From the NCBI GenBank assembly GCA_963662585.1, contig OY759729.1, positions 1,859,866 to 1,923,865 on the forward strand: a stretch of DNA of 64,000 nt, read 5' to 3'. The notes below the pieces were generated by a model. That model saw nothing but the letters and a program-made list of their open reading frames with translations, did no database searches and was not told where the DNA came from. Below are positions 1 through 64,000 of this stretch, one piece after another; positions within the stretch are counted from its first letter, which is position 1; every line of letters starts with the position of its first letter. Position numbers and translations under genes: made by a program. The DNA is from Candidatus Cloacimonadales bacterium. GTDB taxonomy: Bacteria > Cloacimonadota > Cloacimonadia > Cloacimonadales > JAFGVF01.

Positions 1-2
1 CA

Positions 3-635
3 ATCAACTTGTTAAAGGAAGTTCCTGTAACAAAATTTGATGAGACAGTAGAAATTCATATGAATCTTGGTGTCGATCCTAGAAAAGCTGATCAGCAAAT
101 TAGAAGCTCACTTGTTCTTCCTCATGGAACTGGAAAACAAGTAAGAGTTTTAGTTTTTGCTGAAGGAGAAAAAGCAGACCAAGCTAAAGCAGCTGGTGCA
201 GAATTCGTTGGTGTCGATGAATATATTGACAAAATAACCAAAGATAGCTGGATGGAATTTGATACTGTGATAGCTACTCCAAATTTAATGGGTAAAATTG
301 GTAGATTAGGTAGAGTTCTCGGACCAAGAGGTCTTATGCCTAACCCTAAAGTTGGAACCGTTACAATGGATGTAGAAACAGCAGTAAGAGAAGCAAAGTC
401 CGGTAAAGTCGTATATAGGGTTGATAAATTTTCAAACATACATGTTCCTGCAGGCAAATTAAGTTTTGAAATGGGTAACATTAAAGAAAATTTAATCACA
501 ATTATTGCAGCAATTTTGAAAGATAGACCTTCAACAGTGAAAGGAACATTTATCAAAAGCATGACATTGACCTCAACCATGGGACCAGGTGTTAAACTTG
601 ATGTTGCAGGTGTAACCTTAGAAGCTAAATCATAG
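3..635 (+). CDS. rplA: 50S ribosomal protein L1, 5' end cut by window edge
   Basis: The frame is open from base 3. The product carries L1-like strings ([37 protein letters not shown]). About 25-30 N-terminal residues are missing relative to E. coli L1. It is followed by rplJ-rplL-rpoBC. Confidence 0.95.
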
Positions 636-644
636 GAGAGGAAA

Positions 645-1154
645 ATGGTACAACCTTATAAAAAGAATTTAGTAAGTGAAATTAAAGAGCGACTTGACAG
701 TGCTAAAGCGATAGTCTTAGTAGATTATAAGGGAATTAATATTGAAGAAGTAGATCAACTTCGCAACAGATTTAGAAATAATGATGTTGATTATTTTGTT
801 CAGAAAAACACATTAGTTAAGATAGCACTTAATGAATTAGGAATCAAAGAATTAGATTCTTATTTAAAAGGACCAACCGGTGTAGCTGTCTGTAAAAGTG
901 ATGAAGTTTCTGCAGCAAGAGAAATGGCAACTTTCGTTAAAGAAGTTATGGAAGATAAGCCATTTCCAACATTCAAAGCTGGATTAGTTGATGGAGTATT
1001 ATATCTGAACGAAGATCTTAGTAAACTTTCTAAAATACCGTCTAGAGATGTATTGTTGGCTAAAATGTTTGGTAGCATGAAAGCCCCAATTTCAAGCTTC
1101 GTACGCTTAATTGATGCGATAGCTAAAAAAGACGAAGAAGCAAAAGCTGAATAA
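645..1154 (+). CDS. rplJ: 50S ribosomal protein L10
   Basis: 169-aa product with an L10-like N-terminus ([24 protein letters not shown]). AGGAGAGG RBS just upstream. Conserved position between rplA and rplL. Confidence 0.93.
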
Positions 1155-1177
1155 AAAATATAATCATGGAGGAATAC

Positions 1178-1543
1178 ATGTCCGATAAAAAACAGCAAAT
1201 TATTGATCTTGTAAAAGAGATGAGTGTAATGGAGTTATCCGAATTAGTTACTGAAATGGAAGAAATTTTTGGTGTATCAGCAGCAGCTGCTGTTGCTGTA
1301 GCTGCAGGACCTGCAGAAGCTGCAGAAGAACAAACAGAATTTGATGTTATTCTTGTAAGCGCAGGAGCCAAGAAAATTAATGTAATTAAAGCAGTAAGAG
1401 AAATCACCAAACTTGGTTTAAAAGAAGCTAAAGAAATGGTAGATACAGCTCCACAAAAAGTTGCTGAAGGCATTACTAAAGATGAAGCTGAAGCAATGAG
1501 AAAAACATTTGAAGACGCTGGTGCAACAGTAGAAGTCAAATAA
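1178..1543 (+). CDS. rplL: 50S ribosomal protein L7/L12
   Basis: Ala-rich hinge and a classic C-terminal domain ([42 protein letters not shown]). I start it at ATG 1178 (MSDKKQQ, GGAGG at 1168-1172) instead of the track ATG at 1166. Confidence 0.93.
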
Positions 1544-1570
1544 AACAATTAGAAACTAGTATAGATGGAA

Positions 1571-1604
1571 GTGAGCCGATAGGCTCATTTCCCTATTTTA
1601 TTTT
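1571..1604 (+). terminator. rplL-rpoB intergenic hairpin (attenuator or partial terminator)
   Basis: Stem TGAGCC (1572-1577) / GGCTCA (1582-1587) with loop GATA, followed by a T-rich tract TTTCCCTATTTTATTTT. An attenuator at this position is known from other bacteria. Confidence 0.55.
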
Positions 1605-1735
1605 AAGTTATTAGAAAACATAGTTTCGAAATCAATGCCTTGTTAAATGAGTTTAACTGATAAATGGTTTCGTTTTTTTGTTAAAAAAAACAACAGTCGA
1701 TCTTTAATCTATGAACATTATAAAGGAGTGGGCTT

Positions 1736-4700
1736 TTGAAAAAGTTCAAAAGTTATTCCAGAATATCCAAGAAATTTATCGAGTTGGGAATACCTCAAGT
1801 AGAAGTACCAAATCTTCTATCTATGCAGGTTGATTCTTTTGAAGATTTTATCCAAAAAGATGTTCATCCTCAACAGCGAAAGAATTTCGGATTACAAGCT
1901 GTTTTTGAGAATTTATTTCCCATAACAGACCCTAAAGAAAACTACGAGCTCGAATTTGTAGAATACCGAATCTTAAAAGAAAAATATTCAATTGATGAAT
2001 GTATAGAAAGAAATTTATCGTACCAAGTTCCCTTAAAAATTAAATTAAGATTAAAAGTCTATGAAGTTGAAGAAGATGAAAATTTTGATATCATAGTAGA
2101 GAGTGTCGGTAGTAATGTAAATGATGTAAAGCAGTTTTTGATAACAGGTTTGAATTGGGATGAAGTTTCAGCTACTAATATACTGGAAGCAGTAGAGACC
2201 AATGAAGATACAAACAGGATTATAAACTCTTGTGATGAAGCTGAAGATGCAAAACAAATTCTAAACACCTTAAAAACTTTCGGAGTAACAGGAAGAATCC
2301 AAAAGAGGATTGATAAAACAAGAACTCTGAGAGATATAATGGAACAAGAAGTTTTCTTAGGTGATATTCCTTTGATTACAGAGCAAGGTACTTTTGTAAT
2401 TAACGGAGCTGAAAGAGTTATTATATCACAATTACAACGCTCACCAGGTGTATATTTCTCAGAAGAGAAACACCCTAGTGGCAAGATGTTAATATCATCA
2501 AAAATAATTCCATATAATGGAAGCTGGTTGGAATTCCATATCGACATACATGATGTTGTTTATGTAAATATTGATAAAAGAAGAAAACTACCAGTATCAA
2601 TTCTCTTAAGATCTGTTGGCTATATTCCAGAAAACTATACTGAAATTCCGGAAGCAAGAGAGACCTTACGCCTTTCAGACGAGAAAGGAAATGTTTCTTT
2701 AAAAGCCAAAAACAGTTATTCTTACTTTGATATATATGACCCTCGTGAAGGTCATGAAGATAAACTGATAGTTTCAGCTAAAACTAAACTTAATAATGAA
2801 TTAGTAGAAGAATTATTAAGTGTGGGTATAATTGAGATTGATACTATTAGTAATAAGTACATATCTACAGACAGAGTTCTTAGAGATGTATTTTATGACA
2901 TCGAAGAGATGCCATTAGACAAAGCAGATAAGAGATTTACTGCTTATGAGATAATAGGTTCAGATGGTGTTTTACTTGCTGAAGCTAATACTCAGATTGA
3001 TAAAGATCTGATTACTGAGCTTACAGAAAAAGGTATTAAAACTGTTAAAGTAGTCTCTGAAGACAGTGACTTTAATCGTAAGATACTTGAAAAAACACTA
3101 TTAAAAGATCCTTCAAGGAATCAAGAAGAAGCTGCTCAAAAAATATATAGCTTAGTGAGACCTGGTGAAGATGAAGTTCCTATTGAAAATGCAATGGATC
3201 TAATTGATAAAATGTTCTTCAATTCTAAAAGATATAATCTTGGTAATGTTGGACGCCATAAGTTAAATGCTAAACTAGATTTTGAGCATGATTATGGTAC
3301 AAATGTCTTAACACAAAGAGATTTTACTGAAATTATTCAGTATATGATCAGTATCTTTAAAGACGAAAAAGATGTAGATGATATAGATCACCTTGCTAAC
3401 AGAAGAGTTAGAACAGTTGGTGAATTGTTAGAAGAACAATATAAAACAGGTCTTTCAATGATCGCAAGAATCGCCTTAGAAAGAATGGCTATAGCGAATC
3501 CTGATGAAGTTACAGTGCATGATTTAATTAATAGTAATGCTCTTATAACTGTCATTGATTCTTTCTTCTTAACAGGTCAGTTGTCGCAGTTCATGGACCA
3601 AACAAACCCACTTTCAGCCCTAACACACAAGAGAAGATTGTCTGCTTTAGGACCTGGTGGTTTAGCTCGTGATAGAGCAGGATTCGAAGTTCGTGATATT
3701 CATTATTCACATTATGGAAGAATCTGTCCTATCGAAACACCTGAAGGCCCAAGTATTGGACTTTTAAACTCACCTGCGATTTATTCTCGCATTAATGAGT
3801 TTGGTTTCTTAGAAACACCTTATATTAAGGTTGAAAATGGTGTGATTACGAGTAGAGTTGATTATTTAGATGCTCATGAAGAGGATAAATATATCATAGC
3901 TCAACATGTAAATATTGATGATAATTTAGTAATTACAGATAAATATGTATTTTGTCGTGAAAAAGATGAGTATGTCAATGTTACTCCTGAACAGATAGAT
4001 TACATTGATGTATCACCTCAACAAGTTGTATCAGTATCAGCAGCTCTAGTTCCTTTCTTGGAACATGATGATGCTAACCGTGCTTTGATGGGATCTAACA
4101 TGCAGAGACAGTCTGTGCCGTTATTGAATCCTCAAACTCCTATTATTGGTACAGGAATTGAGAAAATAGTAGCTCGTGAATCTGGTGCTGTTGTCTTGGC
4201 TCAATATGATGGGGAAGTTACTAGTGTGACTTCTGAATATATTGACATAAAGCCTGATTCAACAACAGATAATATTGATTTAATTGGAGATGAAAGAATT
4301 TATCTCAAGAAATATGTTAGATCAAACCAAGATACTTGTATTAACCAACGCCCAATCGTTAGTATTGGAGATAAGGTTAAAAAAGGACAACCAATATCTG
4401 ACGGACCTGGTGTCGAAGGCGATAGATTAGCCTTGGGTACAAATATGGTAGTTGCATTCATGCCTTGGTATGGATTCAACTATGAAGATGCTATTATTTT
4501 GAGTGAACATGTAGCTCGAAAAGATACACTTACTTCTATCTATATTGAAGAGTTAGAAGTTTTAGTTAGAGATTTAAAAAATGGTAAAGAAGAGTTAGCA
4601 AGTGATATTCCTAATGTCCCTGTTAATTCTTTAAGAAACTTAGATAAATCAGGTATTATCCGAGTTGGTTCAGTTATTACAGCAGGGGATATCATAGTTG

Positions 4701-5980
4701 GTAAAATTACACCAAAATCTGTGGAAATAGATCCTTCTCCTGAAGAGAATTTAATGCGTGCTTTATTCGGCGACAGAGCTGGAGATTATACTAATAGTTC
4801 ATTGAAAGCAAAACCTGGAATGGAAGGTGTTGTTCTTGATGTTAAAGTGTTCTCTCGTTATGAAGACATGATTGAATTTGAGGAAGACCATAAAGCTCAA
4901 ATAGCTAAACTCAAGAAAGATAATATTGAAAGAAAGAAAAAAATCGAAGCATTTAAGAAAGAAAAGCTTAGTGAACTCCTTATAGGTGAAGTAGCTAAGA
5001 ATATCGTTGATTCTAAAGATGGCAGATTTTATATTCTTTCCGGTAAGAAAATTACAGCATCTGATCTAGAAAAGATTAATTTTACTAGAGTTAATTTAGA
5101 TGTTGAAATGGTAGCAGATCCTGAGAAATATAGAGAAATTTACAGAACTGTAGCTTTAAAAGTTAATGAAGCTATGGAAGAGAGCGAAAATATCTATAAA
5201 AAATCAAGAGATAGAATTAAACATGGTGATGAACTTCCTTATGGTGTTCGCAAGATGGTTAAAGTCTATATTGCTAAGAAGAGAAAGATTCAAGTCGGCG
5301 ATAAGATGGCGGGACGACATGGTAACAAAGGTGTTATATCAATCGTAGCCCCAATTGAGGATATGCCATTCATGGGTGATGGTACTCCTGTGGATATCGT
5401 ATTAAACCCACTTGGTGTTCCTTCTCGTATGAATATTGGACAGATCATGGAGACTCACCTTGGTATGGCAGCAAAATCTTTAGGATTCCATGTGGAAACA
5501 CCTATTTTTGATGGTGCTAAAATTGAAGATATTGAAGCTGAACTTAGAGAAGCTAATTTACCTACTGATGGTAAACAAGTCTTATATGATGGAAAAACTG
5601 GTGAGCCTTTCAAAGAGAGAGTTACAGTTGGTGTTATGTATATGATGAAACTTAATCATTTGGTAGCAGATAAGATGCATGCCAGATCAACAGGACCATA
5701 TTCATTAATTACTCAACAACCTCTTGGCGGTAAAGCACAACATGGTGGACAGCGTCTCGGAGAGATGGAGGTATGGGCTTTAGAAGCTTATGGTGCCGCT
5801 CATCTTCTAGAAGAGATGTTAACTATCAAATCTGATGATGTTGATGGAAGAACTAATGCTTTTAAAGCAATAACAAATGGACAGAATCCACCTGCTCCAG
5901 GTACTCCTGAATCATTTAATGTCTTAATTAGTGAATTAAAGTCTCTTGCTTTTGATATAGAGTTCTTGAAAGATGAGTAG
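1736..5980 (+). CDS. rpoB: DNA-directed RNA polymerase subunit beta, with lineage-specific insertions
   Basis: 1414 aa. Contains the rifampicin-cluster sequence GQLSQFMDQTNPLSALTHKRRLSALGPGGL and the C-terminal GGQRLGEMEVWALEAYGAA. TTG start with AAGGAG 7 nt upstream. Confidence 0.98.
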   Translation: MKKFKSYSRISKKFIELGIPQVEVPNLLSMQVDSFEDFIQKDVHPQQRKNFGLQAVFENLFPITDPKENYELEFVEYRILKEKYSIDECIERNLSYQVPLKIKLRLKVYEVEEDENFDIIVESVGSNVNDVKQFLITGLNWDEVSATNILEAVETNEDTNRIINSCDEAEDAKQILNTLKTFGVTGRIQKRIDKTRTLRDIMEQEVFLGDIPLITEQGTFVINGAERVIISQLQRSPGVYFSEEKHPSGKMLISSKIIPYNGSWLEFHIDIHDVVYVNIDKRRKLPVSILLRSVGYIPENYTEIPEARETLRLSDEKGNVSLKAKNSYSYFDIYDPREGHEDKLIVSAKTKLNNELVEELLSVGIIEIDTISNKYISTDRVLRDVFYDIEEMPLDKADKRFTAYEIIGSDGVLLAEANTQIDKDLITELTEKGIKTVKVVSEDSDFNRKILEKTLLKDPSRNQEEAAQKIYSLVRPGEDEVPIENAMDLIDKMFFNSKRYNLGNVGRHKLNAKLDFEHDYGTNVLTQRDFTEIIQYMISIFKDEKDVDDIDHLANRRVRTVGELLEEQYKTGLSMIARIALERMAIANPDEVTVHDLINSNALITVIDSFFLTGQLSQFMDQTNPLSALTHKRRLSALGPGGLARDRAGFEVRDIHYSHYGRICPIETPEGPSIGLLNSPAIYSRINEFGFLETPYIKVENGVITSRVDYLDAHEEDKYIIAQHVNIDDNLVITDKYVFCREKDEYVNVTPEQIDYIDVSPQQVVSVSAALVPFLEHDDANRALMGSNMQRQSVPLLNPQTPIIGTGIEKIVARESGAVVLAQYDGEVTSVTSEYIDIKPDSTTDNIDLIGDERIYLKKYVRSNQDTCINQRPIVSIGDKVKKGQPISDGPGVEGDRLALGTNMVVAFMPWYGFNYEDAIILSEHVARKDTLTSIYIEELEVLVRDLKNGKEELASDIPNVPVNSLRNLDKSGIIRVGSVITAGDIIVGKITPKSVEIDPSPEENLMRALFGDRAGDYTNSSLKAKPGMEGVVLDVKVFSRYEDMIEFEEDHKAQIAKLKKDNIERKKKIEAFKKEKLSELLIGEVAKNIVDSKDGRFYILSGKKITASDLEKINFTRVNLDVEMVADPEKYREIYRTVALKVNEAMEESENIYKKSRDRIKHGDELPYGVRKMVKVYIAKKRKIQVGDKMAGRHGNKGVISIVAPIEDMPFMGDGTPVDIVLNPLGVPSRMNIGQIMETHLGMAAKSLGFHVETPIFDGAKIEDIEAELREANLPTDGKQVLYDGKTGEPFKERVTVGVMYMMKLNHLVADKMHARSTGPYSLITQQPLGGKAQHGGQRLGEMEVWALEAYGAAHLLEEMLTIKSDDVDGRTNAFKAITNGQNPPAPGTPESFNVLISELKSLAFDIEFLKDE

Positions 5981-6012
5981 AAATCGTTGGAACAGAAACG
6001 GAGGATTTCTCA

Positions 6013-9000
6013 GTGAATAGAAACATTAAACGAGAAAAAAAGATAGAAAATTATGATGCCGTTCGTATTCGTATTGCCTCTCCTGATGCAATAAGAAGTT
6101 GGTCTTATGGAGAAGTTGTCAAACCTGACACCTTAAACTACCGTACACTAAAACCGGAGAAAGATGGTCTTTTCTGTGAAAGAATATTTGGACCGGAAAA
6201 AGATTACGAATGCTCATGTGGAAAGTATAAGAAAAAAAGATTTGCCGGAACTATTTGTGACCGTTGTGGAGTTGAAGTAACTTCATCAAGAGTGAGAAGA
6301 ACAAGAATGGGACATATTGAATTAGCTGTTCCTGTTGCTCATATCTCTTTTGTTAAGAGTGCTCCAAGTAAAATTGGTACTCTCTTAGGGCTCACAATTA
6401 GTAATTTGGAGAAAATCTTAGTCTATGAATCTTATGTTGTCTTGAATCCAGGTGAACAAGATTATCAAGTAGGTGAGCTTATTGATACAGAAGAATTTTA
6501 TGAAGTTCGTGATCAAGTATCACGAGACACAGAATTCTCTGCAAAAATAGGTGCTGAAGCTGTTAAAGAGATGCTTCAAGCCTTAAATCTTGATGATATT
6601 GCTGCTGATTTAAGAACCCGTATCAAATGGGAAACATCTACTATGCGTAAGCAAAAGATGATTAAGCGTCTCAAAGTTGTAGAAGCTTTCAGACAATCAG
6701 GCAACAGACCTGAATGGATGATTTTAGAAGTATTACCAGTACTTCCTCCTACCTTAAGACCATTAGTTCCTCTTGATGGTGGAAGATTCGCCACAGCTGA
6801 CTTTAATGATTTATATAGAAGAGTTATAACAAGAAATAATAGATTAAAAGGTCTGATAGAAATCAGAGCCCCCGAGGTGATTCTTAGAAATGAAAAGAGA
6901 ATGCTTCAGGAAGCTGTTGATGCTTTAATAGATAACTCTAAAAAAGCTAGACCAGTTAAGGGTAGAGGAAACAGAGCTCTTAAGAGTCTTACTGATCAAC
7001 TTAAAGGTAAGCAAGGTCGTTTCCGTCAAAACCTTCTTGGTAAGCGTGTAGATTACTCTGGCCGTTCAGTTATTACAGTTGGACCACACTTAAAAATCTA
7101 CGAAATGGGTTTACCAAAAGAAATGGCTGTTGAATTATTCAAACCTTTCATTATTGAAAGATTAGAAAAAATGGGAACAGCAGAGAAGACCAAAACAGCT
7201 AAGAAGATGGTTGAGAAGAAACAACCTGAAATCTGGAAAATCTTAGAAGAAGTTGTTAGAGATTATCCAGTTATGCTTAATAGAGCTCCTACTCTTCATA
7301 GATTAGGTATTCAAGCTTTTATGCCAGTATTAACTGAAGGAAAGTCTTTACAATTGCATCCAATGGTTTGTACACCATTTAATGCTGACTTTGATGGTGA
7401 CCAGATGGGTTGCTATATCCCTCTATCTCAGGAAGCTAGAATGGAAGCTCGTGTCTTGATGTTATCTTCAAGAAACTTGTTACTTCCTGCCAGTGGACGC
7501 CTCGCTATGGCTCCTTCTCAAGATATCGTGCTTGGTTGCTTCTATTTAACAATGGAAGGAAGTCCTGAGCCCAAAGAAGAAGAAGCTGTAAGAAAACTCA
7601 AGTGGTTCGGAAGTGTAGAAGAGATGGTTAATCACTACGAACAAGAAGAAATGCTCTATGATCAAAAGAGAAATTCTGAAGAGAGAAGATTAGTAGACAT
7701 TGGCATGAGAACCTTAAATCTTCACACTTGGATTAGAATTAAAATTAAAGATAAATGGGTTGTAACTACAGTTGGTAGAGTGCTATTTAATTTAGCATTA
7801 CCTATAGAGATCCCATTCCAAAATAAAGTATTTGATAAAGGTTCATTGAATGACATCGCTATGGATTGCTTCCACAAAGTAGGACAATGGGAAACTGCTA
7901 TCTTCTTAGATAAGATGAAAGAAACAGGTTTCAAATATGCTACTCGGGCAGGAATTACCTTTAGTTTTGGTGATATCATTGTTCCTAAAAAGAAATACGA
8001 AATTATTGAAAATACTCAAAAAGTAGTTGATGAAATAAACGACACTTATAATATGGGTGTAATCACTGATAATGAGCGCTCTTCTCGTATCGTTGATAGC
8101 TGGAAGATTGCTACTGAAGAAGTTACTGATAGTCTAATGGATGAGTTGAAAATTAGTGAAGGTGGATATAACTCAATCTATATGATGTATCTATCCGGAG
8201 CTCGTGGTAGTAAGACTCAGATTAAACAGCTTGGTGGTATGCGTGGTCTAATGGACAAACCTTCTGCTAAGGGTGGTGGAAACGAAGTTATTGAAACACC
8301 AATTAAATCTAACTTTAAAGAAGGTTTAAGTGTGTTGGAATTCTTCATCTCTACTCATGGTTCTAGAAAAGGTCTTGCTGATACTGCCCTTAAAACTGCT
8401 GGTGCTGGTTACTTAACTAGAAGATTAGTTGATGTTGCTCAGAATGCTATGATTGTTGAAGATGACTGTGGTACCATTGATGGTATTATCATGTCAGCTT
8501 TGAAAGAAGGTAACGAAGTTATCGAATCCTTGAAAGATAGAATTGCTGGTAGAACTGCTGTTGATGATGTTGAAGATCCACGCACAGGACAAATTATTGT
8601 TCATGCTGGTGAAGAGATATCAACAGATATGGCAGAAGTAATTCAGAAACATGGTGTTTTAAGTGTTAGAGTTAGATCAGTGTTGACTTGTCAATCTGAG
8701 AAAGGTATTTGTGCTAAATGTTATGGTATAAATCTTTCAACTCACAAGCCGGTTGCAGCTGGAGAACCTGTTGGTATTATCGCTGCTCAATCAATCGGTG
8801 AACCAGGTACTCAGCTTACTCTAAGAACATTCCATATCGGTGGTACTGCTTCTACTGATGTTGACTCAGCTGCTGTTGAAGCTAAAAATGACGGTTATAT
8901 CAAATTTGAAAATGTTCAATTTGTTGTAAATAGCCAAGGTCAAATGATATCTTCATCTCACTTGGGTAAACTCTTCGTAGTTCCAGAACCTGATTCTGAG

Positions 9001-10758
9001 TTAATCTTAGAAGAGTATAAAGTTGAATATGCAGCAATTATAGAAATCAAAGATGGACAAAAAGTTGTTGCTAGTACAAAGTTATTTAGTTGGGATCAGT
9101 ATAATAATACTCTTATTTCAACTGTTAAAGGTGTTCTCTATTATGATAACTTCGTTAAGAATGTTACCTATAAAGAAGAATTTAACGATTTAACAGGAAG
9201 TAAAGAAATTACTATAATTGAATCCAAAGATAGAATTCAACCACAGTTTAAAATTGAGACTGATGATGGACAAACAGTGTTAGTTCCTCTGCAAACTGGT
9301 CTTAATGTCTTGGTTGATGACGGGGAAACTGTCCAAGTTGGTCAAAAAATCGGACAGACATCTCGTGTTACTATTAAGCAAGGTGATATTACTGGTGGTC
9401 TTCCTCGTGTTGAAGATCTCTTTGAAGCAAGAATTCCTAAAGAAAAAGCTGTTATCTCTGAAATTGAGGGAAGAATCTCAATCGGTAACTTAAAGCGTAA
9501 TGGTCGTGATATCTTTATCACTCCACCTACAGGAATCTTTGCCTTAGAAGACGGCGTAATGCAAGTTGTTGATGATCTACCAATGATTTCAACAAGCAAT
9601 ATTATTAAGTCTGGTAATGAAACTTTGTCTCCTGTTACTGGAAATATTATTTGCATAGAGATAGACGGTAAGTTAGCTAAAGTCTCTATAAAAGATGATG
9701 AAGGTAATATCAGTATAGTAGAATGCGAAGATGGTCAAGATATCGGATTAATAACCTATATTGGTCAAAGAATTCAACAGAATGACGCCATTGCTGGTTC
9801 TAAGGCTGTTGCACCTACTATAAGGATTATTCCTAGTTCAGGTGTTAAATCTAAGAGTGCTGGAAAAGTAACTAAAATTGAAAAAGTTGATGATGGCTAC
9901 CAAGTAACTGTTGAACCTAAATCTACCCGTAAAACAAGTGTAGATGTTTACACTATAAGTGATGGTCATAAGCCATTTAATCTTCTGGGAAACAATGTTA
10001 AAAAGGGCGATGTCCTTGGTGGATTCGTTCACTACATTGCATCTGGACAAGAGGCTATCTTACCAAGTGGAACAAAGATCACAAGTGGTCAGGCATTAGC
10101 AGGTAGAAACCATGTTATTCCTATCGGTAAGAGAATTATTATTCACGAAGGTGATAATGTTCATTCAGGTACTGCTCTTTGTGATGGTCCTATCGATCCT
10201 CACGATATTCTTAGAATTCGCGGTATTAAAGAATCTCAAAAACTTATCTTAGATGAAATTCAAGAAGTTTATCGTAAACAAGGTGTTAAAATCGATGATA
10301 AACACATCGGTGTGATTGTAAGACAGATGTTCAAGAAAGTAAAAATTCTTGATCCTGGTGATACTTATTTCCTTGAAGGAGATACTATTGACAAGCTTAT
10401 TGCTATGAAAGAAAATGCGAAACAAGAAGCTTTAGGTGGCAAAGGTGCTACATTCGAACAACTTCTTCTCGGCATTACTAAAACTTCTTTGTTGACAGAA
10501 TCATGGCTTTCAGCAGCTTCGTTCATGGAGACTACTAAGGTCCTCACTCAAGCTGCCGTAGAAGGCAAGGTAGATAACTTAGAAGGTCTTAAAGAAAGCA
10601 TTATTCTTGGTCACAAAATTCCTGTTGGTACTGGCTCAAAGTTCTATACCAGCAAGATCAAGGAACTAGAAAATAGCGGCAAAACGGTTGCCGAAATGGT
10701 TGAGCACTTAGCTCACGAAACTGATGACGAGTCTATGGAAGACTTGTTAGATTTTTAA
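6013..10758 (+). CDS. rpoC: DNA-directed RNA polymerase subunit beta-prime, with trigger-loop and jaw-region insertions
   Basis: 1581 aa. Zn-finger CSCGKYKKKRFAGTICDRCG, catalytic NADFDGDQM, trigger loop GEPGTQLTLRTFHIGG and ITGGLPRVEDLFEAR. GTG start preceded by GGAGG. Confidence 0.98.
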   Translation: MNRNIKREKKIENYDAVRIRIASPDAIRSWSYGEVVKPDTLNYRTLKPEKDGLFCERIFGPEKDYECSCGKYKKKRFAGTICDRCGVEVTSSRVRRTRMGHIELAVPVAHISFVKSAPSKIGTLLGLTISNLEKILVYESYVVLNPGEQDYQVGELIDTEEFYEVRDQVSRDTEFSAKIGAEAVKEMLQALNLDDIAADLRTRIKWETSTMRKQKMIKRLKVVEAFRQSGNRPEWMILEVLPVLPPTLRPLVPLDGGRFATADFNDLYRRVITRNNRLKGLIEIRAPEVILRNEKRMLQEAVDALIDNSKKARPVKGRGNRALKSLTDQLKGKQGRFRQNLLGKRVDYSGRSVITVGPHLKIYEMGLPKEMAVELFKPFIIERLEKMGTAEKTKTAKKMVEKKQPEIWKILEEVVRDYPVMLNRAPTLHRLGIQAFMPVLTEGKSLQLHPMVCTPFNADFDGDQMGCYIPLSQEARMEARVLMLSSRNLLLPASGRLAMAPSQDIVLGCFYLTMEGSPEPKEEEAVRKLKWFGSVEEMVNHYEQEEMLYDQKRNSEERRLVDIGMRTLNLHTWIRIKIKDKWVVTTVGRVLFNLALPIEIPFQNKVFDKGSLNDIAMDCFHKVGQWETAIFLDKMKETGFKYATRAGITFSFGDIIVPKKKYEIIENTQKVVDEINDTYNMGVITDNERSSRIVDSWKIATEEVTDSLMDELKISEGGYNSIYMMYLSGARGSKTQIKQLGGMRGLMDKPSAKGGGNEVIETPIKSNFKEGLSVLEFFISTHGSRKGLADTALKTAGAGYLTRRLVDVAQNAMIVEDDCGTIDGIIMSALKEGNEVIESLKDRIAGRTAVDDVEDPRTGQIIVHAGEEISTDMAEVIQKHGVLSVRVRSVLTCQSEKGICAKCYGINLSTHKPVAAGEPVGIIAAQSIGEPGTQLTLRTFHIGGTASTDVDSAAVEAKNDGYIKFENVQFVVNSQGQMISSSHLGKLFVVPEPDSELILEEYKVEYAAIIEIKDGQKVVASTKLFSWDQYNNTLISTVKGVLYYDNFVKNVTYKEEFNDLTGSKEITIIESKDRIQPQFKIETDDGQTVLVPLQTGLNVLVDDGETVQVGQKIGQTSRVTIKQGDITGGLPRVEDLFEARIPKEKAVISEIEGRISIGNLKRNGRDIFITPPTGIFALEDGVMQVVDDLPMISTSNIIKSGNETLSPVTGNIICIEIDGKLAKVSIKDDEGNISIVECEDGQDIGLITYIGQRIQQNDAIAGSKAVAPTIRIIPSSGVKSKSAGKVTKIEKVDDGYQVTVEPKSTRKTSVDVYTISDGHKPFNLLGNNVKKGDVLGGFVHYIASGQEAILPSGTKITSGQALAGRNHVIPIGKRIIIHEGDNVHSGTALCDGPIDPHDILRIRGIKESQKLILDEIQEVYRKQGVKIDDKHIGVIVRQMFKKVKILDPGDTYFLEGDTIDKLIAMKENAKQEALGGKGATFEQLLLGITKTSLLTESWLSAASFMETTKVLTQAAVEGKVDNLEGLKESIILGHKIPVGTGSKFYTSKIKELENSGKTVAEMVEHLAHETDDESMEDLLDF

Positions 10759-10777
10759 TAAAGGATGGAGGTAGATT

Positions 10778-11155
10778 GTGCCTACAATTAACCAGTTAAT
10801 TAGAAAAGGAAGAAAAACGGTTGAAAAAAGAAAAAACAACCGTGCATTAAATGAGTGCCCACAGAGAAGGGGTGTTTGTACAAGAGTGTACACAACAACA
10901 CCTAAGAAACCTAACTCAGCGTTGCGTAAAGTTGCTCGTGTTCGTTTATCAAATGGTATCGAAGTTACTGCTTATATACCAGGTGAAGGTCATAACTTAC
11001 AAGAGCATTCACTTGTATTAGTTCGTGGTGGTCGTGTAAAGGATTTACCTGGTGTGAGATATCACATCGTTCGTGGAACCTTAGACTGTTCAGGTGTTGA
11101 AAACAGAACTAACTCTCGTTCTAAATATGGAACAAGACGACCAAAGAAAAAATAG
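10778..11155 (+). CDS. rpsL: 30S ribosomal protein S12
   Basis: [30 protein letters not shown] and [17 protein letters not shown] start with a GGAGG RBS. Confidence 0.97.
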
Positions 11156-11164
11156 GAGTAAGAT

Positions 11165-11635
11165 ATGCCAAGAAAACGCAAAGCCATAGAAAGAACAGTA
11201 TTACCTGATCCAAAATATAATGATGTAATACTTAGTAAGTTCATCAACGGTGTTATGTCACATGGAAAGAAATCCATTGCAGAACAGATTGTTTATGGAG
11301 CATTTGAAATTATCGAAGCTAAATTGAAAAAAGATCCTCTAGAGGTATTTAGAGAAGCTTTAACAAACGCAAGACCTCTTGTAAAAGTTACTTCTCGTCG
11401 TGTTGGTGGTGCTAACTACCAAGTACCTGAAGAAGTTTCTGAAAAAGCAGGAAGAGCTATTGCTTTCAGATGGATTATCTCAGTTGCTCGTGGTCGTAAT
11501 GAGAAAAACATGAGAGATAAATTAGCTGCAGAGTTAATGGCTATCTATAAAAAAGAGGGTTCTACTATCAAGAAAAGAGAAGATACCCACAAAATGGCTG
11601 AAGCTAACAAAGCTTTTGCTCACTTAAGATTCTAA
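11165..11635 (+). CDS. rpsG: 30S ribosomal protein S7
   Basis: MPRKRKAIERTVLPDPKY, VGGANYQVP and a C-terminal AFAHLRF. Lies immediately after rpsL. Confidence 0.97.
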   Translation: MPRKRKAIERTVLPDPKYNDVILSKFINGVMSHGKKSIAEQIVYGAFEIIEAKLKKDPLEVFREALTNARPLVKVTSRRVGGANYQVPEEVSEKAGRAIAFRWIISVARGRNEKNMRDKLAAELMAIYKKEGSTIKKREDTHKMAEANKAFAHLRF

Positions 11636-11654
11636 TTTAATTTAGAAATATATT

Positions 11655-11688
11655 AAGCGGAAGAATTTATTCTTCCGCTTTTCTTTTT
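11655..11688 (+). terminator. Rho-independent terminator closing the rpoBC-rpsLG cluster
   Basis: Perfect 12-bp stem AAGCGGAAGAAT (11655-11666) / ATTCTTCCGCTT (11669-11680), followed by TTCTTTTT. Confidence 0.85.
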
Positions 11689-11933
11689 GGTCATTAATAT
11701 TTTAATAGACTTCTTTCCTTATAAGCTCACTTGGTTACTCTATGTTCCTTTACTGACAATTCGATGGAAAATCAAATATTTTTCGAAAAGGGTGTGAAAG
11801 AGCAGGCTGAGACAGGATGATGAGGAGACACTAAGGATATAATTATAACTTTAGTTTTGGGATAATACTATTTATCATTGACACAAAATCCTCTAGATTA
11901 ATGCTAGTAAAAAAAGAGAGTTAGGAGAATAAT

Positions 11934-12347
11934 ATGGCTAAAATAGAAGCAATTGACTTCAAGAGAAGACGAGCTATTCCTACTAAGTACAAAACCCTCT
12001 TAGTTCTATTCTGCATAATAGGAATACTAATTCACTCATACTGGAATAAAAAAAGAGTTGAAAGCTTAGTTGTTGATAATGAGACTATTATGTTTGAAGA
12101 GATTAATATGCAATCAGTAATAATAAATTTTGCTATTTATAATACTACTCAAATTGAAAAATCCGAAAAAGTAAAAATCGAGATTGTTGACCAAAATAAC
12201 TATCTTGTAACTTCGACAATAAGATATCTGGAATTTCATAGGGGACAGAATTTATTCACTGAACAGATAAAATTTAAAAGAAGATTCCCTGATATAGAAA
12301 AGCGAAGTTTAAGAGCTATAATTTCTATTCATCCTCGTCGATTATGA
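11934..12347 (+). CDS. Hypothetical membrane-anchored protein (single N-terminal TM helix)
   Basis: 137-aa ORF with AGGAG upstream. Hydrophobic segment TLLVLFCIIGILIHSYW followed by a beta-rich soluble part. I recognise no family. Confidence 0.55.
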   Translation: MAKIEAIDFKRRRAIPTKYKTLLVLFCIIGILIHSYWNKKRVESLVVDNETIMFEEINMQSVIINFAIYNTTQIEKSEKVKIEIVDQNNYLVTSTIRYLEFHRGQNLFTEQIKFKRRFPDIEKRSLRAIISIHPRRL

Positions 12348-12512
12348 TATCTAAAATCTTGCAATAGATTAACCTATGGAGCAGGACTAATAAAAGAGAA
12401 AAGAGATTCAAGACTAAAGTAAAGAAATATTCCAAAGAAAATGCCTATTATACCTATTAAGGAATATAATTTGCATTAGTATAAAACTAAAATATTACAT
12501 TAAGGGAAAAAA

Positions 12513-13694
12513 ATGTCATTTTTGATCTTAGCAACTATATTATTAATAGTTTATTGGGTTGTAGAGTACTATATGCATTTAAAAAATGTAAAAAAAGTAC
12601 CTATAAGGATTCATGTCAATGGAACACGAGGTAAATCTAGTGTAACTCGTTTAATAGCAGCTGGTTTTAGGGCTGGTGGTATAAGAACTGTAGCCAAAAC
12701 AACAGGTACTCTTCCTCGTATTATTCACCCTGATGGTAGGGAAAGTGCCATTGTTAGGTTAATGGGTGCTAATATTATTGAGCAAAAGTATATTTTCAGA
12801 AATACTGTTGCTATGAAACCAGAAGCTATTATCATCGAATGCATGGCGGTAAATCCAATTTATCAGTGGATTGTTGAAAGAAGATTAGTAAAAGCATCTA
12901 CAGGGGTGTTAACAAATGCCAGACTTGACCATACTGATTTAATGGGAGAGACTGTTGCTGATATTGCGAAAAGTTTATCTAACTTCTTCCCACCAAATAA
13001 AGTCTGTTTTACTGCCGAAAATAATGATAAAATATTTGCAGTTTTAAATAAGCGAGCAAAAAAATTTGGTACAGATCTACAACAAATTTTACCTAAAGAT
13101 GTTACTAAAGAAGAACTTCTGGGATTCTCTTATATTGAGCATGCTGATAATGTTCAATTGGCTCTTAAAGTTTGTGAAGCTCATGGGATTAAGAGGAGTG
13201 TCGCTCTCAAAGGTATGCAAAGTGCAATTCCTGACCCTGGTGCATTAACTCAACATAGAGTAGTCGAGGGAAACAAAACTTTGATGTTCTATAATGTTTT
13301 TGCAGCTAATGATCCAGCATCTACAGAGTTTTTATATCACAGAATTACCGATCATATTCACGAAGGAACAAAGTTTATTATCTTAAATTCTCGTTCTGAT
13401 AGGTTCTTCCGTACAGATCAACTTTTAGAAGTATGCAAAAATGTTGAGTTTGATTATTTATTACTTACTGGTGAATCACCTCAAAAAGCTTATGATCATG
13501 CTATTGATTTAGGTATTGAGAAGAAAAAAGTGATTAAGTTAGGTCAACCTTTGGTACATCAAATTTATGAGAAGATAGTTTCTTTAACAAATAAAGAAGC
13601 TCACATAGCAGGTATCGGTAATATTGCCGGTGAAGTTAAATATGGTGCTCAGATAGTAGCTCATTTTAAACATTTAGAACAGAAACAAAAATAA
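12513..13694 (+). CDS. pgsB: Poly-gamma-glutamate synthase PgsB/CapB (amide ligase)
   Basis: N-terminal TM helix, then a Mur-ligase-type P-loop (HVNGTRGKSSVTRLIAAG). Length (393 aa) and overall pattern match PgsB/CapB. It is followed directly by a PgsC-like gene. Confidence 0.85.
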   Translation: MSFLILATILLIVYWVVEYYMHLKNVKKVPIRIHVNGTRGKSSVTRLIAAGFRAGGIRTVAKTTGTLPRIIHPDGRESAIVRLMGANIIEQKYIFRNTVAMKPEAIIIECMAVNPIYQWIVERRLVKASTGVLTNARLDHTDLMGETVADIAKSLSNFFPPNKVCFTAENNDKIFAVLNKRAKKFGTDLQQILPKDVTKEELLGFSYIEHADNVQLALKVCEAHGIKRSVALKGMQSAIPDPGALTQHRVVEGNKTLMFYNVFAANDPASTEFLYHRITDHIHEGTKFIILNSRSDRFFRTDQLLEVCKNVEFDYLLLTGESPQKAYDHAIDLGIEKKKVIKLGQPLVHQIYEKIVSLTNKEAHIAGIGNIAGEVKYGAQIVAHFKHLEQKQK

Positions 13695-13719
13695 TTAATT
13701 ATATAATAAGGAGAAATTG

Positions 13720-14166
13720 ATGGTCGAGGCTGCCGTTGGTTTAGGTGTGATTGTAAGTTTAATCTTCACAGAATTATTAGGAGCTTCAGCCGGTGGAATA
13801 GTTGTTCCAGGCTACTTAGCTCTCTATTTAGATCGTCCAGTTCAGATTTTAACGACTTTATTAGTTGCTTTAGCAACTTGGTTGTTAATAAGATTTATTT
13901 CCTCTTTTACTATTCTCTATGGAAAAAGAAGAATGGCATTAAGTATCTTACTTGGCTTTATCTTAGGCTGGTTAGTTACAGGAATGAAACTCAATGTGTT
14001 AAGCTTTAATGTTGAATCAGTGGGATATATTATTCCTGGTTTGATAGCCAACTGGTTAGAAAGACAGGGAGTGGTAAAAACTATGTCAACAATGATTATT
14101 GCAGCTGTTTTAGTTAGAATAACTTTAATGGTATTATCAGGCGGAGAGGTGAATTTCCATGTTTAG
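13720..14166 (+). CDS. pgsC: Poly-gamma-glutamate synthesis membrane protein PgsC/CapC
   Basis: About 148-aa polytopic membrane protein with the characteristic N-terminus GLGVIVSLIFTELLGASAGGIVVPGYLALYLDRP. ATG 13720 is 6 nt after AAGGAG (the track starts at TTG 13717). Confidence 0.85.
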   Translation: MVEAAVGLGVIVSLIFTELLGASAGGIVVPGYLALYLDRPVQILTTLLVALATWLLIRFISSFTILYGKRRMALSILLGFILGWLVTGMKLNVLSFNVESVGYIIPGLIANWLERQGVVKTMSTMIIAAVLVRITLMVLSGGEVNFHV

Positions 14167-15238
14167 ACCATCATTAAGAACAAATTTATCATTAACTTTA
14201 TTAGCAGTTTTTGCCATATTACTTTTTATAATTATTGGTTTAAGTAAGGGTCCAGATTTTGAAGCACAAAAAAGTGCAGCAGAAAGAATGGAAAGATCTT
14301 TTGAGAAAATATCTCTTCAATTTAAAAAACTCGTGAAAGAAGATAAAGTAAATTGGGATAAGAAAATAGACCCAGACCAATTAGGTTTAATCGGACCAGA
14401 GACAAGTCCGATAATCACTAGTAGAGCTGTCTTAACAGAAAAACAAAGAGCTATAAATCCTAATTTAGCTGCAGTGTTTGTAAAATGGTTGAAAGAAGCT
14501 AAATTACAAGCTGGAGATTTTGTAGCTGTTGGTGTCAGTGGATCTAGTCCTTCTGTAAACATTGCCCTTTATTCAGCAATGAGAGAATTAGAATTAAAAC
14601 CAGTAATTATTACTGCTTTAAGTTCATCTCGTTATGGAGCTTCTAATGTTAATTTTACCTGGTTAGATATGGAAAAAGCTATTTATAGTGAAACTGGATT
14701 CTCAACTTATGCTGCTTCTCGTGGTGGAAATAGAGATATTGCTTCTGGTATGAATAGCGAAGGTAAAGAGATACTTGGTGATATTATTCACCAAAATGAA
14801 CTTCAGTTGATTGAAGGAAACAGAGCTCGTATTGTAATGTTTGAAAAAGCCTTACCTAAAGGAAAAGAATACAAAGCATTTATTAACATAGGTGCATCAG
14901 TTGGTAATGTAGGTTCAGTGGTTTCTGCTGGATTATTAAAAGAAGGTGTAAATAGAAGTTTACCTGAATTAGAAGCAAAGGGTGTTTTAGATTATTTCAA
15001 TGAGAAAAATATTCCGATAATCCATTTCTTCAGAGGACAAGATACTTTTGATGAATACTATTTGTCAGAAGTAAATGCAGATTCTCAAAAAATCGGTAAA
15101 GGTATTGTTTACGGATATAGTTGGACAGTAGCTTTAGTATCTTTGATATTATTAATTTTAGCAATTGCTTTAGTAATTATCTTTGATAGACATGATAGAC
15201 ATTTTATGGCTAATATTATTAGTCATCGAGAGGATTAA
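14159..15238 (+). CDS. PGA-system bitopic membrane protein, a non-canonical partner occupying the pgsA/capA position
   Basis: 359 aa with TM helices at both ends (LSLTLLAVFAILLFIIIGL; WTVALVSLILLILAIALVIIF). Overlaps the pgsC stop. It does not look like the CapA/PgsA metallophosphatase-type protein. I recall a TIGRFAMs family named poly-gamma-glutamate system protein for such partners, but this is unverified. Confidence 0.6.
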   Translation: MFRPSLRTNLSLTLLAVFAILLFIIIGLSKGPDFEAQKSAAERMERSFEKISLQFKKLVKEDKVNWDKKIDPDQLGLIGPETSPIITSRAVLTEKQRAINPNLAAVFVKWLKEAKLQAGDFVAVGVSGSSPSVNIALYSAMRELELKPVIITALSSSRYGASNVNFTWLDMEKAIYSETGFSTYAASRGGNRDIASGMNSEGKEILGDIIHQNELQLIEGNRARIVMFEKALPKGKEYKAFINIGASVGNVGSVVSAGLLKEGVNRSLPELEAKGVLDYFNEKNIPIIHFFRGQDTFDEYYLSEVNADSQKIGKGIVYGYSWTVALVSLILLILAIALVIIFDRHDRHFMANIISHRED

Positions 15239-15239
15239 A

Positions 15240-15746
15240 ATGAGAAAAATTCTGATTGTAGGATTTATATTATTAATTTCTAGCTTACTTTTTGCTGAAG
15301 GGGATGAGTTTAAATCTAGACACTTAACTCCCTTAAACAGTGAAGCAGTAATTCAAGTAATTAATAATGATAGTGAGAGTGGTAGAGATTATTTTATCTT
15401 TAGTGATACTCTCGCTTTAGAATATGAAGTTGAAGAAGGTTATGAAGTTTATGGCTTTGTCAGAACTGTAGCTTCAGATGGCTTAGAACCAGATTTAAAT
15501 ATCTATATTGATGAAACTTTATCAATGTTGCTATCAGTCTTGGTTGATAAATCAATTAAGTACACTTCAAAAGAGTATTCAGACTTATCTAGAGCCAAGA
15601 AATTATATATTTCTCCTCAAGATAAAGCATGTAAAATTCGCTTAACAACCTCAAGCAAGTTGCCTTTGATGATTAGAATGTACACAAAAAAAGCAACTTT
15701 GTTAAATAAATTAGAACTTAAAAATAATTGGGATTTGAGAATATGA
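15240..15746 (+). CDS. Secreted hypothetical protein
   Basis: I start it at ATG 15240 (MRKILIVGFILLISSLLFAEG signal peptide), 1 nt after the previous stop, rather than the track start at 15183. Confidence 0.6.
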   Translation: MRKILIVGFILLISSLLFAEGDEFKSRHLTPLNSEAVIQVINNDSESGRDYFIFSDTLALEYEVEEGYEVYGFVRTVASDGLEPDLNIYIDETLSMLLSVLVDKSIKYTSKEYSDLSRAKKLYISPQDKACKIRLTTSSKLPLMIRMYTKKATLLNKLELKNNWDLRI

Positions 15747-16738
15747 AGAAATTCTTAGTATTAGCTATTTCCTTGTTTGCAGTTATTAGTCTCTATTCAG
15801 AAATCTCTCTAACTTTTACTAATAGCTCATCTTATAGCGATAATGTTTTTCAGTTATCAGATAAAGATTTAGATGCTCATGATGCGGGAACTGCTTTCAG
15901 TTATATCGAAACCAGTGATGACTTGATAAATAACTCAAGTTTGAGTATTTATAGCAGAAATCAAATTGGTAAGGTTCGATATGACTTCTTTGTAAGAGGC
16001 GCTTATAATGCTTATCTTAAAAATACTGATAAAGCTAATGCTGCTATCTCAACAGGTTTTGGCATTGATAGTAGAAACTTTAATAGCTCTATTATGTATG
16101 GTTATTATCCTGATAACTATGTAAGAAAATATCAAGATAAAGATGGTTCAGGAGATTATGAAAAATTTGAGTATGATAAAAACTTATATAAATTCGATGC
16201 TGAATATAGATTTACTAGAAAGGCTTATCTTTTAGCTTATCTTAAGTATGAACAATACTATCATAATGAATATTTTACTGAATATGATGGTGATGCTATT
16301 ACTCCAGGTATCGGACTTAAATACTCCTTCTCTGAATTATATTTAGAAGGCTGGTACTACTATCGCAGTTATGAAACTCACGATGAGATAGTGCCTGATG
16401 ATGAAATCTCTGATCAATCATACGAAAGTAATACCTATTCAGTTCAATTAAAAATGAAGAAACTTAAAACAAGAAAATTCGAATATCGCCCTGTATTTGA
16501 TTTCAGATATGAAAAAAGATATTATGATGGATGGGATAAATATCATAATGGTAGAGAAGATGATACTATCACTATTAATCCTTCTGTTAAGTTCTATTTA
16601 ACCGATTATTTGAACATTACTCTTGACTATACTTCAAAAATAAGGAATGTGTCATCTGAGAGTCAAAGTGTAGAAGACAGCAAATCTTATCAAGAAAACC
16701 AGATGTCTATCGCCTTTGAGCTACCGATAAAATTATAA
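15743..16738 (+). CDS. Predicted outer-membrane beta-barrel protein
   Basis: ATG 15743 overlaps the previous stop (ATGA). Signal peptide MKKFLVLAISLFAVISLYS. Tyr/Asp/Asn-rich alternating pattern typical of OM barrels, similar to the barrels associated with exopolymer systems. Confidence 0.55.
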   Translation: MKKFLVLAISLFAVISLYSEISLTFTNSSSYSDNVFQLSDKDLDAHDAGTAFSYIETSDDLINNSSLSIYSRNQIGKVRYDFFVRGAYNAYLKNTDKANAAISTGFGIDSRNFNSSIMYGYYPDNYVRKYQDKDGSGDYEKFEYDKNLYKFDAEYRFTRKAYLLAYLKYEQYYHNEYFTEYDGDAITPGIGLKYSFSELYLEGWYYYRSYETHDEIVPDDEISDQSYESNTYSVQLKMKKLKTRKFEYRPVFDFRYEKRYYDGWDKYHNGREDDTITINPSVKFYLTDYLNITLDYTSKIRNVSSESQSVEDSKSYQENQMSIAFELPIKL

Positions 16739-16753
16739 CTTGAGGTGTACATT

Positions 16754-17029
16754 ATGTTTAAGAGTGAGTCAAACAGAGAGAAGATTAAAGAGTTTCTCTA
16801 TTTAATCGAGAATGAGAAAGTTGATTTAAAACGCTTCACTCGACCTGTGTTGGTTTGGACTATTAAAGATCAAAGAGTAGGCTATACTATTTGGGAAGAG
16901 GATTTACTCCATAGATTCGGATTGGAAAATGTTGATGGTTGGGATTATGATGAAGACATAAGCTTCGCTCCTGACTGGGTTTTAGATGACGACGATTTAT
17001 TATTCGATGATGATGATGACGATTTTTAA
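16754..17029 (+). CDS. Small cytoplasmic protein with a poly-Asp C-terminal tail
   Basis: ATG 16754 with GAGG 8 nt upstream. The product ends DWVLDDDDLLFDDDDDDF. It is followed by a terminator. Confidence 0.6.
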   Translation: MFKSESNREKIKEFLYLIENEKVDLKRFTRPVLVWTIKDQRVGYTIWEEDLLHRFGLENVDGWDYDEDISFAPDWVLDDDDLLFDDDDDDF

Positions 17030-17057
17030 AATTAAAAAGAAAAACTGAGATTATAAG

Positions 17058-17088
17058 CAAGAGTGTGTAAGAACACTCTTGTTTTATT
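17058..17088 (+). terminator. Rho-independent terminator after the PGA-associated cluster
   Basis: Stem CAAGAGTGT (17058-17066) / ACACTCTTG (17073-17081) with loop GTAAGA, followed by TTTTATT. Confidence 0.8.
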
Positions 17089-17109
17089 ATAGGACAAGAG
17101 AAGGAAAAT

Positions 17110-18120
17110 ATGAATATTGCAATAATTGGTGGTGGAAGCTGGGGATTAGCCCTCTCTAACCTACTTTTCGATAACGGACATCAAGTTAAGGTGTGGGAAT
17201 ATAATTCTGAATTCGTTAATTTAATCAAGAATACTGGAAAAAATGAGATTTTCTTACCAAACATTCTCATTGAAGCAGAAGTTAGCGACTCCTTAACAGA
17301 GGTAATTACTCCAGCATGTGAAATGGTAATTCTTGCAACTCCATCTTCTTTTCTCAAGCAAATTCTAAAAGAAATTTCCCCTATTTTAGATAAATTAAAC
17401 AATTTGAAATATATTATTAATGTTGCTAAAGGATTTGACCACTCTAATGGTGATATTCTCTCTGAAATGATAAGGAAAGAATTACCCCAAAAATATAGCA
17501 AACTAATCTGTGTACTCTCAGGCCCTAGTCATGCTGAAGAAGTTGCTACTAAAAAGCCAACCACTGTAACGATTGCAGGCGAAGATCTCTTATATCTCAA
17601 AGAGGCTCAAGAAGCTTTCAGTAATGACTATTTTCGCGTTTATAGCACAACAGACATCATAGGTGTAGAACTGGGGGGTGCTCTAAAAAATGTGATAGCC
17701 ATGGCTGCAGGAATTGTTGTAGGCTTAGGTTTTGGAGATAATACTCTAGGTGCTCTCCTTACCAGAGGTAATGTAGAAATTAAGAGACTCTCTGTAGCAT
17801 TAGGTGCTAAACCTGAAACACTAGACGGCTTAGCTGGTATCGGTGATTTAATAACCACAGCTATCTCTCCCCATAGTAGAAACAGATTCGTAGGAGTTGA
17901 ACTGGGTAAAGGCAGAGATTTACAGGATATTTTAGCCGGAATGAAGATGGTGGCTGAAGGTGTCTTAGCAACTAATACTGCTTATATGCTAGCTGAGAAA
18001 CTCAATATCGAAATGCCTATTGTGGAAGCTACTTACAAAATTCTACAAAGTGAAATATCTGCTCGAGATGCAATAAGACAATTGATGCTCAGAGACTTAA
18101 AAAGCGAAAGGTGGATGTAA
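17110..18120 (+). CDS. gpsA: NAD(P)H-dependent glycerol-3-phosphate dehydrogenase
   Basis: NIAIIGGGSWG dinucleotide fold, GALKNVIAMAAG, and a 336-aa length typical of GpsA. Confidence 0.92.
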   Translation: MNIAIIGGGSWGLALSNLLFDNGHQVKVWEYNSEFVNLIKNTGKNEIFLPNILIEAEVSDSLTEVITPACEMVILATPSSFLKQILKEISPILDKLNNLKYIINVAKGFDHSNGDILSEMIRKELPQKYSKLICVLSGPSHAEEVATKKPTTVTIAGEDLLYLKEAQEAFSNDYFRVYSTTDIIGVELGGALKNVIAMAAGIVVGLGFGDNTLGALLTRGNVEIKRLSVALGAKPETLDGLAGIGDLITTAISPHSRNRFVGVELGKGRDLQDILAGMKMVAEGVLATNTAYMLAEKLNIEMPIVEATYKILQSEISARDAIRQLMLRDLKSERWM

Positions 18121-18183
18121 GAGAATTGAGAATTGAGAATTGAGAATTCAGAATTGAGAATTGAGAATGGAGAATTTAGAATT
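18121..18183. repeat. Heptanucleotide tandem array, (GAGAATT)x9 with 3 variant units
   Basis: Read directly: gagaatt x4, cagaatt, gagaatt, gagaatg, gagaatt, tagaatt. It starts on the base after the gpsA TAA stop. Confidence 0.95.
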
Positions 18184-18187
18184 AAAA

Positions 18188-18278
18188 GATGAGGGGCTTC
18201 TTAACTGGGAATGTGGGCTTCCAGCCCGCATCATTGCGAGGCAATGATATATCTTCAAACCCCAAGGGATTAAATAAA
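18188..18278. repeat. ~90-bp three-hairpin module, copy 1 (second copy at 50808-50898)
   Basis: GATGAGGGGCTTCTTAACTGGGAATGTGGGCTTCCAGCCCGCATCATTGCGAGGCAATGATATATCTTCAAACCCCAAGGGATTAAATAAA. Contains GGGCT-tcc-AGCCC, CATTGC-gag-GCAATG and CCC-caa-GGG hairpins. About 94 percent identical to the second copy by eye. Confidence 0.9.
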
Positions 18279-18306
18279 AAAGCAGGTTGAAATACAGCCT
18301 GATGGC

Positions 18307-18860
18307 TTCACGGACTAAAGGTCCGTAACCCCAGTTAATCACTAAAGATGATAGCTTACAGCATGATAATCCCTCTTCTGCCGGATTGTGGACAACCTGA
18401 AGACCGGAGTTCCTCAGCCGTAGGCAAGGGACTTCGGACGAAGAAATTTGTCTGTCGGAAGTAGCTATTCCGTAAAATTGCTTAAAAATCTAGAAATCCC
18501 TGTATCTAATGTAGAAGCAGAAACGCTTCCACTTTATAGAAGAAAACACCCCCTGTATCCCCCTCGCGGAGGGGGATTTAAGATTCACGGACTAAAGGTC
18601 CGTAACCCCAGTTAATCACTAAAGATGATAGCTTACAGCATGATAATCCCTCTTCTGCCGGATTGTGGACAACCTGAAGACCGGAGTTCCTCAGCCGTAG
18701 GCAAGGGACTTCGGACGAAGAAATTTGTCTGTCGGAAGTAGCTATTCCGTAAAATTGCTTAAAAATCTAGAAATCCCTGTATCTAATGTAGAAGCAGAAA
18801 CGCTTCCACTTTATAGAAGAAAACACCCCCTGTATCCCCCTCACAGAGGGGGATTTAAAA
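18307..18860. repeat. 277-bp direct repeat x2
   Basis: TTCACGGACTAAAGGTCCGTAACCCCAGTTAATCACTAAAGATGATAGC... begins at 18307 and again at 18584. The two copies are near-identical until about 18845. Confidence 0.9.
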
Positions 18861-18928
18861 ACACCCCGTCTGCTTCGCAGCCACCCCTCTTTTATCGTGC
18901 CTTCAGCACTAAAGAGGGGAGTTTAAGA

Positions 18929-19075
18929 TTCACGGACTAAAGATCCGTAACCCCAGTTAATCACTAAAGAGGGGGATTTAAGATTCACGGACTAAAGATC
19001 AGTAACCCCAGTTAATCACTAAAGAGGGGGATTTAAGATTCACGGACTAAAGGTCCGTAACCCCAGTTATTAAAT
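18929..19075. repeat. 55-bp tandem repeat, 2.7 copies
   Basis: TTCACGGACTAAAGATCCGTAACCCCAGTTAATCACTAAAGAGGGGGATTTAAGA starts at 18929, 18984 and 19039. Contains the ACGGAC-taaag-GTCCGT hairpin. Confidence 0.9.
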
Positions 19076-19296
19076 TATTTAGGATGGACAATTAGCTTGC
19101 CCTTTTGATTTATTATGGAATGGGGGCTATTCAGTGTATTATCTTCTTCGTGAAATTCATGAAAATGTAAGCAAGGGGCTTATTTTCGTAGAGATAAATA
19201 ATAATACAAATATGTCTGTTAGCATTTTTTAGATTTATTCTTTGACAAAATATAGTCCTATAATAAACTTTTCCCAAAAGTACCAAAAGGATAATC

Positions 19297-20454
19297 ATGA
19301 TAAGTCATAATGTAGTTACAGAATATATATCAGTCTTTATTTTAGCCTTTGTTTTAGTGTATAGTATTACACCATGGATAATCAAATTAGCGCACAAAAT
19401 TAACTTTGTGGATAACCCTAATGCTAGGAAAATTCATAAAACAGCAATACCCTTGATGGGGGGATTAAGTGTTTTTATTGGATTTATTGCCTTAGTGGTC
19501 TATGATGTTGTTATTGTATCTGATAGAGTGTTTAATATGAGGTTGATAGGCTATTTATTAGGGGCTTTGGTCATAGTGATTGTTGGGGTAATTGATGATA
19601 AGCGTGGAATGAACCCAGTTGTTAAGCTAGGTGGTCAATTCTTAGCTTGTTCCTTATTCATCTTTACTAATTTCGGAACAGTTACTTACTTTAATTTACC
19701 GCTATTCAATGATGTTTCATTTCCTATGATATTATTGAGTAACGATATTATGTTCAACAATTATTTTTCAATACCTATATTGTATATTTGGATGATAGGT
19801 CTGATGAATGCTACCAACTTTTTGGATAATATGGATGGGATGATTACAGGTATTTCATCAATCATTGCCTTAGGTTTTTTTGCATTCAGTATGATCATTA
19901 ATCCTGATAATAGTAGTTCAGCTTTGTGGCTCAGTTTGATGGGATTACTTTCACTATCTTATGCTGGAGCTGTTCTAGGCTTCTTGCCTTATAATTTTAA
20001 TCCTGCCAAAATTTTCTTAGGAGATGCTGGTTCCATGTTTATAGGTTACTTTATCTCTTCTATGGGGATATTGATGGCCAACTTTGCTTCTTTGCAATTC
20101 CAGAGTAAATGGTTCTATCTTTTACCGGTTATTTTAATAAGTTACGCAATATTTGATATTTGCTTTGTTAGTATAACAAGGAAAAGGGATGGAAGGTTAG
20201 TTTGGCAAGGAGGAAAAGATCATACTACACATAGAATAAAGAACTTATTAGATTCTGTAAAAGTAACAGCTTTATTGATTTATGCAATTAATATTATTGT
20301 AGTTATTTTAACTATAATGGTTACTTTAATTGGAAGTTATGAGCTGTTATTAGCGATATTGGTTATCTGCTCAATATGCTATGTATTGCTAGGAAGAAGG
20401 CTGTATGCAGTAGAAGTAGAGATACCGGCTAATCAATTAAAGAAAAGAGTTTAA
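19297..20454 (+). CDS. Polyprenyl-phosphate sugar-1-phosphate transferase, MraY/WecA family (glycosyltransferase family 4)
   Basis: 385-aa polytopic membrane protein with family-like motifs DDKRGMNP, NATNFLDNMDG and FLGDAGSMFIGY. Confidence 0.8.
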   Translation: MISHNVVTEYISVFILAFVLVYSITPWIIKLAHKINFVDNPNARKIHKTAIPLMGGLSVFIGFIALVVYDVVIVSDRVFNMRLIGYLLGALVIVIVGVIDDKRGMNPVVKLGGQFLACSLFIFTNFGTVTYFNLPLFNDVSFPMILLSNDIMFNNYFSIPILYIWMIGLMNATNFLDNMDGMITGISSIIALGFFAFSMIINPDNSSSALWLSLMGLLSLSYAGAVLGFLPYNFNPAKIFLGDAGSMFIGYFISSMGILMANFASLQFQSKWFYLLPVILISYAIFDICFVSITRKRDGRLVWQGGKDHTTHRIKNLLDSVKVTALLIYAINIIVVILTIMVTLIGSYELLLAILVICSICYVLLGRRLYAVEVEIPANQLKKRV

Positions 20455-20455
20455 G

Positions 20456-21193
20456 ATGAAATTAACAATTCTTGGGACAGCCCCCGGAAAATCAATATTA
20501 GGTAAAAGTCATACTTCATATTTATTGGAAGATGATGAAAAGAAATTCCTAATTGATTGCGGAGAGGGAACAACTCAGAAATTGTTAGAAAAGAATCTTG
20601 CTGGGGATGAATTAGATTTGATAATAATATCTCATTTCCATCCAGATCATATTACAGGCTTATTTATTCTTTTACAAACTCTCTATTTAAATAAGAGAAG
20701 AAAAGATCTTTTCCTATTTTTACCTGAAAGTGTAGGGGAATTTGAAGCATTTTTAAAAACAGTATATATATTTAATGATAGATTTAGTTATAATATTAAT
20801 ATTCAGTTGTATGATGAGAATAGTTTTACTGATATTGGCATTTATCCTTTTAAGAATACACACTTAATTGGTTATAAGAGTATTGTAGATAAGTATAATT
20901 TGCCCAATAGGTTATTATCATACTCATTTATTATTGAAGGAGAGAGAAGAAGTTTATTATTATCTTCAGATATAAGATCCTTAGAAGATATTAATGAGCA
21001 AGTGCAGAGATGTGAGGTTTTGGTTTTAGATGGAATTCATCCTTCATCTCAATCAATAGAAGAGTTATTAAAAGAGAGCAACACAGAGGTTTATATTACA
21101 CATGGAGATTATTCAAATTTACAAGAAAAGTTTGCTGAACTACTCAGCGACCAAATTAAATTGGCAGAAGAAAATGATGAAATATTTCTATAA
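20456..21193 (+). CDS. MBL-fold metallo-hydrolase
   Basis: HxHxDH motif (ISHFHPDHITG) and a later HGD. 245 aa. Confidence 0.75.
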   Translation: MKLTILGTAPGKSILGKSHTSYLLEDDEKKFLIDCGEGTTQKLLEKNLAGDELDLIIISHFHPDHITGLFILLQTLYLNKRRKDLFLFLPESVGEFEAFLKTVYIFNDRFSYNINIQLYDENSFTDIGIYPFKNTHLIGYKSIVDKYNLPNRLLSYSFIIEGERRSLLLSSDIRSLEDINEQVQRCEVLVLDGIHPSSQSIEELLKESNTEVYITHGDYSNLQEKFAELLSDQIKLAEENDEIFL

Positions 21194-22691
21194 ATCATTG
21201 CTAATTTCAATTCTGTTAATTATTTTTAGTGGATGCGAATCTAATAGATATCGCAACGCTACTTCTTCCTATTATCAAGGTAGATACACAGTTTCTATAG
21301 AAGAGATTGATACTTATCTTAAAGAGGCAAGTAATGGAGCATATAAAACAAATGCTGAATTAATAAGAAGCAAGTCTTATTATAAGCTAGCCTTAAGAGC
21401 CTATGAATCAGATAATCTAGCTCTTGCTACTAGATTCGCTATTTTAGCAAACTCAGCAACTACTGATTCACTATTAGCCAGATGCTATTATGATTTTGCC
21501 AAAGTCTCTTTTTCTAAAAATGATAAGGAAAAAGGATTTGAGTTTTATAATCAGATTCTTTTAGAAATTCCTGAATCCCGTTTCACACCTGAAATTATTT
21601 ACACAAAAATGAAAGATAGCTATACTACTAATCCTAATAATTACTTAGAAGCATGGGAATATTATAAACAATTCTGCCCTAAGTACAGGGATAACAATTA
21701 TGAAAAAGAGGCTCGTAAAATAGTCCTCGAATTTTCACCTCAATATATTTCTGATGCTCTAAGTGCTGATTCTCAGGTTGGTTTAGAGAAGTTATTAGAG
21801 CTAGTTAAATATCCTGTTGGAAATACAAGAGAAACTAATGGTGCAATATCCCAGATATATATAAGAATGGCAGAAGAAAATATTACAGAGAATAACTTTA
21901 TTGAAGCAGATAATAACTTCAAGGCTGCTGTTTATTACGACTCTTCTGTAAAAGATTTTGTTAAAAAAAGATTATTAGATACGGCTGAACAATATATTAT
22001 TAGTGGTCAAGAGTATGTTCGACAAAGGGATTTTGAAAATGCCTTTCTTCTTTTCAATCGGACATTTGATGTTATTCCTGGTTATAAAAAAGCTCTTAAC
22101 GCTATTCAAGAAACCACAGAACTTCTCAGTAGAATTGAACAAGCTAAAGAATTATACGATGAAGGTCAAAAATTGGAAAAAGCTAATTTGAGAAATATCT
22201 TCCCTGGAGTGAAAGTGAAACTTTCAGTTACTGAAAGAAATAATTTCGAGATTAAAAGGTTCGAAAAAATACTAGCTATTTATCAAAAAGCCTATAATTT
22301 AGATCCACTACCACAATATAAACAACAAATTTCCTATACTACTAACATTATTAAATACTTTAAAAACCCTGATGAATTCGCTGTAGAAATATTAAAAGAG
22401 TATAAATCTTTTATAGTTGAAAAAGCCATTAATGAAGCGAGAGAATATCTGTTAACAAATATTACCTCTTCTGCATTGACAGATACAGGTTGGGAGGTTT
22501 TAGTCGCTTCAGGAAGTTACCAATATGAAGTTAGATATACATTGATAAGTTTATCTAAGAAATTCTATTTTAGATGGTTAGTTAACTTAAAGAACAAAGA
22601 GATTACTGCTCTTAACAGTCTGTCAGAAGAGGCACTGAAAGGTAAATTCGTAATAAATGAAGAGGAAAAAGAGAATGAAAATATCGACTAA
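21174..22691 (+). CDS. Lipoprotein with helical-repeat (TPR-like) character, function unknown
   Basis: I start it at ATG 21174 (MMKYFYKSLLISILLIIFSGCESN, lipobox FSGC), overlapping the previous gene end. The track start at 21102 lies inside the upstream gene. Confidence 0.6.
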   Translation: MMKYFYKSLLISILLIIFSGCESNRYRNATSSYYQGRYTVSIEEIDTYLKEASNGAYKTNAELIRSKSYYKLALRAYESDNLALATRFAILANSATTDSLLARCYYDFAKVSFSKNDKEKGFEFYNQILLEIPESRFTPEIIYTKMKDSYTTNPNNYLEAWEYYKQFCPKYRDNNYEKEARKIVLEFSPQYISDALSADSQVGLEKLLELVKYPVGNTRETNGAISQIYIRMAEENITENNFIEADNNFKAAVYYDSSVKDFVKKRLLDTAEQYIISGQEYVRQRDFENAFLLFNRTFDVIPGYKKALNAIQETTELLSRIEQAKELYDEGQKLEKANLRNIFPGVKVKLSVTERNNFEIKRFEKILAIYQKAYNLDPLPQYKQQISYTTNIIKYFKNPDEFAVEILKEYKSFIVEKAINEAREYLLTNITSSALTDTGWEVLVASGSYQYEVRYTLISLSKKFYFRWLVNLKNKEITALNSLSEEALKGKFVINEEEKENENID

Positions 22692-23265
22692 ATATTTTGC
22701 CCTAATTATCTGTTTAATGATAACTTTTCTTCAACTTCCTGCTCAAGGTTTTGATTTAAATAAATTTTCTAACCCTAAGAAATACGGTTGGGAAGATTAT
22801 AGTGATAGAAATGAATATCGACAAGATTTAATAGAGAGACAAGAGTTACTTCAGCTTTATGAAATTAAGGCAAAATCTATTTCATATACTATGGCTAAAT
22901 CTGCGATATTCCCTGGATGGGGACATTATAGTATTGAATCCTACTCTAAAGGTCATACCTTCTTAACAGGTGGAGTAATCCTTGCTGGAGCTGGATTATA
23001 CTTCTACTCTCGTTCCCAAGATTACTATAAGAATTACAAAAATGCTAGTCAAATTGATGTGATTAATAGTAATTATGATAAAGCTGAACAGAACTATAAT
23101 ACTTCAATGATTTTCTTAGCAGCTTATGCTATTTTATGGAGTTATAATCTTTACGATAGTTCCGAAAGTACCGAAAAATATAATGCCAACCTCTGGGAAG
23201 ATTTAATGAATAATAGATTTGATAATATTTCTTTAACTCCAGGTGGTTTAGAGGTGAGATTCTAA
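22657..23265 (+). CDS. Hypothetical membrane protein
   Basis: Signal/TM YFALIICLMITFLQLPAQG, then a FPGWGHY motif followed by TM helices. The start is ambiguous (ATG 22657 or 22675). Confidence 0.55.
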   Translation: MKRKKRMKISTKYFALIICLMITFLQLPAQGFDLNKFSNPKKYGWEDYSDRNEYRQDLIERQELLQLYEIKAKSISYTMAKSAIFPGWGHYSIESYSKGHTFLTGGVILAGAGLYFYSRSQDYYKNYKNASQIDVINSNYDKAEQNYNTSMIFLAAYAILWSYNLYDSSESTEKYNANLWEDLMNNRFDNISLTPGGLEVRF

Positions 23266-23705
23266 TGAAAAATATTCTAAAACTAATAGTAATTGTCTTC
23301 GTGATATCAATGATAGCTTGTGGACTTGATAGATCTAATCCTTTAGATCCTGAGAATGGAAATATAGATACGCCTAAGTTAGTTACTGGAATAGAGCTTA
23401 GCTGTAGTGGGCAAGGGGCAATTAATAAATTTGTGACTATCAATTGGGAACCACTCCAGTTTAATGAATCTAACGGATACTTTATTTACCGTTCTCAATC
23501 TTATGATGGTACCTATGATAGAATAACTGTTGTGAGAGATAATCAACAGTCTTCTTACACTGATAGTGATAAAATAATTCCTGGAGCATATTTTTACAAG
23601 ATGTCTTCCTTCGTTTATCTAAATCCAGCGAACCCTAATGATAATGAAAGACTTGAAGGACCTCTTAATAGACCAGGTGAGCCTGGTATTATGGTTCCCC
23701 AATAG
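23265..23705 (+). CDS. Small lipoprotein, probably with an Ig/FN3-like fold
   Basis: Lipobox ISMIACG and TAATG coupling to the previous gene. The string NWEPLQ...GYFIYRS...SYTD resembles FN3-type strands. Confidence 0.5.
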   Translation: MKNILKLIVIVFVISMIACGLDRSNPLDPENGNIDTPKLVTGIELSCSGQGAINKFVTINWEPLQFNESNGYFIYRSQSYDGTYDRITVVRDNQQSSYTDSDKIIPGAYFYKMSSFVYLNPANPNDNERLEGPLNRPGEPGIMVPQ

Positions 23706-23714
23706 GATATTAAT

Positions 23715-25880
23715 TTGTTAAATGAACTAAATAAAGAGCAACAGGAAGTAGTTGCAACAACAGAAGGGGCGGTATTAGTATTAGCTGGGGCTGGTAGTGG
23801 AAAGACTAGAACTATCATTTATCGGACAGCTTACTTAATCAACCAGAAAGGTGTGGATCCTTTCAATATCCTTATCGTCACTTTTACTAATAAAGCTTCT
23901 AGTGAGCTTAGGGAAAGGCTTCTTACTTATTTTGGAATAAATCCTTCTCGCTTATGGGTTGGGACTTTTCATTCTATTTGTTTGAGGATTCTAAGAAGTG
24001 AATACAAATTTACTAAGTTTAATTCTAATTTTACTATCTATGATAGTGATGACCAGAAGGCACTTCTCAAGAAGGTTTATAAACGATTGGGGATAGCTAA
24101 AGAGAACTTTCCACTTCCTCAAATGAAGGCTTCTATTAGCAAGCGAAAGAATGAGTTTTTGCTACCTGAAGATTTACAGTTTTTAAAAGATGAAGGTTTT
24201 TCTAATAGGATATATTTACAAGTTTACACTGAATATCAGAAAGAGTTAGTTAATAACAATTGCATGGATTTTGATGATATAATGGTTTATACCTTGAAGC
24301 TTTTTCATGAACATAAAGAGGTCTTACAAAGGTATCAAGAGATTTTCAAGTTCGTTATGATTGATGAATACCAAGATACAAATGTGATTCAGTATAAATT
24401 AACTTCGCTTTTAGCAGAACCAGATAATAATATTTGTGTGGTGGGTGATGATGATCAAGCTATATATTCTTGGCGTGGTGCAGATATTACTAATATCCTT
24501 AAATTTGATAAAATACACAAAGAAACTGCTGTTATTAGATTAGAACAAAATTATAGGTCTAGTCGACAAATCTTAGAGATTGCTAATCAGTTAATCAGTA
24601 ACAATGAAGAGAGACATCCTAAGAAGCTAAGAACAGAGATAGAATCTGTTCAACAGCCAGTTATGAAGAGATTAGAGACTGATGTTGATGAAGCAAGATA
24701 CATTGTAGAAGAAATTCAGAATATTCAGCAGGAATATGGATTAAGATTAAATGATATTGCTGTACTCTATCGAACTAATTCGCAATCTAGACTCTTAGAA
24801 ACAGAACTGATCAAGCAAAATCTTCCCTATAAAATCGTCGGGGGTATAAATTTCTACCAACGCAAAGAAATTAAGGATATTCTTTCTTATTTAAAATGTA
24901 TTATTAATCCTGCTGATAACGAGAGTTTTCAACGCATAATTAATAGTCCAACAAGGGGAATAGGCAAGACTACGATAAATGTTATTAGTAACTATGCTAT
25001 TGATCATAGTTTATCTTTAAGTGATGCGATAATGCATGTAGATAAGATAGATTCTTTATCTGCTAGAGCTAAAACTGCTGTTGGTAAGTTTGCTAAACTT
25101 CTGAAGAAATGGCGAGATAAAGCTAATTATATTAACTGTTTTGAAATAACTAATTTAGTGATTTCGGATATAGATATTGTTGCACTTCTCTCAAAATCAG
25201 ATGACCCTAAGCTCAATTCTCAAGCAGAGAATATTAAAGAGTTTATTAGCTCTACTTCACAATTTAGAGAAGAGTTTCTGCAGAATAATGATGTAGAACC
25301 TTATTTAGAAGATTTCCTTAATTCTGTTCAGTTACTAACCGATTTAGATAGATTTGATCGTGATTCAGATTCTGTAAATCTATTAACTATTCATAATGCT
25401 AAAGGTTTAGAATTTCAAGCAGTCTTTGTTGCAGGGATTGAAGAGGGGTTATTACCTCACAATCGTTCAATTTTTGAAGACAAGGGTATTGAAGAGGAGA
25501 GAAGATTATTATATGTTGCTATTACTCGAGCCAAAGAGTATCTTTATTTAACTTATGCTAATTATAGAAGAATTAATGGTTTAAATGATGCATCTGCACC
25601 AAGTAGGTTCTTATCAGAGATTGGAACAAAGACTACTAATAAGAGTAGTTTTGTTACTTATCCTCAAGCACCTAAAAGAAAAAGTTTGGCAGCAGTAAAG
25701 AAACCGAATAAAATATTGAATGACAGTAAGTTTAGGCCTGGTGATAAAGTGCACCATGAAATCTTTGGGAAGGGCATGGTCATTTCTTCTAATGGAGAGG
25801 GTGATAGTATGATTTTAACCATATCCTTCACAACAGGTCTGCTAAAAAAGATAAATGTTAAATATATTGAACTCGTTTAA
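23715..25880 (+). CDS. pcrA: ATP-dependent DNA helicase, UvrD/PcrA family
   Basis: Walker A AGAGSGKT plus DEYQDTN, QNYRSS, TIHNAKGLEF and VAITRAK motifs. TTG start. Confidence 0.92.
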   Translation: MLNELNKEQQEVVATTEGAVLVLAGAGSGKTRTIIYRTAYLINQKGVDPFNILIVTFTNKASSELRERLLTYFGINPSRLWVGTFHSICLRILRSEYKFTKFNSNFTIYDSDDQKALLKKVYKRLGIAKENFPLPQMKASISKRKNEFLLPEDLQFLKDEGFSNRIYLQVYTEYQKELVNNNCMDFDDIMVYTLKLFHEHKEVLQRYQEIFKFVMIDEYQDTNVIQYKLTSLLAEPDNNICVVGDDDQAIYSWRGADITNILKFDKIHKETAVIRLEQNYRSSRQILEIANQLISNNEERHPKKLRTEIESVQQPVMKRLETDVDEARYIVEEIQNIQQEYGLRLNDIAVLYRTNSQSRLLETELIKQNLPYKIVGGINFYQRKEIKDILSYLKCIINPADNESFQRIINSPTRGIGKTTINVISNYAIDHSLSLSDAIMHVDKIDSLSARAKTAVGKFAKLLKKWRDKANYINCFEITNLVISDIDIVALLSKSDDPKLNSQAENIKEFISSTSQFREEFLQNNDVEPYLEDFLNSVQLLTDLDRFDRDSDSVNLLTIHNAKGLEFQAVFVAGIEEGLLPHNRSIFEDKGIEEERRLLYVAITRAKEYLYLTYANYRRINGLNDASAPSRFLSEIGTKTTNKSSFVTYPQAPKRKSLAAVKKPNKILNDSKFRPGDKVHHEIFGKGMVISSNGEGDSMILTISFTTGLLKKINVKYIELV

Positions 25881-25889
25881 GGAGTTATA

Positions 25890-26846
25890 ATGAAAAGACT
25901 AGTCCTAGCAATTATGCTAATAAATATAATGACACTACTTGTAGCTTTTGATAAGTATGCTGGAGAAATTTATGAAATACCAGTAGGAGTAAGGAATATA
26001 GCTTTAGGAAATACAGGTTTAACCGATATTAATGGCTATTCTCCAGCCTTCTGGAACGCGGCTTTGCTACCTGAATTACAGAATTCAAGTATGGAACTTA
26101 TGCATGCTAATGAGTTTGATGGACTCTTCAAGTATGATAGTTTTTCCTTTTATTATCATGCTCAAAACTCAATTGCTATAAGTATGACTCGTATTGCTAT
26201 TAATGATATACCCTTAACAAAGCTTGAGAATGGTGATTTACCACTTTCCAATGATAATCGTCCTTATGCTTACAAGTATGTTGATAACAATGATTATCTG
26301 CTTAATATTGCTTTGGGTAGAAGAATTAATGATAAATTAAATTTGGGGATTACTCCTAAAATCACTTATAGGAAGTTGGCTGAAGAGTCTGCTTGGGCTT
26401 TAGGTGCTGATCTTGGAATGCTGTATAAGGTTAGTTCAAATTTTATGTTTGCTTCCAAAATCAGTAATGTTCTTGCAACTCATATCTTATGGGAAAATGG
26501 TGAGTATGAACTTGTTTCTCCTAAGGGGGAAGTTGAATTTCGCTATGAATTCTCATTCTGGGGTGATAAAATACCTCTGGAATTAATGATGAGAAGTGAT
26601 GTTTATCTCTTTGCAGATAAGAATATTGGCGATTATGATCTAAGTTTTACTTCCCTAAGTAATCATTATGGTTTGGCAGTTACTCCATTTCAGAATATCT
26701 CTTTGCTAGCTGGCTATGATGTAGATTCGATAACTGCTGGAGTAGATTTAAAATATCGTAATTTTGCTCTTTTCTATGCCTATAAAAATAATAACAATGG
26801 TGATCTTGGTAATTCTCAAAAAATATCTTTAGGATACAAATTTTAA
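25890..26846 (+). CDS. Predicted outer-membrane beta-barrel protein (N-terminal motif reminiscent of the PorV/PorQ type)
   Basis: Signal peptide, GVRNIALGNTGLTD near the N-terminus, alternating beta-strand pattern and a C-terminal LGYKF. The family assignment is tentative. Confidence 0.5.
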   Translation: MKRLVLAIMLINIMTLLVAFDKYAGEIYEIPVGVRNIALGNTGLTDINGYSPAFWNAALLPELQNSSMELMHANEFDGLFKYDSFSFYYHAQNSIAISMTRIAINDIPLTKLENGDLPLSNDNRPYAYKYVDNNDYLLNIALGRRINDKLNLGITPKITYRKLAEESAWALGADLGMLYKVSSNFMFASKISNVLATHILWENGEYELVSPKGEVEFRYEFSFWGDKIPLELMMRSDVYLFADKNIGDYDLSFTSLSNHYGLAVTPFQNISLLAGYDVDSITAGVDLKYRNFALFYAYKNNNNGDLGNSQKISLGYKF

Positions 26847-27976
26847 TGGAAAAAATAAAAGTAGCTATTTTAGGAATTACTGGTTCAATTGGTGATTCAT
26901 CTTGTGAAGTAATAAGAAAGAATAGAGATAGATTTGATATAGTTTTAGCTTCTGCTCATCGTAAATTTCCTAAACTTATGGAGATTCAAGAAGAGTTTAA
27001 TATTCCTAGCGTAGTTGTTACTGGCAAGGGTTATTATGCTACTAAAGATGATTATGGCTGTGATATTTACCTTAGTGAAGAATCTTTGTTGCATCTTCTT
27101 AGGGAGAGTGATTATGATATTGTTATTAATGCAATAACAGGTTCAGCAGGTTTAAGATCAACTATTGCTGTTTTAGAAAGAGGTAAGAAATTAGCTTTAG
27201 CCAATAAAGAATCCTTAGTAATGGCTGGTCATCTGATTCAGAAATATACTAAAGATAATCCCATATTACCTATTGATAGTGAGCACTCTGCCATTTTTCA
27301 GGCTTTAGGTAATCATTCTCAAGAGGAAGTAGCAGAGTTAATTATCACTGCTTCAGGTGGTTCTTTTCGGGATCGTAAGCTTGATACTTTTAATACTATC
27401 ACTCTTGCTGATGCTCTTAAACATCCAACCTGGGATATGGGGGCAAAAGTTACTATCGATTCAGCTACTATGATGAATAAAGGTTTAGAAGTCATTGAAG
27501 CTCATTGGTTATTCAATATGCCATTTAATAAAATCAAAGCTATTATCCACCCTCAATCTATTATTCATTCACTTGTGAAGTTTAAAGATGGTTCTTTAAT
27601 CTCTCAGATGAGTAATCCTAGTATGCAAATACCTATACTCTATGCTCTCACTCACCCTAAACACATTGAGTTTAATAATGTTGAGACTGATCTTTTAAAG
27701 ATTCCTGCTTTGACCTTCAGGGAGATAGACCCTAAGCGATATCCACTCTTCTTCTTAGCTTTAGAAGTTGGGGAAGAAGGCGGAATTATGCCAACTATTA
27801 TGAATTCTGCAAATGAGGCTTGTATTGAACTTTTTCTCAATAATAAAATAGAATTTAGGGATTTCTATTCTATTATTTCAGAGACTTTGCTAGCTTCTCA
27901 GCAAATACAAAACCCTAGTTTAGAAGAAATAATTGAGATTAATGAAAGTGTGTATAAGAAGATTGTAAGAAAGTGA
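26846..27976 (+). CDS. dxr: 1-deoxy-D-xylulose-5-phosphate reductoisomerase
   Basis: GITGSIGDSS NADPH site, LANKESLV, DSEHSAIFQ and HPTWDMGAKVTIDSATMMNKGLEVIEAH. Confidence 0.95.
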   Translation: MEKIKVAILGITGSIGDSSCEVIRKNRDRFDIVLASAHRKFPKLMEIQEEFNIPSVVVTGKGYYATKDDYGCDIYLSEESLLHLLRESDYDIVINAITGSAGLRSTIAVLERGKKLALANKESLVMAGHLIQKYTKDNPILPIDSEHSAIFQALGNHSQEEVAELIITASGGSFRDRKLDTFNTITLADALKHPTWDMGAKVTIDSATMMNKGLEVIEAHWLFNMPFNKIKAIIHPQSIIHSLVKFKDGSLISQMSNPSMQIPILYALTHPKHIEFNNVETDLLKIPALTFREIDPKRYPLFFLALEVGEEGGIMPTIMNSANEACIELFLNNKIEFRDFYSIISETLLASQQIQNPSLEEIIEINESVYKKIVRK

Positions 27977-28294
27977 GAATTTAAAATTTTCACATAAATT
28001 AAGGCGAGGAGTATTTCTTTAATCGTCTAGGGAGGACATTTAATAGGGAGTGTTGGCAAGATACTCCTAGAGAATCCCCCCGAAATTACTTGGCCTCGCT
28101 AGCGGACAGGGGATAAACTGAAGATAAATGTAAAATAATCTGTCAAATTATTTAGGACTGGATACACTCAGAGGATTGGCATCGAAGATAAGGGGAGAGT
28201 TTTCGTTAATCATTCTCCTTCTAGATGAATAGTAAATGCTTATAGCAAAATTTCCTTCAAAGCGTTTGAAATATTAAAAAAACAAGGATTTAGT

Positions 28295-30571
28295 ATGTTA
28301 AAGGTTATTCGAAGTCAGCTTCACACTCTCTTTATTCCCTTAATATTTTGGCTAATCGGAATTATCATTGCTACTAAATTTTCTTATCACTGGACTTTGA
28401 ACATCCTAGTTACTATTTCTTTTTTGATAATGCTTTTTTATCCAAAACTAAGAATCTATTTCATATTATTTATTTCGTTAATGCTAGGCTGGATGCATAC
28501 AAGTACTTATCTAAAAACAACAAGTAATGAAATTGGTTACTATCTTACCCCTGATAAATCTATCAATGAAGTATTTACTTATAAAGTTTTGGAAAGTAAG
28601 CTAACCTCAAAAGATAAAAGATATTATATCATAGAACTACGCCAGCTTAATGACTATTCTATGAAAGGGAAATTGCTTCTTTACAATGCTCCTGATTCTC
28701 TCAAAAATTATCACATATATCGAAGCCCTATCACTATTGAAAATATAGAAAAAGCACATAATCCTGCTGAATTTGATTTTCAGAGATATTATGCTTATCA
28801 AGGTATTCAGGGAAGAGCAAGCACCAATGGCTTAACCAGTTTTATTGGTAAGGAAGAGACTTTCTGGACGAGATTAAAATCTGCAGTAACTAGCAAAATA
28901 GAAGCCACCTTTAGGCAAAATAAATCTTTAGCTTTAGCTCTATTTTTGGGAGAGAAGGACTTACTCAAGATAGACCAAGAAAGACTAGCCAACTTAGGTC
29001 TCTTGCATCTTTTTGCAGTTAGTGGTTTGCATGTGGGAGTAATATATCTAACGGTTTTGATTATTCTTAATCTTATCTTAAATCTAAATTGGGCTAGACT
29101 AGGCACTTCAATAATCTTGATTTTTTATGGATATTTATGTGCATGGTCGCCATCAGTTTTTAGAACTGTTTTGATAATCTTTATCTATAATTTTACCTTA
29201 GTTTTTCAACGCAAAATATCCTTCTTGCAGTTACTTTCAATCACCCTTTTTATTATTACTATAACTAATCCTCTGCAAGTCTTTTCAGTAGGACTTCATT
29301 TATCTCTGACAGCTTTTATCTCTCTTTGGCTAGCTGATAGGAAATTCTTACCCTTGCTAGACAAATATAGGAGAAAATATAAGTTAAATAAATACATCTT
29401 GGGCGTAATTCAATATCTTATATACTCACTCTCAGTAGTTATCTTTATCGCCCCACTTTCAGCTTATTACTTCAATGTTGTTTCATTTAACTCCCTGATA
29501 ACAAACATCGTAGTAACTCCAATTGTTAGCCTGATGCTAAATGTTATTCTTTTGTCTCTCTTACTTCCCCAAGGATTTGTAGCCCAAGAATATCTAGCTA
29601 AGGCATTTAGTCTGCTAAAGGCTCTTTTTGAGAAGATTATTGAATATTCAGCTTCGCTTCCACTATTTACTCGAAGATTTGCTCTAACAGGATTCGAACT
29701 TTTGGCAATTATTCTGGTGACAATAGTTTTTCTCTTTCTCTATAAGAAAGATAAAGTTAAAGCCCTTATTCTGATAGCTTCAGCAGTAATCTTACTCTTT
29801 CTTACTCTCTCAGGTTTATTTGTTAACTACCAAAATCAAGTTATCTGTTTAGATGCCGGAAAAGCTGATTGCAGTTATTTAGAATTTGCTGATGGAAAAA
29901 ATCTCTTAATTGATACTGGATCCCAAGAACAGCCACCTAATATTATAAAAAACTCACTCTTGCCTTATCTAAGAAAAAGGCATATTCATAACTTGGATAT
30001 GGTTATTATTACTCATGCCCATGAAGATCACTATGGAGGACTTGCCTTGCTTGCTAAGAATATTGATATCAAGGAGTTAATTATTCATCAAACAGCTCTT
30101 GGTGATGAAACCTTCGCCCAAATAATTCAAGAATTAGAATCAGATATAATTATTACTATCCTCCAAGATACAACTTCAATTTGGGATAGAAGAATAAGAT
30201 TCTTGCATCCTGATGTTAACTATGAATCAATTAATATGAATAATAACTCTCTGGTTACTCAAGTTACTTATAATCACAATAAACTGCTATTTACTGGCGA
30301 TATTGAAGAAGAGGCTGAACAAAGATTAGTAAGGCAATATGGGGATGGGATAAAATCTAATTTTCTAAAGATACCCCATCACGGAAGTATTACCAGCTCT
30401 TCAGTAGAATTCTTAGATAGTGTTAATCCTGATAAATGTTTTATTCCTGCAGGGAATAGGGATAGAGATAAATTCCCTAATCCTATAGTCTTAAAAAGAT
30501 TGCAAGATATGAATATTGAAATTTTCATCGGAGGAGATGATGGTGCTATGAAAATGATAATCGATCGCTAG
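28295..30571 (+). CDS. comEC: DNA internalization-related competence protein ComEC/Rec2
   Basis: 758 aa. A polytopic competence domain is followed by a C-terminal MBL domain (VIITHAHEDHYGG, PHHGS). Confidence 0.88.
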   Translation: MLKVIRSQLHTLFIPLIFWLIGIIIATKFSYHWTLNILVTISFLIMLFYPKLRIYFILFISLMLGWMHTSTYLKTTSNEIGYYLTPDKSINEVFTYKVLESKLTSKDKRYYIIELRQLNDYSMKGKLLLYNAPDSLKNYHIYRSPITIENIEKAHNPAEFDFQRYYAYQGIQGRASTNGLTSFIGKEETFWTRLKSAVTSKIEATFRQNKSLALALFLGEKDLLKIDQERLANLGLLHLFAVSGLHVGVIYLTVLIILNLILNLNWARLGTSIILIFYGYLCAWSPSVFRTVLIIFIYNFTLVFQRKISFLQLLSITLFIITITNPLQVFSVGLHLSLTAFISLWLADRKFLPLLDKYRRKYKLNKYILGVIQYLIYSLSVVIFIAPLSAYYFNVVSFNSLITNIVVTPIVSLMLNVILLSLLLPQGFVAQEYLAKAFSLLKALFEKIIEYSASLPLFTRRFALTGFELLAIILVTIVFLFLYKKDKVKALILIASAVILLFLTLSGLFVNYQNQVICLDAGKADCSYLEFADGKNLLIDTGSQEQPPNIIKNSLLPYLRKRHIHNLDMVIITHAHEDHYGGLALLAKNIDIKELIIHQTALGDETFAQIIQELESDIIITILQDTTSIWDRRIRFLHPDVNYESINMNNNSLVTQVTYNHNKLLFTGDIEEEAEQRLVRQYGDGIKSNFLKIPHHGSITSSSVEFLDSVNPDKCFIPAGNRDRDKFPNPIVLKRLQDMNIEIFIGGDDGAMKMIIDR

Positions 30572-30818
30572 AGACCTATTCTAGTAATCAATTTGCTAGA
30601 TTACACTATCATCATCTCTTCCTCTTTAATTGCTCCTTCTCACTCATCATAGTGATTATTTGGATTTTTATTGAAATCAGTGAGAGAGTGAAGCGAAAGA
30701 GGAAAGGAAGAGCAAGGCACAAGCATTAAATATTGAGTTATTTTTTATTTTCAACTGGACAGAATAATCATCTTTTTATTATAAGAAAATAAATAATAAT
30801 TAAGAGAATGAGGTTGAA

Positions 30819-32021
30819 ATGAAGAAAATATATATAACTATTATAATCCTATTATTAAGCATAAATTTCCAAGTTTTACAGGCAATAGACTATACTGCTG
30901 GAATAGACTGGTTCAAGGAATATTACACTATTAGTGAAAAAGATACTCAGAAATTTATTCCTTTTGGCTTCTATATCAATGAAGCAGGATTTATGTTGGG
31001 AGCATTCTATTATAATACCAATGTTATGAATAGTGGTGCCAAAACCTCTTTAGTGGGGATGTATAGTCCTGAAACTAACATTTCTGCTGTGTGGATTGAT
31101 GTAGATAATGTTAAATTATCTGATAAAACAAATCTCTATAGCACTATCAACTTACTAAATTTTAATGATGTAAGAGTTTATTGGAAGGGGAATGATAGTC
31201 CTAATATAGAAGCTGCTTTTACGGTATTACCTGATAGTACATTAGTTCCTAAGAATAATGGATATCTGGTTAAAGAAGGCTGGGCAAATAACTTCAAAAT
31301 AGGAATCAAGCATAAAGTCTTTGAAAACAGTGCTATTTATGGGGAATATCGCTATAACATCTCTACCTCAAAGAATAGTGATGATTCCTTAACAGATGAG
31401 CTGATCGTTAGATTTGAATCTTCCTTCTTAGATAGTTATAACAATCCACAAAAAGGTAGTAAATTCATAGCTGATATTGCAAAAAGTATTGATATCTTAG
31501 GACATGATGAAAATAATAATTGGGATTATTACCGGCTATCTGCAGAAGTTATTCACTTCTTACCTCTAGCTGATAAAACTACTTTAGGTTTTAGATTATT
31601 TACTTCCCACTTAGGCGGGAAAAAAGTTGAGGATGAGAATAGGACATTAATAATGAATAATCTCTTAAATCAAGAAGGAAAATATACAGAATATGCCCCC
31701 TTTATGGCTCAACCATATTTAGGTGATTTTGATAACTTCCGAGGTTATTATATGTATAGATTCAGAGATAATAACTTACTCTTACTTCAAGCCGAAAATA
31801 GGTTTCCTATCACTGGTAACCGTTTGTACGGTGTCTTGTTTGGAGAAGTTGGTCGGGTAGCTCCAAAATATGATGTTAGTGAGTTTCTTCAAGATATGAA
31901 GTTATCTTATGGAGCTGGTGTAAGATTCTATTTTAATGAAGATGTAGCAGTGAGAGCAGATTTTGCTCATTCTAATGAAGAAAATTTACAAGTTAGAATA
32001 ATGTTTGGGCAGGCTTTTTAA
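30819..32021 (+). CDS. Omp85/surface-antigen (D15)-like outer-membrane barrel protein
   Basis: Signal peptide, barrel motif YGAGVRFYF..VRADFAHS, and a terminal QAF aromatic residue. Confidence 0.6.
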   Translation: MKKIYITIIILLLSINFQVLQAIDYTAGIDWFKEYYTISEKDTQKFIPFGFYINEAGFMLGAFYYNTNVMNSGAKTSLVGMYSPETNISAVWIDVDNVKLSDKTNLYSTINLLNFNDVRVYWKGNDSPNIEAAFTVLPDSTLVPKNNGYLVKEGWANNFKIGIKHKVFENSAIYGEYRYNISTSKNSDDSLTDELIVRFESSFLDSYNNPQKGSKFIADIAKSIDILGHDENNNWDYYRLSAEVIHFLPLADKTTLGFRLFTSHLGGKKVEDENRTLIMNNLLNQEGKYTEYAPFMAQPYLGDFDNFRGYYMYRFRDNNLLLLQAENRFPITGNRLYGVLFGEVGRVAPKYDVSEFLQDMKLSYGAGVRFYFNEDVAVRADFAHSNEENLQVRIMFGQAF

Positions 32022-32195
32022 ACCCAGGGTTGAATTATATAGGAATAAAGTAAAATGGTTAACTCTTTACTGCTATTGTGTTTAACTAATTCGAAGGAAA
32101 TATAAATACAAGTATTTTAAAATATTTCTTGACGGAAAATAACATCCATACCGTTTAGTATGTTTATGAAAATTATGAATACTAAAAGGTGAGGT

Positions 32196-32813
32196 ATGAC
32201 ACAAAGTAAAAGTGAAAATAAAGATACTCGCAAGACGATAATATTGTCTGCACTAAAATTGTTTTCTGAAAAGGGCTTTCAGGCCACTTCAATTTCAGAG
32301 ATTTGTAAAAATGCAAATGTTTCTAAAGGTGCCTTATATTGGCACTTCAAGGATAAGCAAGATTTGTATTTACAGCTTATGTATGATGTTATTAGAGAAA
32401 TTTTAGTAGAATCAATGTTTGAAGTTAACCAAGAGAAGAGTCCTTTATTGAGGTTAAAAAAACATTTAAACAATTATCTTACCCAACTTTCGACTAATGA
32501 GGTTTATCAAGAAGCTTATAGGTTGTTTGTTAGAGAAATGCAATTTGATCAATTTGCCGATATGGAAAGATTGAGCGCTCAAGTAAAAGAAGATTTTAAT
32601 TTTGAGAGTTATTTTCAAGATGCCGTTGCTCAGGGAGAGCTTCCTAAAGTCCTGACAGTAAATCAATATTATGAAATGTATACCCACATGTTTGATGGAA
32701 TAATTATAAATTGGTTAATGCGGGGCAAGGAGTTTGATTTAATCGAATTTGGTAATAAATTATTTGATTATGTATATAGAATAGACTTGTTAAGGAGAGA
32801 AAATGAAGTTTAA
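32196..32813 (+). CDS. TetR/AcrR family transcriptional regulator
   Basis: N-terminal HTH FQATSISEICKNANVSKGALYWHFKDKQDLY. It is the first gene of the efflux operon. Confidence 0.9.
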   Translation: MTQSKSENKDTRKTIILSALKLFSEKGFQATSISEICKNANVSKGALYWHFKDKQDLYLQLMYDVIREILVESMFEVNQEKSPLLRLKKHLNNYLTQLSTNEVYQEAYRLFVREMQFDQFADMERLSAQVKEDFNFESYFQDAVAQGELPKVLTVNQYYEMYTHMFDGIIINWLMRGKEFDLIEFGNKLFDYVYRIDLLRRENEV

Positions 32814-34083
32814 GTATGCAATACTATTATTGATATTTCCCTTATTTTTAAGTGGATTGACTTTAAAAGAGGCTGAGAATTATGCTCTAAGGAATAATAA
32901 AGAGATTCAGATTTCTCAATCAGATAAAGCAGGAACTAATGCTAATTATCTAAGCGTGAAAGGTTCAATATATCCCCAGTTGAGTTTAATGGGGTCTTAT
33001 GGAATAAAGAAGACAGATGTTCCGGAGATACTTCCTGCAGGAGTTATGGCAGAAGAAGAGATGCCTTTAAATACTGTCTTGTCAATGTCACAAATTTTGT
33101 TCTCTAGCGATGTATTCAATGGTTTAAGAGCTGCAAAGGTCTATACAAAAATTAATGATACAATGTTACGGGTTACAGAAACAGAGATATTATTCAAGAC
33201 TAAGGAATTGTTTAACACTTGTTTATTGACTGAGCAAGTGGTAAATATTCAGAGAGAAGCTTTACAGATTGCTCAATCTCATTTTGAGCAAATAAGTGTA
33301 ATGTTTGACCAAGGTTTAGTTTCAGAATATGATTTATTAAAAGCTGAATTGCAGGTGTCTCAACTAGAGCCACAGCTTCAAGAAGCAATAAACAATCATA
33401 GTATGTCAATAGAAGCTCTAAAGAATCATCTTGGGGGAAATATTGAAATTACTTCAATAGATGGCGAATTAGTTGAACCTGAGATTGCCGACTATGATTT
33501 AAATGAAGCTATTAGTGAAGGTAAAAATAATCGTCTAGAACTAAAAGCAACAAGTTTAAATGCTGATATTTTGAATATTCAATATAAGAATCAACAGAAG
33601 AGTTATTTACCTACTGTTGCATTGAATGCTTCAGTTACTAATTTCACTTCAACTTCAGATTATTCAGTAGAAGCAGATAATTTTGGTAATATTTATCAGT
33701 TATCAGTAGACTTTCAAGTACCGCTTTTTACTGGATTTACTAACAGGAGTAAGACTCGTAAATTTAAGCAAGAGTGGATATCTGCCCAAATTTCTAATGA
33801 TAAATTAGAAGATGATATTAGTTTAGAGATAACTAATTACTACCTAAAATTAGAGAAAGAAGTCAAAAATTTAACTGCAGTTAAAAAGAATAGGGCTCTC
33901 GCAACCAAAGGTTTAACTATAGCTGAACAGAGATATAGTAACCAATTAGCTACATACCTAGAAGTTCAAGATGCTCAATTGAGTTATAAACTGGCTCAAT
34001 TAGATTATATTTCTGCAATATATAATGTTATCAATACCAAAAATAGTTTAGTTAAAGCTATGGGAAAGAATTTAAAATCTTAA
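32803..34083 (+). CDS. TolC-type outer-membrane efflux duct
   Basis: 426 aa with a signal peptide and the two-repeat coiled-coil pattern of the OEP family. Overlaps the TetR stop. Confidence 0.85.
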   Translation: MKFKYAILLLIFPLFLSGLTLKEAENYALRNNKEIQISQSDKAGTNANYLSVKGSIYPQLSLMGSYGIKKTDVPEILPAGVMAEEEMPLNTVLSMSQILFSSDVFNGLRAAKVYTKINDTMLRVTETEILFKTKELFNTCLLTEQVVNIQREALQIAQSHFEQISVMFDQGLVSEYDLLKAELQVSQLEPQLQEAINNHSMSIEALKNHLGGNIEITSIDGELVEPEIADYDLNEAISEGKNNRLELKATSLNADILNIQYKNQQKSYLPTVALNASVTNFTSTSDYSVEADNFGNIYQLSVDFQVPLFTGFTNRSKTRKFKQEWISAQISNDKLEDDISLEITNYYLKLEKEVKNLTAVKKNRALATKGLTIAEQRYSNQLATYLEVQDAQLSYKLAQLDYISAIYNVINTKNSLVKAMGKNLKS

Positions 34084-34093
34084 GGAGAGATTA

Positions 34094-35122
34094 ATGATAA
34101 AAAGAGTTTTTTTATTAATGATTATTGCCTCCCTATTCTTAGTAGTAGGATGTCAGAAGAAAGGACCAATAGTTGAGGCAAAGAGTTTGGAAGCAATCTA
34201 TCGCGAGGAAGGAATTCCTGTAAAAGTAGAAACAGTAGTAGGACAAGATTTCAATAGATATCAAACTTACTACTCAGAAGTAATTCCTAGTAAAAGTACA
34301 GTAATTTTTGCTAAGTATGAAGACCGTATCTCCAAAATCCATGCAGAAGCTGGCGATTTCGTAAAGAAGGGAGATGTTATAATAGAATTTAATCCTAATA
34401 GCAGATTCGGGATAAAAGAGACCCAAGCTAATTATGATATTGCCTTAGCCACTTATAATAGAATGAAAGAAGTCTTCAAAAGTGGAGGAATAAGCCAACA
34501 GGATTTAGATCTTTATCAAACTCAATACATGGTAGCTCAAGCATCCTTAGAAAGCATTAATGATATGTTAAAAGTTACAGCACCTTATGATGGTTATATC
34601 ACAGAGTTACCTGTTTCGGAGAATGATTATATCTTCATAGATTCAGCACTTTTTACTATTTCCAACTTAAATACTTTGAAAGCTGTTTTATGGGTAAATG
34701 AGAATGATATTCAGTTTGTGAGAGAAGGGATGTTTGCTTCAGCTAAATGGAATAATCAAGAAATTACCGGTAAAGTAGAGAAAGTTGCTATGTCTATGGA
34801 TTTACATAGAAGAGCTTTTAGAGTAGAGGCTAACTTTGATAATTCAAAGAGATTAATAAAAGCTGGAGTAACTTCTGAGATAAATCTCCTTCTTTACAAG
34901 AAAACAGATGTTATCGGAGTTCCAACAGTTATGGTTAGAGAAATTCAAGCTAGTCCATATCTTTGGATTGTTGAAGATAATAAGGCAGTAAGAAGGAATG
35001 TGGTTCTTGGCCAGACAGGAAATGAGCTAATCGAAATCTTAAATGGACTAAATGCCGGCGATAAATTAATCACTGAGGGTTATCATTTAGTATCTGATAA
35101 CGACAAAGTAACTATTAAATAG
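34094..35122 (+). CDS. RND efflux periplasmic adaptor (membrane fusion protein)
   Basis: Lipobox LVVGC and a HlyD/MFP-like lipoyl/barrel pattern. Located between the TolC-type and RND genes. Confidence 0.85.
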   Translation: MIKRVFLLMIIASLFLVVGCQKKGPIVEAKSLEAIYREEGIPVKVETVVGQDFNRYQTYYSEVIPSKSTVIFAKYEDRISKIHAEAGDFVKKGDVIIEFNPNSRFGIKETQANYDIALATYNRMKEVFKSGGISQQDLDLYQTQYMVAQASLESINDMLKVTAPYDGYITELPVSENDYIFIDSALFTISNLNTLKAVLWVNENDIQFVREGMFASAKWNNQEITGKVEKVAMSMDLHRRAFRVEANFDNSKRLIKAGVTSEINLLLYKKTDVIGVPTVMVREIQASPYLWIVEDNKAVRRNVVLGQTGNELIEILNGLNAGDKLITEGYHLVSDNDKVTIK

Positions 35123-35141
35123 TTAATTAATTGGAGAAATA

Positions 35142-38100
35142 ATGTTTTTATCAAAAATGTCTATAAAAAGACCAGTTATGACCACAATGTTCATTCTGGT
35201 ATTCATTCTCTTTGGTCTTTTAGCTTTTACTAAGATGCCAATTGACCTCTTCCCATCAGTGAATATACCCTATGTTCTTGTAACAACGGTCTATCCTGGT
35301 GCAGGTCCTAGTGAAGTAGAAACTCAAGTTACTAATATTATCGAGGATGAAGTTGCCACTATCAGTGGATTAAACAATGTTCAGTCTTATTCAATGGATA
35401 ATGTTTCTACTATAGTTCTTCAGTTTGAGTTAAGTAAAGACCCAAAGGAAGCTAACCAAGAAGTTAAAGATAAAATAAATAAGATTATTAATAAATTACC
35501 TTCTGATGCAGAACAACCAACCATTGAAAAGATTGAAATGGATGCCTTTCCAGTTATCGATTTAGTCTTAACTTCTAATTCCAGAAGTGTTTCAGCGATT
35601 GAGTTATATGAATTAGCAGATAACACTCTGAAAGATAGATTTGCTAAGATTGAAGGTGTTGCTCGTGTTGAAATCAGTGGTGGAGAAGAGAGAGAGATTC
35701 GAGTTGAAACAAATAATAGGCTCTTAAAATCTAATAATATCTCCCTTGCAAGTATTAATAACATCATAACCATGAATAATTATAATATTGCAGCTGGATT
35801 CTTCACTAACAAGAATACTGAAATCTCTTTAACTACTAATGCTGAATTTACTTCCATAGAAGAATTAAAGAATTTAGAAATTCCTGTTGATGGTGGGACT
35901 AAGAAGCTCAAGGAAATTGCTAATGTTTTTGATGGTAAGAAAGAGATTAGGACTATTTCTCGTTTCTTTGATAATATCCAGAAAAGTGAATATAGTAAAA
36001 TGGTTAAGATTAGCTTGATTAAAAGTTCGGATGCCAATACTGTTGCATTGGCTCAAGAAGTAACAAAATCTCTTCCTGACTTAAAAGCTAATATCCCAAG
36101 CAATATAGAATTAAAACTTGCTTATGATAACTCTGTATTTATTCAATCATCTGTTAGTGATACGATTACTAACTTGATTCTGGGAGTATTATTAACAGGA
36201 CTTGTGCTATTCTTATTCCTTCATGATTTAAGATCTACTTTCATAGTTGCTCTTTCCATGCCGACCTCAATTATCTCATCCTTTATGGTAATGCAGGCTA
36301 TGGGTTTCTCATTCAATATGCTATCATTGATGGGACTCTCGACTGCTGTCGGGGTGCTGGTGTCTAATTCCATTGTGGTACTAGAGAATATATTCCGTCA
36401 TAAATATATGGGGAACAGTAACAAGGAAGCTGCTCTTTCAGGTTCAGCAGAAGTTACAACTGCTGTGATTGCCTCGACTGCAACTAACCTTGTGGTATTC
36501 CTGCCAATCGCGGCTATGTCCTCAATGGCTGGTCAGTTCTTTAAAGAGTTTGCTTTAACTGTTTCAATCGCAACCGTCTTTTCCTTAATAATGTCTTTCA
36601 CTCTTACCCCAATGTTGGCTTCTCTTATCTTACCTAAAGAAGAAAAGTTAGATTGGTTCGGAAGAATTATGGAGAAGAACTTCAAGTTCTTTGAAGGAAT
36701 TTACAAAAAGGCCCTTATTTCAATCTTAAGTAATAGAGTGAAACCTGTTTTATTTGCTGTATTTATGACTCTTTTACTCTTTGCAACCTTTATTTTTGTT
36801 GCACCAAAGTTAGGCTTTGAGTTTATGCCAGAATTTGACCAAGGTGATTTGGTGATTAATATCGAGCTTCCTGAAGGGGCAGATTTGACTCAAACTTCAC
36901 AAAAGTTAGCTGAGGTTGAAAAAATAGTATTAAATCACCCTGAAGTAAAACATATAATATCTTCTGTTGGTAGTAATAATAGAACTAATCTCGCTTCTGC
37001 TGAAATAAAATTAGTAGATCCTGAATTTAGAAATATTACAACTTCTCAGATGAATCAAGTCTTCATTAATGAAGTAACAAATATTACTAACGCTAAGATT
37101 TTCTGTCGCGGTAGTAGAGGTGAAGATGGACAGAGTCCGATTCAGTATTATCTGATTTCACCTGATAAAGACTATTTGGATTCTATTGTTCCAGAGCTTA
37201 ATGCTAAAATGAAGCAGATTCCAGGACTAATTAACTATAATGTATCTCTTAGAACAGGTAAACCTCAACTTACTCTTCTTCCTAAAAGAAAAGAAATTGC
37301 TGATGCTGGCTTAACTGCTTATGATATCGCAATGGTTGTAAGAGGAGCTACTGAAGGCTTGACAAGTGCTGTCTATCGTGAAGAAGGTGAAGAATATGAT
37401 ATCAGAGTAACGATGGATGATAACTTTGTGTCTAGTCCAGAAGAGATTGGAGCTTTGATTGTTAATTCTCCTTATGGTCAATATACTATTTCCCAACTTG
37501 CTACTGTGGAATTTACTCAAACAACTACACAAATTACTCATCGTGATAAGCTAGCTTCTTTGATTATTTCAGGAGAACCGGCAACTGGTTATCCTCTTGC
37601 TACAGTTACTAATAAAATTATGGAAGTCTTTGAAGACATGAATTTCAGTGAAGATGTTGATGTAAAAGCAGGTGGAAACGCCGAAATGATGGAAGAAACA
37701 AATAAGGATATGGCTCAGGCTTTCTTGCTGGCTATTATTCTTACTTATATGCTTCTTGCCTCAATCTTAGAGAATTTTACTCAACCTTTATTAATTCTTA
37801 CTACCCTGCCGATGGCTACTATAGGTGTATTTGTGCTGATGTATCTTACTGGTACAACCATGAATATGTTCTCTATGATGGCTATTATTATGTTGATAGG
37901 GCTAGTGGTTAATGATGCAATTTTGATTTTAGACTATACTAAACAGTTGATGGCCAGAGATAATTTATCTGCCAAAGAAGCTTTATTAATAGCTTGTCCT
38001 ATTAAGATGAAACCAATTCTTATGACAACTTCAGCTATTATCTTAGGAATGCTTCCAATGGCCCTAGGAATTGGATCTGCAGGTAAGGAGATGAGAATCC

Positions 38101-38207
38101 CTATGGCAATGGTTCAAATTGGTGGTATGGCAACTTCTACCTTCTTGACCCTGCTTTTGATTCCTTCCTTATTCTTCTTAACTCATTCTAAGAAAAAGAA
38201 ACAATAA
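35142..38207 (+). CDS. RND family efflux permease (AcrB/HAE1-like)
   Basis: 1021 aa with a 12-TM architecture and two large periplasmic loops. N-terminus MSIKRPVMTTMFILVFILFG. Confidence 0.92.
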   Translation: MFLSKMSIKRPVMTTMFILVFILFGLLAFTKMPIDLFPSVNIPYVLVTTVYPGAGPSEVETQVTNIIEDEVATISGLNNVQSYSMDNVSTIVLQFELSKDPKEANQEVKDKINKIINKLPSDAEQPTIEKIEMDAFPVIDLVLTSNSRSVSAIELYELADNTLKDRFAKIEGVARVEISGGEEREIRVETNNRLLKSNNISLASINNIITMNNYNIAAGFFTNKNTEISLTTNAEFTSIEELKNLEIPVDGGTKKLKEIANVFDGKKEIRTISRFFDNIQKSEYSKMVKISLIKSSDANTVALAQEVTKSLPDLKANIPSNIELKLAYDNSVFIQSSVSDTITNLILGVLLTGLVLFLFLHDLRSTFIVALSMPTSIISSFMVMQAMGFSFNMLSLMGLSTAVGVLVSNSIVVLENIFRHKYMGNSNKEAALSGSAEVTTAVIASTATNLVVFLPIAAMSSMAGQFFKEFALTVSIATVFSLIMSFTLTPMLASLILPKEEKLDWFGRIMEKNFKFFEGIYKKALISILSNRVKPVLFAVFMTLLLFATFIFVAPKLGFEFMPEFDQGDLVINIELPEGADLTQTSQKLAEVEKIVLNHPEVKHIISSVGSNNRTNLASAEIKLVDPEFRNITTSQMNQVFINEVTNITNAKIFCRGSRGEDGQSPIQYYLISPDKDYLDSIVPELNAKMKQIPGLINYNVSLRTGKPQLTLLPKRKEIADAGLTAYDIAMVVRGATEGLTSAVYREEGEEYDIRVTMDDNFVSSPEEIGALIVNSPYGQYTISQLATVEFTQTTTQITHRDKLASLIISGEPATGYPLATVTNKIMEVFEDMNFSEDVDVKAGGNAEMMEETNKDMAQAFLLAIILTYMLLASILENFTQPLLILTTLPMATIGVFVLMYLTGTTMNMFSMMAIIMLIGLVVNDAILILDYTKQLMARDNLSAKEALLIACPIKMKPILMTTSAIILGMLPMALGIGSAGKEMRIPMAMVQIGGMATSTFLTLLLIPSLFFLTHSKKKKQ

Positions 38208-38218
38208 CCTATAAACTA

Positions 38219-38250
38219 AGCTGGGTGAATTTCTTTCATCCAGCTCTTTT
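38219..38250 (+). terminator. Putative terminator after the RND operon
   Basis: Stem AGCTGGGTGAA (38219-38229) / TTCATCCAGCT (38235-38245) with one mismatch, followed by CTTTTC. Confidence 0.5.
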
Positions 38251-38258
38251 CAAATAAT

Positions 38259-39134
38259 ATGAAAAACTTAATATCATGCAATATCTGTCCACATAGATGT
38301 GGTGTTGACAGAGTTAACACTTTAGGCTTTTGCCAAGCTCCTGCTCAACTTAAGATGAATTTAGCTCAAATTCATTTTGGGGAAGAACCTTTTTTAGTTG
38401 GAAAAGGTGGTAGCGGTACTATCTTTTTCTCTCATTGTAATTTGCACTGTTGCTATTGTCAGAACTTTGAAATCTCTGCTCACGGACGAGGTGAGTTTAT
38501 CAGCGAAGATAAGCTGATTGAAACAATGTTTTCTCTCAAAGAAAAAGGTGCAGTCAATATTAACTTCGTTTCTCCTAGTCACTATTCCGAAATGCTGATT
38601 CCTGTAATAATGAAAGCTAAAGAAATGGGCTTAAACTTACCCATCGTCTGGAATACAAACTCTTATGAGTCAGTGGAGACCTTAAAGCAACTGGAAGGCT
38701 TAGTAGATATTTATCTGGCTGACTTCCGCTATTGGAATAATGAGAATGGTGTAAAGTATTCAGGAATAAAAAATTATCAAGAAGTAGCAACTTCGGCTAT
38801 TAAAGAAATGTTCAGACAAACTGGTTCAATTAAACTTGATGATGGACTTGCCTGGATGGGTACGCTAATCAGAATTTTAGTCCTGCCTAATAATCTAACA
38901 GGTACAGAATCTATTTTAGAGTGGATAGCCGATAATTTAGGCACACATATAAACATTAGCCTGATGTCGCAATATTATCCCACCTACAAGAGTAAGGACT
39001 TTCCAGAGCTTAATAGAAGTCTTACAAAAAGCGAATATGAAAGGACTGTTACTACTTTAGAAAGACTGGGATTTGATAACTACTTGCTACAAGAACTCAA
39101 TCCTTCAGCTGATTGGACTCCTAAATTTAGATAA
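38259..39134 (+). CDS. Radical SAM protein, PflX-like (pyruvate formate-lyase activase homolog)
   Basis: CxxxCxxC motif CNLHCCYCQN, plus an N-terminal Cys cluster CNICPHRCGV...FC. Confidence 0.75.
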   Translation: MKNLISCNICPHRCGVDRVNTLGFCQAPAQLKMNLAQIHFGEEPFLVGKGGSGTIFFSHCNLHCCYCQNFEISAHGRGEFISEDKLIETMFSLKEKGAVNINFVSPSHYSEMLIPVIMKAKEMGLNLPIVWNTNSYESVETLKQLEGLVDIYLADFRYWNNENGVKYSGIKNYQEVATSAIKEMFRQTGSIKLDDGLAWMGTLIRILVLPNNLTGTESILEWIADNLGTHINISLMSQYYPTYKSKDFPELNRSLTKSEYERTVTTLERLGFDNYLLQELNPSADWTPKFR

Positions 39135-39488
39135 TCCTTGTCTGTTTACACTTGTAAGTGATGTTTACAGGTGTGTTAATGATGTTGAGGAAGTAATCTA
39201 TAAGTTAGGTGTTTTGAACAATGTTTTTCATCTAGCGATATCTGCGTTTCACAGTACTTTATGAGTATTTCAGTATTTAAAAGAATAAAAATATAATTTT
39301 TGGAACTAACAATGCAATTATAAGAAATAACGATCTTTGAAAAACAGTTTAAATTTGAAAGTAAGGATTATAGCTCCTCTTCTAAATCTTCTGTCTCTTG
39401 TCAAACCGAGATTTAGATAATTTATATAGTTTGGAGAGCATTCTATGTAGTCTGTAGGGAAAAAAGGGCTAAACATAAATATAATCCG

Positions 39489-39626
39489 TATTGACGAAAC
39501 AATAATTGGGTATGTAACCTAAGTGAATAGTTTTGGAGAATTTATCACTCACGCTACCTCCTCATGACTGCCTAATCGCAATCTCACTTGCCAACCCAAG
39601 CATCCCAGTTATTGTTTTTGTCAATA
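39489..39626. repeat. Inverted repeat (22-bp arms) just downstream of the AEC transporter stop
   Basis: TATTGACGAAACAATAATTGGG (39489-39510) versus CCCAGTTATTGTTTTTGTCAATA (39604-39626). 20 of 22 positions are complementary. Confidence 0.7.
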
Positions 39627-39642
39627 TTTTTTTATCCGTTTT

Positions 39643-40542
39643 TTAGAGAATAAAATAGGAATACAATGAGACAAAGAGCAGTGAAAGTATTAAAGAAAAA
39701 GATACTATTGTAGCTGCAAACTCTCTATCTAAATCTTCTAATTCTGAGAATATCAGAGTGTTAAAACCTACTGGAGCACTGGCACAAATCAAGACAATAT
39801 CTGATATTGGTTGTGTTAAGTTAAGCAGATTAACAATTATTAATCCCAAGCCAAAACCTAAAGCCATTCTTAGACTTATCACTCCCATAGTTAATTTAAA
39901 ATTAGCAATTTTAGGGTGGAAATAGATTCCCAAGGAAAATATAATTAAGGGCATAGTTGGACTTCCCACATAATCAAGAATATCTAGATATATTTGACTT
40001 AGGGTAAAGGGCAGTAAATTAATTATTAAGCCAATAAAGATCCCCCAAATTGGAGGAAGTAACAACATCTTTTTAATAGGAAGTTGAGAATCTTCTCTGC
40101 TACTATAGCGGATTGCCTGATAATAGGCAAAGATATATATCATAAGAGAATTCCCTAAATCAAAGAGAGAGTAATATCCAAAAGCTGATTGCCCGAAAAA
40201 AGCATAGATAAAAGTAGAAACAAATCCGGTGTTAATTATTAAAGAACCAATTAAAAAAGTACCTTTTCTTTTTTGGGGAAGATTAAGTCTCTTGCAAATA
40301 AGGTTTGCTGGAATAAAAGTGATTAACACAATCAGTATTGGTAAAAGAATAAGATAAAGTAGTTCAACATTGATGATTAGGTTGGCCAAGGAAACTACAG
40401 TAAGAGCTGGAAGAGTAATATTAAGAACTAATTGCAAAAATCTATCAGCATCTTTAATGTTAAAAATACTTAATTTTTTGCTTAGAAATCCTAAGCTAAA
40501 CATAATTAAAACAGGTATAATCTTGACAAAATAAGGGGGCAT
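39643..40542 (-). CDS. AEC (auxin efflux carrier) family transporter
   Basis: 10-TM protein. I start it at ATG 40542 (MPPYFVKIIPVL, GGAG 6 nt upstream) rather than the track TTG at 40578. Confidence 0.8.
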   Translation of the reverse strand: MPPYFVKIIPVLIMFSLGFLSKKLSIFNIKDADRFLQLVLNITLPALTVVSLANLIINVELLYLILLPILIVLITFIPANLICKRLNLPQKRKGTFLIGSLIINTGFVSTFIYAFFGQSAFGYYSLFDLGNSLMIYIFAYYQAIRYSSREDSQLPIKKMLLLPPIWGIFIGLIINLLPFTLSQIYLDILDYVGSPTMPLIIFSLGIYFHPKIANFKLTMGVISLRMALGFGLGLIIVNLLNLTQPISDIVLICASAPVGFNTLIFSELEDLDREFAATIVSFSLILSLLFVSLYSYFIL

Positions 40543-40697
40543 AGATACTCCAACTAAAATATTGTTAATACCAAACAAATAGATATTTAGAATTAGTAAA
40601 GTTTTTTGTTTACAAAATTTCTAAGTTATTAATTTAGGTACTAGATAGAATATATTAAATTATTAAATAAATATAAAAACATTATCCCGGAGGATTA

Positions 40698-42248
40698 ATG
40701 AGCACAGAAAAACAGATTACTGAATTGCGACTTAAGAGAACCGAGGCTGAATTAGGTGGAGGGCAAAAAAGAATAGATGCCCAACATGCTAAAGGAAAGC
40801 TTACAGCTCGTGAAAGAGTCAATAATTTATTAGATCCAAATAGTTTTGAAGAGTTTGATCTATTCGTAGAGCACAATTGCCATGATTTTGGTATGGAAGA
40901 AAATATCATTCCTGGCGATGGAGTAATAACCGGTTGCGGAACTATTAACGGAAGATTAGTATATCTTTTCTCACAAGATTTCACCGTTTTGGGTGGGTCA
41001 TTATCAAAAACTTATGCAGAGAAAATCTGCAAAGTAATGGATATGGCTATAAAGGTCGGAGCTCCTGTTATCGGATTGAACGATTCCGGTGGAGCAAGAA
41101 TCCAAGAAGGTGTGGATGCTCTTGCAGGTTATGCTGAGATTTTCTACAGAAATGTTATGGCTTCTGGTGTAGTTCCTCAGATTTCTGCTATATTAGGACC
41201 ATGTGCAGGTGGAGCTGTTTACTCTCCTGCTATCACTGATTTTGTGATGATGGATAAGAAGAATAGTTATATGTTCGTTACTGGACCTAAAGTTGTTAAA
41301 TCTGTTCTTAATCAAGATGTTACAGTTGAACAACTTGGTGGAGCAATGGCTCATGCAACCAAGAGTGGTGTTACTCACTTCGTTACTGAAAATGAAGAAG
41401 AGACTTTACTCCTTATCAAGAAACTTCTTAGTTATTTACCATCCAACAATTTAGATGATCCTCCTTATATCCCAAATGCTGATCCAATTGACAGAGCTTG
41501 TGATAGACTTAATGATATTATTCCTGAAAATGCTAACAAACCTTATGATATGTTAGATGTTATTCATGAAATAGCTGATGAAAATGAATTTCTTGAAGTT
41601 TCAAGAAATTACGCTCAAAATATCATAGTTGGATTTGCTAGATTTAATGGCTATCCTGTAGGTATTGTTGCTAATCAACCAAAAGTTCTTGCAGGTGTTT
41701 TAGATATCAATGCTTCTTCAAAGGCAGCCAGATTTATCAGATTCTGTGATTCTTTCAATATTCCTTTATTAGTTTTAGAAGATGTTCCAGGATTCTTACC
41801 AGGACCAAATCAAGAGCATAATGGAATTATCAAACATGGAGCTAAGCTTCTTTATGCTTTTGCTGAAGCTACTGTTCCTAAAATCACTGTAATTCTTAGA
41901 AAAGCTTACGGTGGAGCTTATTGTGTGATGAATAGTCGTCACATGAGAGCAGACATGGTTTATGCTTGGCCTTCAGCTGAAATCGCTGTTATGGGACCTG
42001 GTGGAGCTGTGGAAGTTATCTTCCGTAAAGAAGCAATGGCTACTAAAGATCCAAAAGCTGCTCTTAAAAAGAAAGAAGATGAATATAGAGAAAAGTTTGC
42101 TAATCCTTATAATGCTGCTAAGAAAGGTTACATTGATGATATCATTGAACCAAGTAGAACTAGATTTAGGGTTATCAGAACTTTAGAGATGCTAGCCAAT
42201 AAGAAAGACTCTATACCACCTCGTAAACACGGCAATATTCCTTTATAG
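40698..42248 (+). CDS. mmdA: Methylmalonyl-CoA decarboxylase alpha subunit (carboxyltransferase)
   Basis: 516 aa with a propionyl-CoA carboxylase-beta/12S transcarboxylase-like sequence ([23 protein letters not shown]). GGAGG RBS. Followed by OadG-like, biotin-carrier and OadB-like genes. Confidence 0.85.
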
Positions 42249-42257
42249 GTGATAATA

Positions 42258-42971
42258 ATGAAAAAAAATAAATTAGTATTTTTTCTCATCCTGCTATTTG
42301 TTGGAGTAAATCTTTTTGCAGCTGAAGAAGCAAAGGTTACTTTTCAAAAGACAGGAAAAACAGTAGAATTTACTATTAGTGAAAATTACACTCTTAGAGC
42401 GGTAGCTGATAGTATAAACATGCCTGTAAAAAAGTTAAAGGCCATGTTACTCACTGAGCTTTCACTTTATGGAGAAACTCATCCTGATTATAAAGGAGTT
42501 AAGCCACAAAGTAGAGAGTGGGATGTAGTTCCTATCCATGAACTTAATATTACACCGGCAACAGTTGCTGAGAAATTTAATTCCTTTACTGATAATACTA
42601 TGAATTATGGTTATAGTGTTACTGTGGTAGGTATTATAGTTGTATTCTTGAGTTTACTCTTAATAAGTGTCTTAATTAATCAATTCCAACATCTAGAGAA
42701 AACAAAGGATATTAAAGTTAAAAAGAAAGCTAAATCTGCTTTAACTACAATCGAAACTCCAGCTGGGAAAGTTACAGGACCTACAGATGCTATTAGCTCA
42801 AATGCTATTGTTGCAGTCATTGCTGCTTTGCATAAACATAAGTTATCTGTGGAAGAGAGAGTTAAAATTCAAATGACTTTTAGCAGAACCCCGGTAAATA
42901 TGTGGAGTGCTTCTGCCAAGATGGATATGCCGAATAGAGTTTATAATAAACCTACTGATAGGAGTAAATAA
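42258..42971 (+). CDS. Decarboxylase small membrane subunit (OadG/MmdD-like) with an extra N-terminal exported domain
   Basis: ATG 42258 (AGGTGA RBS). Signal peptide, then a ~100-aa domain, then an OadG-like TM (VTVVGIIVVFLSLLLISVLI), then an Ala-rich tail (AIVAVIAALHKHK). Confidence 0.65.
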   Translation: MKKNKLVFFLILLFVGVNLFAAEEAKVTFQKTGKTVEFTISENYTLRAVADSINMPVKKLKAMLLTELSLYGETHPDYKGVKPQSREWDVVPIHELNITPATVAEKFNSFTDNTMNYGYSVTVVGIIVVFLSLLLISVLINQFQHLEKTKDIKVKKKAKSALTTIETPAGKVTGPTDAISSNAIVAVIAALHKHKLSVEERVKIQMTFSRTPVNMWSASAKMDMPNRVYNKPTDRSK

Positions 42972-43702
42972 TGAAATCATATAAAATGAAAATAAATGGC
43001 GAAAATTACGATGCAAAAATTATCTCATTTGACTCAGAACAAGCTAAAATTGATGTCAATGGAAATATATTCATAGTTGATTTTGAAGATGATAATCAAA
43101 ATTTAATACCAAAACTTACTAGAACTTATAAAGAAGTACCAGGTGCTCCTCAGTTGTCTGTTGATTATGCAGACGGAACTGTTAAAGCTCCAATTCCTGG
43201 TGTTATCGTAACAATTAAGAAAAAAGTTGGCGATAGAGTTGAGAAAGGCGAAGCTATTGTTATTCTTGAAGCTATGAAGATGGAATCAGAAATCGAAGCA
43301 CCAGGTTGTGGTGTGATTGAGGAAATCTTAGTTAAAGAAAAAGCTCCAGTTCATGAAGGAGATGCTTTAGTTAAAATCAAGTTTGATGCTATCGAAGAAG
43401 CTCCTGCTCCAAAAGCTAAAGCTCAAACTAAATCTCAACCTGCCAAAGCTACTCCAATGCCTGTAAGTGCTCCTGCACCAGCTGGTAATAACAGTATTAC
43501 TGCTCCAATTCCAGGTACTATCATAGATATTTTAGTTAAACCTGGTGATAAAATTACTTCTGAACAAGCAGTAATTATCTTAGAAGCTATGAAGATGGAA
43601 TCAGAAGTAACTGCTGACTATAGTGGAACTGTTAAAAAAGTCTTAGTCACAAAAGGTCAAGCTGTTCAAGAAGGCGAAGAGCTTATTCAGTTAGGAGATT
43701 AA
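42971..43702 (+). CDS. Biotin carboxyl carrier subunit with two biotinyl domains
   Basis: Two EAMKMESE biotinylation motifs (DNA 43268-43285 and 43583-43600), separated by an Ala/Pro-rich linker. Confidence 0.85.
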   Translation: MKSYKMKINGENYDAKIISFDSEQAKIDVNGNIFIVDFEDDNQNLIPKLTRTYKEVPGAPQLSVDYADGTVKAPIPGVIVTIKKKVGDRVEKGEAIVILEAMKMESEIEAPGCGVIEEILVKEKAPVHEGDALVKIKFDAIEEAPAPKAKAQTKSQPAKATPMPVSAPAPAGNNSITAPIPGTIIDILVKPGDKITSEQAVIILEAMKMESEVTADYSGTVKKVLVTKGQAVQEGEELIQLGD

Positions 43703-43704
43703 TA

Positions 43705-44832
43705 ATGGCTGAATTTATAAATTTCTTTGAAACTACCGGATTTTATAACATTAGTCTGGGCTATGCAATGATGATAGTTATAGGCTTAATCTTTATCTAT
43801 CTCGGTATCGCTAAACATTATGAACCCCTCTTGTTAGTTCCTATTGGATTTGGTATCTTAATAGGAAATATTCCGGGTGTCGGATTGCAAGGACAAGGTG
43901 TTTATGATGAAGGTTCTGTGCTCTATTACCTCTATCTTGGTGTTAGTAAAGGATATTATCCTCCGCTAATTTTCCTAGGAATTGGGGCGATGACAGACTT
44001 CTCAACCCTTATTGCTAATCCTAAATTAATTCTGATTGGTGCTGCTGCTCAAGCTGGTATCTTTATTACCTTTATTGGCTCACTTCTTTTAGGATTTAAT
44101 GTTATGGAAGCTGCCTCTATTGGTATTATCGGTGGTGCTGATGGTCCTACATCTATCTATATTTCTTCTAAGTTGGCTCCTCATCTTTTAGGTGCTATTG
44201 CTATCGCTGCCTATTCCTATATGGCTTTAGTTCCAGTGATTCAACCTCCTATTATGAAAATGCTTACTACTAAGAAAGAAAGACAGATTCACATGAAGAC
44301 TCCTCGCTTAGTTACTAAACAAGAAAAGATTATTTTCCCAATTGTTGGTTTGTTAGTAACATGTTTCATCGCTCCAGGTGGTATTGCTCTTCTTGCAATG
44401 CTTTTCTTTGGAAACTTACTCAAAGAGTGCGGTGTGGCTGAAAGATTAGCTGATACAGCTCGTAATGCCTTAATGAATATTATTACTATTCTGCTTGGTG
44501 TTACTGTTGGTGCAAGTACTGATGCAGGTAAATTCCTAAATTGGTCATCTGTAAAGATTTTCATCTTGGGTGCCTTCTCTTTCTGCGTTGCTACTGCTTT
44601 TGGTATTATCTTCACTAAGTTTATGAATCTCTTCCTTAAAGAAAAGATTAATCCACTTATCGGTAATGCTGGTGTTTCTGCTGTGCCAGATTCAGCTCGC
44701 GTTTCTCAAATTGAAGGTCAAAAGTATAATAAGCGCAATTTCTTACTTATGCATGCTATGGCTCCTAATGTAGCTGGTGTTATCGGTTCAGCTGTGGCTG
44801 CTGGTGTGATGCTTGGTATCTTAGGAAACTAA
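43705..44832 (+). CDS. mmdB: Na+-transporting decarboxylase beta subunit (OadB/MmdB family)
   Basis: 375-aa polytopic membrane protein with family-like strings (PIGFGILIGN, GIIGGADGPT, GNAGVSAVPDSAR). Confidence 0.88.
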   Translation: MAEFINFFETTGFYNISLGYAMMIVIGLIFIYLGIAKHYEPLLLVPIGFGILIGNIPGVGLQGQGVYDEGSVLYYLYLGVSKGYYPPLIFLGIGAMTDFSTLIANPKLILIGAAAQAGIFITFIGSLLLGFNVMEAASIGIIGGADGPTSIYISSKLAPHLLGAIAIAAYSYMALVPVIQPPIMKMLTTKKERQIHMKTPRLVTKQEKIIFPIVGLLVTCFIAPGGIALLAMLFFGNLLKECGVAERLADTARNALMNIITILLGVTVGASTDAGKFLNWSSVKIFILGAFSFCVATAFGIIFTKFMNLFLKEKINPLIGNAGVSAVPDSARVSQIEGQKYNKRNFLLMHAMAPNVAGVIGSAVAAGVMLGILGN

Positions 44833-44862
44833 TTATATAATATTAAAGAAAGAAGATATATA

Positions 44863-44887
44863 AAGCCCTGCTTGCAGGGCTTTTTTA
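44863..44887 (+). terminator. Rho-independent terminator of the decarboxylase operon
   Basis: AGCCCTGC-tt-GCAGGGCT followed by TTTTT. Confidence 0.85.
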
Positions 44888-44959
44888 GCATTTAAGCCTT
44901 TTGAGAATAAGCAAACGAAAAGCAGGAGATCAAGAGATTGAGTCATGAAAAGGCTCTTG

Positions 44960-45258
44960 TTCAAGTCTGGTAGAAATTATTAAGGATTTCCTTGCACCTT
45001 ATTATTGCATTACAGTAAGTTAGGCCTTATAGTGGACAAGAAATTGAAGTTTTTATGCTAAATAAATATGACTTAATCCTGACTTGTGAGGGCGTAGCTT
45101 TGCGAAGACTCAAAGGATGAGTTTATATCCCCAACGGGGATTAATAGTTTGTCCCAGGCTAATCTATTAATCCCTTTCAGGGATGTTTTAACCTTTACAT
45201 TATTAACTAAACTGTTTCGTTATAAATTTATCTTTCCACCAGACTTGAACTTGATCCT
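44960..45258. repeat. ~299-bp element bounded by 17-bp inverted repeats (MITE-like)
   Basis: TTCAAGTCTGGTAGAAA (44960-44976) versus TTTCCACCAGACTTGAA (45242-45258), 16 of 17 complementary. The interior holds small TCCC...GGGA hairpins (45129-45146 and 45167-45185). Confidence 0.6.
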
Positions 45259-45396
45259 ACTAAATTCATTAAACTTATTCCTTATAAGCAACCCCATCAA
45301 TCCAGGTTCTTTAGTCAAAATAATAAAATACTTGCCAAAGTTAACTACTTGATTAAATTTGACCATATAGTTAATGTTTAAGAAATGAGAGGTATT

Positions 45397-46008
45397 ATGA
45401 AACGCTATAATAAAGACACGGAAGAGAAGATTTTGTTGGTAGCACAGCGAATTTTTCGTGAGAAAGGATTTAATGGGACTAAGACTCAAGACATCGCTGA
45501 TGAAGCTGGGATTAATAAAGCACTATTGCATTATTATTTCACAAGTAAAAGTATCCTTTTTGAACGAGTATTTTTAAGCTCAATAGAAGAGGTATTCACA
45601 GCCTTAGCGATACATTTGAATAGTGATGAATCAATAATTGATAAGACTCCTAAAATGGTTTCATCTTATCTTAAATTTGTTAGTCAGAATGCGAATTTGT
45701 TTGTATTTGTTATTTCTGAAGCTTGGCAGAATCCAGAATTTACAGAGAAGTTTGTCAAAATAGTTTTAAGTAAAATTAATTATAACCAATATGTTACTTC
45801 CTTCAAGCGAGAAATAGAGCAAGGGATTATTAAAGATGTTGATCCAGTTCAATTCTTGATAAATTTAGTATCTCTATGTATCTTCCCTTTTCTTGGTTCT
45901 CCGATTATCCAGAATGTCTTTGCTAAGGTTGAGGTTGATAAAAAAGAATTCTTTCTCCAGCGCAAAGAAGTGATCACTAATACTATGTTATCAATGGTAA
46001 AAAAGTAG
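45397..46008 (+). CDS. TetR/AcrR family transcriptional regulator
   Basis: HTH FNGTKTQDIADEAGINKALLHYYFTSK. ATG 45397 with GAGAGG upstream (the track starts at 45385). Confidence 0.88.
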   Translation: MKRYNKDTEEKILLVAQRIFREKGFNGTKTQDIADEAGINKALLHYYFTSKSILFERVFLSSIEEVFTALAIHLNSDESIIDKTPKMVSSYLKFVSQNANLFVFVISEAWQNPEFTEKFVKIVLSKINYNQYVTSFKREIEQGIIKDVDPVQFLINLVSLCIFPFLGSPIIQNVFAKVEVDKKEFFLQRKEVITNTMLSMVKK

Positions 46009-46014
46009 GTAGAA

Positions 46015-46899
46015 ATGAGAAGAATATTCATATTTATGGCAATGTTAATTCTGCTAAACGCTTGTGGAAAATACGATAAAACTAGTGATGCTTATGGTAA
46101 TTTCGAGAGTGAAGAGATAATCGTAAGTTCGGAGACTATGGGGATTTTGCAGGATTTTAAAGTTATTGAAGGTAATAGTGTGTTAAAGAATGAGATTATT
46201 GCAGTGATAGATACTACTGAAATGAGTTTACAGAAGAGGGAATTGCAAGTACAGTTAGCTTTAATTAAGATAAAAGAGGCTAAAGTAAAATCTGAACGGG
46301 AAGTAATAGCAATAGAATTGGCTAAAGTGCAAAGAGATGTTGAAAAAAATAGAATTCTCCTTGATGCTGGGGCTTTGGCTTTGGATATTTTGGAGAATTA
46401 TCAGTATAAAGAAGATGTTTTACAGACACAATACTCGGGTTCTCTTTTAAATCTCTCTTCTTTAGATTCTGAAAGGAAGCAGTTAGAAATCAAGATTGAA
46501 AAGATTAATCATGAGATAAGCAAATCTTACATAAAGTCTCCTATTAGCGGAACAGTCTTAACTAAATTTGTTCAAGTTGGAGAGTTCGTTACCTTGGGAA
46601 AGCCTGTGATAAAAGTGGCGAACTTAGCAGATATTTATCTCAAGGCTTATGTTACTCAAACTCAGCTTGCTTCTATAGCCTTGAATCAGACTGTTACTAT
46701 TTTAATAGATGATAATGCAGGTTTACGGGAGTTAGAGGGGCGTATCAGTTTTATAAGCTCTAAATCGGAATTTACACCTAAGACTATTCAGACTAGAGAT
46801 GAAAGGGCTAATTTAGTCTATGCTATCAAAATTAAAGTTAAGTATGAGGAAGCTATAAAGATAGGCATGCCAGCAGAAGTTATTTTTAAGAGGAAGTAA
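46015..46899 (+). CDS. HlyD-family periplasmic adaptor lipoprotein (YbhG-like)
   Basis: Lipobox LLNACG, a coiled-coil middle region and a beta-barrel C-terminus. TAATG-coupled to the ABC ATPase. Confidence 0.8.
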   Translation: MRRIFIFMAMLILLNACGKYDKTSDAYGNFESEEIIVSSETMGILQDFKVIEGNSVLKNEIIAVIDTTEMSLQKRELQVQLALIKIKEAKVKSEREVIAIELAKVQRDVEKNRILLDAGALALDILENYQYKEDVLQTQYSGSLLNLSSLDSERKQLEIKIEKINHEISKSYIKSPISGTVLTKFVQVGEFVTLGKPVIKVANLADIYLKAYVTQTQLASIALNQTVTILIDDNAGLRELEGRISFISSKSEFTPKTIQTRDERANLVYAIKIKVKYEEAIKIGMPAEVIFKRK

Positions 46900-47834
46900 T
46901 GTCAGAATTAATCAAGCTTGAGAATCTTCTCTATTCTTATGGTTCAAAAGTAGCTGTTGATCTACCAATTTTGGAAGTAGAGGAAGGAGACTTATATGGA
47001 ATCATAGGAGCTGATGGTGCAGGAAAGACAACATTATTTAGACTTCTTGCTACCCTTTATAAACCTCAGCGAGGTAAGATTACTGTCTTTGGTCATGACA
47101 GCATGCCTGATTTTGCCAAGATTCGTAAGTTTACTGGCTATATGCCTGGTAAGTTTTCTCTCTATGAAGACTTAACTATCAAGGAAAATATGAACTTCTT
47201 TGCTTCTGTATTTGGTACTAGTGTAGAAGAAAACTATTCCCTTATTGAAGAGATTTATGTAATGTTAAAGCCCTTTGAGAACAGGAAGGCAGGCAAATTA
47301 TCTGGTGGAATGAAACAGAAACTAGCCTTGTGTTCTGCCTTAATTCATAAGCCTAGATTACTGCTATTGGATGAACCAACTACGGGTGTTGACCCTGCTT
47401 CAAGACAAGAGTTCTGGGAGATGCTACTTAAACTTCAAAAGAAAGGCATCACTATCATTGTCTCGACCCCCTATCTTGATGAGGCTCAAAAGTGTAAGAA
47501 ACTAGCCTTGATGCATAAATCCAAGATAATTGCTCATGGTAATACTTCTGATTTTATTACTAATTTTCCTTCTGCCCTTTTTCATATTAAAGGCTCAGAT
47601 ATGCGAGGCTTAATCCATCAATTAAGGGAATTTCCTCATTGCCATTCTGCTTATAGTTTTGGAGATAGTATTCATTATCAGGATAAAAGACCAAAGCCGG
47701 AAGACGAGATTCAGCAAGAAATAGAGACTTATTTAAAGAAATTAGGACAGGTCAAAACAAGTGTGATGAAGCAAACTCCTACAATTGAAGATGCCTTTAT
47801 AGAATATCTACATGGTGAAGAAAATGATAATTAA
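46899..47834 (+). CDS. ABC transporter ATP-binding protein
   Basis: Walker A GADGAGKTT, signature LSGGMKQK and Walker B LLLLDEPT. Confidence 0.92.
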   Translation: MSELIKLENLLYSYGSKVAVDLPILEVEEGDLYGIIGADGAGKTTLFRLLATLYKPQRGKITVFGHDSMPDFAKIRKFTGYMPGKFSLYEDLTIKENMNFFASVFGTSVEENYSLIEEIYVMLKPFENRKAGKLSGGMKQKLALCSALIHKPRLLLLDEPTTGVDPASRQEFWEMLLKLQKKGITIIVSTPYLDEAQKCKKLALMHKSKIIAHGNTSDFITNFPSALFHIKGSDMRGLIHQLREFPHCHSAYSFGDSIHYQDKRPKPEDEIQQEIETYLKKLGQVKTSVMKQTPTIEDAFIEYLHGEENDN

Positions 47835-48537
47835 AGTAGAAAATTTAGTTAAGAAGTTCGGTGACTTTACGGCAGTTGATAAGATTAGCTTCCAAGTCCC
47901 TAAAGGTGAAATATTTGGTTTTCTAGGAGCGAATGGAGCAGGTAAAACTACAGCAATTAAGATGCTTTGCGGACTATCCAAGCCAACTTCAGGTTCTGCT
48001 AACATTGCGGGTTATGATTTAGTGAGTCAATCAGAGCAAGTAAAGCTAAATATTGGTTATATGAGTCAGAAGTTTTCTCTTTATGATGACTTAACTATTG
48101 GGGAAAATATTGATTTTTATGGTGGATTGTATCGCCTAAAAGGTCTAGAGTTAAGGCAGAAGAAAGATGCTATCTTGCGAGAATTAGGCTTAGTAAAACA
48201 AAGAAAAGACTTGGTTAAGTCGCTTCCCTTAGGCTGGAAACAGAAATTAGCTTTTTCTGTAGCAACTATTCATGAACCTAAGATTCTTTTTTTAGATGAG
48301 CCTACAAGTGGGGTAGATCCTATTACTAGACGCAAGTTTTGGGAGATAATAATTGCTACTGCAAATCAAGGAATTACGATTTTTATTACTACTCACTATT
48401 TAGATGAAGCTGAGTATTGCGACAGAATTTCCATAATGGTTAATGGTAAAATTATAGCTCTTGATTCCCCAGCTAATCTAAAGGCTAAACTCAATGTCAA
48501 GACAACGGCAGAGATCTTTGCCAAATTAACAAGGTGA
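47824..48537 (+). CDS. ABC transporter ATP-binding protein (second ATPase)
   Basis: Walker A GANGAGKTT and Walker B ILFLDEPT. The start is probably ATG 47824 (MIIKVENL) rather than 47812. Overlaps the previous stop. Confidence 0.9.
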   Translation: MIIKVENLVKKFGDFTAVDKISFQVPKGEIFGFLGANGAGKTTAIKMLCGLSKPTSGSANIAGYDLVSQSEQVKLNIGYMSQKFSLYDDLTIGENIDFYGGLYRLKGLELRQKKDAILRELGLVKQRKDLVKSLPLGWKQKLAFSVATIHEPKILFLDEPTSGVDPITRRKFWEIIIATANQGITIFITTHYLDEAEYCDRISIMVNGKIIALDSPANLKAKLNVKTTAEIFAKLTR

Positions 48538-48541
48538 TGCT

Positions 48542-49645
48542 ATGAAAGAACTTATCTATTTTATCAAGAAAGAGTTTTTGCATATTTTTAGAGATTCCAA
48601 GAGCCTAATTATTCTCTTCGGCTTACCCATTATTCAGATAATACTATTCGGATTTGCTCTTACTAACGAGATTACCAATGTTGATTTTGCAGTATATGAT
48701 AATTCTAAGTCTCATACTTCCCAACGACTTATCAATAAAATTAATGCTACTGATTTCTTTACTTTGCAAGCATATATTACTAATCCTGACAAAATGGAAG
48801 AAGCTTTAATCAGTAATAGTGTTAAGTTTGTTTTGGTGATAGACTCTGATTTTGCTCAAAGCTATCCTCAAGGCAAGCAAGGTAAGATTCAGCTTTTGTT
48901 AGATGCTTCAGACCCTAACATAGCTACCAATATCCGAGCATATCTTAATAATATTATCACTGATTTTAGTCAGGAAGAATTTCCTAGTCTAGAAAAGAGT
49001 GATTTTATGACAGTAAAGATGTTCTATAATCCCCAAGTGAAAAGTGCTTATCTCTTTATTCCTGGACTCATGGCTTTCATTCTTACCCTTATTTCTGCCT
49101 TTATGACTTCTATTACTCTCACCCGCGAAAAAGAACTGGGGAATATGGAAATTCTGTTAATTTCACCCCTAAAACCCTATCAGATTATCGTGGGAAAAGT
49201 TATTCCTTATGCTATTCTATCTATTATCAATATAGCTAATATTCTCTTGTTAGGAAAGTTTGTCTTTGGAATGCCTCTTAATGGCTCACTTCTCTTGCTA
49301 AGTCTAGAATCTCTGCTATTCTTGCTTAATAGTTTAGCACTGGGAATTCTTATCTCATCATTTACTAATAGTCGACAAGTCGCTATGATGGTTGCTCTAG
49401 CTGGATTACTCCTTCCTACTATGCTTCTGTCAGGATTTATTTTCCCTGTCTCTAATATGCCTAAAGTGTTGCAATATTTCTCGCAAGTTATTCCTGCAAC
49501 TCATTTCATCACTATTCTCAAAGGAATTATGATTAAAGGTATCGGAATCAGCTATCTTATCAAAGAAACAAGCATTCTCGCCCTGCTTACCCTTCTATTT
49601 ATTAGTATTTCGATTAAAAAGTTCAATGTGAGGTTAGACAAATGA
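48542..49645 (+). CDS. ABC-2 type transporter permease
   Basis: 367 aa with an N-terminal TM, a large extracytoplasmic loop and a C-terminal 5-TM bundle (YbhS/YbhR-like). Confidence 0.85.
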   Translation: MKELIYFIKKEFLHIFRDSKSLIILFGLPIIQIILFGFALTNEITNVDFAVYDNSKSHTSQRLINKINATDFFTLQAYITNPDKMEEALISNSVKFVLVIDSDFAQSYPQGKQGKIQLLLDASDPNIATNIRAYLNNIITDFSQEEFPSLEKSDFMTVKMFYNPQVKSAYLFIPGLMAFILTLISAFMTSITLTREKELGNMEILLISPLKPYQIIVGKVIPYAILSIINIANILLLGKFVFGMPLNGSLLLLSLESLLFLLNSLALGILISSFTNSRQVAMMVALAGLLLPTMLLSGFIFPVSNMPKVLQYFSQVIPATHFITILKGIMIKGIGISYLIKETSILALLTLLFISISIKKFNVRLDK

Positions 49646-50730
49646 GAACTCTCTTTATCCTAATTAGAAAAGAACTGAAGCAAATATTCCGTAATAAAGG
49701 TATGCTCCCCATAATCTTTGCTATGCCTCTTATTCAATTGCTGATTCTAGCCAATGCTGCCAACTACGAAATTAAGAATATTAATGTCTCTATCTTAGAC
49801 TATGGTAAAAATGATTTTATTCCTGAGCTCTCTTCTCACTTAGAATATAATAGCTACTTTACGCTCAAAGGTGTGGATTATGATTATTCTAATGCTATTG
49901 CTCGCTTGGATAAAGGTCAAGTTGATGCTATTATCGTCCTTAACAATAACTTCGTACGACAATTTAATTCTGAAGAAGCCCAAATTCAACTGATTATTAA
50001 TACTATAGATGGTGCTTCGTCAGGTATCATTCTTAGCTATCTGTCTGACTTTATGGGGCAATATCTCTCGCAAAATAATAGTTCTTCTCCCTTGATTAAT
50101 ATGCAATATACCAATAAGTTTAATCTGAAGCTAGACTATAAGACTGTTATGGTGCCTGGTATTCTAGTGATTCTGATTTCAGTGATTAGTGTTTTCTTGA
50201 CTGCTATGAATGTTGTGAGAGAAAAGGAAATTGGAACCATAGATCAACTCAATGTTTCACCTATCACAAAACTTCAATTTATCGGTGGAAAACTCATTCC
50301 TATGGCTGTTATTGCTCTAGGTGAATTAATGTTTGGAATTGCTATAGGAAGATTAATTTATGGTATCCCTTTTATGGGTAATCCTATAACTATCATTATC
50401 TTCGCCCTTGCCTACCTCTGGGTTATGCTGTCATTCGGACTCATCATCTCTACTCGTGCCGAAACTCAACAACAAGCTATGCTAATCGCCTATGTTTTCT
50501 TAGTTATCTTCATTATGTTTTCAGGACTCTTCACCTCGGTCGAAAGTATGCCAACTTGGGCTAATTATATCTCCCAAGCTATTCCTGTCACTCACTTCAT
50601 CACTGTGATGCGTTCTGTGATGCTTAAGGCTACTCCCCTTCATTTATTATATAAAGAATTGATCATTTTACTAGCAAGTGGAGGCCTGCTCTTTACTCTT
50701 GCTACGCTTGGATATAAGAAGACAGAATAG
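49642..50730 (+). CDS. ABC-2 type transporter permease (paralog)
   Basis: Same architecture as the previous gene. ATGA overlap. Confidence 0.85.
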   Translation: MRTLFILIRKELKQIFRNKGMLPIIFAMPLIQLLILANAANYEIKNINVSILDYGKNDFIPELSSHLEYNSYFTLKGVDYDYSNAIARLDKGQVDAIIVLNNNFVRQFNSEEAQIQLIINTIDGASSGIILSYLSDFMGQYLSQNNSSSPLINMQYTNKFNLKLDYKTVMVPGILVILISVISVFLTAMNVVREKEIGTIDQLNVSPITKLQFIGGKLIPMAVIALGELMFGIAIGRLIYGIPFMGNPITIIIFALAYLWVMLSFGLIISTRAETQQQAMLIAYVFLVIFIMFSGLFTSVESMPTWANYISQAIPVTHFITVMRSVMLKATPLHLLYKELIILLASGGLLFTLATLGYKKTE

Positions 50731-50755
50731 AATTGAGAATTGAGAATTGAGAAGT
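50728..50755. repeat. Heptanucleotide array, second locus (TAGAATT GAGAATT GAGAATT GAGAAGT)
   Basis: The first unit contains the TAG stop of the permease gene. Same unit as at 18121-18183. Confidence 0.9.
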
Positions 50756-50807
50756 GATGAATCTATCCACTAATTTCACGAATTACACGAAGAAGATAGA
50801 GAAGACA

Positions 50808-50898
50808 AAGATGAGTGGCTTCTTAACTGGGAATGTGGGCTTCCAGCCCGCATCATTGCGAGGCAATGACATATCTTCAATCCCGAAGGGATTAAATA
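50808..50898. repeat. ~90-bp three-hairpin module, copy 2
   Basis: GATGAGTGGCTTCTTAACTGGGAATGTGGGCTTCCAGCCCGCATCATTGCGAGGCAATGACATATCTTCAATCCCGAAGGGATTAAATAAA. Confidence 0.9.
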
Positions 50899-50915
50899 AA
50901 TAAATACTGTCGGAC

Positions 50916-50934
50916 GGTGGAGATTCTCTCCGCC
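50916..50934. terminator. Possible bidirectional terminator hairpin between convergent genes
   Basis: GGTGGAGA-ttc-TCTCCGCC (8 bp with one G-U pair), lying between the permease and the MORN gene. Confidence 0.4.
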
Positions 50935-50964
50935 ACTTGTTTCATCTAAACTTGAACTTGCAAC

Positions 50965-51795
50965 TTAGAAACTAGATTCTACCAACTCCCCATTTTCGTA
51001 GGTTTCTTCATAATTAATGCTTCCGTTTTCATTATAATCGATGAACTTACCATGCAGTTTCCCATTTTTGTAGTAAATTTTACGAGAGATATTACCATTT
51101 ATATAATATGATAAATGCTCACCGACTTTTTTACCCATTACATAATAAGCTTTAGTTTTTAGATTCTTGTTGTGAAAATACTCTAAATACTCACCATCTT
51201 TTTTCCCATTTATATAGTTACACTTGCTATCTATATTCCCATTAGGATGGTACCATAAAACCTCTCCCTCTTCCTTTCCAACTTTATAATAACGCTCAAC
51301 TATTAAGCCCCCATTTTTATCATAACTTTTATACTCACCTTCTCTTTTCCCATCTATATAGTATGCTTTATCCCAGAGGGCTCCATTCTCATGATAACCA
51401 ATAGATTCACCTTCTTCTTTACCTTCTTTATAAGTAGCTTTTATCCATAAATTACCATTCTCATGATACTTGATAAGTTCTCCATCCTCTTTCCCATCTT
51501 TAAAATTAACTTTACTGCGTAAATCTCCATTTTTAAAATATCCTATGAACTCCCCAGTTTGCTTATCGTTAATATAGTTGCCTATATATGCCATAACTCC
51601 ATTTTCATAATACACAATAGACTGACCATTCTTTTTATCATCTTTATACTGGGATACTCGTTTGATTGCTCCGTTTTTATAATATTCCATGACTTGGCCA
51701 TTCTTTGTATCATTTTCATGATTAATAGCATTATTACTACAAGCAACGACTATTAAAAAGAGTAAAAATAGGAATAAGTACTTATTTAATTTCAT
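50965..51795 (-). CDS. MORN-repeat (YwqK-type) lipoprotein
   Basis: Lipobox VVACS, followed by about 10 repeats of the pattern G.....YY.NG....K..Y..GK..GE. Confidence 0.8.
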   Translation of the reverse strand: MKLNKYLFLFLLFLIVVACSNNAINHENDTKNGQVMEYYKNGAIKRVSQYKDDKKNGQSIVYYENGVMAYIGNYINDKQTGEFIGYFKNGDLRSKVNFKDGKEDGELIKYHENGNLWIKATYKEGKEEGESIGYHENGALWDKAYYIDGKREGEYKSYDKNGGLIVERYYKVGKEEGEVLWYHPNGNIDSKCNYINGKKDGEYLEYFHNKNLKTKAYYVMGKKVGEHLSYYINGNISRKIYYKNGKLHGKFIDYNENGSINYEETYENGELVESSF

Positions 51796-52250
51796 CTCCT
51801 CTCCTCTTATAAATTATTATTATCAAATTTATTACTCTTCATCTCCTTTGTCAAATTCTTAATTTATTAAGCTCTTAGGGACTATTAGATGGTCGTCTGT
51901 TGCTCTTTTGTTAGTTCTTGAGATAGCTCTTGAGGACCAGCAGAGGAAGTAAAGGAGAGAAGCTACTTCCCAAAATTAGTTAGGACGAAAAACAAAGAAA
52001 AAAAAGGAAGATAAGTAACCAGCTTAGATGAATATATAGAATCTGCTATATTATTACTTTAAAATAGAATATAGAACACAATTTTATTTATCAACACTCA
52101 TCTTTTATGATATTTATTTTATTAATATTTTTTTTCATTAACTCATAATAAGTATTGACAAATAAAATTGAGATAATTAATTTAGTTTATATATAATTTT
52201 CTAGTGACAGAAATAGGTTAACTAACTTTTGTAATGACTTTGGAGTTAAT

Positions 52251-54278
52251 ATGAAACAATATGTAAGATTTGTATGGCTATTACTGATATTGCTACTACT
52301 TGCTTGTGAAGAAAGAAGCACTAACCCTGACAATTACCCTAACATACTTTCTCAAAATACTTACCTGATATCTACTGCAGATATTAATCAAAATGCTATA
52401 ACTATCACAGAATCTACCCTTATTATAAAGCAGTCTGGTGCTCTAAAATATTTAGATACTGGAGATATATTAATAGTCGGACCAAATAACTTGTCCGACA
52501 AAGGTCTTTTTCTTAAAATTATAAGTAAAGAAACGACAAATGATGAAATTACTTTAACAATTGAAAAAGCAAGATTAACTGAAGCTTTTACTAATTTAGA
52601 TGTAGAAGAAAAGATACAACTTACTTCTGAAGATATCCGTGAGATTGAGCTTAATAATAGTAGCTATTCTAGCGATGATGAGAGACTTAATTTTAATGTG
52701 GATGGCATTGTTTATGATCGGGATAATGATATTACAACTACTGATGATCAAGTTAAATTTACAGGAACTTTATCTTTTGAATTAGCTTTTGAGCTAGAAC
52801 TTGAAATAGAAAAGAACCTACTAGAGGAGTATCAGCTTAACTGGGATATAGACAAGGATATTAATTTAAATCTAGTCACTGGTAGTACGGTTTATGAAGA
52901 GATGGATAACTTGATGCTTGATATAGCCTATATTTCTTATTCTCCTCAACTAATTCTGATAGATAACATTCCCTTAGTAATCACCCCTAAAGTGCATCTT
53001 TCTGTAGCTTTAGATGGTGAACTAATGGTAAAGTTCGCTTCTAATATTAGTTATTCTGAATCTTCAGAAAGTGGGTTGGAATATGATTCAGGATTATGGA
53101 ATAATATAAATTCTAACGATAATAGCTTTTCTCTTTCTGAGTTACCAGAGAATAACGAGTTAGATTTTACTCAAAAAACCTCAACCCTTCTTGCTTTAGA
53201 TTTGTTCAATTCAGAAATAGCTAGCATTCTTGTAGATAATAAGCTAAACTTTGAAGCTAAACATTATGCTACTCAAGATAATAGTAACAATCTAAAAACC
53301 CTTATAACTGCAAGTCAGCTGGTTAGCTCAGATTTCAGAATGCAAATAATCTCTCCTTTGCTTGCAGATAAATATTGTGAGTTCCTAGCCTATGAACAGA
53401 CTCTTACCGATGATTACAGTTCAATTGATACTCCAGCAGATATGGCATTTGTGCCAGGAGGAGCTTTTATCATGGGAAATACTAGAGGAGCTGAAGTAGA
53501 GGAAGAACTTACTCCTCATCAAGTTTTCCTTAGTCCTTTTTATATGTGTATCCATGAAGTTACTCAAGGTGAATATTCAGCTATCATGGGAGAAAATCCA
53601 AGCAGTCTTCTTAGTGAAGAATGGCCTGTGGAGAAAGTAAGTAGAGCTAAAGCTTATGCCTACTGCAATTTATTATCAATAGAGGAAAACAGGGAACCAG
53701 CTTACACCTATGATCAAGATGGGACAGACCCGAATACTTGGTCTGATGGCTGGACTGATTCTAATAATGTAGATAATTTTACTTGTGATTTTACAGCAAA
53801 TGGCTATAGACTTCCTACCGAAGCAGAATGGGAGTATGCAGCCAGAGGTGCTACAAATGAACCTGACTACATCTATTCAGGTTCAGACAACTTTTCTAAT
53901 GTTGTAGGTATCGGGCTTTGGGAATATTGGTGGGGACCAGGTGCTGTAGAAGGTTATTCTCTTATAGGATATAGCGCCGTATGTAGTAGAAATGCTAATT
54001 CCTTAGGTATTTATGATATGTCGGGAAGTGTCTGGGAAATGTGTTGGGATTACTATGCCCTTTATAATACAGACTTTCAAGTTAATCCTACTGGTCCTGA
54101 AAGCGGTATTAATCATGTGTTGAGAGGTGGGTCAGTGGAAAACATGACCGAGAACCGCCCTCAATGTCAAGTAATTTATCGTGGTCACTTTTCAGAAACT
54201 GTTCATCCTCCCCAGTGTATTGGTTTTAGGGTGGTTATGAATGCAGATCAAGATAATCTAGGAGGAAATAATGATTAG
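52251..54278 (+). CDS. Lipoprotein with an unknown ~400-aa N-terminal region and a C-terminal FGE-sulfatase (SUMF1/C-type-lectin-fold) domain
   Basis: Lipobox LLLLACE. The C-terminal domain carries FVPGGAFIMGN, EVTQGEYSAIMGENPS, YRLPTEAEWEYAARG, GIYDMSGSVWEMCWD, RGGS and GFRVV. Confidence 0.8.
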   Translation: MKQYVRFVWLLLILLLLACEERSTNPDNYPNILSQNTYLISTADINQNAITITESTLIIKQSGALKYLDTGDILIVGPNNLSDKGLFLKIISKETTNDEITLTIEKARLTEAFTNLDVEEKIQLTSEDIREIELNNSSYSSDDERLNFNVDGIVYDRDNDITTTDDQVKFTGTLSFELAFELELEIEKNLLEEYQLNWDIDKDINLNLVTGSTVYEEMDNLMLDIAYISYSPQLILIDNIPLVITPKVHLSVALDGELMVKFASNISYSESSESGLEYDSGLWNNINSNDNSFSLSELPENNELDFTQKTSTLLALDLFNSEIASILVDNKLNFEAKHYATQDNSNNLKTLITASQLVSSDFRMQIISPLLADKYCEFLAYEQTLTDDYSSIDTPADMAFVPGGAFIMGNTRGAEVEEELTPHQVFLSPFYMCIHEVTQGEYSAIMGENPSSLLSEEWPVEKVSRAKAYAYCNLLSIEENREPAYTYDQDGTDPNTWSDGWTDSNNVDNFTCDFTANGYRLPTEAEWEYAARGATNEPDYIYSGSDNFSNVVGIGLWEYWWGPGAVEGYSLIGYSAVCSRNANSLGIYDMSGSVWEMCWDYYALYNTDFQVNPTGPESGINHVLRGGSVENMTENRPQCQVIYRGHFSETVHPPQCIGFRVVMNADQDNLGGNND

Positions 54279-56940
54279 TAAAATTACCAAGCATATACTT
54301 ATAGCCCTCTTCTTATTATTTGTTTTAGTTAGCTGTGAAGATAAGGTTTCTAGTCCTACCCTAAAAGAAGCTTCACTTGCTAGCAATACTCATTTGAATC
54401 ATGATTATATTTTGAATATTTCAGACCAGCAAATTAGTGTAGATAAAGATAATTCTCTTAGTAAGGCAGAGCTTGGTGATATTATCATGTCTGCTTCAAG
54501 ACCTGAAGCCCCTGAAGGTTTCTTACGAAAAGTCCTTAGTAAAAATACTCAGGGAAATACAGTTGATTTTGGAACTACTAATGCTTCTTTTTTAGAGGCA
54601 TTTAGCAAACTTAATCTGCAAAGGACTATTTCACTTACCCCAGACCAAATAGTAGATTTTGAATTATTCAATGAGTGTCTTTATGACAGTGATGAAGATG
54701 TAGATGGTTATAATTTTGTTTTTAATTCAGCTCTCTATGATCAAGATAATGATAGAGGAACAGTTGATGACCAAATAGTAATTTCAGGAAATATGAAGAT
54801 TAATTTAGGAATGGAAGTTAATATCTCAATAGAAAATCAAGAATTGAATAACTTTTCCCTTGAAACAACCATGGAAAAAGAAGGAAGCTTGAATCTAAAT
54901 GTTAAAAATATTGATAATTTTGCTGATAATACTAAAATAGCTTTAGCAAGTATGAAGTTTTATCCTCAAACAATTCTTCTTGATAAGATTCCTATTGTAA
55001 TAACTCCAACTGTAGTTCTTAGCTTACAAATTCAGGGAAACTATGATTTTATTTGTGTTTCTGAAGTTGTCTTAGAAGAGAGTAGTAGAAATGGGGTAAG
55101 CTATGAAGCCGGCAGTTGGCAAGCTATCGGTTCCTCTCAGAAAGAGCTCAATTCAACAATAAGTGATGTAAATAAAGAGTATAATATTCAGTATGGTATG
55201 ACTAGTGAGAATCATTATAAGCTCTACGACCAAGATTTAATTTCTATTATTTCTGAAAATAGCTTTAATTTTCTTAAGGAACTATCTTATGATGATGCAA
55301 TACATGAATTAAATAATACTGTTGAAGCTTCCCTGGTAAATAATATAACACTAGAAGCAGGAGCTATTTCTTCTCAAATGACCAACTTAGTTTTTTCTGA
55401 TATTGTTTATTCAGAGCCTATTAATCAGGAAGAAACTGAAACAGAATTCTTAAACGAATTGATATACATTGCGGGAGGAGATTTTGTTCATGATGGAGTT
55501 ACTAAAAAAAGTACTGTGAATGATTTCTTTATTAGCAAATATGAAGTAACCCAAGCTCAATTTGAAGCAGTAATGGGCTATAATCCAAGCACTTTTACAG
55601 GTTGGAATAAGCCAGTTGAAACCGTCTCTTGGTATGAAGCAATAAGGTTCTGTAATAAGTTATCTATTCAAGAAGGTTACAGCCCCTGTTATGATTTTTC
55701 TGGCTATGGTACAGATCCTGATACATGGCCAGACGAATATGGATACATTTCTTGGGTTGACTACTCTTCTTCTTTAATTAATTCTGGATATGGAAATGGA
55801 TATAGTTTGCCTACTTCCTTACAGTGGAGGTTTGTAGCTGACCAAGGAATTTCCCATGCTAGCTTGCCTTATTCCGGCTCAAGTGATTGTAATGAAGTTG
55901 CCCACTATGCAGGAAATAATGACCCGTATGGCCCTAAAGTTGTAGGAACAAAAGAAGCTAACTCTTATGGTATTTATGATCTTAACGGTAATGTGGGTGA
56001 ACTAATGTGGACTCTAGATTATAGCAAAGCTAAAAGAGCTGACCGCATCCTTATTATGGTAAGGGGTGGTGGTTGGAATAGTGATGCAGAACAATGCAAA
56101 ATTAAACAGAGAAGATATCAACAAGAAAATGACAAAATGATTGATGTTGGCTTTAGAATAGTAAGACAAACTAATGATGCTTCTGCCTATACTGTGAATC
56201 AGCCAACTATTACTCGTACTGCGATGACTTACTATTTGCCTATCACTGTTAGTATTAGTACTATAACACCTGGGGCTGAAATAAGATACACTCTTGATGG
56301 GTCTGAGCCAACAGAAGAATCTACTCTCTACGAAGGCTCTTTTCTCATTGAAAGTACTTGTACCCTGACTACTAAAGGTTTTAAGGAAAACTGGACACCT
56401 AGTAGGAGTAAATCAGCTAATTTCTATATCTACCCTCTTCTTGCTCCAACAATAAGCCCTGCATCAGGATTTTATCCAGAGCCCATAGAGGTAGAAATTA
56501 CCAGTGAACATTGGGATAATCGTCTTAGATATCGTAAAAACTCCTCGACTATTTATTATTATTCTAATCCCTTCACTCTTGATGAGACTGCCGTTATATC
56601 AGCTTGGAGCCTGGTCTGGAATTATGAATTAGAGACATATACCAGTAGCGATACAGTTTATGCTGAATATCAAATACCTAGAGCTACTCTTATTAATCCT
56701 CCGATAATTTCTCCACCTACTGGAAGCTATTCAAGTCCTCAAAGAGTATCATTAAATCTCTCTGAAAGCGACTATCCTATCTATTATACTCTAGATGGAT
56801 CCTTGCCTACTCATAATTCTCTGAGATACACTAATCCTTTTGAAATTAGTAAATCATGTACTATAAGGTCATTTGCCTATAGGAGTGGAGACGGGCAAAG
56901 TAGAGTTTCAGAAGCAAACTTCATTATCGAAACAAAGTAA
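54271..56940 (+). CDS. Paralogous lipoprotein: same N-terminal region, an FGE-sulfatase domain and three C-terminal chitobiase/FN3-associated-like repeats
   Basis: AGGAGG RBS and lipobox LVSCE. FGE strings EVTQAQFEAVMGYNPS, VSWYEAIRFCNKLS, GIYDLNGNVGELMW, RGGGW and GFRIVR. The C-terminus has three ~80-aa repeats with IRYTLDGSEPT / IYYTLDGSLPT. Confidence 0.8.
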   Translation: MISKITKHILIALFLLFVLVSCEDKVSSPTLKEASLASNTHLNHDYILNISDQQISVDKDNSLSKAELGDIIMSASRPEAPEGFLRKVLSKNTQGNTVDFGTTNASFLEAFSKLNLQRTISLTPDQIVDFELFNECLYDSDEDVDGYNFVFNSALYDQDNDRGTVDDQIVISGNMKINLGMEVNISIENQELNNFSLETTMEKEGSLNLNVKNIDNFADNTKIALASMKFYPQTILLDKIPIVITPTVVLSLQIQGNYDFICVSEVVLEESSRNGVSYEAGSWQAIGSSQKELNSTISDVNKEYNIQYGMTSENHYKLYDQDLISIISENSFNFLKELSYDDAIHELNNTVEASLVNNITLEAGAISSQMTNLVFSDIVYSEPINQEETETEFLNELIYIAGGDFVHDGVTKKSTVNDFFISKYEVTQAQFEAVMGYNPSTFTGWNKPVETVSWYEAIRFCNKLSIQEGYSPCYDFSGYGTDPDTWPDEYGYISWVDYSSSLINSGYGNGYSLPTSLQWRFVADQGISHASLPYSGSSDCNEVAHYAGNNDPYGPKVVGTKEANSYGIYDLNGNVGELMWTLDYSKAKRADRILIMVRGGGWNSDAEQCKIKQRRYQQENDKMIDVGFRIVRQTNDASAYTVNQPTITRTAMTYYLPITVSISTITPGAEIRYTLDGSEPTEESTLYEGSFLIESTCTLTTKGFKENWTPSRSKSANFYIYPLLAPTISPASGFYPEPIEVEITSEHWDNRLRYRKNSSTIYYYSNPFTLDETAVISAWSLVWNYELETYTSSDTVYAEYQIPRATLINPPIISPPTGSYSSPQRVSLNLSESDYPIYYTLDGSLPTHNSLRYTNPFEISKSCTIRSFAYRSGDGQSRVSEANFIIETK

Positions 56941-57020
56941 TTTCCCAATACTTCAGTAAAGCTGATAAGAAGCTTGACACAATAGTTAGTTAATAAAAGG
57001 ATGAAAATCCAAACACCGAT

Positions 57021-57070
57021 AAAGAGACATTTTCAATTAATTTTGATTTTGTCTCTTTTCTTATTTTTGA
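57021..57070 (+). terminator. Possible terminator after the FGE-domain gene pair
   Basis: AAAGAGAC (57021-57028) / GTCTCTTT (57051-57058), followed by TCTTATTTTTG. The 22-nt loop is long, so this is weak. Confidence 0.3.
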
Positions 57071-57355
57071 AATTCTATTGTCACACCACCTGTATCCCCC
57101 TCATAGAAGGAGATTTAAGAGTTATTGTAGCACCCCCTGTGTCCCCCTCATAGGAGGGGGATTTAAGAAAACACCCCGTCTGCTGCGCAGCCACCCCTCT
57201 TTTAGCGTGCCTTCAGCATTAAAGCGGGGAATTTGAAGATGTTGTACCAGATTAAACTTCCATCTACACATCTTTTAGTCTGCCTTGAGCAATCAAGGGG
57301 GAATTGAATAGGTAAAGACTCTTGTTTTCTTCATCATTATAATAGTAATAGCAAT

Positions 57356-57789
57356 CTTAAATCCCGGAGGGATAACATATAATAGGGAGTGTTCGCAAGA
57401 CACTCCTAAGGACACGACTGGAAAATAGCCCTAGAAGGGCGACATACCCTAAATGTATGAAATCAAATTAATAATTTCTTTTATAATTGACCTTATGGTT
57501 TATAAACTTTATTCCTAGATATCAATGAAACAATATTTATTGAACTTGGCTTTATTACAAAACTAAACTATTTTGGTTTATATGAACCGAATAGCAGAGA
57601 ATGAGTATTTAAGAAATAGTGAAACTTAGCAAAAGATTAAGATAAAAAAACACAATGATGATTAGGGATATTATGATGATTCTGGCAGGTCAGAGGATAT
57701 ATCGCCCTTCCAGGGCTATCTTTTTGTCGCGACATCTAGGAGTGTCTTGCGAGCACTCCCTATTATATGGCATCCCTTAGGGATTTAAG
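57356..57789. mobile_element. 434-bp inverted-repeat (MITE-like) element, copy 1
   Basis: The ~94-bp left arm (57356-57449) is the imperfect reverse complement of the right arm (57695-57789). The ~245-bp core is AT-rich and has no conserved ORF. Confidence 0.55.
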
Positions 57790-57998
57790 AGGAATCACCC
57801 CCTGTATCCCCCTCATAGAAGGGGATTTAAGAGTTATTGTAGCACCCCCTGTGTCCCCCTCATAGGAGGGGGATTTAAGAAAACACCCCGTCTGCTGCGC
57901 AGCCACCCCTCTTTTAGCGTGCCTTCAGCACTAAAGTGGGGAATTTGAAGATGTTGTACCAGATTAAACTTCCATCTACACATCTTTTAGTCTGCCTT

Positions 57999-58353
57999 TT
58001 CAGATTTGCTCCAGAGGAGCAGTTTCTTGGTAGCCATGAATTTGTTAAAGAAATCCCATCGCTCCGTAGGTGCGAAGATATACAAATTATCATCATTAAA
58101 GCTTAAAATAAATAGGTTTTTTTATCATAATCTTCATTGCCATAACATAAAAAGCAATTCGCACCTACGGAGCGATTTCTTTGGGGATATGACATTTATG
58201 CTACCAAGAAATAGCTCCACTGGAGCTAGAAATTAGCACTTCAGACTTCAGTACCAAAAATGGCAGTTGAAGAGTGTGATAATCCCTCTTCTGTCGGATT
58301 GAGGACAGCTTGTCCGCTGTGAATTGATTAATAGCAGATGAATAGTCTATTAA
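57999..58353. mobile_element. 355-bp nested insertion flanked by 15-bp direct repeats, containing its own 230-bp inverted-repeat element
   Basis: CTTTTAGTCTGCCTT occurs at 57984-57998 and 58354-58368. Copies 1 and 3 of the macro-repeat are uninterrupted at this site. Internal IR arms lie at 58004-58076 and 58158-58233. Confidence 0.6.
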
Positions 58354-58437
58354 CTTTTAGTCTGCCTTGAGCAATCAAGGGGGAATTGAATAGGTAAAGA
58401 CTCTTGTTTTCTTCATCATTATAATAGTAATAGCAAT

Positions 58438-58872
58438 CTTAAATCCCGGAGGGATAACATATAATAGGGAGTGTTCGCAAGACACTCCTAAGGACACGAC
58501 CGGAAAATAGCCCTAGAAGGGCGACATACCCTAAAAGAATGAAGTCAAATTAATAATTTTTTTTATAATTGACCTTATGGTTTATAAACTTTATTCACTA
58601 GATCAATCAAACAATATTTATTGAACCTGGCTTTATTACAAAAACTAAACTATTTTGGTTTATATGAACCGAATAGCAGAGAATGAGTATTTAAGAAATA
58701 GTGAAACTTAGCAAAAGATTAAGATAAAAAAGCACAATAATGATTAGGGATATTATGATGATTCTGGCAGGTCAAAGGGATATATCGCCCTTCCAGGGCT
58801 ATCTTTTTGTCGCGACATCTAGGAGTGTCTTGCGAGCACTCCCTATTATATGGCATCCCTTAGGGATTTAAG
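58438..58872. mobile_element. 434-bp inverted-repeat (MITE-like) element, copy 2
   Basis: Same arms and core as 57356-57789, differing by a few substitutions and by 1-2-nt indels. Confidence 0.55.
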
Positions 58873-59150
58873 AGGAATCACCCCCTGTATCCCCCTCATA
58901 GAAGGGGATTTAAGGGATTATTGTAGCACCCCCTGTATCCCCCTCATAGAAGGGGATTTAAGAAAACACCCCGTCTGTTTCGCAGCCACCCCTCTTTTAG
59001 CGTGCCTTCAGCACTAAAGCGGGGAATTTGAAGATGTTGTACCAGATTAAACTTCCATCTACACATCTTTTAGTCTGCCTTGAGCAATCAAGGGGGAATT
59101 GAATAGGTAAAGACTCTTGTTTTCTTCATCATTATAATAGTAATAGCAAT

Positions 59151-59586
59151 CTTAAATCCCGGAGGGATAACATATAATAGGGAGTGTTCGCAAGACACTC
59201 CTAAGGACACGACCGGAAAATAGCCCTAGAAGGGCGGCATACCCTAAATGTATGAAATCAAATCAATAATTTCTTTTATAATTGACCTTATGGTTTATAA
59301 ACTTTATTCACTAGATATCAATGAAACAATATTTATTGAACCTGGCTTTATTACAAAACTAAACTATTTTGGTTTATATGAACCGAATAGCAGAGAATGA
59401 GTATTTAAGAAATAGTGAAACTTAGCAAAAGATTAAGATAAAAAAACACAATGATGATTAGGGATATTATGATGATTCTGGCAGGTCAAAGGGATATATC
59501 GCCCTTCCAGGGCTATCTTTTTGTCGCGACATCTAGGAGTGTCTTGCGAGCACTCCCTATTATATGGCATCCCTTAGGGATTTAAG
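59151..59586. mobile_element. 434-bp inverted-repeat (MITE-like) element, copy 3
   Basis: Same arms and core as 57356-57789. Confidence 0.55.
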
Positions 59587-59772
59587 AGGAATCACCCCCC
59601 TGTATCCCCCTCATAGAAGGGGATTTAAGGGATTATTGTAGCACCCCCTGTGTCCCCCTCATAGAAGGGGATTTAAGGGATTATTGTAGCACCCCCTGTA
59701 TCCCCCTCATAGAAGGGGATTAAGAAAAAAGGCAAGCTTTGCAGATTGCCTTCATGTTTATCTATATGTATA

Positions 59773-59813
59773 CTATTAGTCTTCAATACCTCTATTAGTC
59801 TTCAATACCTCTA
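59773..59813. repeat. 19-bp tandem duplication spanning the thiC stop codon
   Basis: CTATTAGTCTTCAATACCT occurs at 59773-59791 and 59792-59810, followed by CTA. The second copy encodes the last residues and stop of thiC on the minus strand. Confidence 0.9.
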
Positions 59814-61072
59814 TCAGTTCTGACAGCACAGAGTTTTCCACACATAGTGCAATAATCATCATCTTTTGATTCAGAGTTACTTTTTCTTGATTTAGCTAAT
59901 TCTGGGTCTAGGGAGTTAGCATAAATTGTTTCCCAATCAAATTCTCTACGAGCTTTAGATACTCTATGATCTTGTTCGATAGCCCCAGGAACTTTCTTCA
60001 CAATATCCCCAGCATGGGCAGCAATTTTAGTGGCGATAATACCTTGTTTAACATCTTCAGGAGTTGGTAAGCAGAGGTGTTCCGCAGGAGTAACATAGCA
60101 GAGGAAATCTACTCCGGCAGCAGCAGCAAGTGCTCCACCGATAGCTCCAGTGATATGGTCATAACCAGACGCGATATCTGTAACTAGTGGACCTAAGACA
60201 TAGAAAGGTGCTTCTTTACAGATAGATTTCATAATCTTAACATTCATTTCTACTTGATCTAAAGGAATATGGCCTGGTCCTTCAACCATGACTTGAACTC
60301 CTCTTTTTCTAGCTCTTTCTACTAATTCGCCTAATACTAAAAGCTCAGCAAATTGCCCTCTATCAGAAGCATCAAATTGGGAGCCAGGTCTCATTCCATC
60401 ACCGAGTGATAGTGTTACATCATATTTAGCACAAATCTCTAAAAGACGGTCGTAATGTTCATAGAGAGGATTTTCGCATTTATGATTCTTCATCCATTGT
60501 TTGATAAGTGAACCACCACGAGAAACTATGCCTAATAATCTTTCAGAAGTTTCATAAGTAGCAACACTTTGTCTGGTGATTCCACAATGAACGGTTACGA
60601 AATCCACACCTAGCTTAGCATGATTTTCTATCTCTTCAAAAAGGAGGTCAGGAGTCATATCATAGAAAGCTTTCTCTTCAGCTAATAGTCTGCTCATTAC
60701 GCTATAGATGGGCACAGTACCCACCATAATAGGAGAAGAATCAACTACTTGCTTGAGGATGGCAGCTAAATCTCCACCTGTTGATAAATCCATAATGCTA
60801 TCTGCACCATATTTTACTGAAACATTAAGTTTTTCTAATTCTTCTTCAATAACGCAATGTTTTTCTGAAGTACCGATGTTGGAATTAACCTTAGTTTTTA
60901 GTCCGTAGCCTATACCAACTGCGCTGAAGTTATGATTAATATTTTTAGGAATTACTATTCTTCCTTTGGCAACTTCTTCTCTAATGTATTCTCCATTTCT
61001 ATTTTCTTTTTGGGCTACAATCTCCATTTCTGGAGTGATAATGCCTTTTAAAGCTGATTCTAATTGTGTCAT
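59795..61072 (-). CDS. thiC: Phosphomethylpyrimidine synthase ThiC (short form)
   Basis: 425 aa with the C-terminal Fe-S motif CTMCGKLCAV and ThiC-like strings (GTVPIY, DFVTVHCG, GPGHIP). Confidence 0.93.
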   Translation of the reverse strand: MTQLESALKGIITPEMEIVAQKENRNGEYIREEVAKGRIVIPKNINHNFSAVGIGYGLKTKVNSNIGTSEKHCVIEEELEKLNVSVKYGADSIMDLSTGGDLAAILKQVVDSSPIMVGTVPIYSVMSRLLAEEKAFYDMTPDLLFEEIENHAKLGVDFVTVHCGITRQSVATYETSERLLGIVSRGGSLIKQWMKNHKCENPLYEHYDRLLEICAKYDVTLSLGDGMRPGSQFDASDRGQFAELLVLGELVERARKRGVQVMVEGPGHIPLDQVEMNVKIMKSICKEAPFYVLGPLVTDIASGYDHITGAIGGALAAAAGVDFLCYVTPAEHLCLPTPEDVKQGIIATKIAAHAGDIVKKVPGAIEQDHRVSKARREFDWETIYANSLDPELAKSRKSNSESKDDDYCTMCGKLCAVRTDRGIED

Positions 61073-61084
61073 ATTTTCCTCTAG

Positions 61085-61696
61085 TTATATGTGTAGTTTA
61101 CTGGTTATTTTCAATATTCTCTCTTCGAGATTTTCACTATTCATAAAGTATCTGACTAAACAGATGTTCTGAGCTCCCTTATAGATAACTTCTTCCGCAT
61201 TTGTTTCATCAATTCCACCGATAGCTACAACAGGTATAGGTGAAATCTCAACAACTTGTCTGATGTTAGATAAGCCTACTGCTGGGTCTGGTTTAGCCTT
61301 AGTAGGAGTGGGGAAGATAGGTCCATAACCTATATAATCAGGCTTCTGGGCTATTGCTATTCTAGCTTGTTCTAAAGAATGAGTGGAGAGTCCGTAAATT
61401 TTATCTTGGCCCAAGATGGACTTAGCTTCTTCTAAACTTAAATCATCTTGTCCTAAATGAAGACCATCAGCATTCACTATTTTAGCTATATCAGCACGGT
61501 CATTGATGATAAATTTAGTAGGGCTTGCTGAAGTTATTTTCAGAATCTCTCGACTTATAGAAATAAGCTCTCTATCAGACAGATCTTTCTCGCGAAGTTG
61601 CAGGTATTTGATATTATACTTAACTGCGATGCGAGCTATTTCTTGATAGCTGAGATGCGGTTTAGTGATTATCAGATATAAACCGAAATCAGTCAT
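61085..61696 (-). CDS. thiE: Thiamine-phosphate synthase
   Basis: LQLREKDL, GPIFPTPTK and VVAIGGI motifs. 203 aa. Confidence 0.9.
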   Translation of the reverse strand: MTDFGLYLIITKPHLSYQEIARIAVKYNIKYLQLREKDLSDRELISISREILKITSASPTKFIINDRADIAKIVNADGLHLGQDDLSLEEAKSILGQDKIYGLSTHSLEQARIAIAQKPDYIGYGPIFPTPTKAKPDPAVGLSNIRQVVEISPIPVVAIGGIDETNAEEVIYKGAQNICLVRYFMNSENLEERILKITSKLHI

Positions 61697-62469
61697 TATT
61701 TGCCTAAGCTTTCTATAATCAAGTGAGCTACTTTCTGTCCTGAGAGAAGCATTCCGCCAAAGATAGGACCCATTCTAAATGAACCACTTACACCATTAGC
61801 AGCCATTCCTGATACGAATAAACCAGGATATACTTCTTTGGTATTCACTACTGTAGCTTCCTCACCTTCTTCAACAGAGAGAGATCTTTCTCCTTGAACT
61901 TTTCCAGTTGGAGTATTAAGAGTGATATTATTCTTGTTAGCAACAGTCTTGGTTACTTCACAAGGATGACCTGTTCCATCTAAGACACATTTAGCCATAA
62001 TTACTAAAGGGTCAACATGAAGTCCTTCTCTGATAATAGTTGCCCAATTCACCACAACACCCGCTACTCTCTCTTTCTGGAAAACAACATCTTCTACTAT
62101 AAAACCATTATTAATAATAGCCCCAGCTTTGGTTGCTGCATAGATTAAAGCTGAAGTAGCATGAACAGAATCGCAAGTGACACAAGTATCATCATATCTT
62201 TCATACTTGATGTTAAATTCATCTAAGATATCAGTAGCAATATTCTGTACTACTATCTGATTGAAGAGCATAGCACCGCCCCACATTCCACCACCAGGAG
62301 CAAGCTTGGATTCAAAGACTCCAACTTTCTTACCAGCTCTGGCCAAATATGTTGCTGCCACTAAACCTGAAGGTCCAGCACCAACTATCGCAACATCCAA
62401 CTCTAAAATACTCTTCAACTTGTTAAAATAGGTATCAATAATACCTCGGGAAACTGTAAGTTCCATCAT
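61696..62469 (-). CDS. thi4: Thi4-family thiazole synthase
   Basis: VAIVGAGPSGL dinucleotide fold and a C-terminal FRMGPIFGGMLLSGQK. The true start is ATGATG at 62469/62466, after GGAGG. The track ORF extends upstream to 62643, running through the riboswitch. Confidence 0.85.
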   Translation of the reverse strand: MMELTVSRGIIDTYFNKLKSILELDVAIVGAGPSGLVAATYLARAGKKVGVFESKLAPGGGMWGGAMLFNQIVVQNIATDILDEFNIKYERYDDTCVTCDSVHATSALIYAATKAGAIINNGFIVEDVVFQKERVAGVVVNWATIIREGLHVDPLVIMAKCVLDGTGHPCEVTKTVANKNNITLNTPTGKVQGERSLSVEEGEEATVVNTKEVYPGLFVSGMAANGVSGSFRMGPIFGGMLLSGQKVAHLIIESLGK

Positions 62470-62549
62470 TCCTCCAATTAATTTTGTTTTGTTTTGGAGG
62501 ATAATGCCTTGTAGAAGGTCAAAAAAATGTAAGGTGTGTATAAAAAATC

Positions 62550-62626
62550 GCATCTCACTTCCTTCGCCGGCATTACCCGGATCAGGTTCTAAGGGTATAA
62601 TCTCAGCCTTTCGGCACCCCTGAATC
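62550..62626 (-). promoter_or_regulatory. TPP (THI-box) riboswitch aptamer
   Basis: The minus strand reads CAGGGGTGCCGAAAGGCTGAGATTATACCCTTAGAACCTGATCCGGGTAATGCCGGCGAAGGAAGTGAGATG. It contains the GGGGTGC, CTGAGA, ACCCTT, AACCTGATC..GG.TAAT.CC.GCG.AGGAA consensus blocks. Confidence 0.92.
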
Positions 62627-62676
62627 TGCATGATCTTAGCCAATAAAAAATACTAACTAAAAGTGTCAAGATTAAA

Positions 62677-62835
62677 CCCGAATGGTGCAGTAGATCTTTT
62701 AGAATAGCACTATATTCATTTGCTAAAGCATTTTACATAATTTCTCAGAGTATATATATTATACGCTGATAAATTCTGTAAAACCTTTATCTAAAAGAAT
62801 CTGCCTCTTCTGTAAAGCTCTACTGCACCATTCGG
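62677..62835. repeat. Inverted repeat with 16-17-bp arms upstream of the thi leader
   Basis: CCCGAATGGTGCAGTAG (62677-62693) versus CTACTGCACCATTCGG (62820-62835), with 16 bp perfectly complementary. The intervening 126 bp are AT-rich. Confidence 0.75.
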
Positions 62836-63061
62836 ATTAAAGCGAATATGACGAAAAAGACTGAGCGACAAAGAGGCAAAGTAAATACTCTGCACAAGAA
62901 TTAACACGAATTAAATCAAATTTCCACGAATGTAGGAGCGAAAGCTTGTAGATCGATTATTTACCACTAGAAGAAAAAAAAAAAAATAAAACTTGCCTAG
63001 ATAGACTTTTAAATTAAATTGACTTTGTATTTCAAAGTACAATGTTTGATAAGGAGTCAAG

Positions 63062-63667
63062 ATGAAGAATGCAGATGAAAGTTTAAAGTTTATAAAATCC
63101 TTAGTGGAGGATAATCGTAAGTTAGCTTTAGGAAGTGGAATGCCTTCAATAATTTGGGGTATGTTTGTAATAACAGCTCTTCTACTTACCTATTGGGGAA
63201 TACAGAAGCCAATGACTAATGGTTTGTATTATATGCTAGTTTGGATAATTGCTAGTGGTTTAGGTTGGATTGCCTCAACAATAGTTGAGAGGAAAAGAGA
63301 AAAGAGTAGTGTTTCGACATATTCTCAGCAAATACTGGGAGTGATTTGGATGTGTCACGGTATAACCATGATGATTTTAGCTTTTGTGGCAACTTCTGCA
63401 GGGGTTATAAATTATTATGCAGTATCGCCAATGATGGGTACCGTAGTTGCTTCTGCTTACTTTATTAATGGTTGGTTAAATCAATACAAGTGGTTGATGG
63501 GTATTGGAATTATTTGGTGGATTAGCTCAATAACTTTATTTTTTGTGGTTAGAATGGAAAATATTGGTGGAGCAAATACCCTTCTTTATTTTGCTGGTTT
63601 AATGTTTTTACTTCAGGTTCTTCCAGGAATTAAGTTAGAGTTGCTTTGGAGAAAGGAGAACAGATAA
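63062..63667 (+). CDS. Hypothetical polytopic membrane protein
   Basis: 201 aa with 5-6 hydrophobic helices and AAGGAG upstream. Immediately followed by the regulator gene. Confidence 0.6.
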   Translation: MKNADESLKFIKSLVEDNRKLALGSGMPSIIWGMFVITALLLTYWGIQKPMTNGLYYMLVWIIASGLGWIASTIVERKREKSSVSTYSQQILGVIWMCHGITMMILAFVATSAGVINYYAVSPMMGTVVASAYFINGWLNQYKWLMGIGIIWWISSITLFFVVRMENIGGANTLLYFAGLMFLLQVLPGIKLELLWRKENR

Positions 63668-63988
63668 ATGTCTAGTGATAATGAAGCTATATTTGATTAT
63701 AATGAGATAGATGATATAATTCACGCTCGCATCAGATTAGCTATAATGACAATTCTTTTGACTAGGGGAAAGACAGATTTTGCTACCTTAAAGAAGCAGA
63801 CTAAGACTTCAGATGGAAATTTAAGTACTCATTTGAGGAAGTTGGAAGATGCAGATTATATTGTGGTGGAAAAGAGTTTTATAGATAGAAAGCCAATTAC
63901 TATCTATTGGGTTAGTGATAATGGCAAAAAGGCTTATGCTAATTACATAGCAACAATAGAAAGATTAGTAAGTTCCAAGGAGGAATAA
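63668..63988 (+). CDS. Winged-helix transcriptional regulator (ArsR/MarR-like small wHTH)
   Basis: ARIRLAIMTILL...FATLKKQTKTSDGNLSTHLRKLEDADYIVVEK is a typical wHTH pattern. The ATG overlaps the previous stop (TAAATG). Confidence 0.7.
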   Translation: MSSDNEAIFDYNEIDDIIHARIRLAIMTILLTRGKTDFATLKKQTKTSDGNLSTHLRKLEDADYIVVEKSFIDRKPITIYWVSDNGKKAYANYIATIERLVSSKEE

Positions 63989-64000
63989 AAGTGAAAAAGA

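Follow-up and report, generated by a model that had tools for sequence, protein, structure and literature searches.

The window analysed here, a stretch of 64,000 nucleotides with a G+C content of 34%, includes an intergenic region (56940–59795) that is flanked by two convergent genes and contains a tandem macro-repeat. The upstream gene (54271–56940, + strand) codes for a protein of 889 aa in which FGE-sulfatase and CHB_HEX_C domains are recognised, and the downstream gene is thiC (59795–61072, − strand). The nearest named relative of the ThiC protein belongs to a Candidatus Cloacimonetes MAG (84% identity). The array totals about 3.2 tandem copies in this strain, with a first copy at 57084–57795 (712 bp), a second at 57796–58878 (1083 bp), a third at 58879–59593 (715 bp) and a partial fourth copy, at 59594–59729, made up of A modules only. 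These copies differ from one another by 1–2.5%, and the second has 370 extra bp. Copies 1 and 3 lack this segment and are uninterrupted at the corresponding junction (57272–57286 and 59067–59081, respectively). A TPP riboswitch was the sole Rfam match above the gathering threshold in the window, and nothing was found in a scan for tRNA and tmRNA genes.

Alignment of copy 2 with copies 1 and 3 showed that the extra bases, which lie within 57984–58368, correspond to 355 bp plus one 15-mer, CTTTTAGTCTGCCTT. It thus confirmed the first-pass annotation of this locus, which had described the 15-mer at 57984 and 58354 as bracketing 355 bp absent from copies 1 and 3. The latter copies read ...CACAT-CTTTTAGTCTGCCTT-GAGCAATCAAGG, with a single 15-mer. 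A search of the window allowing up to one mismatch returned the 15-mer at 57272, 57984, 58354 and 59067 only, with none expected from shuffled sequences. Both repeats are perfect in copy 2 and, because the bases flanking them differ on both sides, the direct repeat is exactly 15 bp long. The left repeat (57984–57998, + strand) heads a U-type hairpin module, and the right repeat (58354–58368, + strand) heads a complete U2 module, CTTTTAGTCTGCCTTGAGCAATCAAGGGGGAATTGAATAG. Neither the window nor the related loci fetched contained a second copy of the 355-bp insert, and two metagenome scans, one with a left-junction pattern and one with a subfamily-specific unit pattern, yielded no matches. The open reading frames overlapping the insert are all short (76 aa at most), and no gene is called at this position in the locus L079, described below. 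With relaxed thresholds, the insert gave weak matches to long-hairpin miRNA-precursor models of Rfam, which were taken as chance. A casposon-like or integrase-core reading of the 15-bp repeat, for which there is no supporting gene and no terminal repeat, is subsumed under the model of reversible recombination considered below.

The inverted repeat with an AT-rich loop that had been noticed within the insert was corroborated by a 27-nt seed with 89% complementarity, by a self-match (58008–58226, 67.5% over 234 nt) and by its predicted folding into one long hairpin (z = −8.4 for the + strand and −11.6 for the − strand, with none of 100 shuffles as good). The left arm (58005–58076, + strand) and the right arm (58158–58229, − strand) each correspond to one double-hairpin unit, inverted in the right arm (HMM E = 1.5e-11 and 3.3e-11, respectively), and are separated by an AT-rich spacer of 81 bp (58077–58157). 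When folded alone as DNA, each arm yielded two hairpins. The order in the left arm is hairpin 1, GCTCCAGAGGAGC, followed by TTTCTTGGTAG, about 25 nt and hairpin 2, TCGCTCCGTAGGTGCGAA, an 18-mer that is perfect in both arms. The resulting doublet core (58002–58232) spans 231 nt and consists of two inverted units of about 72 nt.

The doublet is followed by a tail of about 120 bp (58230–58353, + strand) containing other small hairpin modules. The recurrence of part of this tail near 18.4 kb, also pointed out previously, was verified, but as a short match: positions 58277–58307 match 18364–18394, and also a second site at 18641–18671, at 93.5% over 31 nt, and both sites lie inside a 277-bp sequence repeated twice in tandem. 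Modules of the tail recur also in a related locus (L080:22515). Another part of the tail (58249–58281) shows a weak similarity to the 3' half of U-type modules (p ~0.06 in an alignment against shuffled sequences), and the doublet may thus interrupt a third such module, with the remainder of that module extending into the tail. The left arm is 5–6 nt away from its 15-bp repeat and the right arm about 120 nt away, and, given these offsets, the 15-bp repeats are not the target duplication of the doublet. They could each head one of two related U-type modules, or derive from a very old duplication. The extra 370 bp are best seen as a composite segment, the core of which is a REPIN/TIRtron-like doublet within a mosaic of hairpin modules.

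The double-hairpin unit defines a repeat family. A scan for the 18-mer in one genome per species identified 74 loci, mainly from MAGs of Bacteroidota and Cloacimonadales, the source species of the window not being among them. In 57 of 78 occurrences, the 18-mer was the second hairpin of a conserved unit of about 72 nt, with the consensus [GCTCC-NNN-GGAGC]-AAAnnTTGGTAG-~25 variable nt-TCGCTCCGTAGGTGCGAA. A conserved TTGGTAG motif separates the two hairpins, at about 8 nt from hairpin 1 on its 3' side and about 25 nt from hairpin 2 on its 5' side. The stem of hairpin 1 displays covariation (GCTCC/GGAGC, ACTCC/GGAGT, ACCCC/GGGGT and GCCCC/GGGGC), with 83% of the cells paired and changes on both sides in 36 cells, versus 12.3 in shuffles (a value of 36 was reached in none of 500). 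When the partners were slid as a control, pairing fell to 34–50%. Hairpin 1 followed by TTTCTT scores as terminator-like on both strands, on the basis of a consensus match only.

An HMM of the unit, built without the sequences from the window, gave exactly two matches in the 64 kb, and these are the two arms. With the 18-mer columns removed from the model, the arms remained the top matches, albeit weakly (E = 0.003 and 0.04). The units of the window are closest to those of a Cloacimonadales MAG (L010, L019 and L021). In Bacteroidota MAGs, the exact 18-mer was found on 4 to 10 contigs per genome; for the source lineage, the abundance observed is one doublet in the 64 kb of the window. One singleton unit is present in the relatives L080 and L081, at an orthologous site, and no other double-hairpin units were detected in the related loci fetched (about 170 kb of Cloacimonadota-type loci, including L080 and L081). 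A literature search by sequence string found no paper.

Units without a gene occur as singletons, doublets and arrays in the Bacteroidota and Cloacimonadota MAGs. The commonest arrangement of adjacent units in the fetched loci was a + unit followed by a − unit (20 of 44 pairs). Three of these + − pairs, with spacings of about 500 nt, bear a gene and were excluded from the gene-less doublets. The latter total 175–262 nt, with one at 368 nt, and the doublet in the window, at 231 nt, has a size within this range. No consistent direct repeat was found at the flanks of doublets in other genomes, which, like the offsets of the arms, speaks against the 15-bp repeats as a target duplication. Single-strand transposition by Y1 enzymes (IS200/IS605) produces no target duplication, and the duplication-free flanks of the doublets agree with this mode of transposition.

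Clustering of the ORFs in the loci of the family revealed a single recurrent neighbour, a protein of 137–172 aa encoded directly beside the units. Four of these proteins matched Pfam Y1_Tnp (1e-22 to 1e-28), and a fifth copy (L030), recovered by tblastn only, appears to be frameshifted. The Y1 gene is located between a + unit and a − unit in L022, L030 and L062; in L060 the unit upstream of the gene is only a weak match, and in L034 the upstream unit was not detected. The doublet in the window has the same +/− layout as the units flanking the Y1 genes, with the 81-nt spacer at the position of the gene. ATGGCAA, on the − strand of the spacer, was considered as the remnant start of a lost Y1 gene and rejected, seven bases being too short. 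Neither the window nor the related Cloacimonadota-type loci (~170 kb) yielded a Y1 gene.

The Y1 proteins passed the NCBIfam IS200/IS605 model (65–70 bits, cut-off 55) and failed the REP_Tyr_transpos model (23–36 bits, cut-off 80), and they matched solved structures of IS200/IS605 transposases, including 2xm3 and 2a6m. Eight residues are invariant in the four aligned proteins (H55, H57, W95, Q96, Y115, Q119, H122 and H123). The signatures of these proteins are HUH, WQ and Y---Q--HH, the tyrosine motif being Y-I-x-N-Q-E-E-H-H. A profile search with the four sequences retrieved more than 8000 matches. By motif, length and host range, the proteins match TnpAY1 subclass 1.2, as defined by Quentin et al. 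2018 (PMC6006769), this assignment being motif-based. They are about 150 aa long (about 148 in that paper), contain the motifs D/N-H-[VI]-H, WQ and Y-I-x-N-Q-x-E-H-H, and are found here in Bacteroidetes, the hosts reported for the subclass being Bacteroidetes or Cyanobacteria. However, PMC6006769 describes subclass 1.2 as low-copy, without REP and generally without the terminal structures of the IS200 type, whereas inverted double-hairpin repeats lie beside the five members found here and are multi-copy in those genomes. The REP search in that study demanded a GT[AG]G no more than 0–2 nt away from a stem with 7 bp or more, and the double-hairpin unit would therefore have escaped it.

The Y1/HUH link of RAYT-like type envisaged in the first-pass annotation stands at the level of the family, with Y1 genes beside the units in other genomes; no such gene was found in the window and the related loci, and the enzyme of the other genomes is not a class 2 RAYT. 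The doublet of the window is similar to REPINs, REPtrons and BIMEs in having two inverted hairpin repeats around a short spacer that form one long hairpin. As in REPtrons, the same repeat flanks, in inverted orientation, a single small Y1 HUH gene in other genomes. As for REPINs, gene-less singletons, doublets and arrays occur in intergenic DNA (the doublet in the window lies between convergent genes), there is no target duplication and a GTAG is conserved in the double-hairpin unit. The family differs from REP-RAYT systems in its enzyme (Y---Q--HH, rather than the Y---NP of RAYTs) and in its unit, a double hairpin of about 72 nt with stems of 5–7 bp rather than a single REP of 20–40 nt. Moreover, the GTAG is not at the foot of the stem, such that there is no GT[AG]G within 0–2 nt 5' of a stem, and, unlike for REPINs, the copy number in this lineage looks low, with one doublet in 64 kb.

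Together with REPINs and REPtrons, the nearest published analogues are the TIRtrons of Di Nocera et al. 2013 (PMC3733652), Y1 genes (TIRYT) whose long terminal inverted repeats also make up repeat families of moderate abundance. They are similar in that the Y1 gene lies between inverted repeats of about 70 nt with palindromes, and in that the repeats are also found single, as dimers and in clusters. However, the published TIRYTs are RAYT-like (class 2.1, PMC6006769) and come from Proteobacteria and Acidobacteria, whereas the enzymes found here are IS200-like, of putative subclass 1.2, in a repeat family from Bacteroidota and Cloacimonadota. The family shares with IS200/IS605 elements a Y1 HUH transposase of the IS200 type, in other genomes only and with none in the insert, but its ends, around the Y1 genes as well as in the doublet of the window, are inverted copies of one 72-nt unit rather than dissimilar ends with subterminal hairpins read on one strand and lacking terminal inverted repeats. 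The segment in the window also recalls a MITE, as it is small, non-coding and bounded by direct repeats, contains an inverted repeat and is present or absent in otherwise identical sequence. It departs from MITEs in that the inverted repeat lies away from the termini, a duplication of 15 bp would be atypically long, no second 355-bp copy was found in the window, in the related loci or in the two metagenome scans, and the doublets of the family lack duplications.

We tentatively propose, giving it slightly less than an even chance, that the double-hairpin repeat and the subclass-1.2 Y1 transposase may constitute an unrecognised system of the REPtron/REPIN type, spread across the FCB group (Bacteroidota and Cloacimonadota). 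It would correspond to a separate recruitment of an IS200-type enzyme that maintains gene-less doublets, and the doublet in the window would be a member caught in a presence/absence polymorphism. In the explanation preferred below, the doublet would be a non-autonomous derivative, moved in trans and without target duplication by a Y1 transposase binding the hairpins in single-stranded DNA, and we infer that mobilisation in the source genome may have been Y1-driven.

The relatives of the locus bear on the history of the polymorphism. The 889-aa protein falls in a 90%-identity cluster with five members. The flanks of one locus, L079, on contig ctg13228c of ENA ERZ25042269, are 98.3% identical to those of the window over 11.8 kb and 97.7% over 4.9 kb, and L079 therefore belongs to the same species. 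Its intergenic region, of 1359 bp, contains a single macro-repeat copy, and this copy has the segment at the identical site (99.2% identity over 386 nt), with an identical left 15-bp repeat and one mismatch in the right repeat. L080 and L081 are 85–95% identical to the window, and their intergenic region of 180 bp contains a single A module. The macro-repeat block is present in L079, while L080 and L081 have one A module there; its origin is therefore placed in the ancestor shared by L079 and the window strain. Comparison with L080 and L081 also showed that the edges of the block are direct repeats of the A module; blocks edged by repeated small modules look like a general product of inter-module recombination in this lineage. 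In a relative with 78% protein identity, the intergenic region contains small repeats of an unrelated kind.

The first-pass annotation had interpreted copy 2 as the target of a clean insertion, with copies 1 and 3 as empty sites, and had named, as pointing to deletion instead, an insert unique in the genome that relatives would carry in all their macro-repeat copies. The only same-species relative available carries it: the single copy of L079, which is also the only unamplified example of the macro-repeat, is occupied at the same site. The reading as a clean and recent insertion is therefore not supported, and recombination between short repeats, mentioned in the annotation as an alternative, fits the data better.

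We give an even chance to the explanation that we prefer, in which a composite segment, already ancestral, was lost from copies 1 and 3 through the 15-bp repeats. The ancestor of the window strain and L079 would have had one block with the segment already inside it, and the window strain would have amplified this block to about 3.2 tandem copies, two of which (copies 1 and 3) would have dropped the segment when replication slipped between the 15-bp repeats or when these recombined. Direct repeats that enclose a hairpin-forming sequence are known to undergo slippage, and precise excision of Tn10 and Tn5 in Escherichia coli occurs by slippage between the flanking 9-bp direct repeats. The 230-bp hairpin-forming stretch between the 15-bp repeats would favour loss in a manner similar to the precise excision of such inverted-repeat transposons: in both cases short direct repeats enclose a hairpin stretch, and one repeat is left after its loss. 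However, the repeats in the window are of 15 bp rather than 9 bp, and about 120 nt separate the right one from the hairpin, which makes assistance of slippage by the hairpin less evident than in a classical transposon.

Loss is favoured because the single copy of the sister strain is occupied, because recovery of a carrying copy from an array with a lacking, carrying, lacking order takes two crossovers, and because the hairpin stretch between direct repeats suits slippage. Against loss, this order cannot be obtained from a two-copy array by one unequal crossover, and two deletions or gene conversion must be invoked. Copies 1 and 3 probably arose by deletion. Over the 510 nt on the right side of the site, copies 1 and 3 differ from each other by 7 nt, and from L079 by 12 and 11 nt, respectively; copy 2 differs by 14 nt from copy 1, by 11 nt from copy 3 and by 16 nt from L079. 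These values define three lineages of similar depth, copy 2, L079 and a lineage formed by copies 1 and 3, of which only the last lacks the segment. A single change on the branch leading to copies 1 and 3 therefore suffices. The site patterns are mosaic, copy 2 and L079 sharing one 2-nt indel and a substitution, and other sites joining copy 2 with copy 3 or with copy 1. The three-lineage tree is unrooted and equally compatible with loss and with an old gain followed by collapse of the array in the sister strain.

The old gain, which we consider unlikely, would be the insertion of a 355-bp element with a 15-bp target duplication into one copy of an array that already comprised several, or into one allele, with copies 1 and 3 never occupied and the array of the sister strain later collapsed to the occupied copy. 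It is favoured by the U2 module of copies 1 and 3, which is uninterrupted, as expected of a never-occupied site, and whose homology to the adjacent U1 module extends across the junction. The module in these copies is therefore of the form typical of the family, which would be the original one, and an insertion at some earlier time is thus plausible. The repeats in copy 2 are perfect, and the divergence of copy 2 from copies 1 and 3 is close to that between the strains, so the array could predate their split. The segment is also less diverged between the strains (3/370) than the macro-repeat flanks are (21/665; Fisher p = 0.017), and could thus be younger than the flanks; relative to the genome background of about 2%, its divergence was not clearly lower (p = 0.06). 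However, the sole copy of L079 is occupied, and its derivation by collapse takes two crossovers, each on a particular side of the site. The inverted repeat is set back from the direct repeats by 5 and ~120 nt and thus is not terminal, and there is no second 355-bp unit in the window or the related loci. Most bacterial transposases generate target duplications shorter than 15 bp, and the lack of duplications at the family doublets, like the absence of duplication in Y1 transposition, also argues against this possibility.

The exactness of the boundaries raises another possibility, reversible entry and exit of the segment via the 15-mer, as a circular form carrying one 15-mer, through a site-specific recombinase acting on an att-core-like sequence or through short-homology recombination of the Campbell type. 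Identical 15-mers bound the segment exactly and the empty form has exactly one of them; a module-insert-module organisation appears to recur in this lineage, the macro-repeat block being edged by A modules by comparison with L080 and L081; and the low divergence of the segment between strains would fit a recent re-integration. We nevertheless judge this model improbable, as there is no recombinase gene in or beside the segment, the window and the related loci revealed neither a donor copy nor another occupied site, and 15 bp is short for RecA-dependent recombination. Moreover, the present data do not set it apart from simple deletion.

The array itself could be an assembly artefact, with reads from co-existing strains joined into one array or the copy number mis-estimated. 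The contigs of the source and its relatives (3.0–3.3 Mb) look like metagenome assemblies that are complete or close to it, and the macro-repeat copies are only 1–2.5% different. However, the three copies have distinct private substitutions along their length, and contigs of this size suggest that long reads, which would span the 2.9-kb array, were used. We therefore regard an artefact as very improbable, and retain loss of an ancestral segment as the preferred explanation.

The same-species genome shifted the reading from insertion to probable loss, and the sister copies of a tandem repeat should thus be regarded as unreliable "empty sites". The part most worth pursuing is the link, at the level of the family, between the repeat and the subclass-1.2 Y1 transposases. 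The arms connect a probable Cloacimonadota genome to repeats that bracket a Y1 subclass reported to be without associated repeats. The strong conservation of the 18-nt hairpin TCGCTCCGTAGGTGCGAA would make it a convenient substrate for biochemistry. If the Y1 link holds, partnerships of the REP/REPIN type between host genomes and domesticated single-strand transposases would have arisen more than once, and would reach beyond Proteobacteria.

The 370-bp segment found only in macro-repeat copy 2, which holds a doublet of inverted ~72-nt double-hairpin units, was more conserved between strains than the sequence around it. Only 3 of its 370 positions (57999-58368 in the window) differed from L079:12969-13339, the corresponding locus of a same-species sister strain with a single macro-repeat copy, whereas 21 of 665 positions differed in the remainder of the segment-carrying macro-repeat copy (Fisher p = 0.017). 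The low divergence of the segment may reflect constraint on the hairpin element, or possibly recent exchange between strains, and a faster rate of change in the amplified flanks is another possible cause of the gap.

Each macro-repeat copy also contains an inverted repeat of ~96 nt, with arms at 57355-57450 and 57694-57790 in copy 1 and at the matching positions in copies 2 and 3. Three hairpins make up each arm, and the two arms are separated by ~243 bp of AT-rich DNA, an organization resembling that of a MITE. A second cluster of small hairpin modules was identified at 18121-19069, and includes nine copies of GAGAATT (18121-18183), two tandem copies of a 277-bp unit (18307-18858) and three of a 55-bp unit (18907-19069). 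The window contains 11 occurrences of the A module (CCCTGTRTCCCCCTC...GGGGATTTAAGA), all confined to this nest and the 57.0-59.7 kb region.

The MORN-repeat gene (50965-51795, minus strand) is present in the window and L079 and absent from L080 and L081, the loci of more distant relatives. The intergenic space at this site in L080 (7086-7980) and L081 (7252-7980) contains instead a single double-hairpin unit and, ~150 nt from it, one triple-hairpin arm homologous to that of the macro-repeats (~7522-7626 in both). L080 also carries a block adjoining the thi operon (15930-22565), absent from the window, that encodes an HTH_3/Peptidase_S24 protein resembling a repressor, together with a large protein with a faint Mu-transposase C-terminal match, and is possibly a Mu-like prophage. 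The end of L081 (21680-22565) encodes a reverse transcriptase of the group II intron type (RVT_1 and GIIM).

In the window, a TPP riboswitch (62542-62631, minus strand; 65.9 bits, gathering score 54.3) lies upstream from the minus-strand thi4-thiE-thiC operon. The mechanically called Thi4 ORF (61696-62643, minus strand; 315 aa, TTG start) overlaps the riboswitch, and the true start must therefore be located further inside the ORF; Thi4 has 256-290 aa in relatives.

The 18-mer TCGCTCCGTAGGTGCGAA, the second hairpin of the double-hairpin unit, was also recovered from other genomes. In the Bacteroidales MAG Ja1_bin-1976, the hairpin together with its linker is repeated head to tail in arrays with a period of 50 nt (L009:5117-5184, L015:5952-6019, L043:569-636 and L074:7777-7844). 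Exact copies were present on at least 10 contigs of this MAG, suggesting a hairpin copy number much higher than that in the window's lineage. In Streptococcus hillyeri and S. sobrinus (L002:1760-2286 and L017:2878-3454), the 18-mer lies ~180 nt from IS200-like Y1 genes, within a different sequence context, and the Streptococcus Y1 proteins display 25-27% identity to those of Bacteroidota (tblastn). The 18-mer hairpin may be an element recognized by Y1 enzymes and conserved across phyla.
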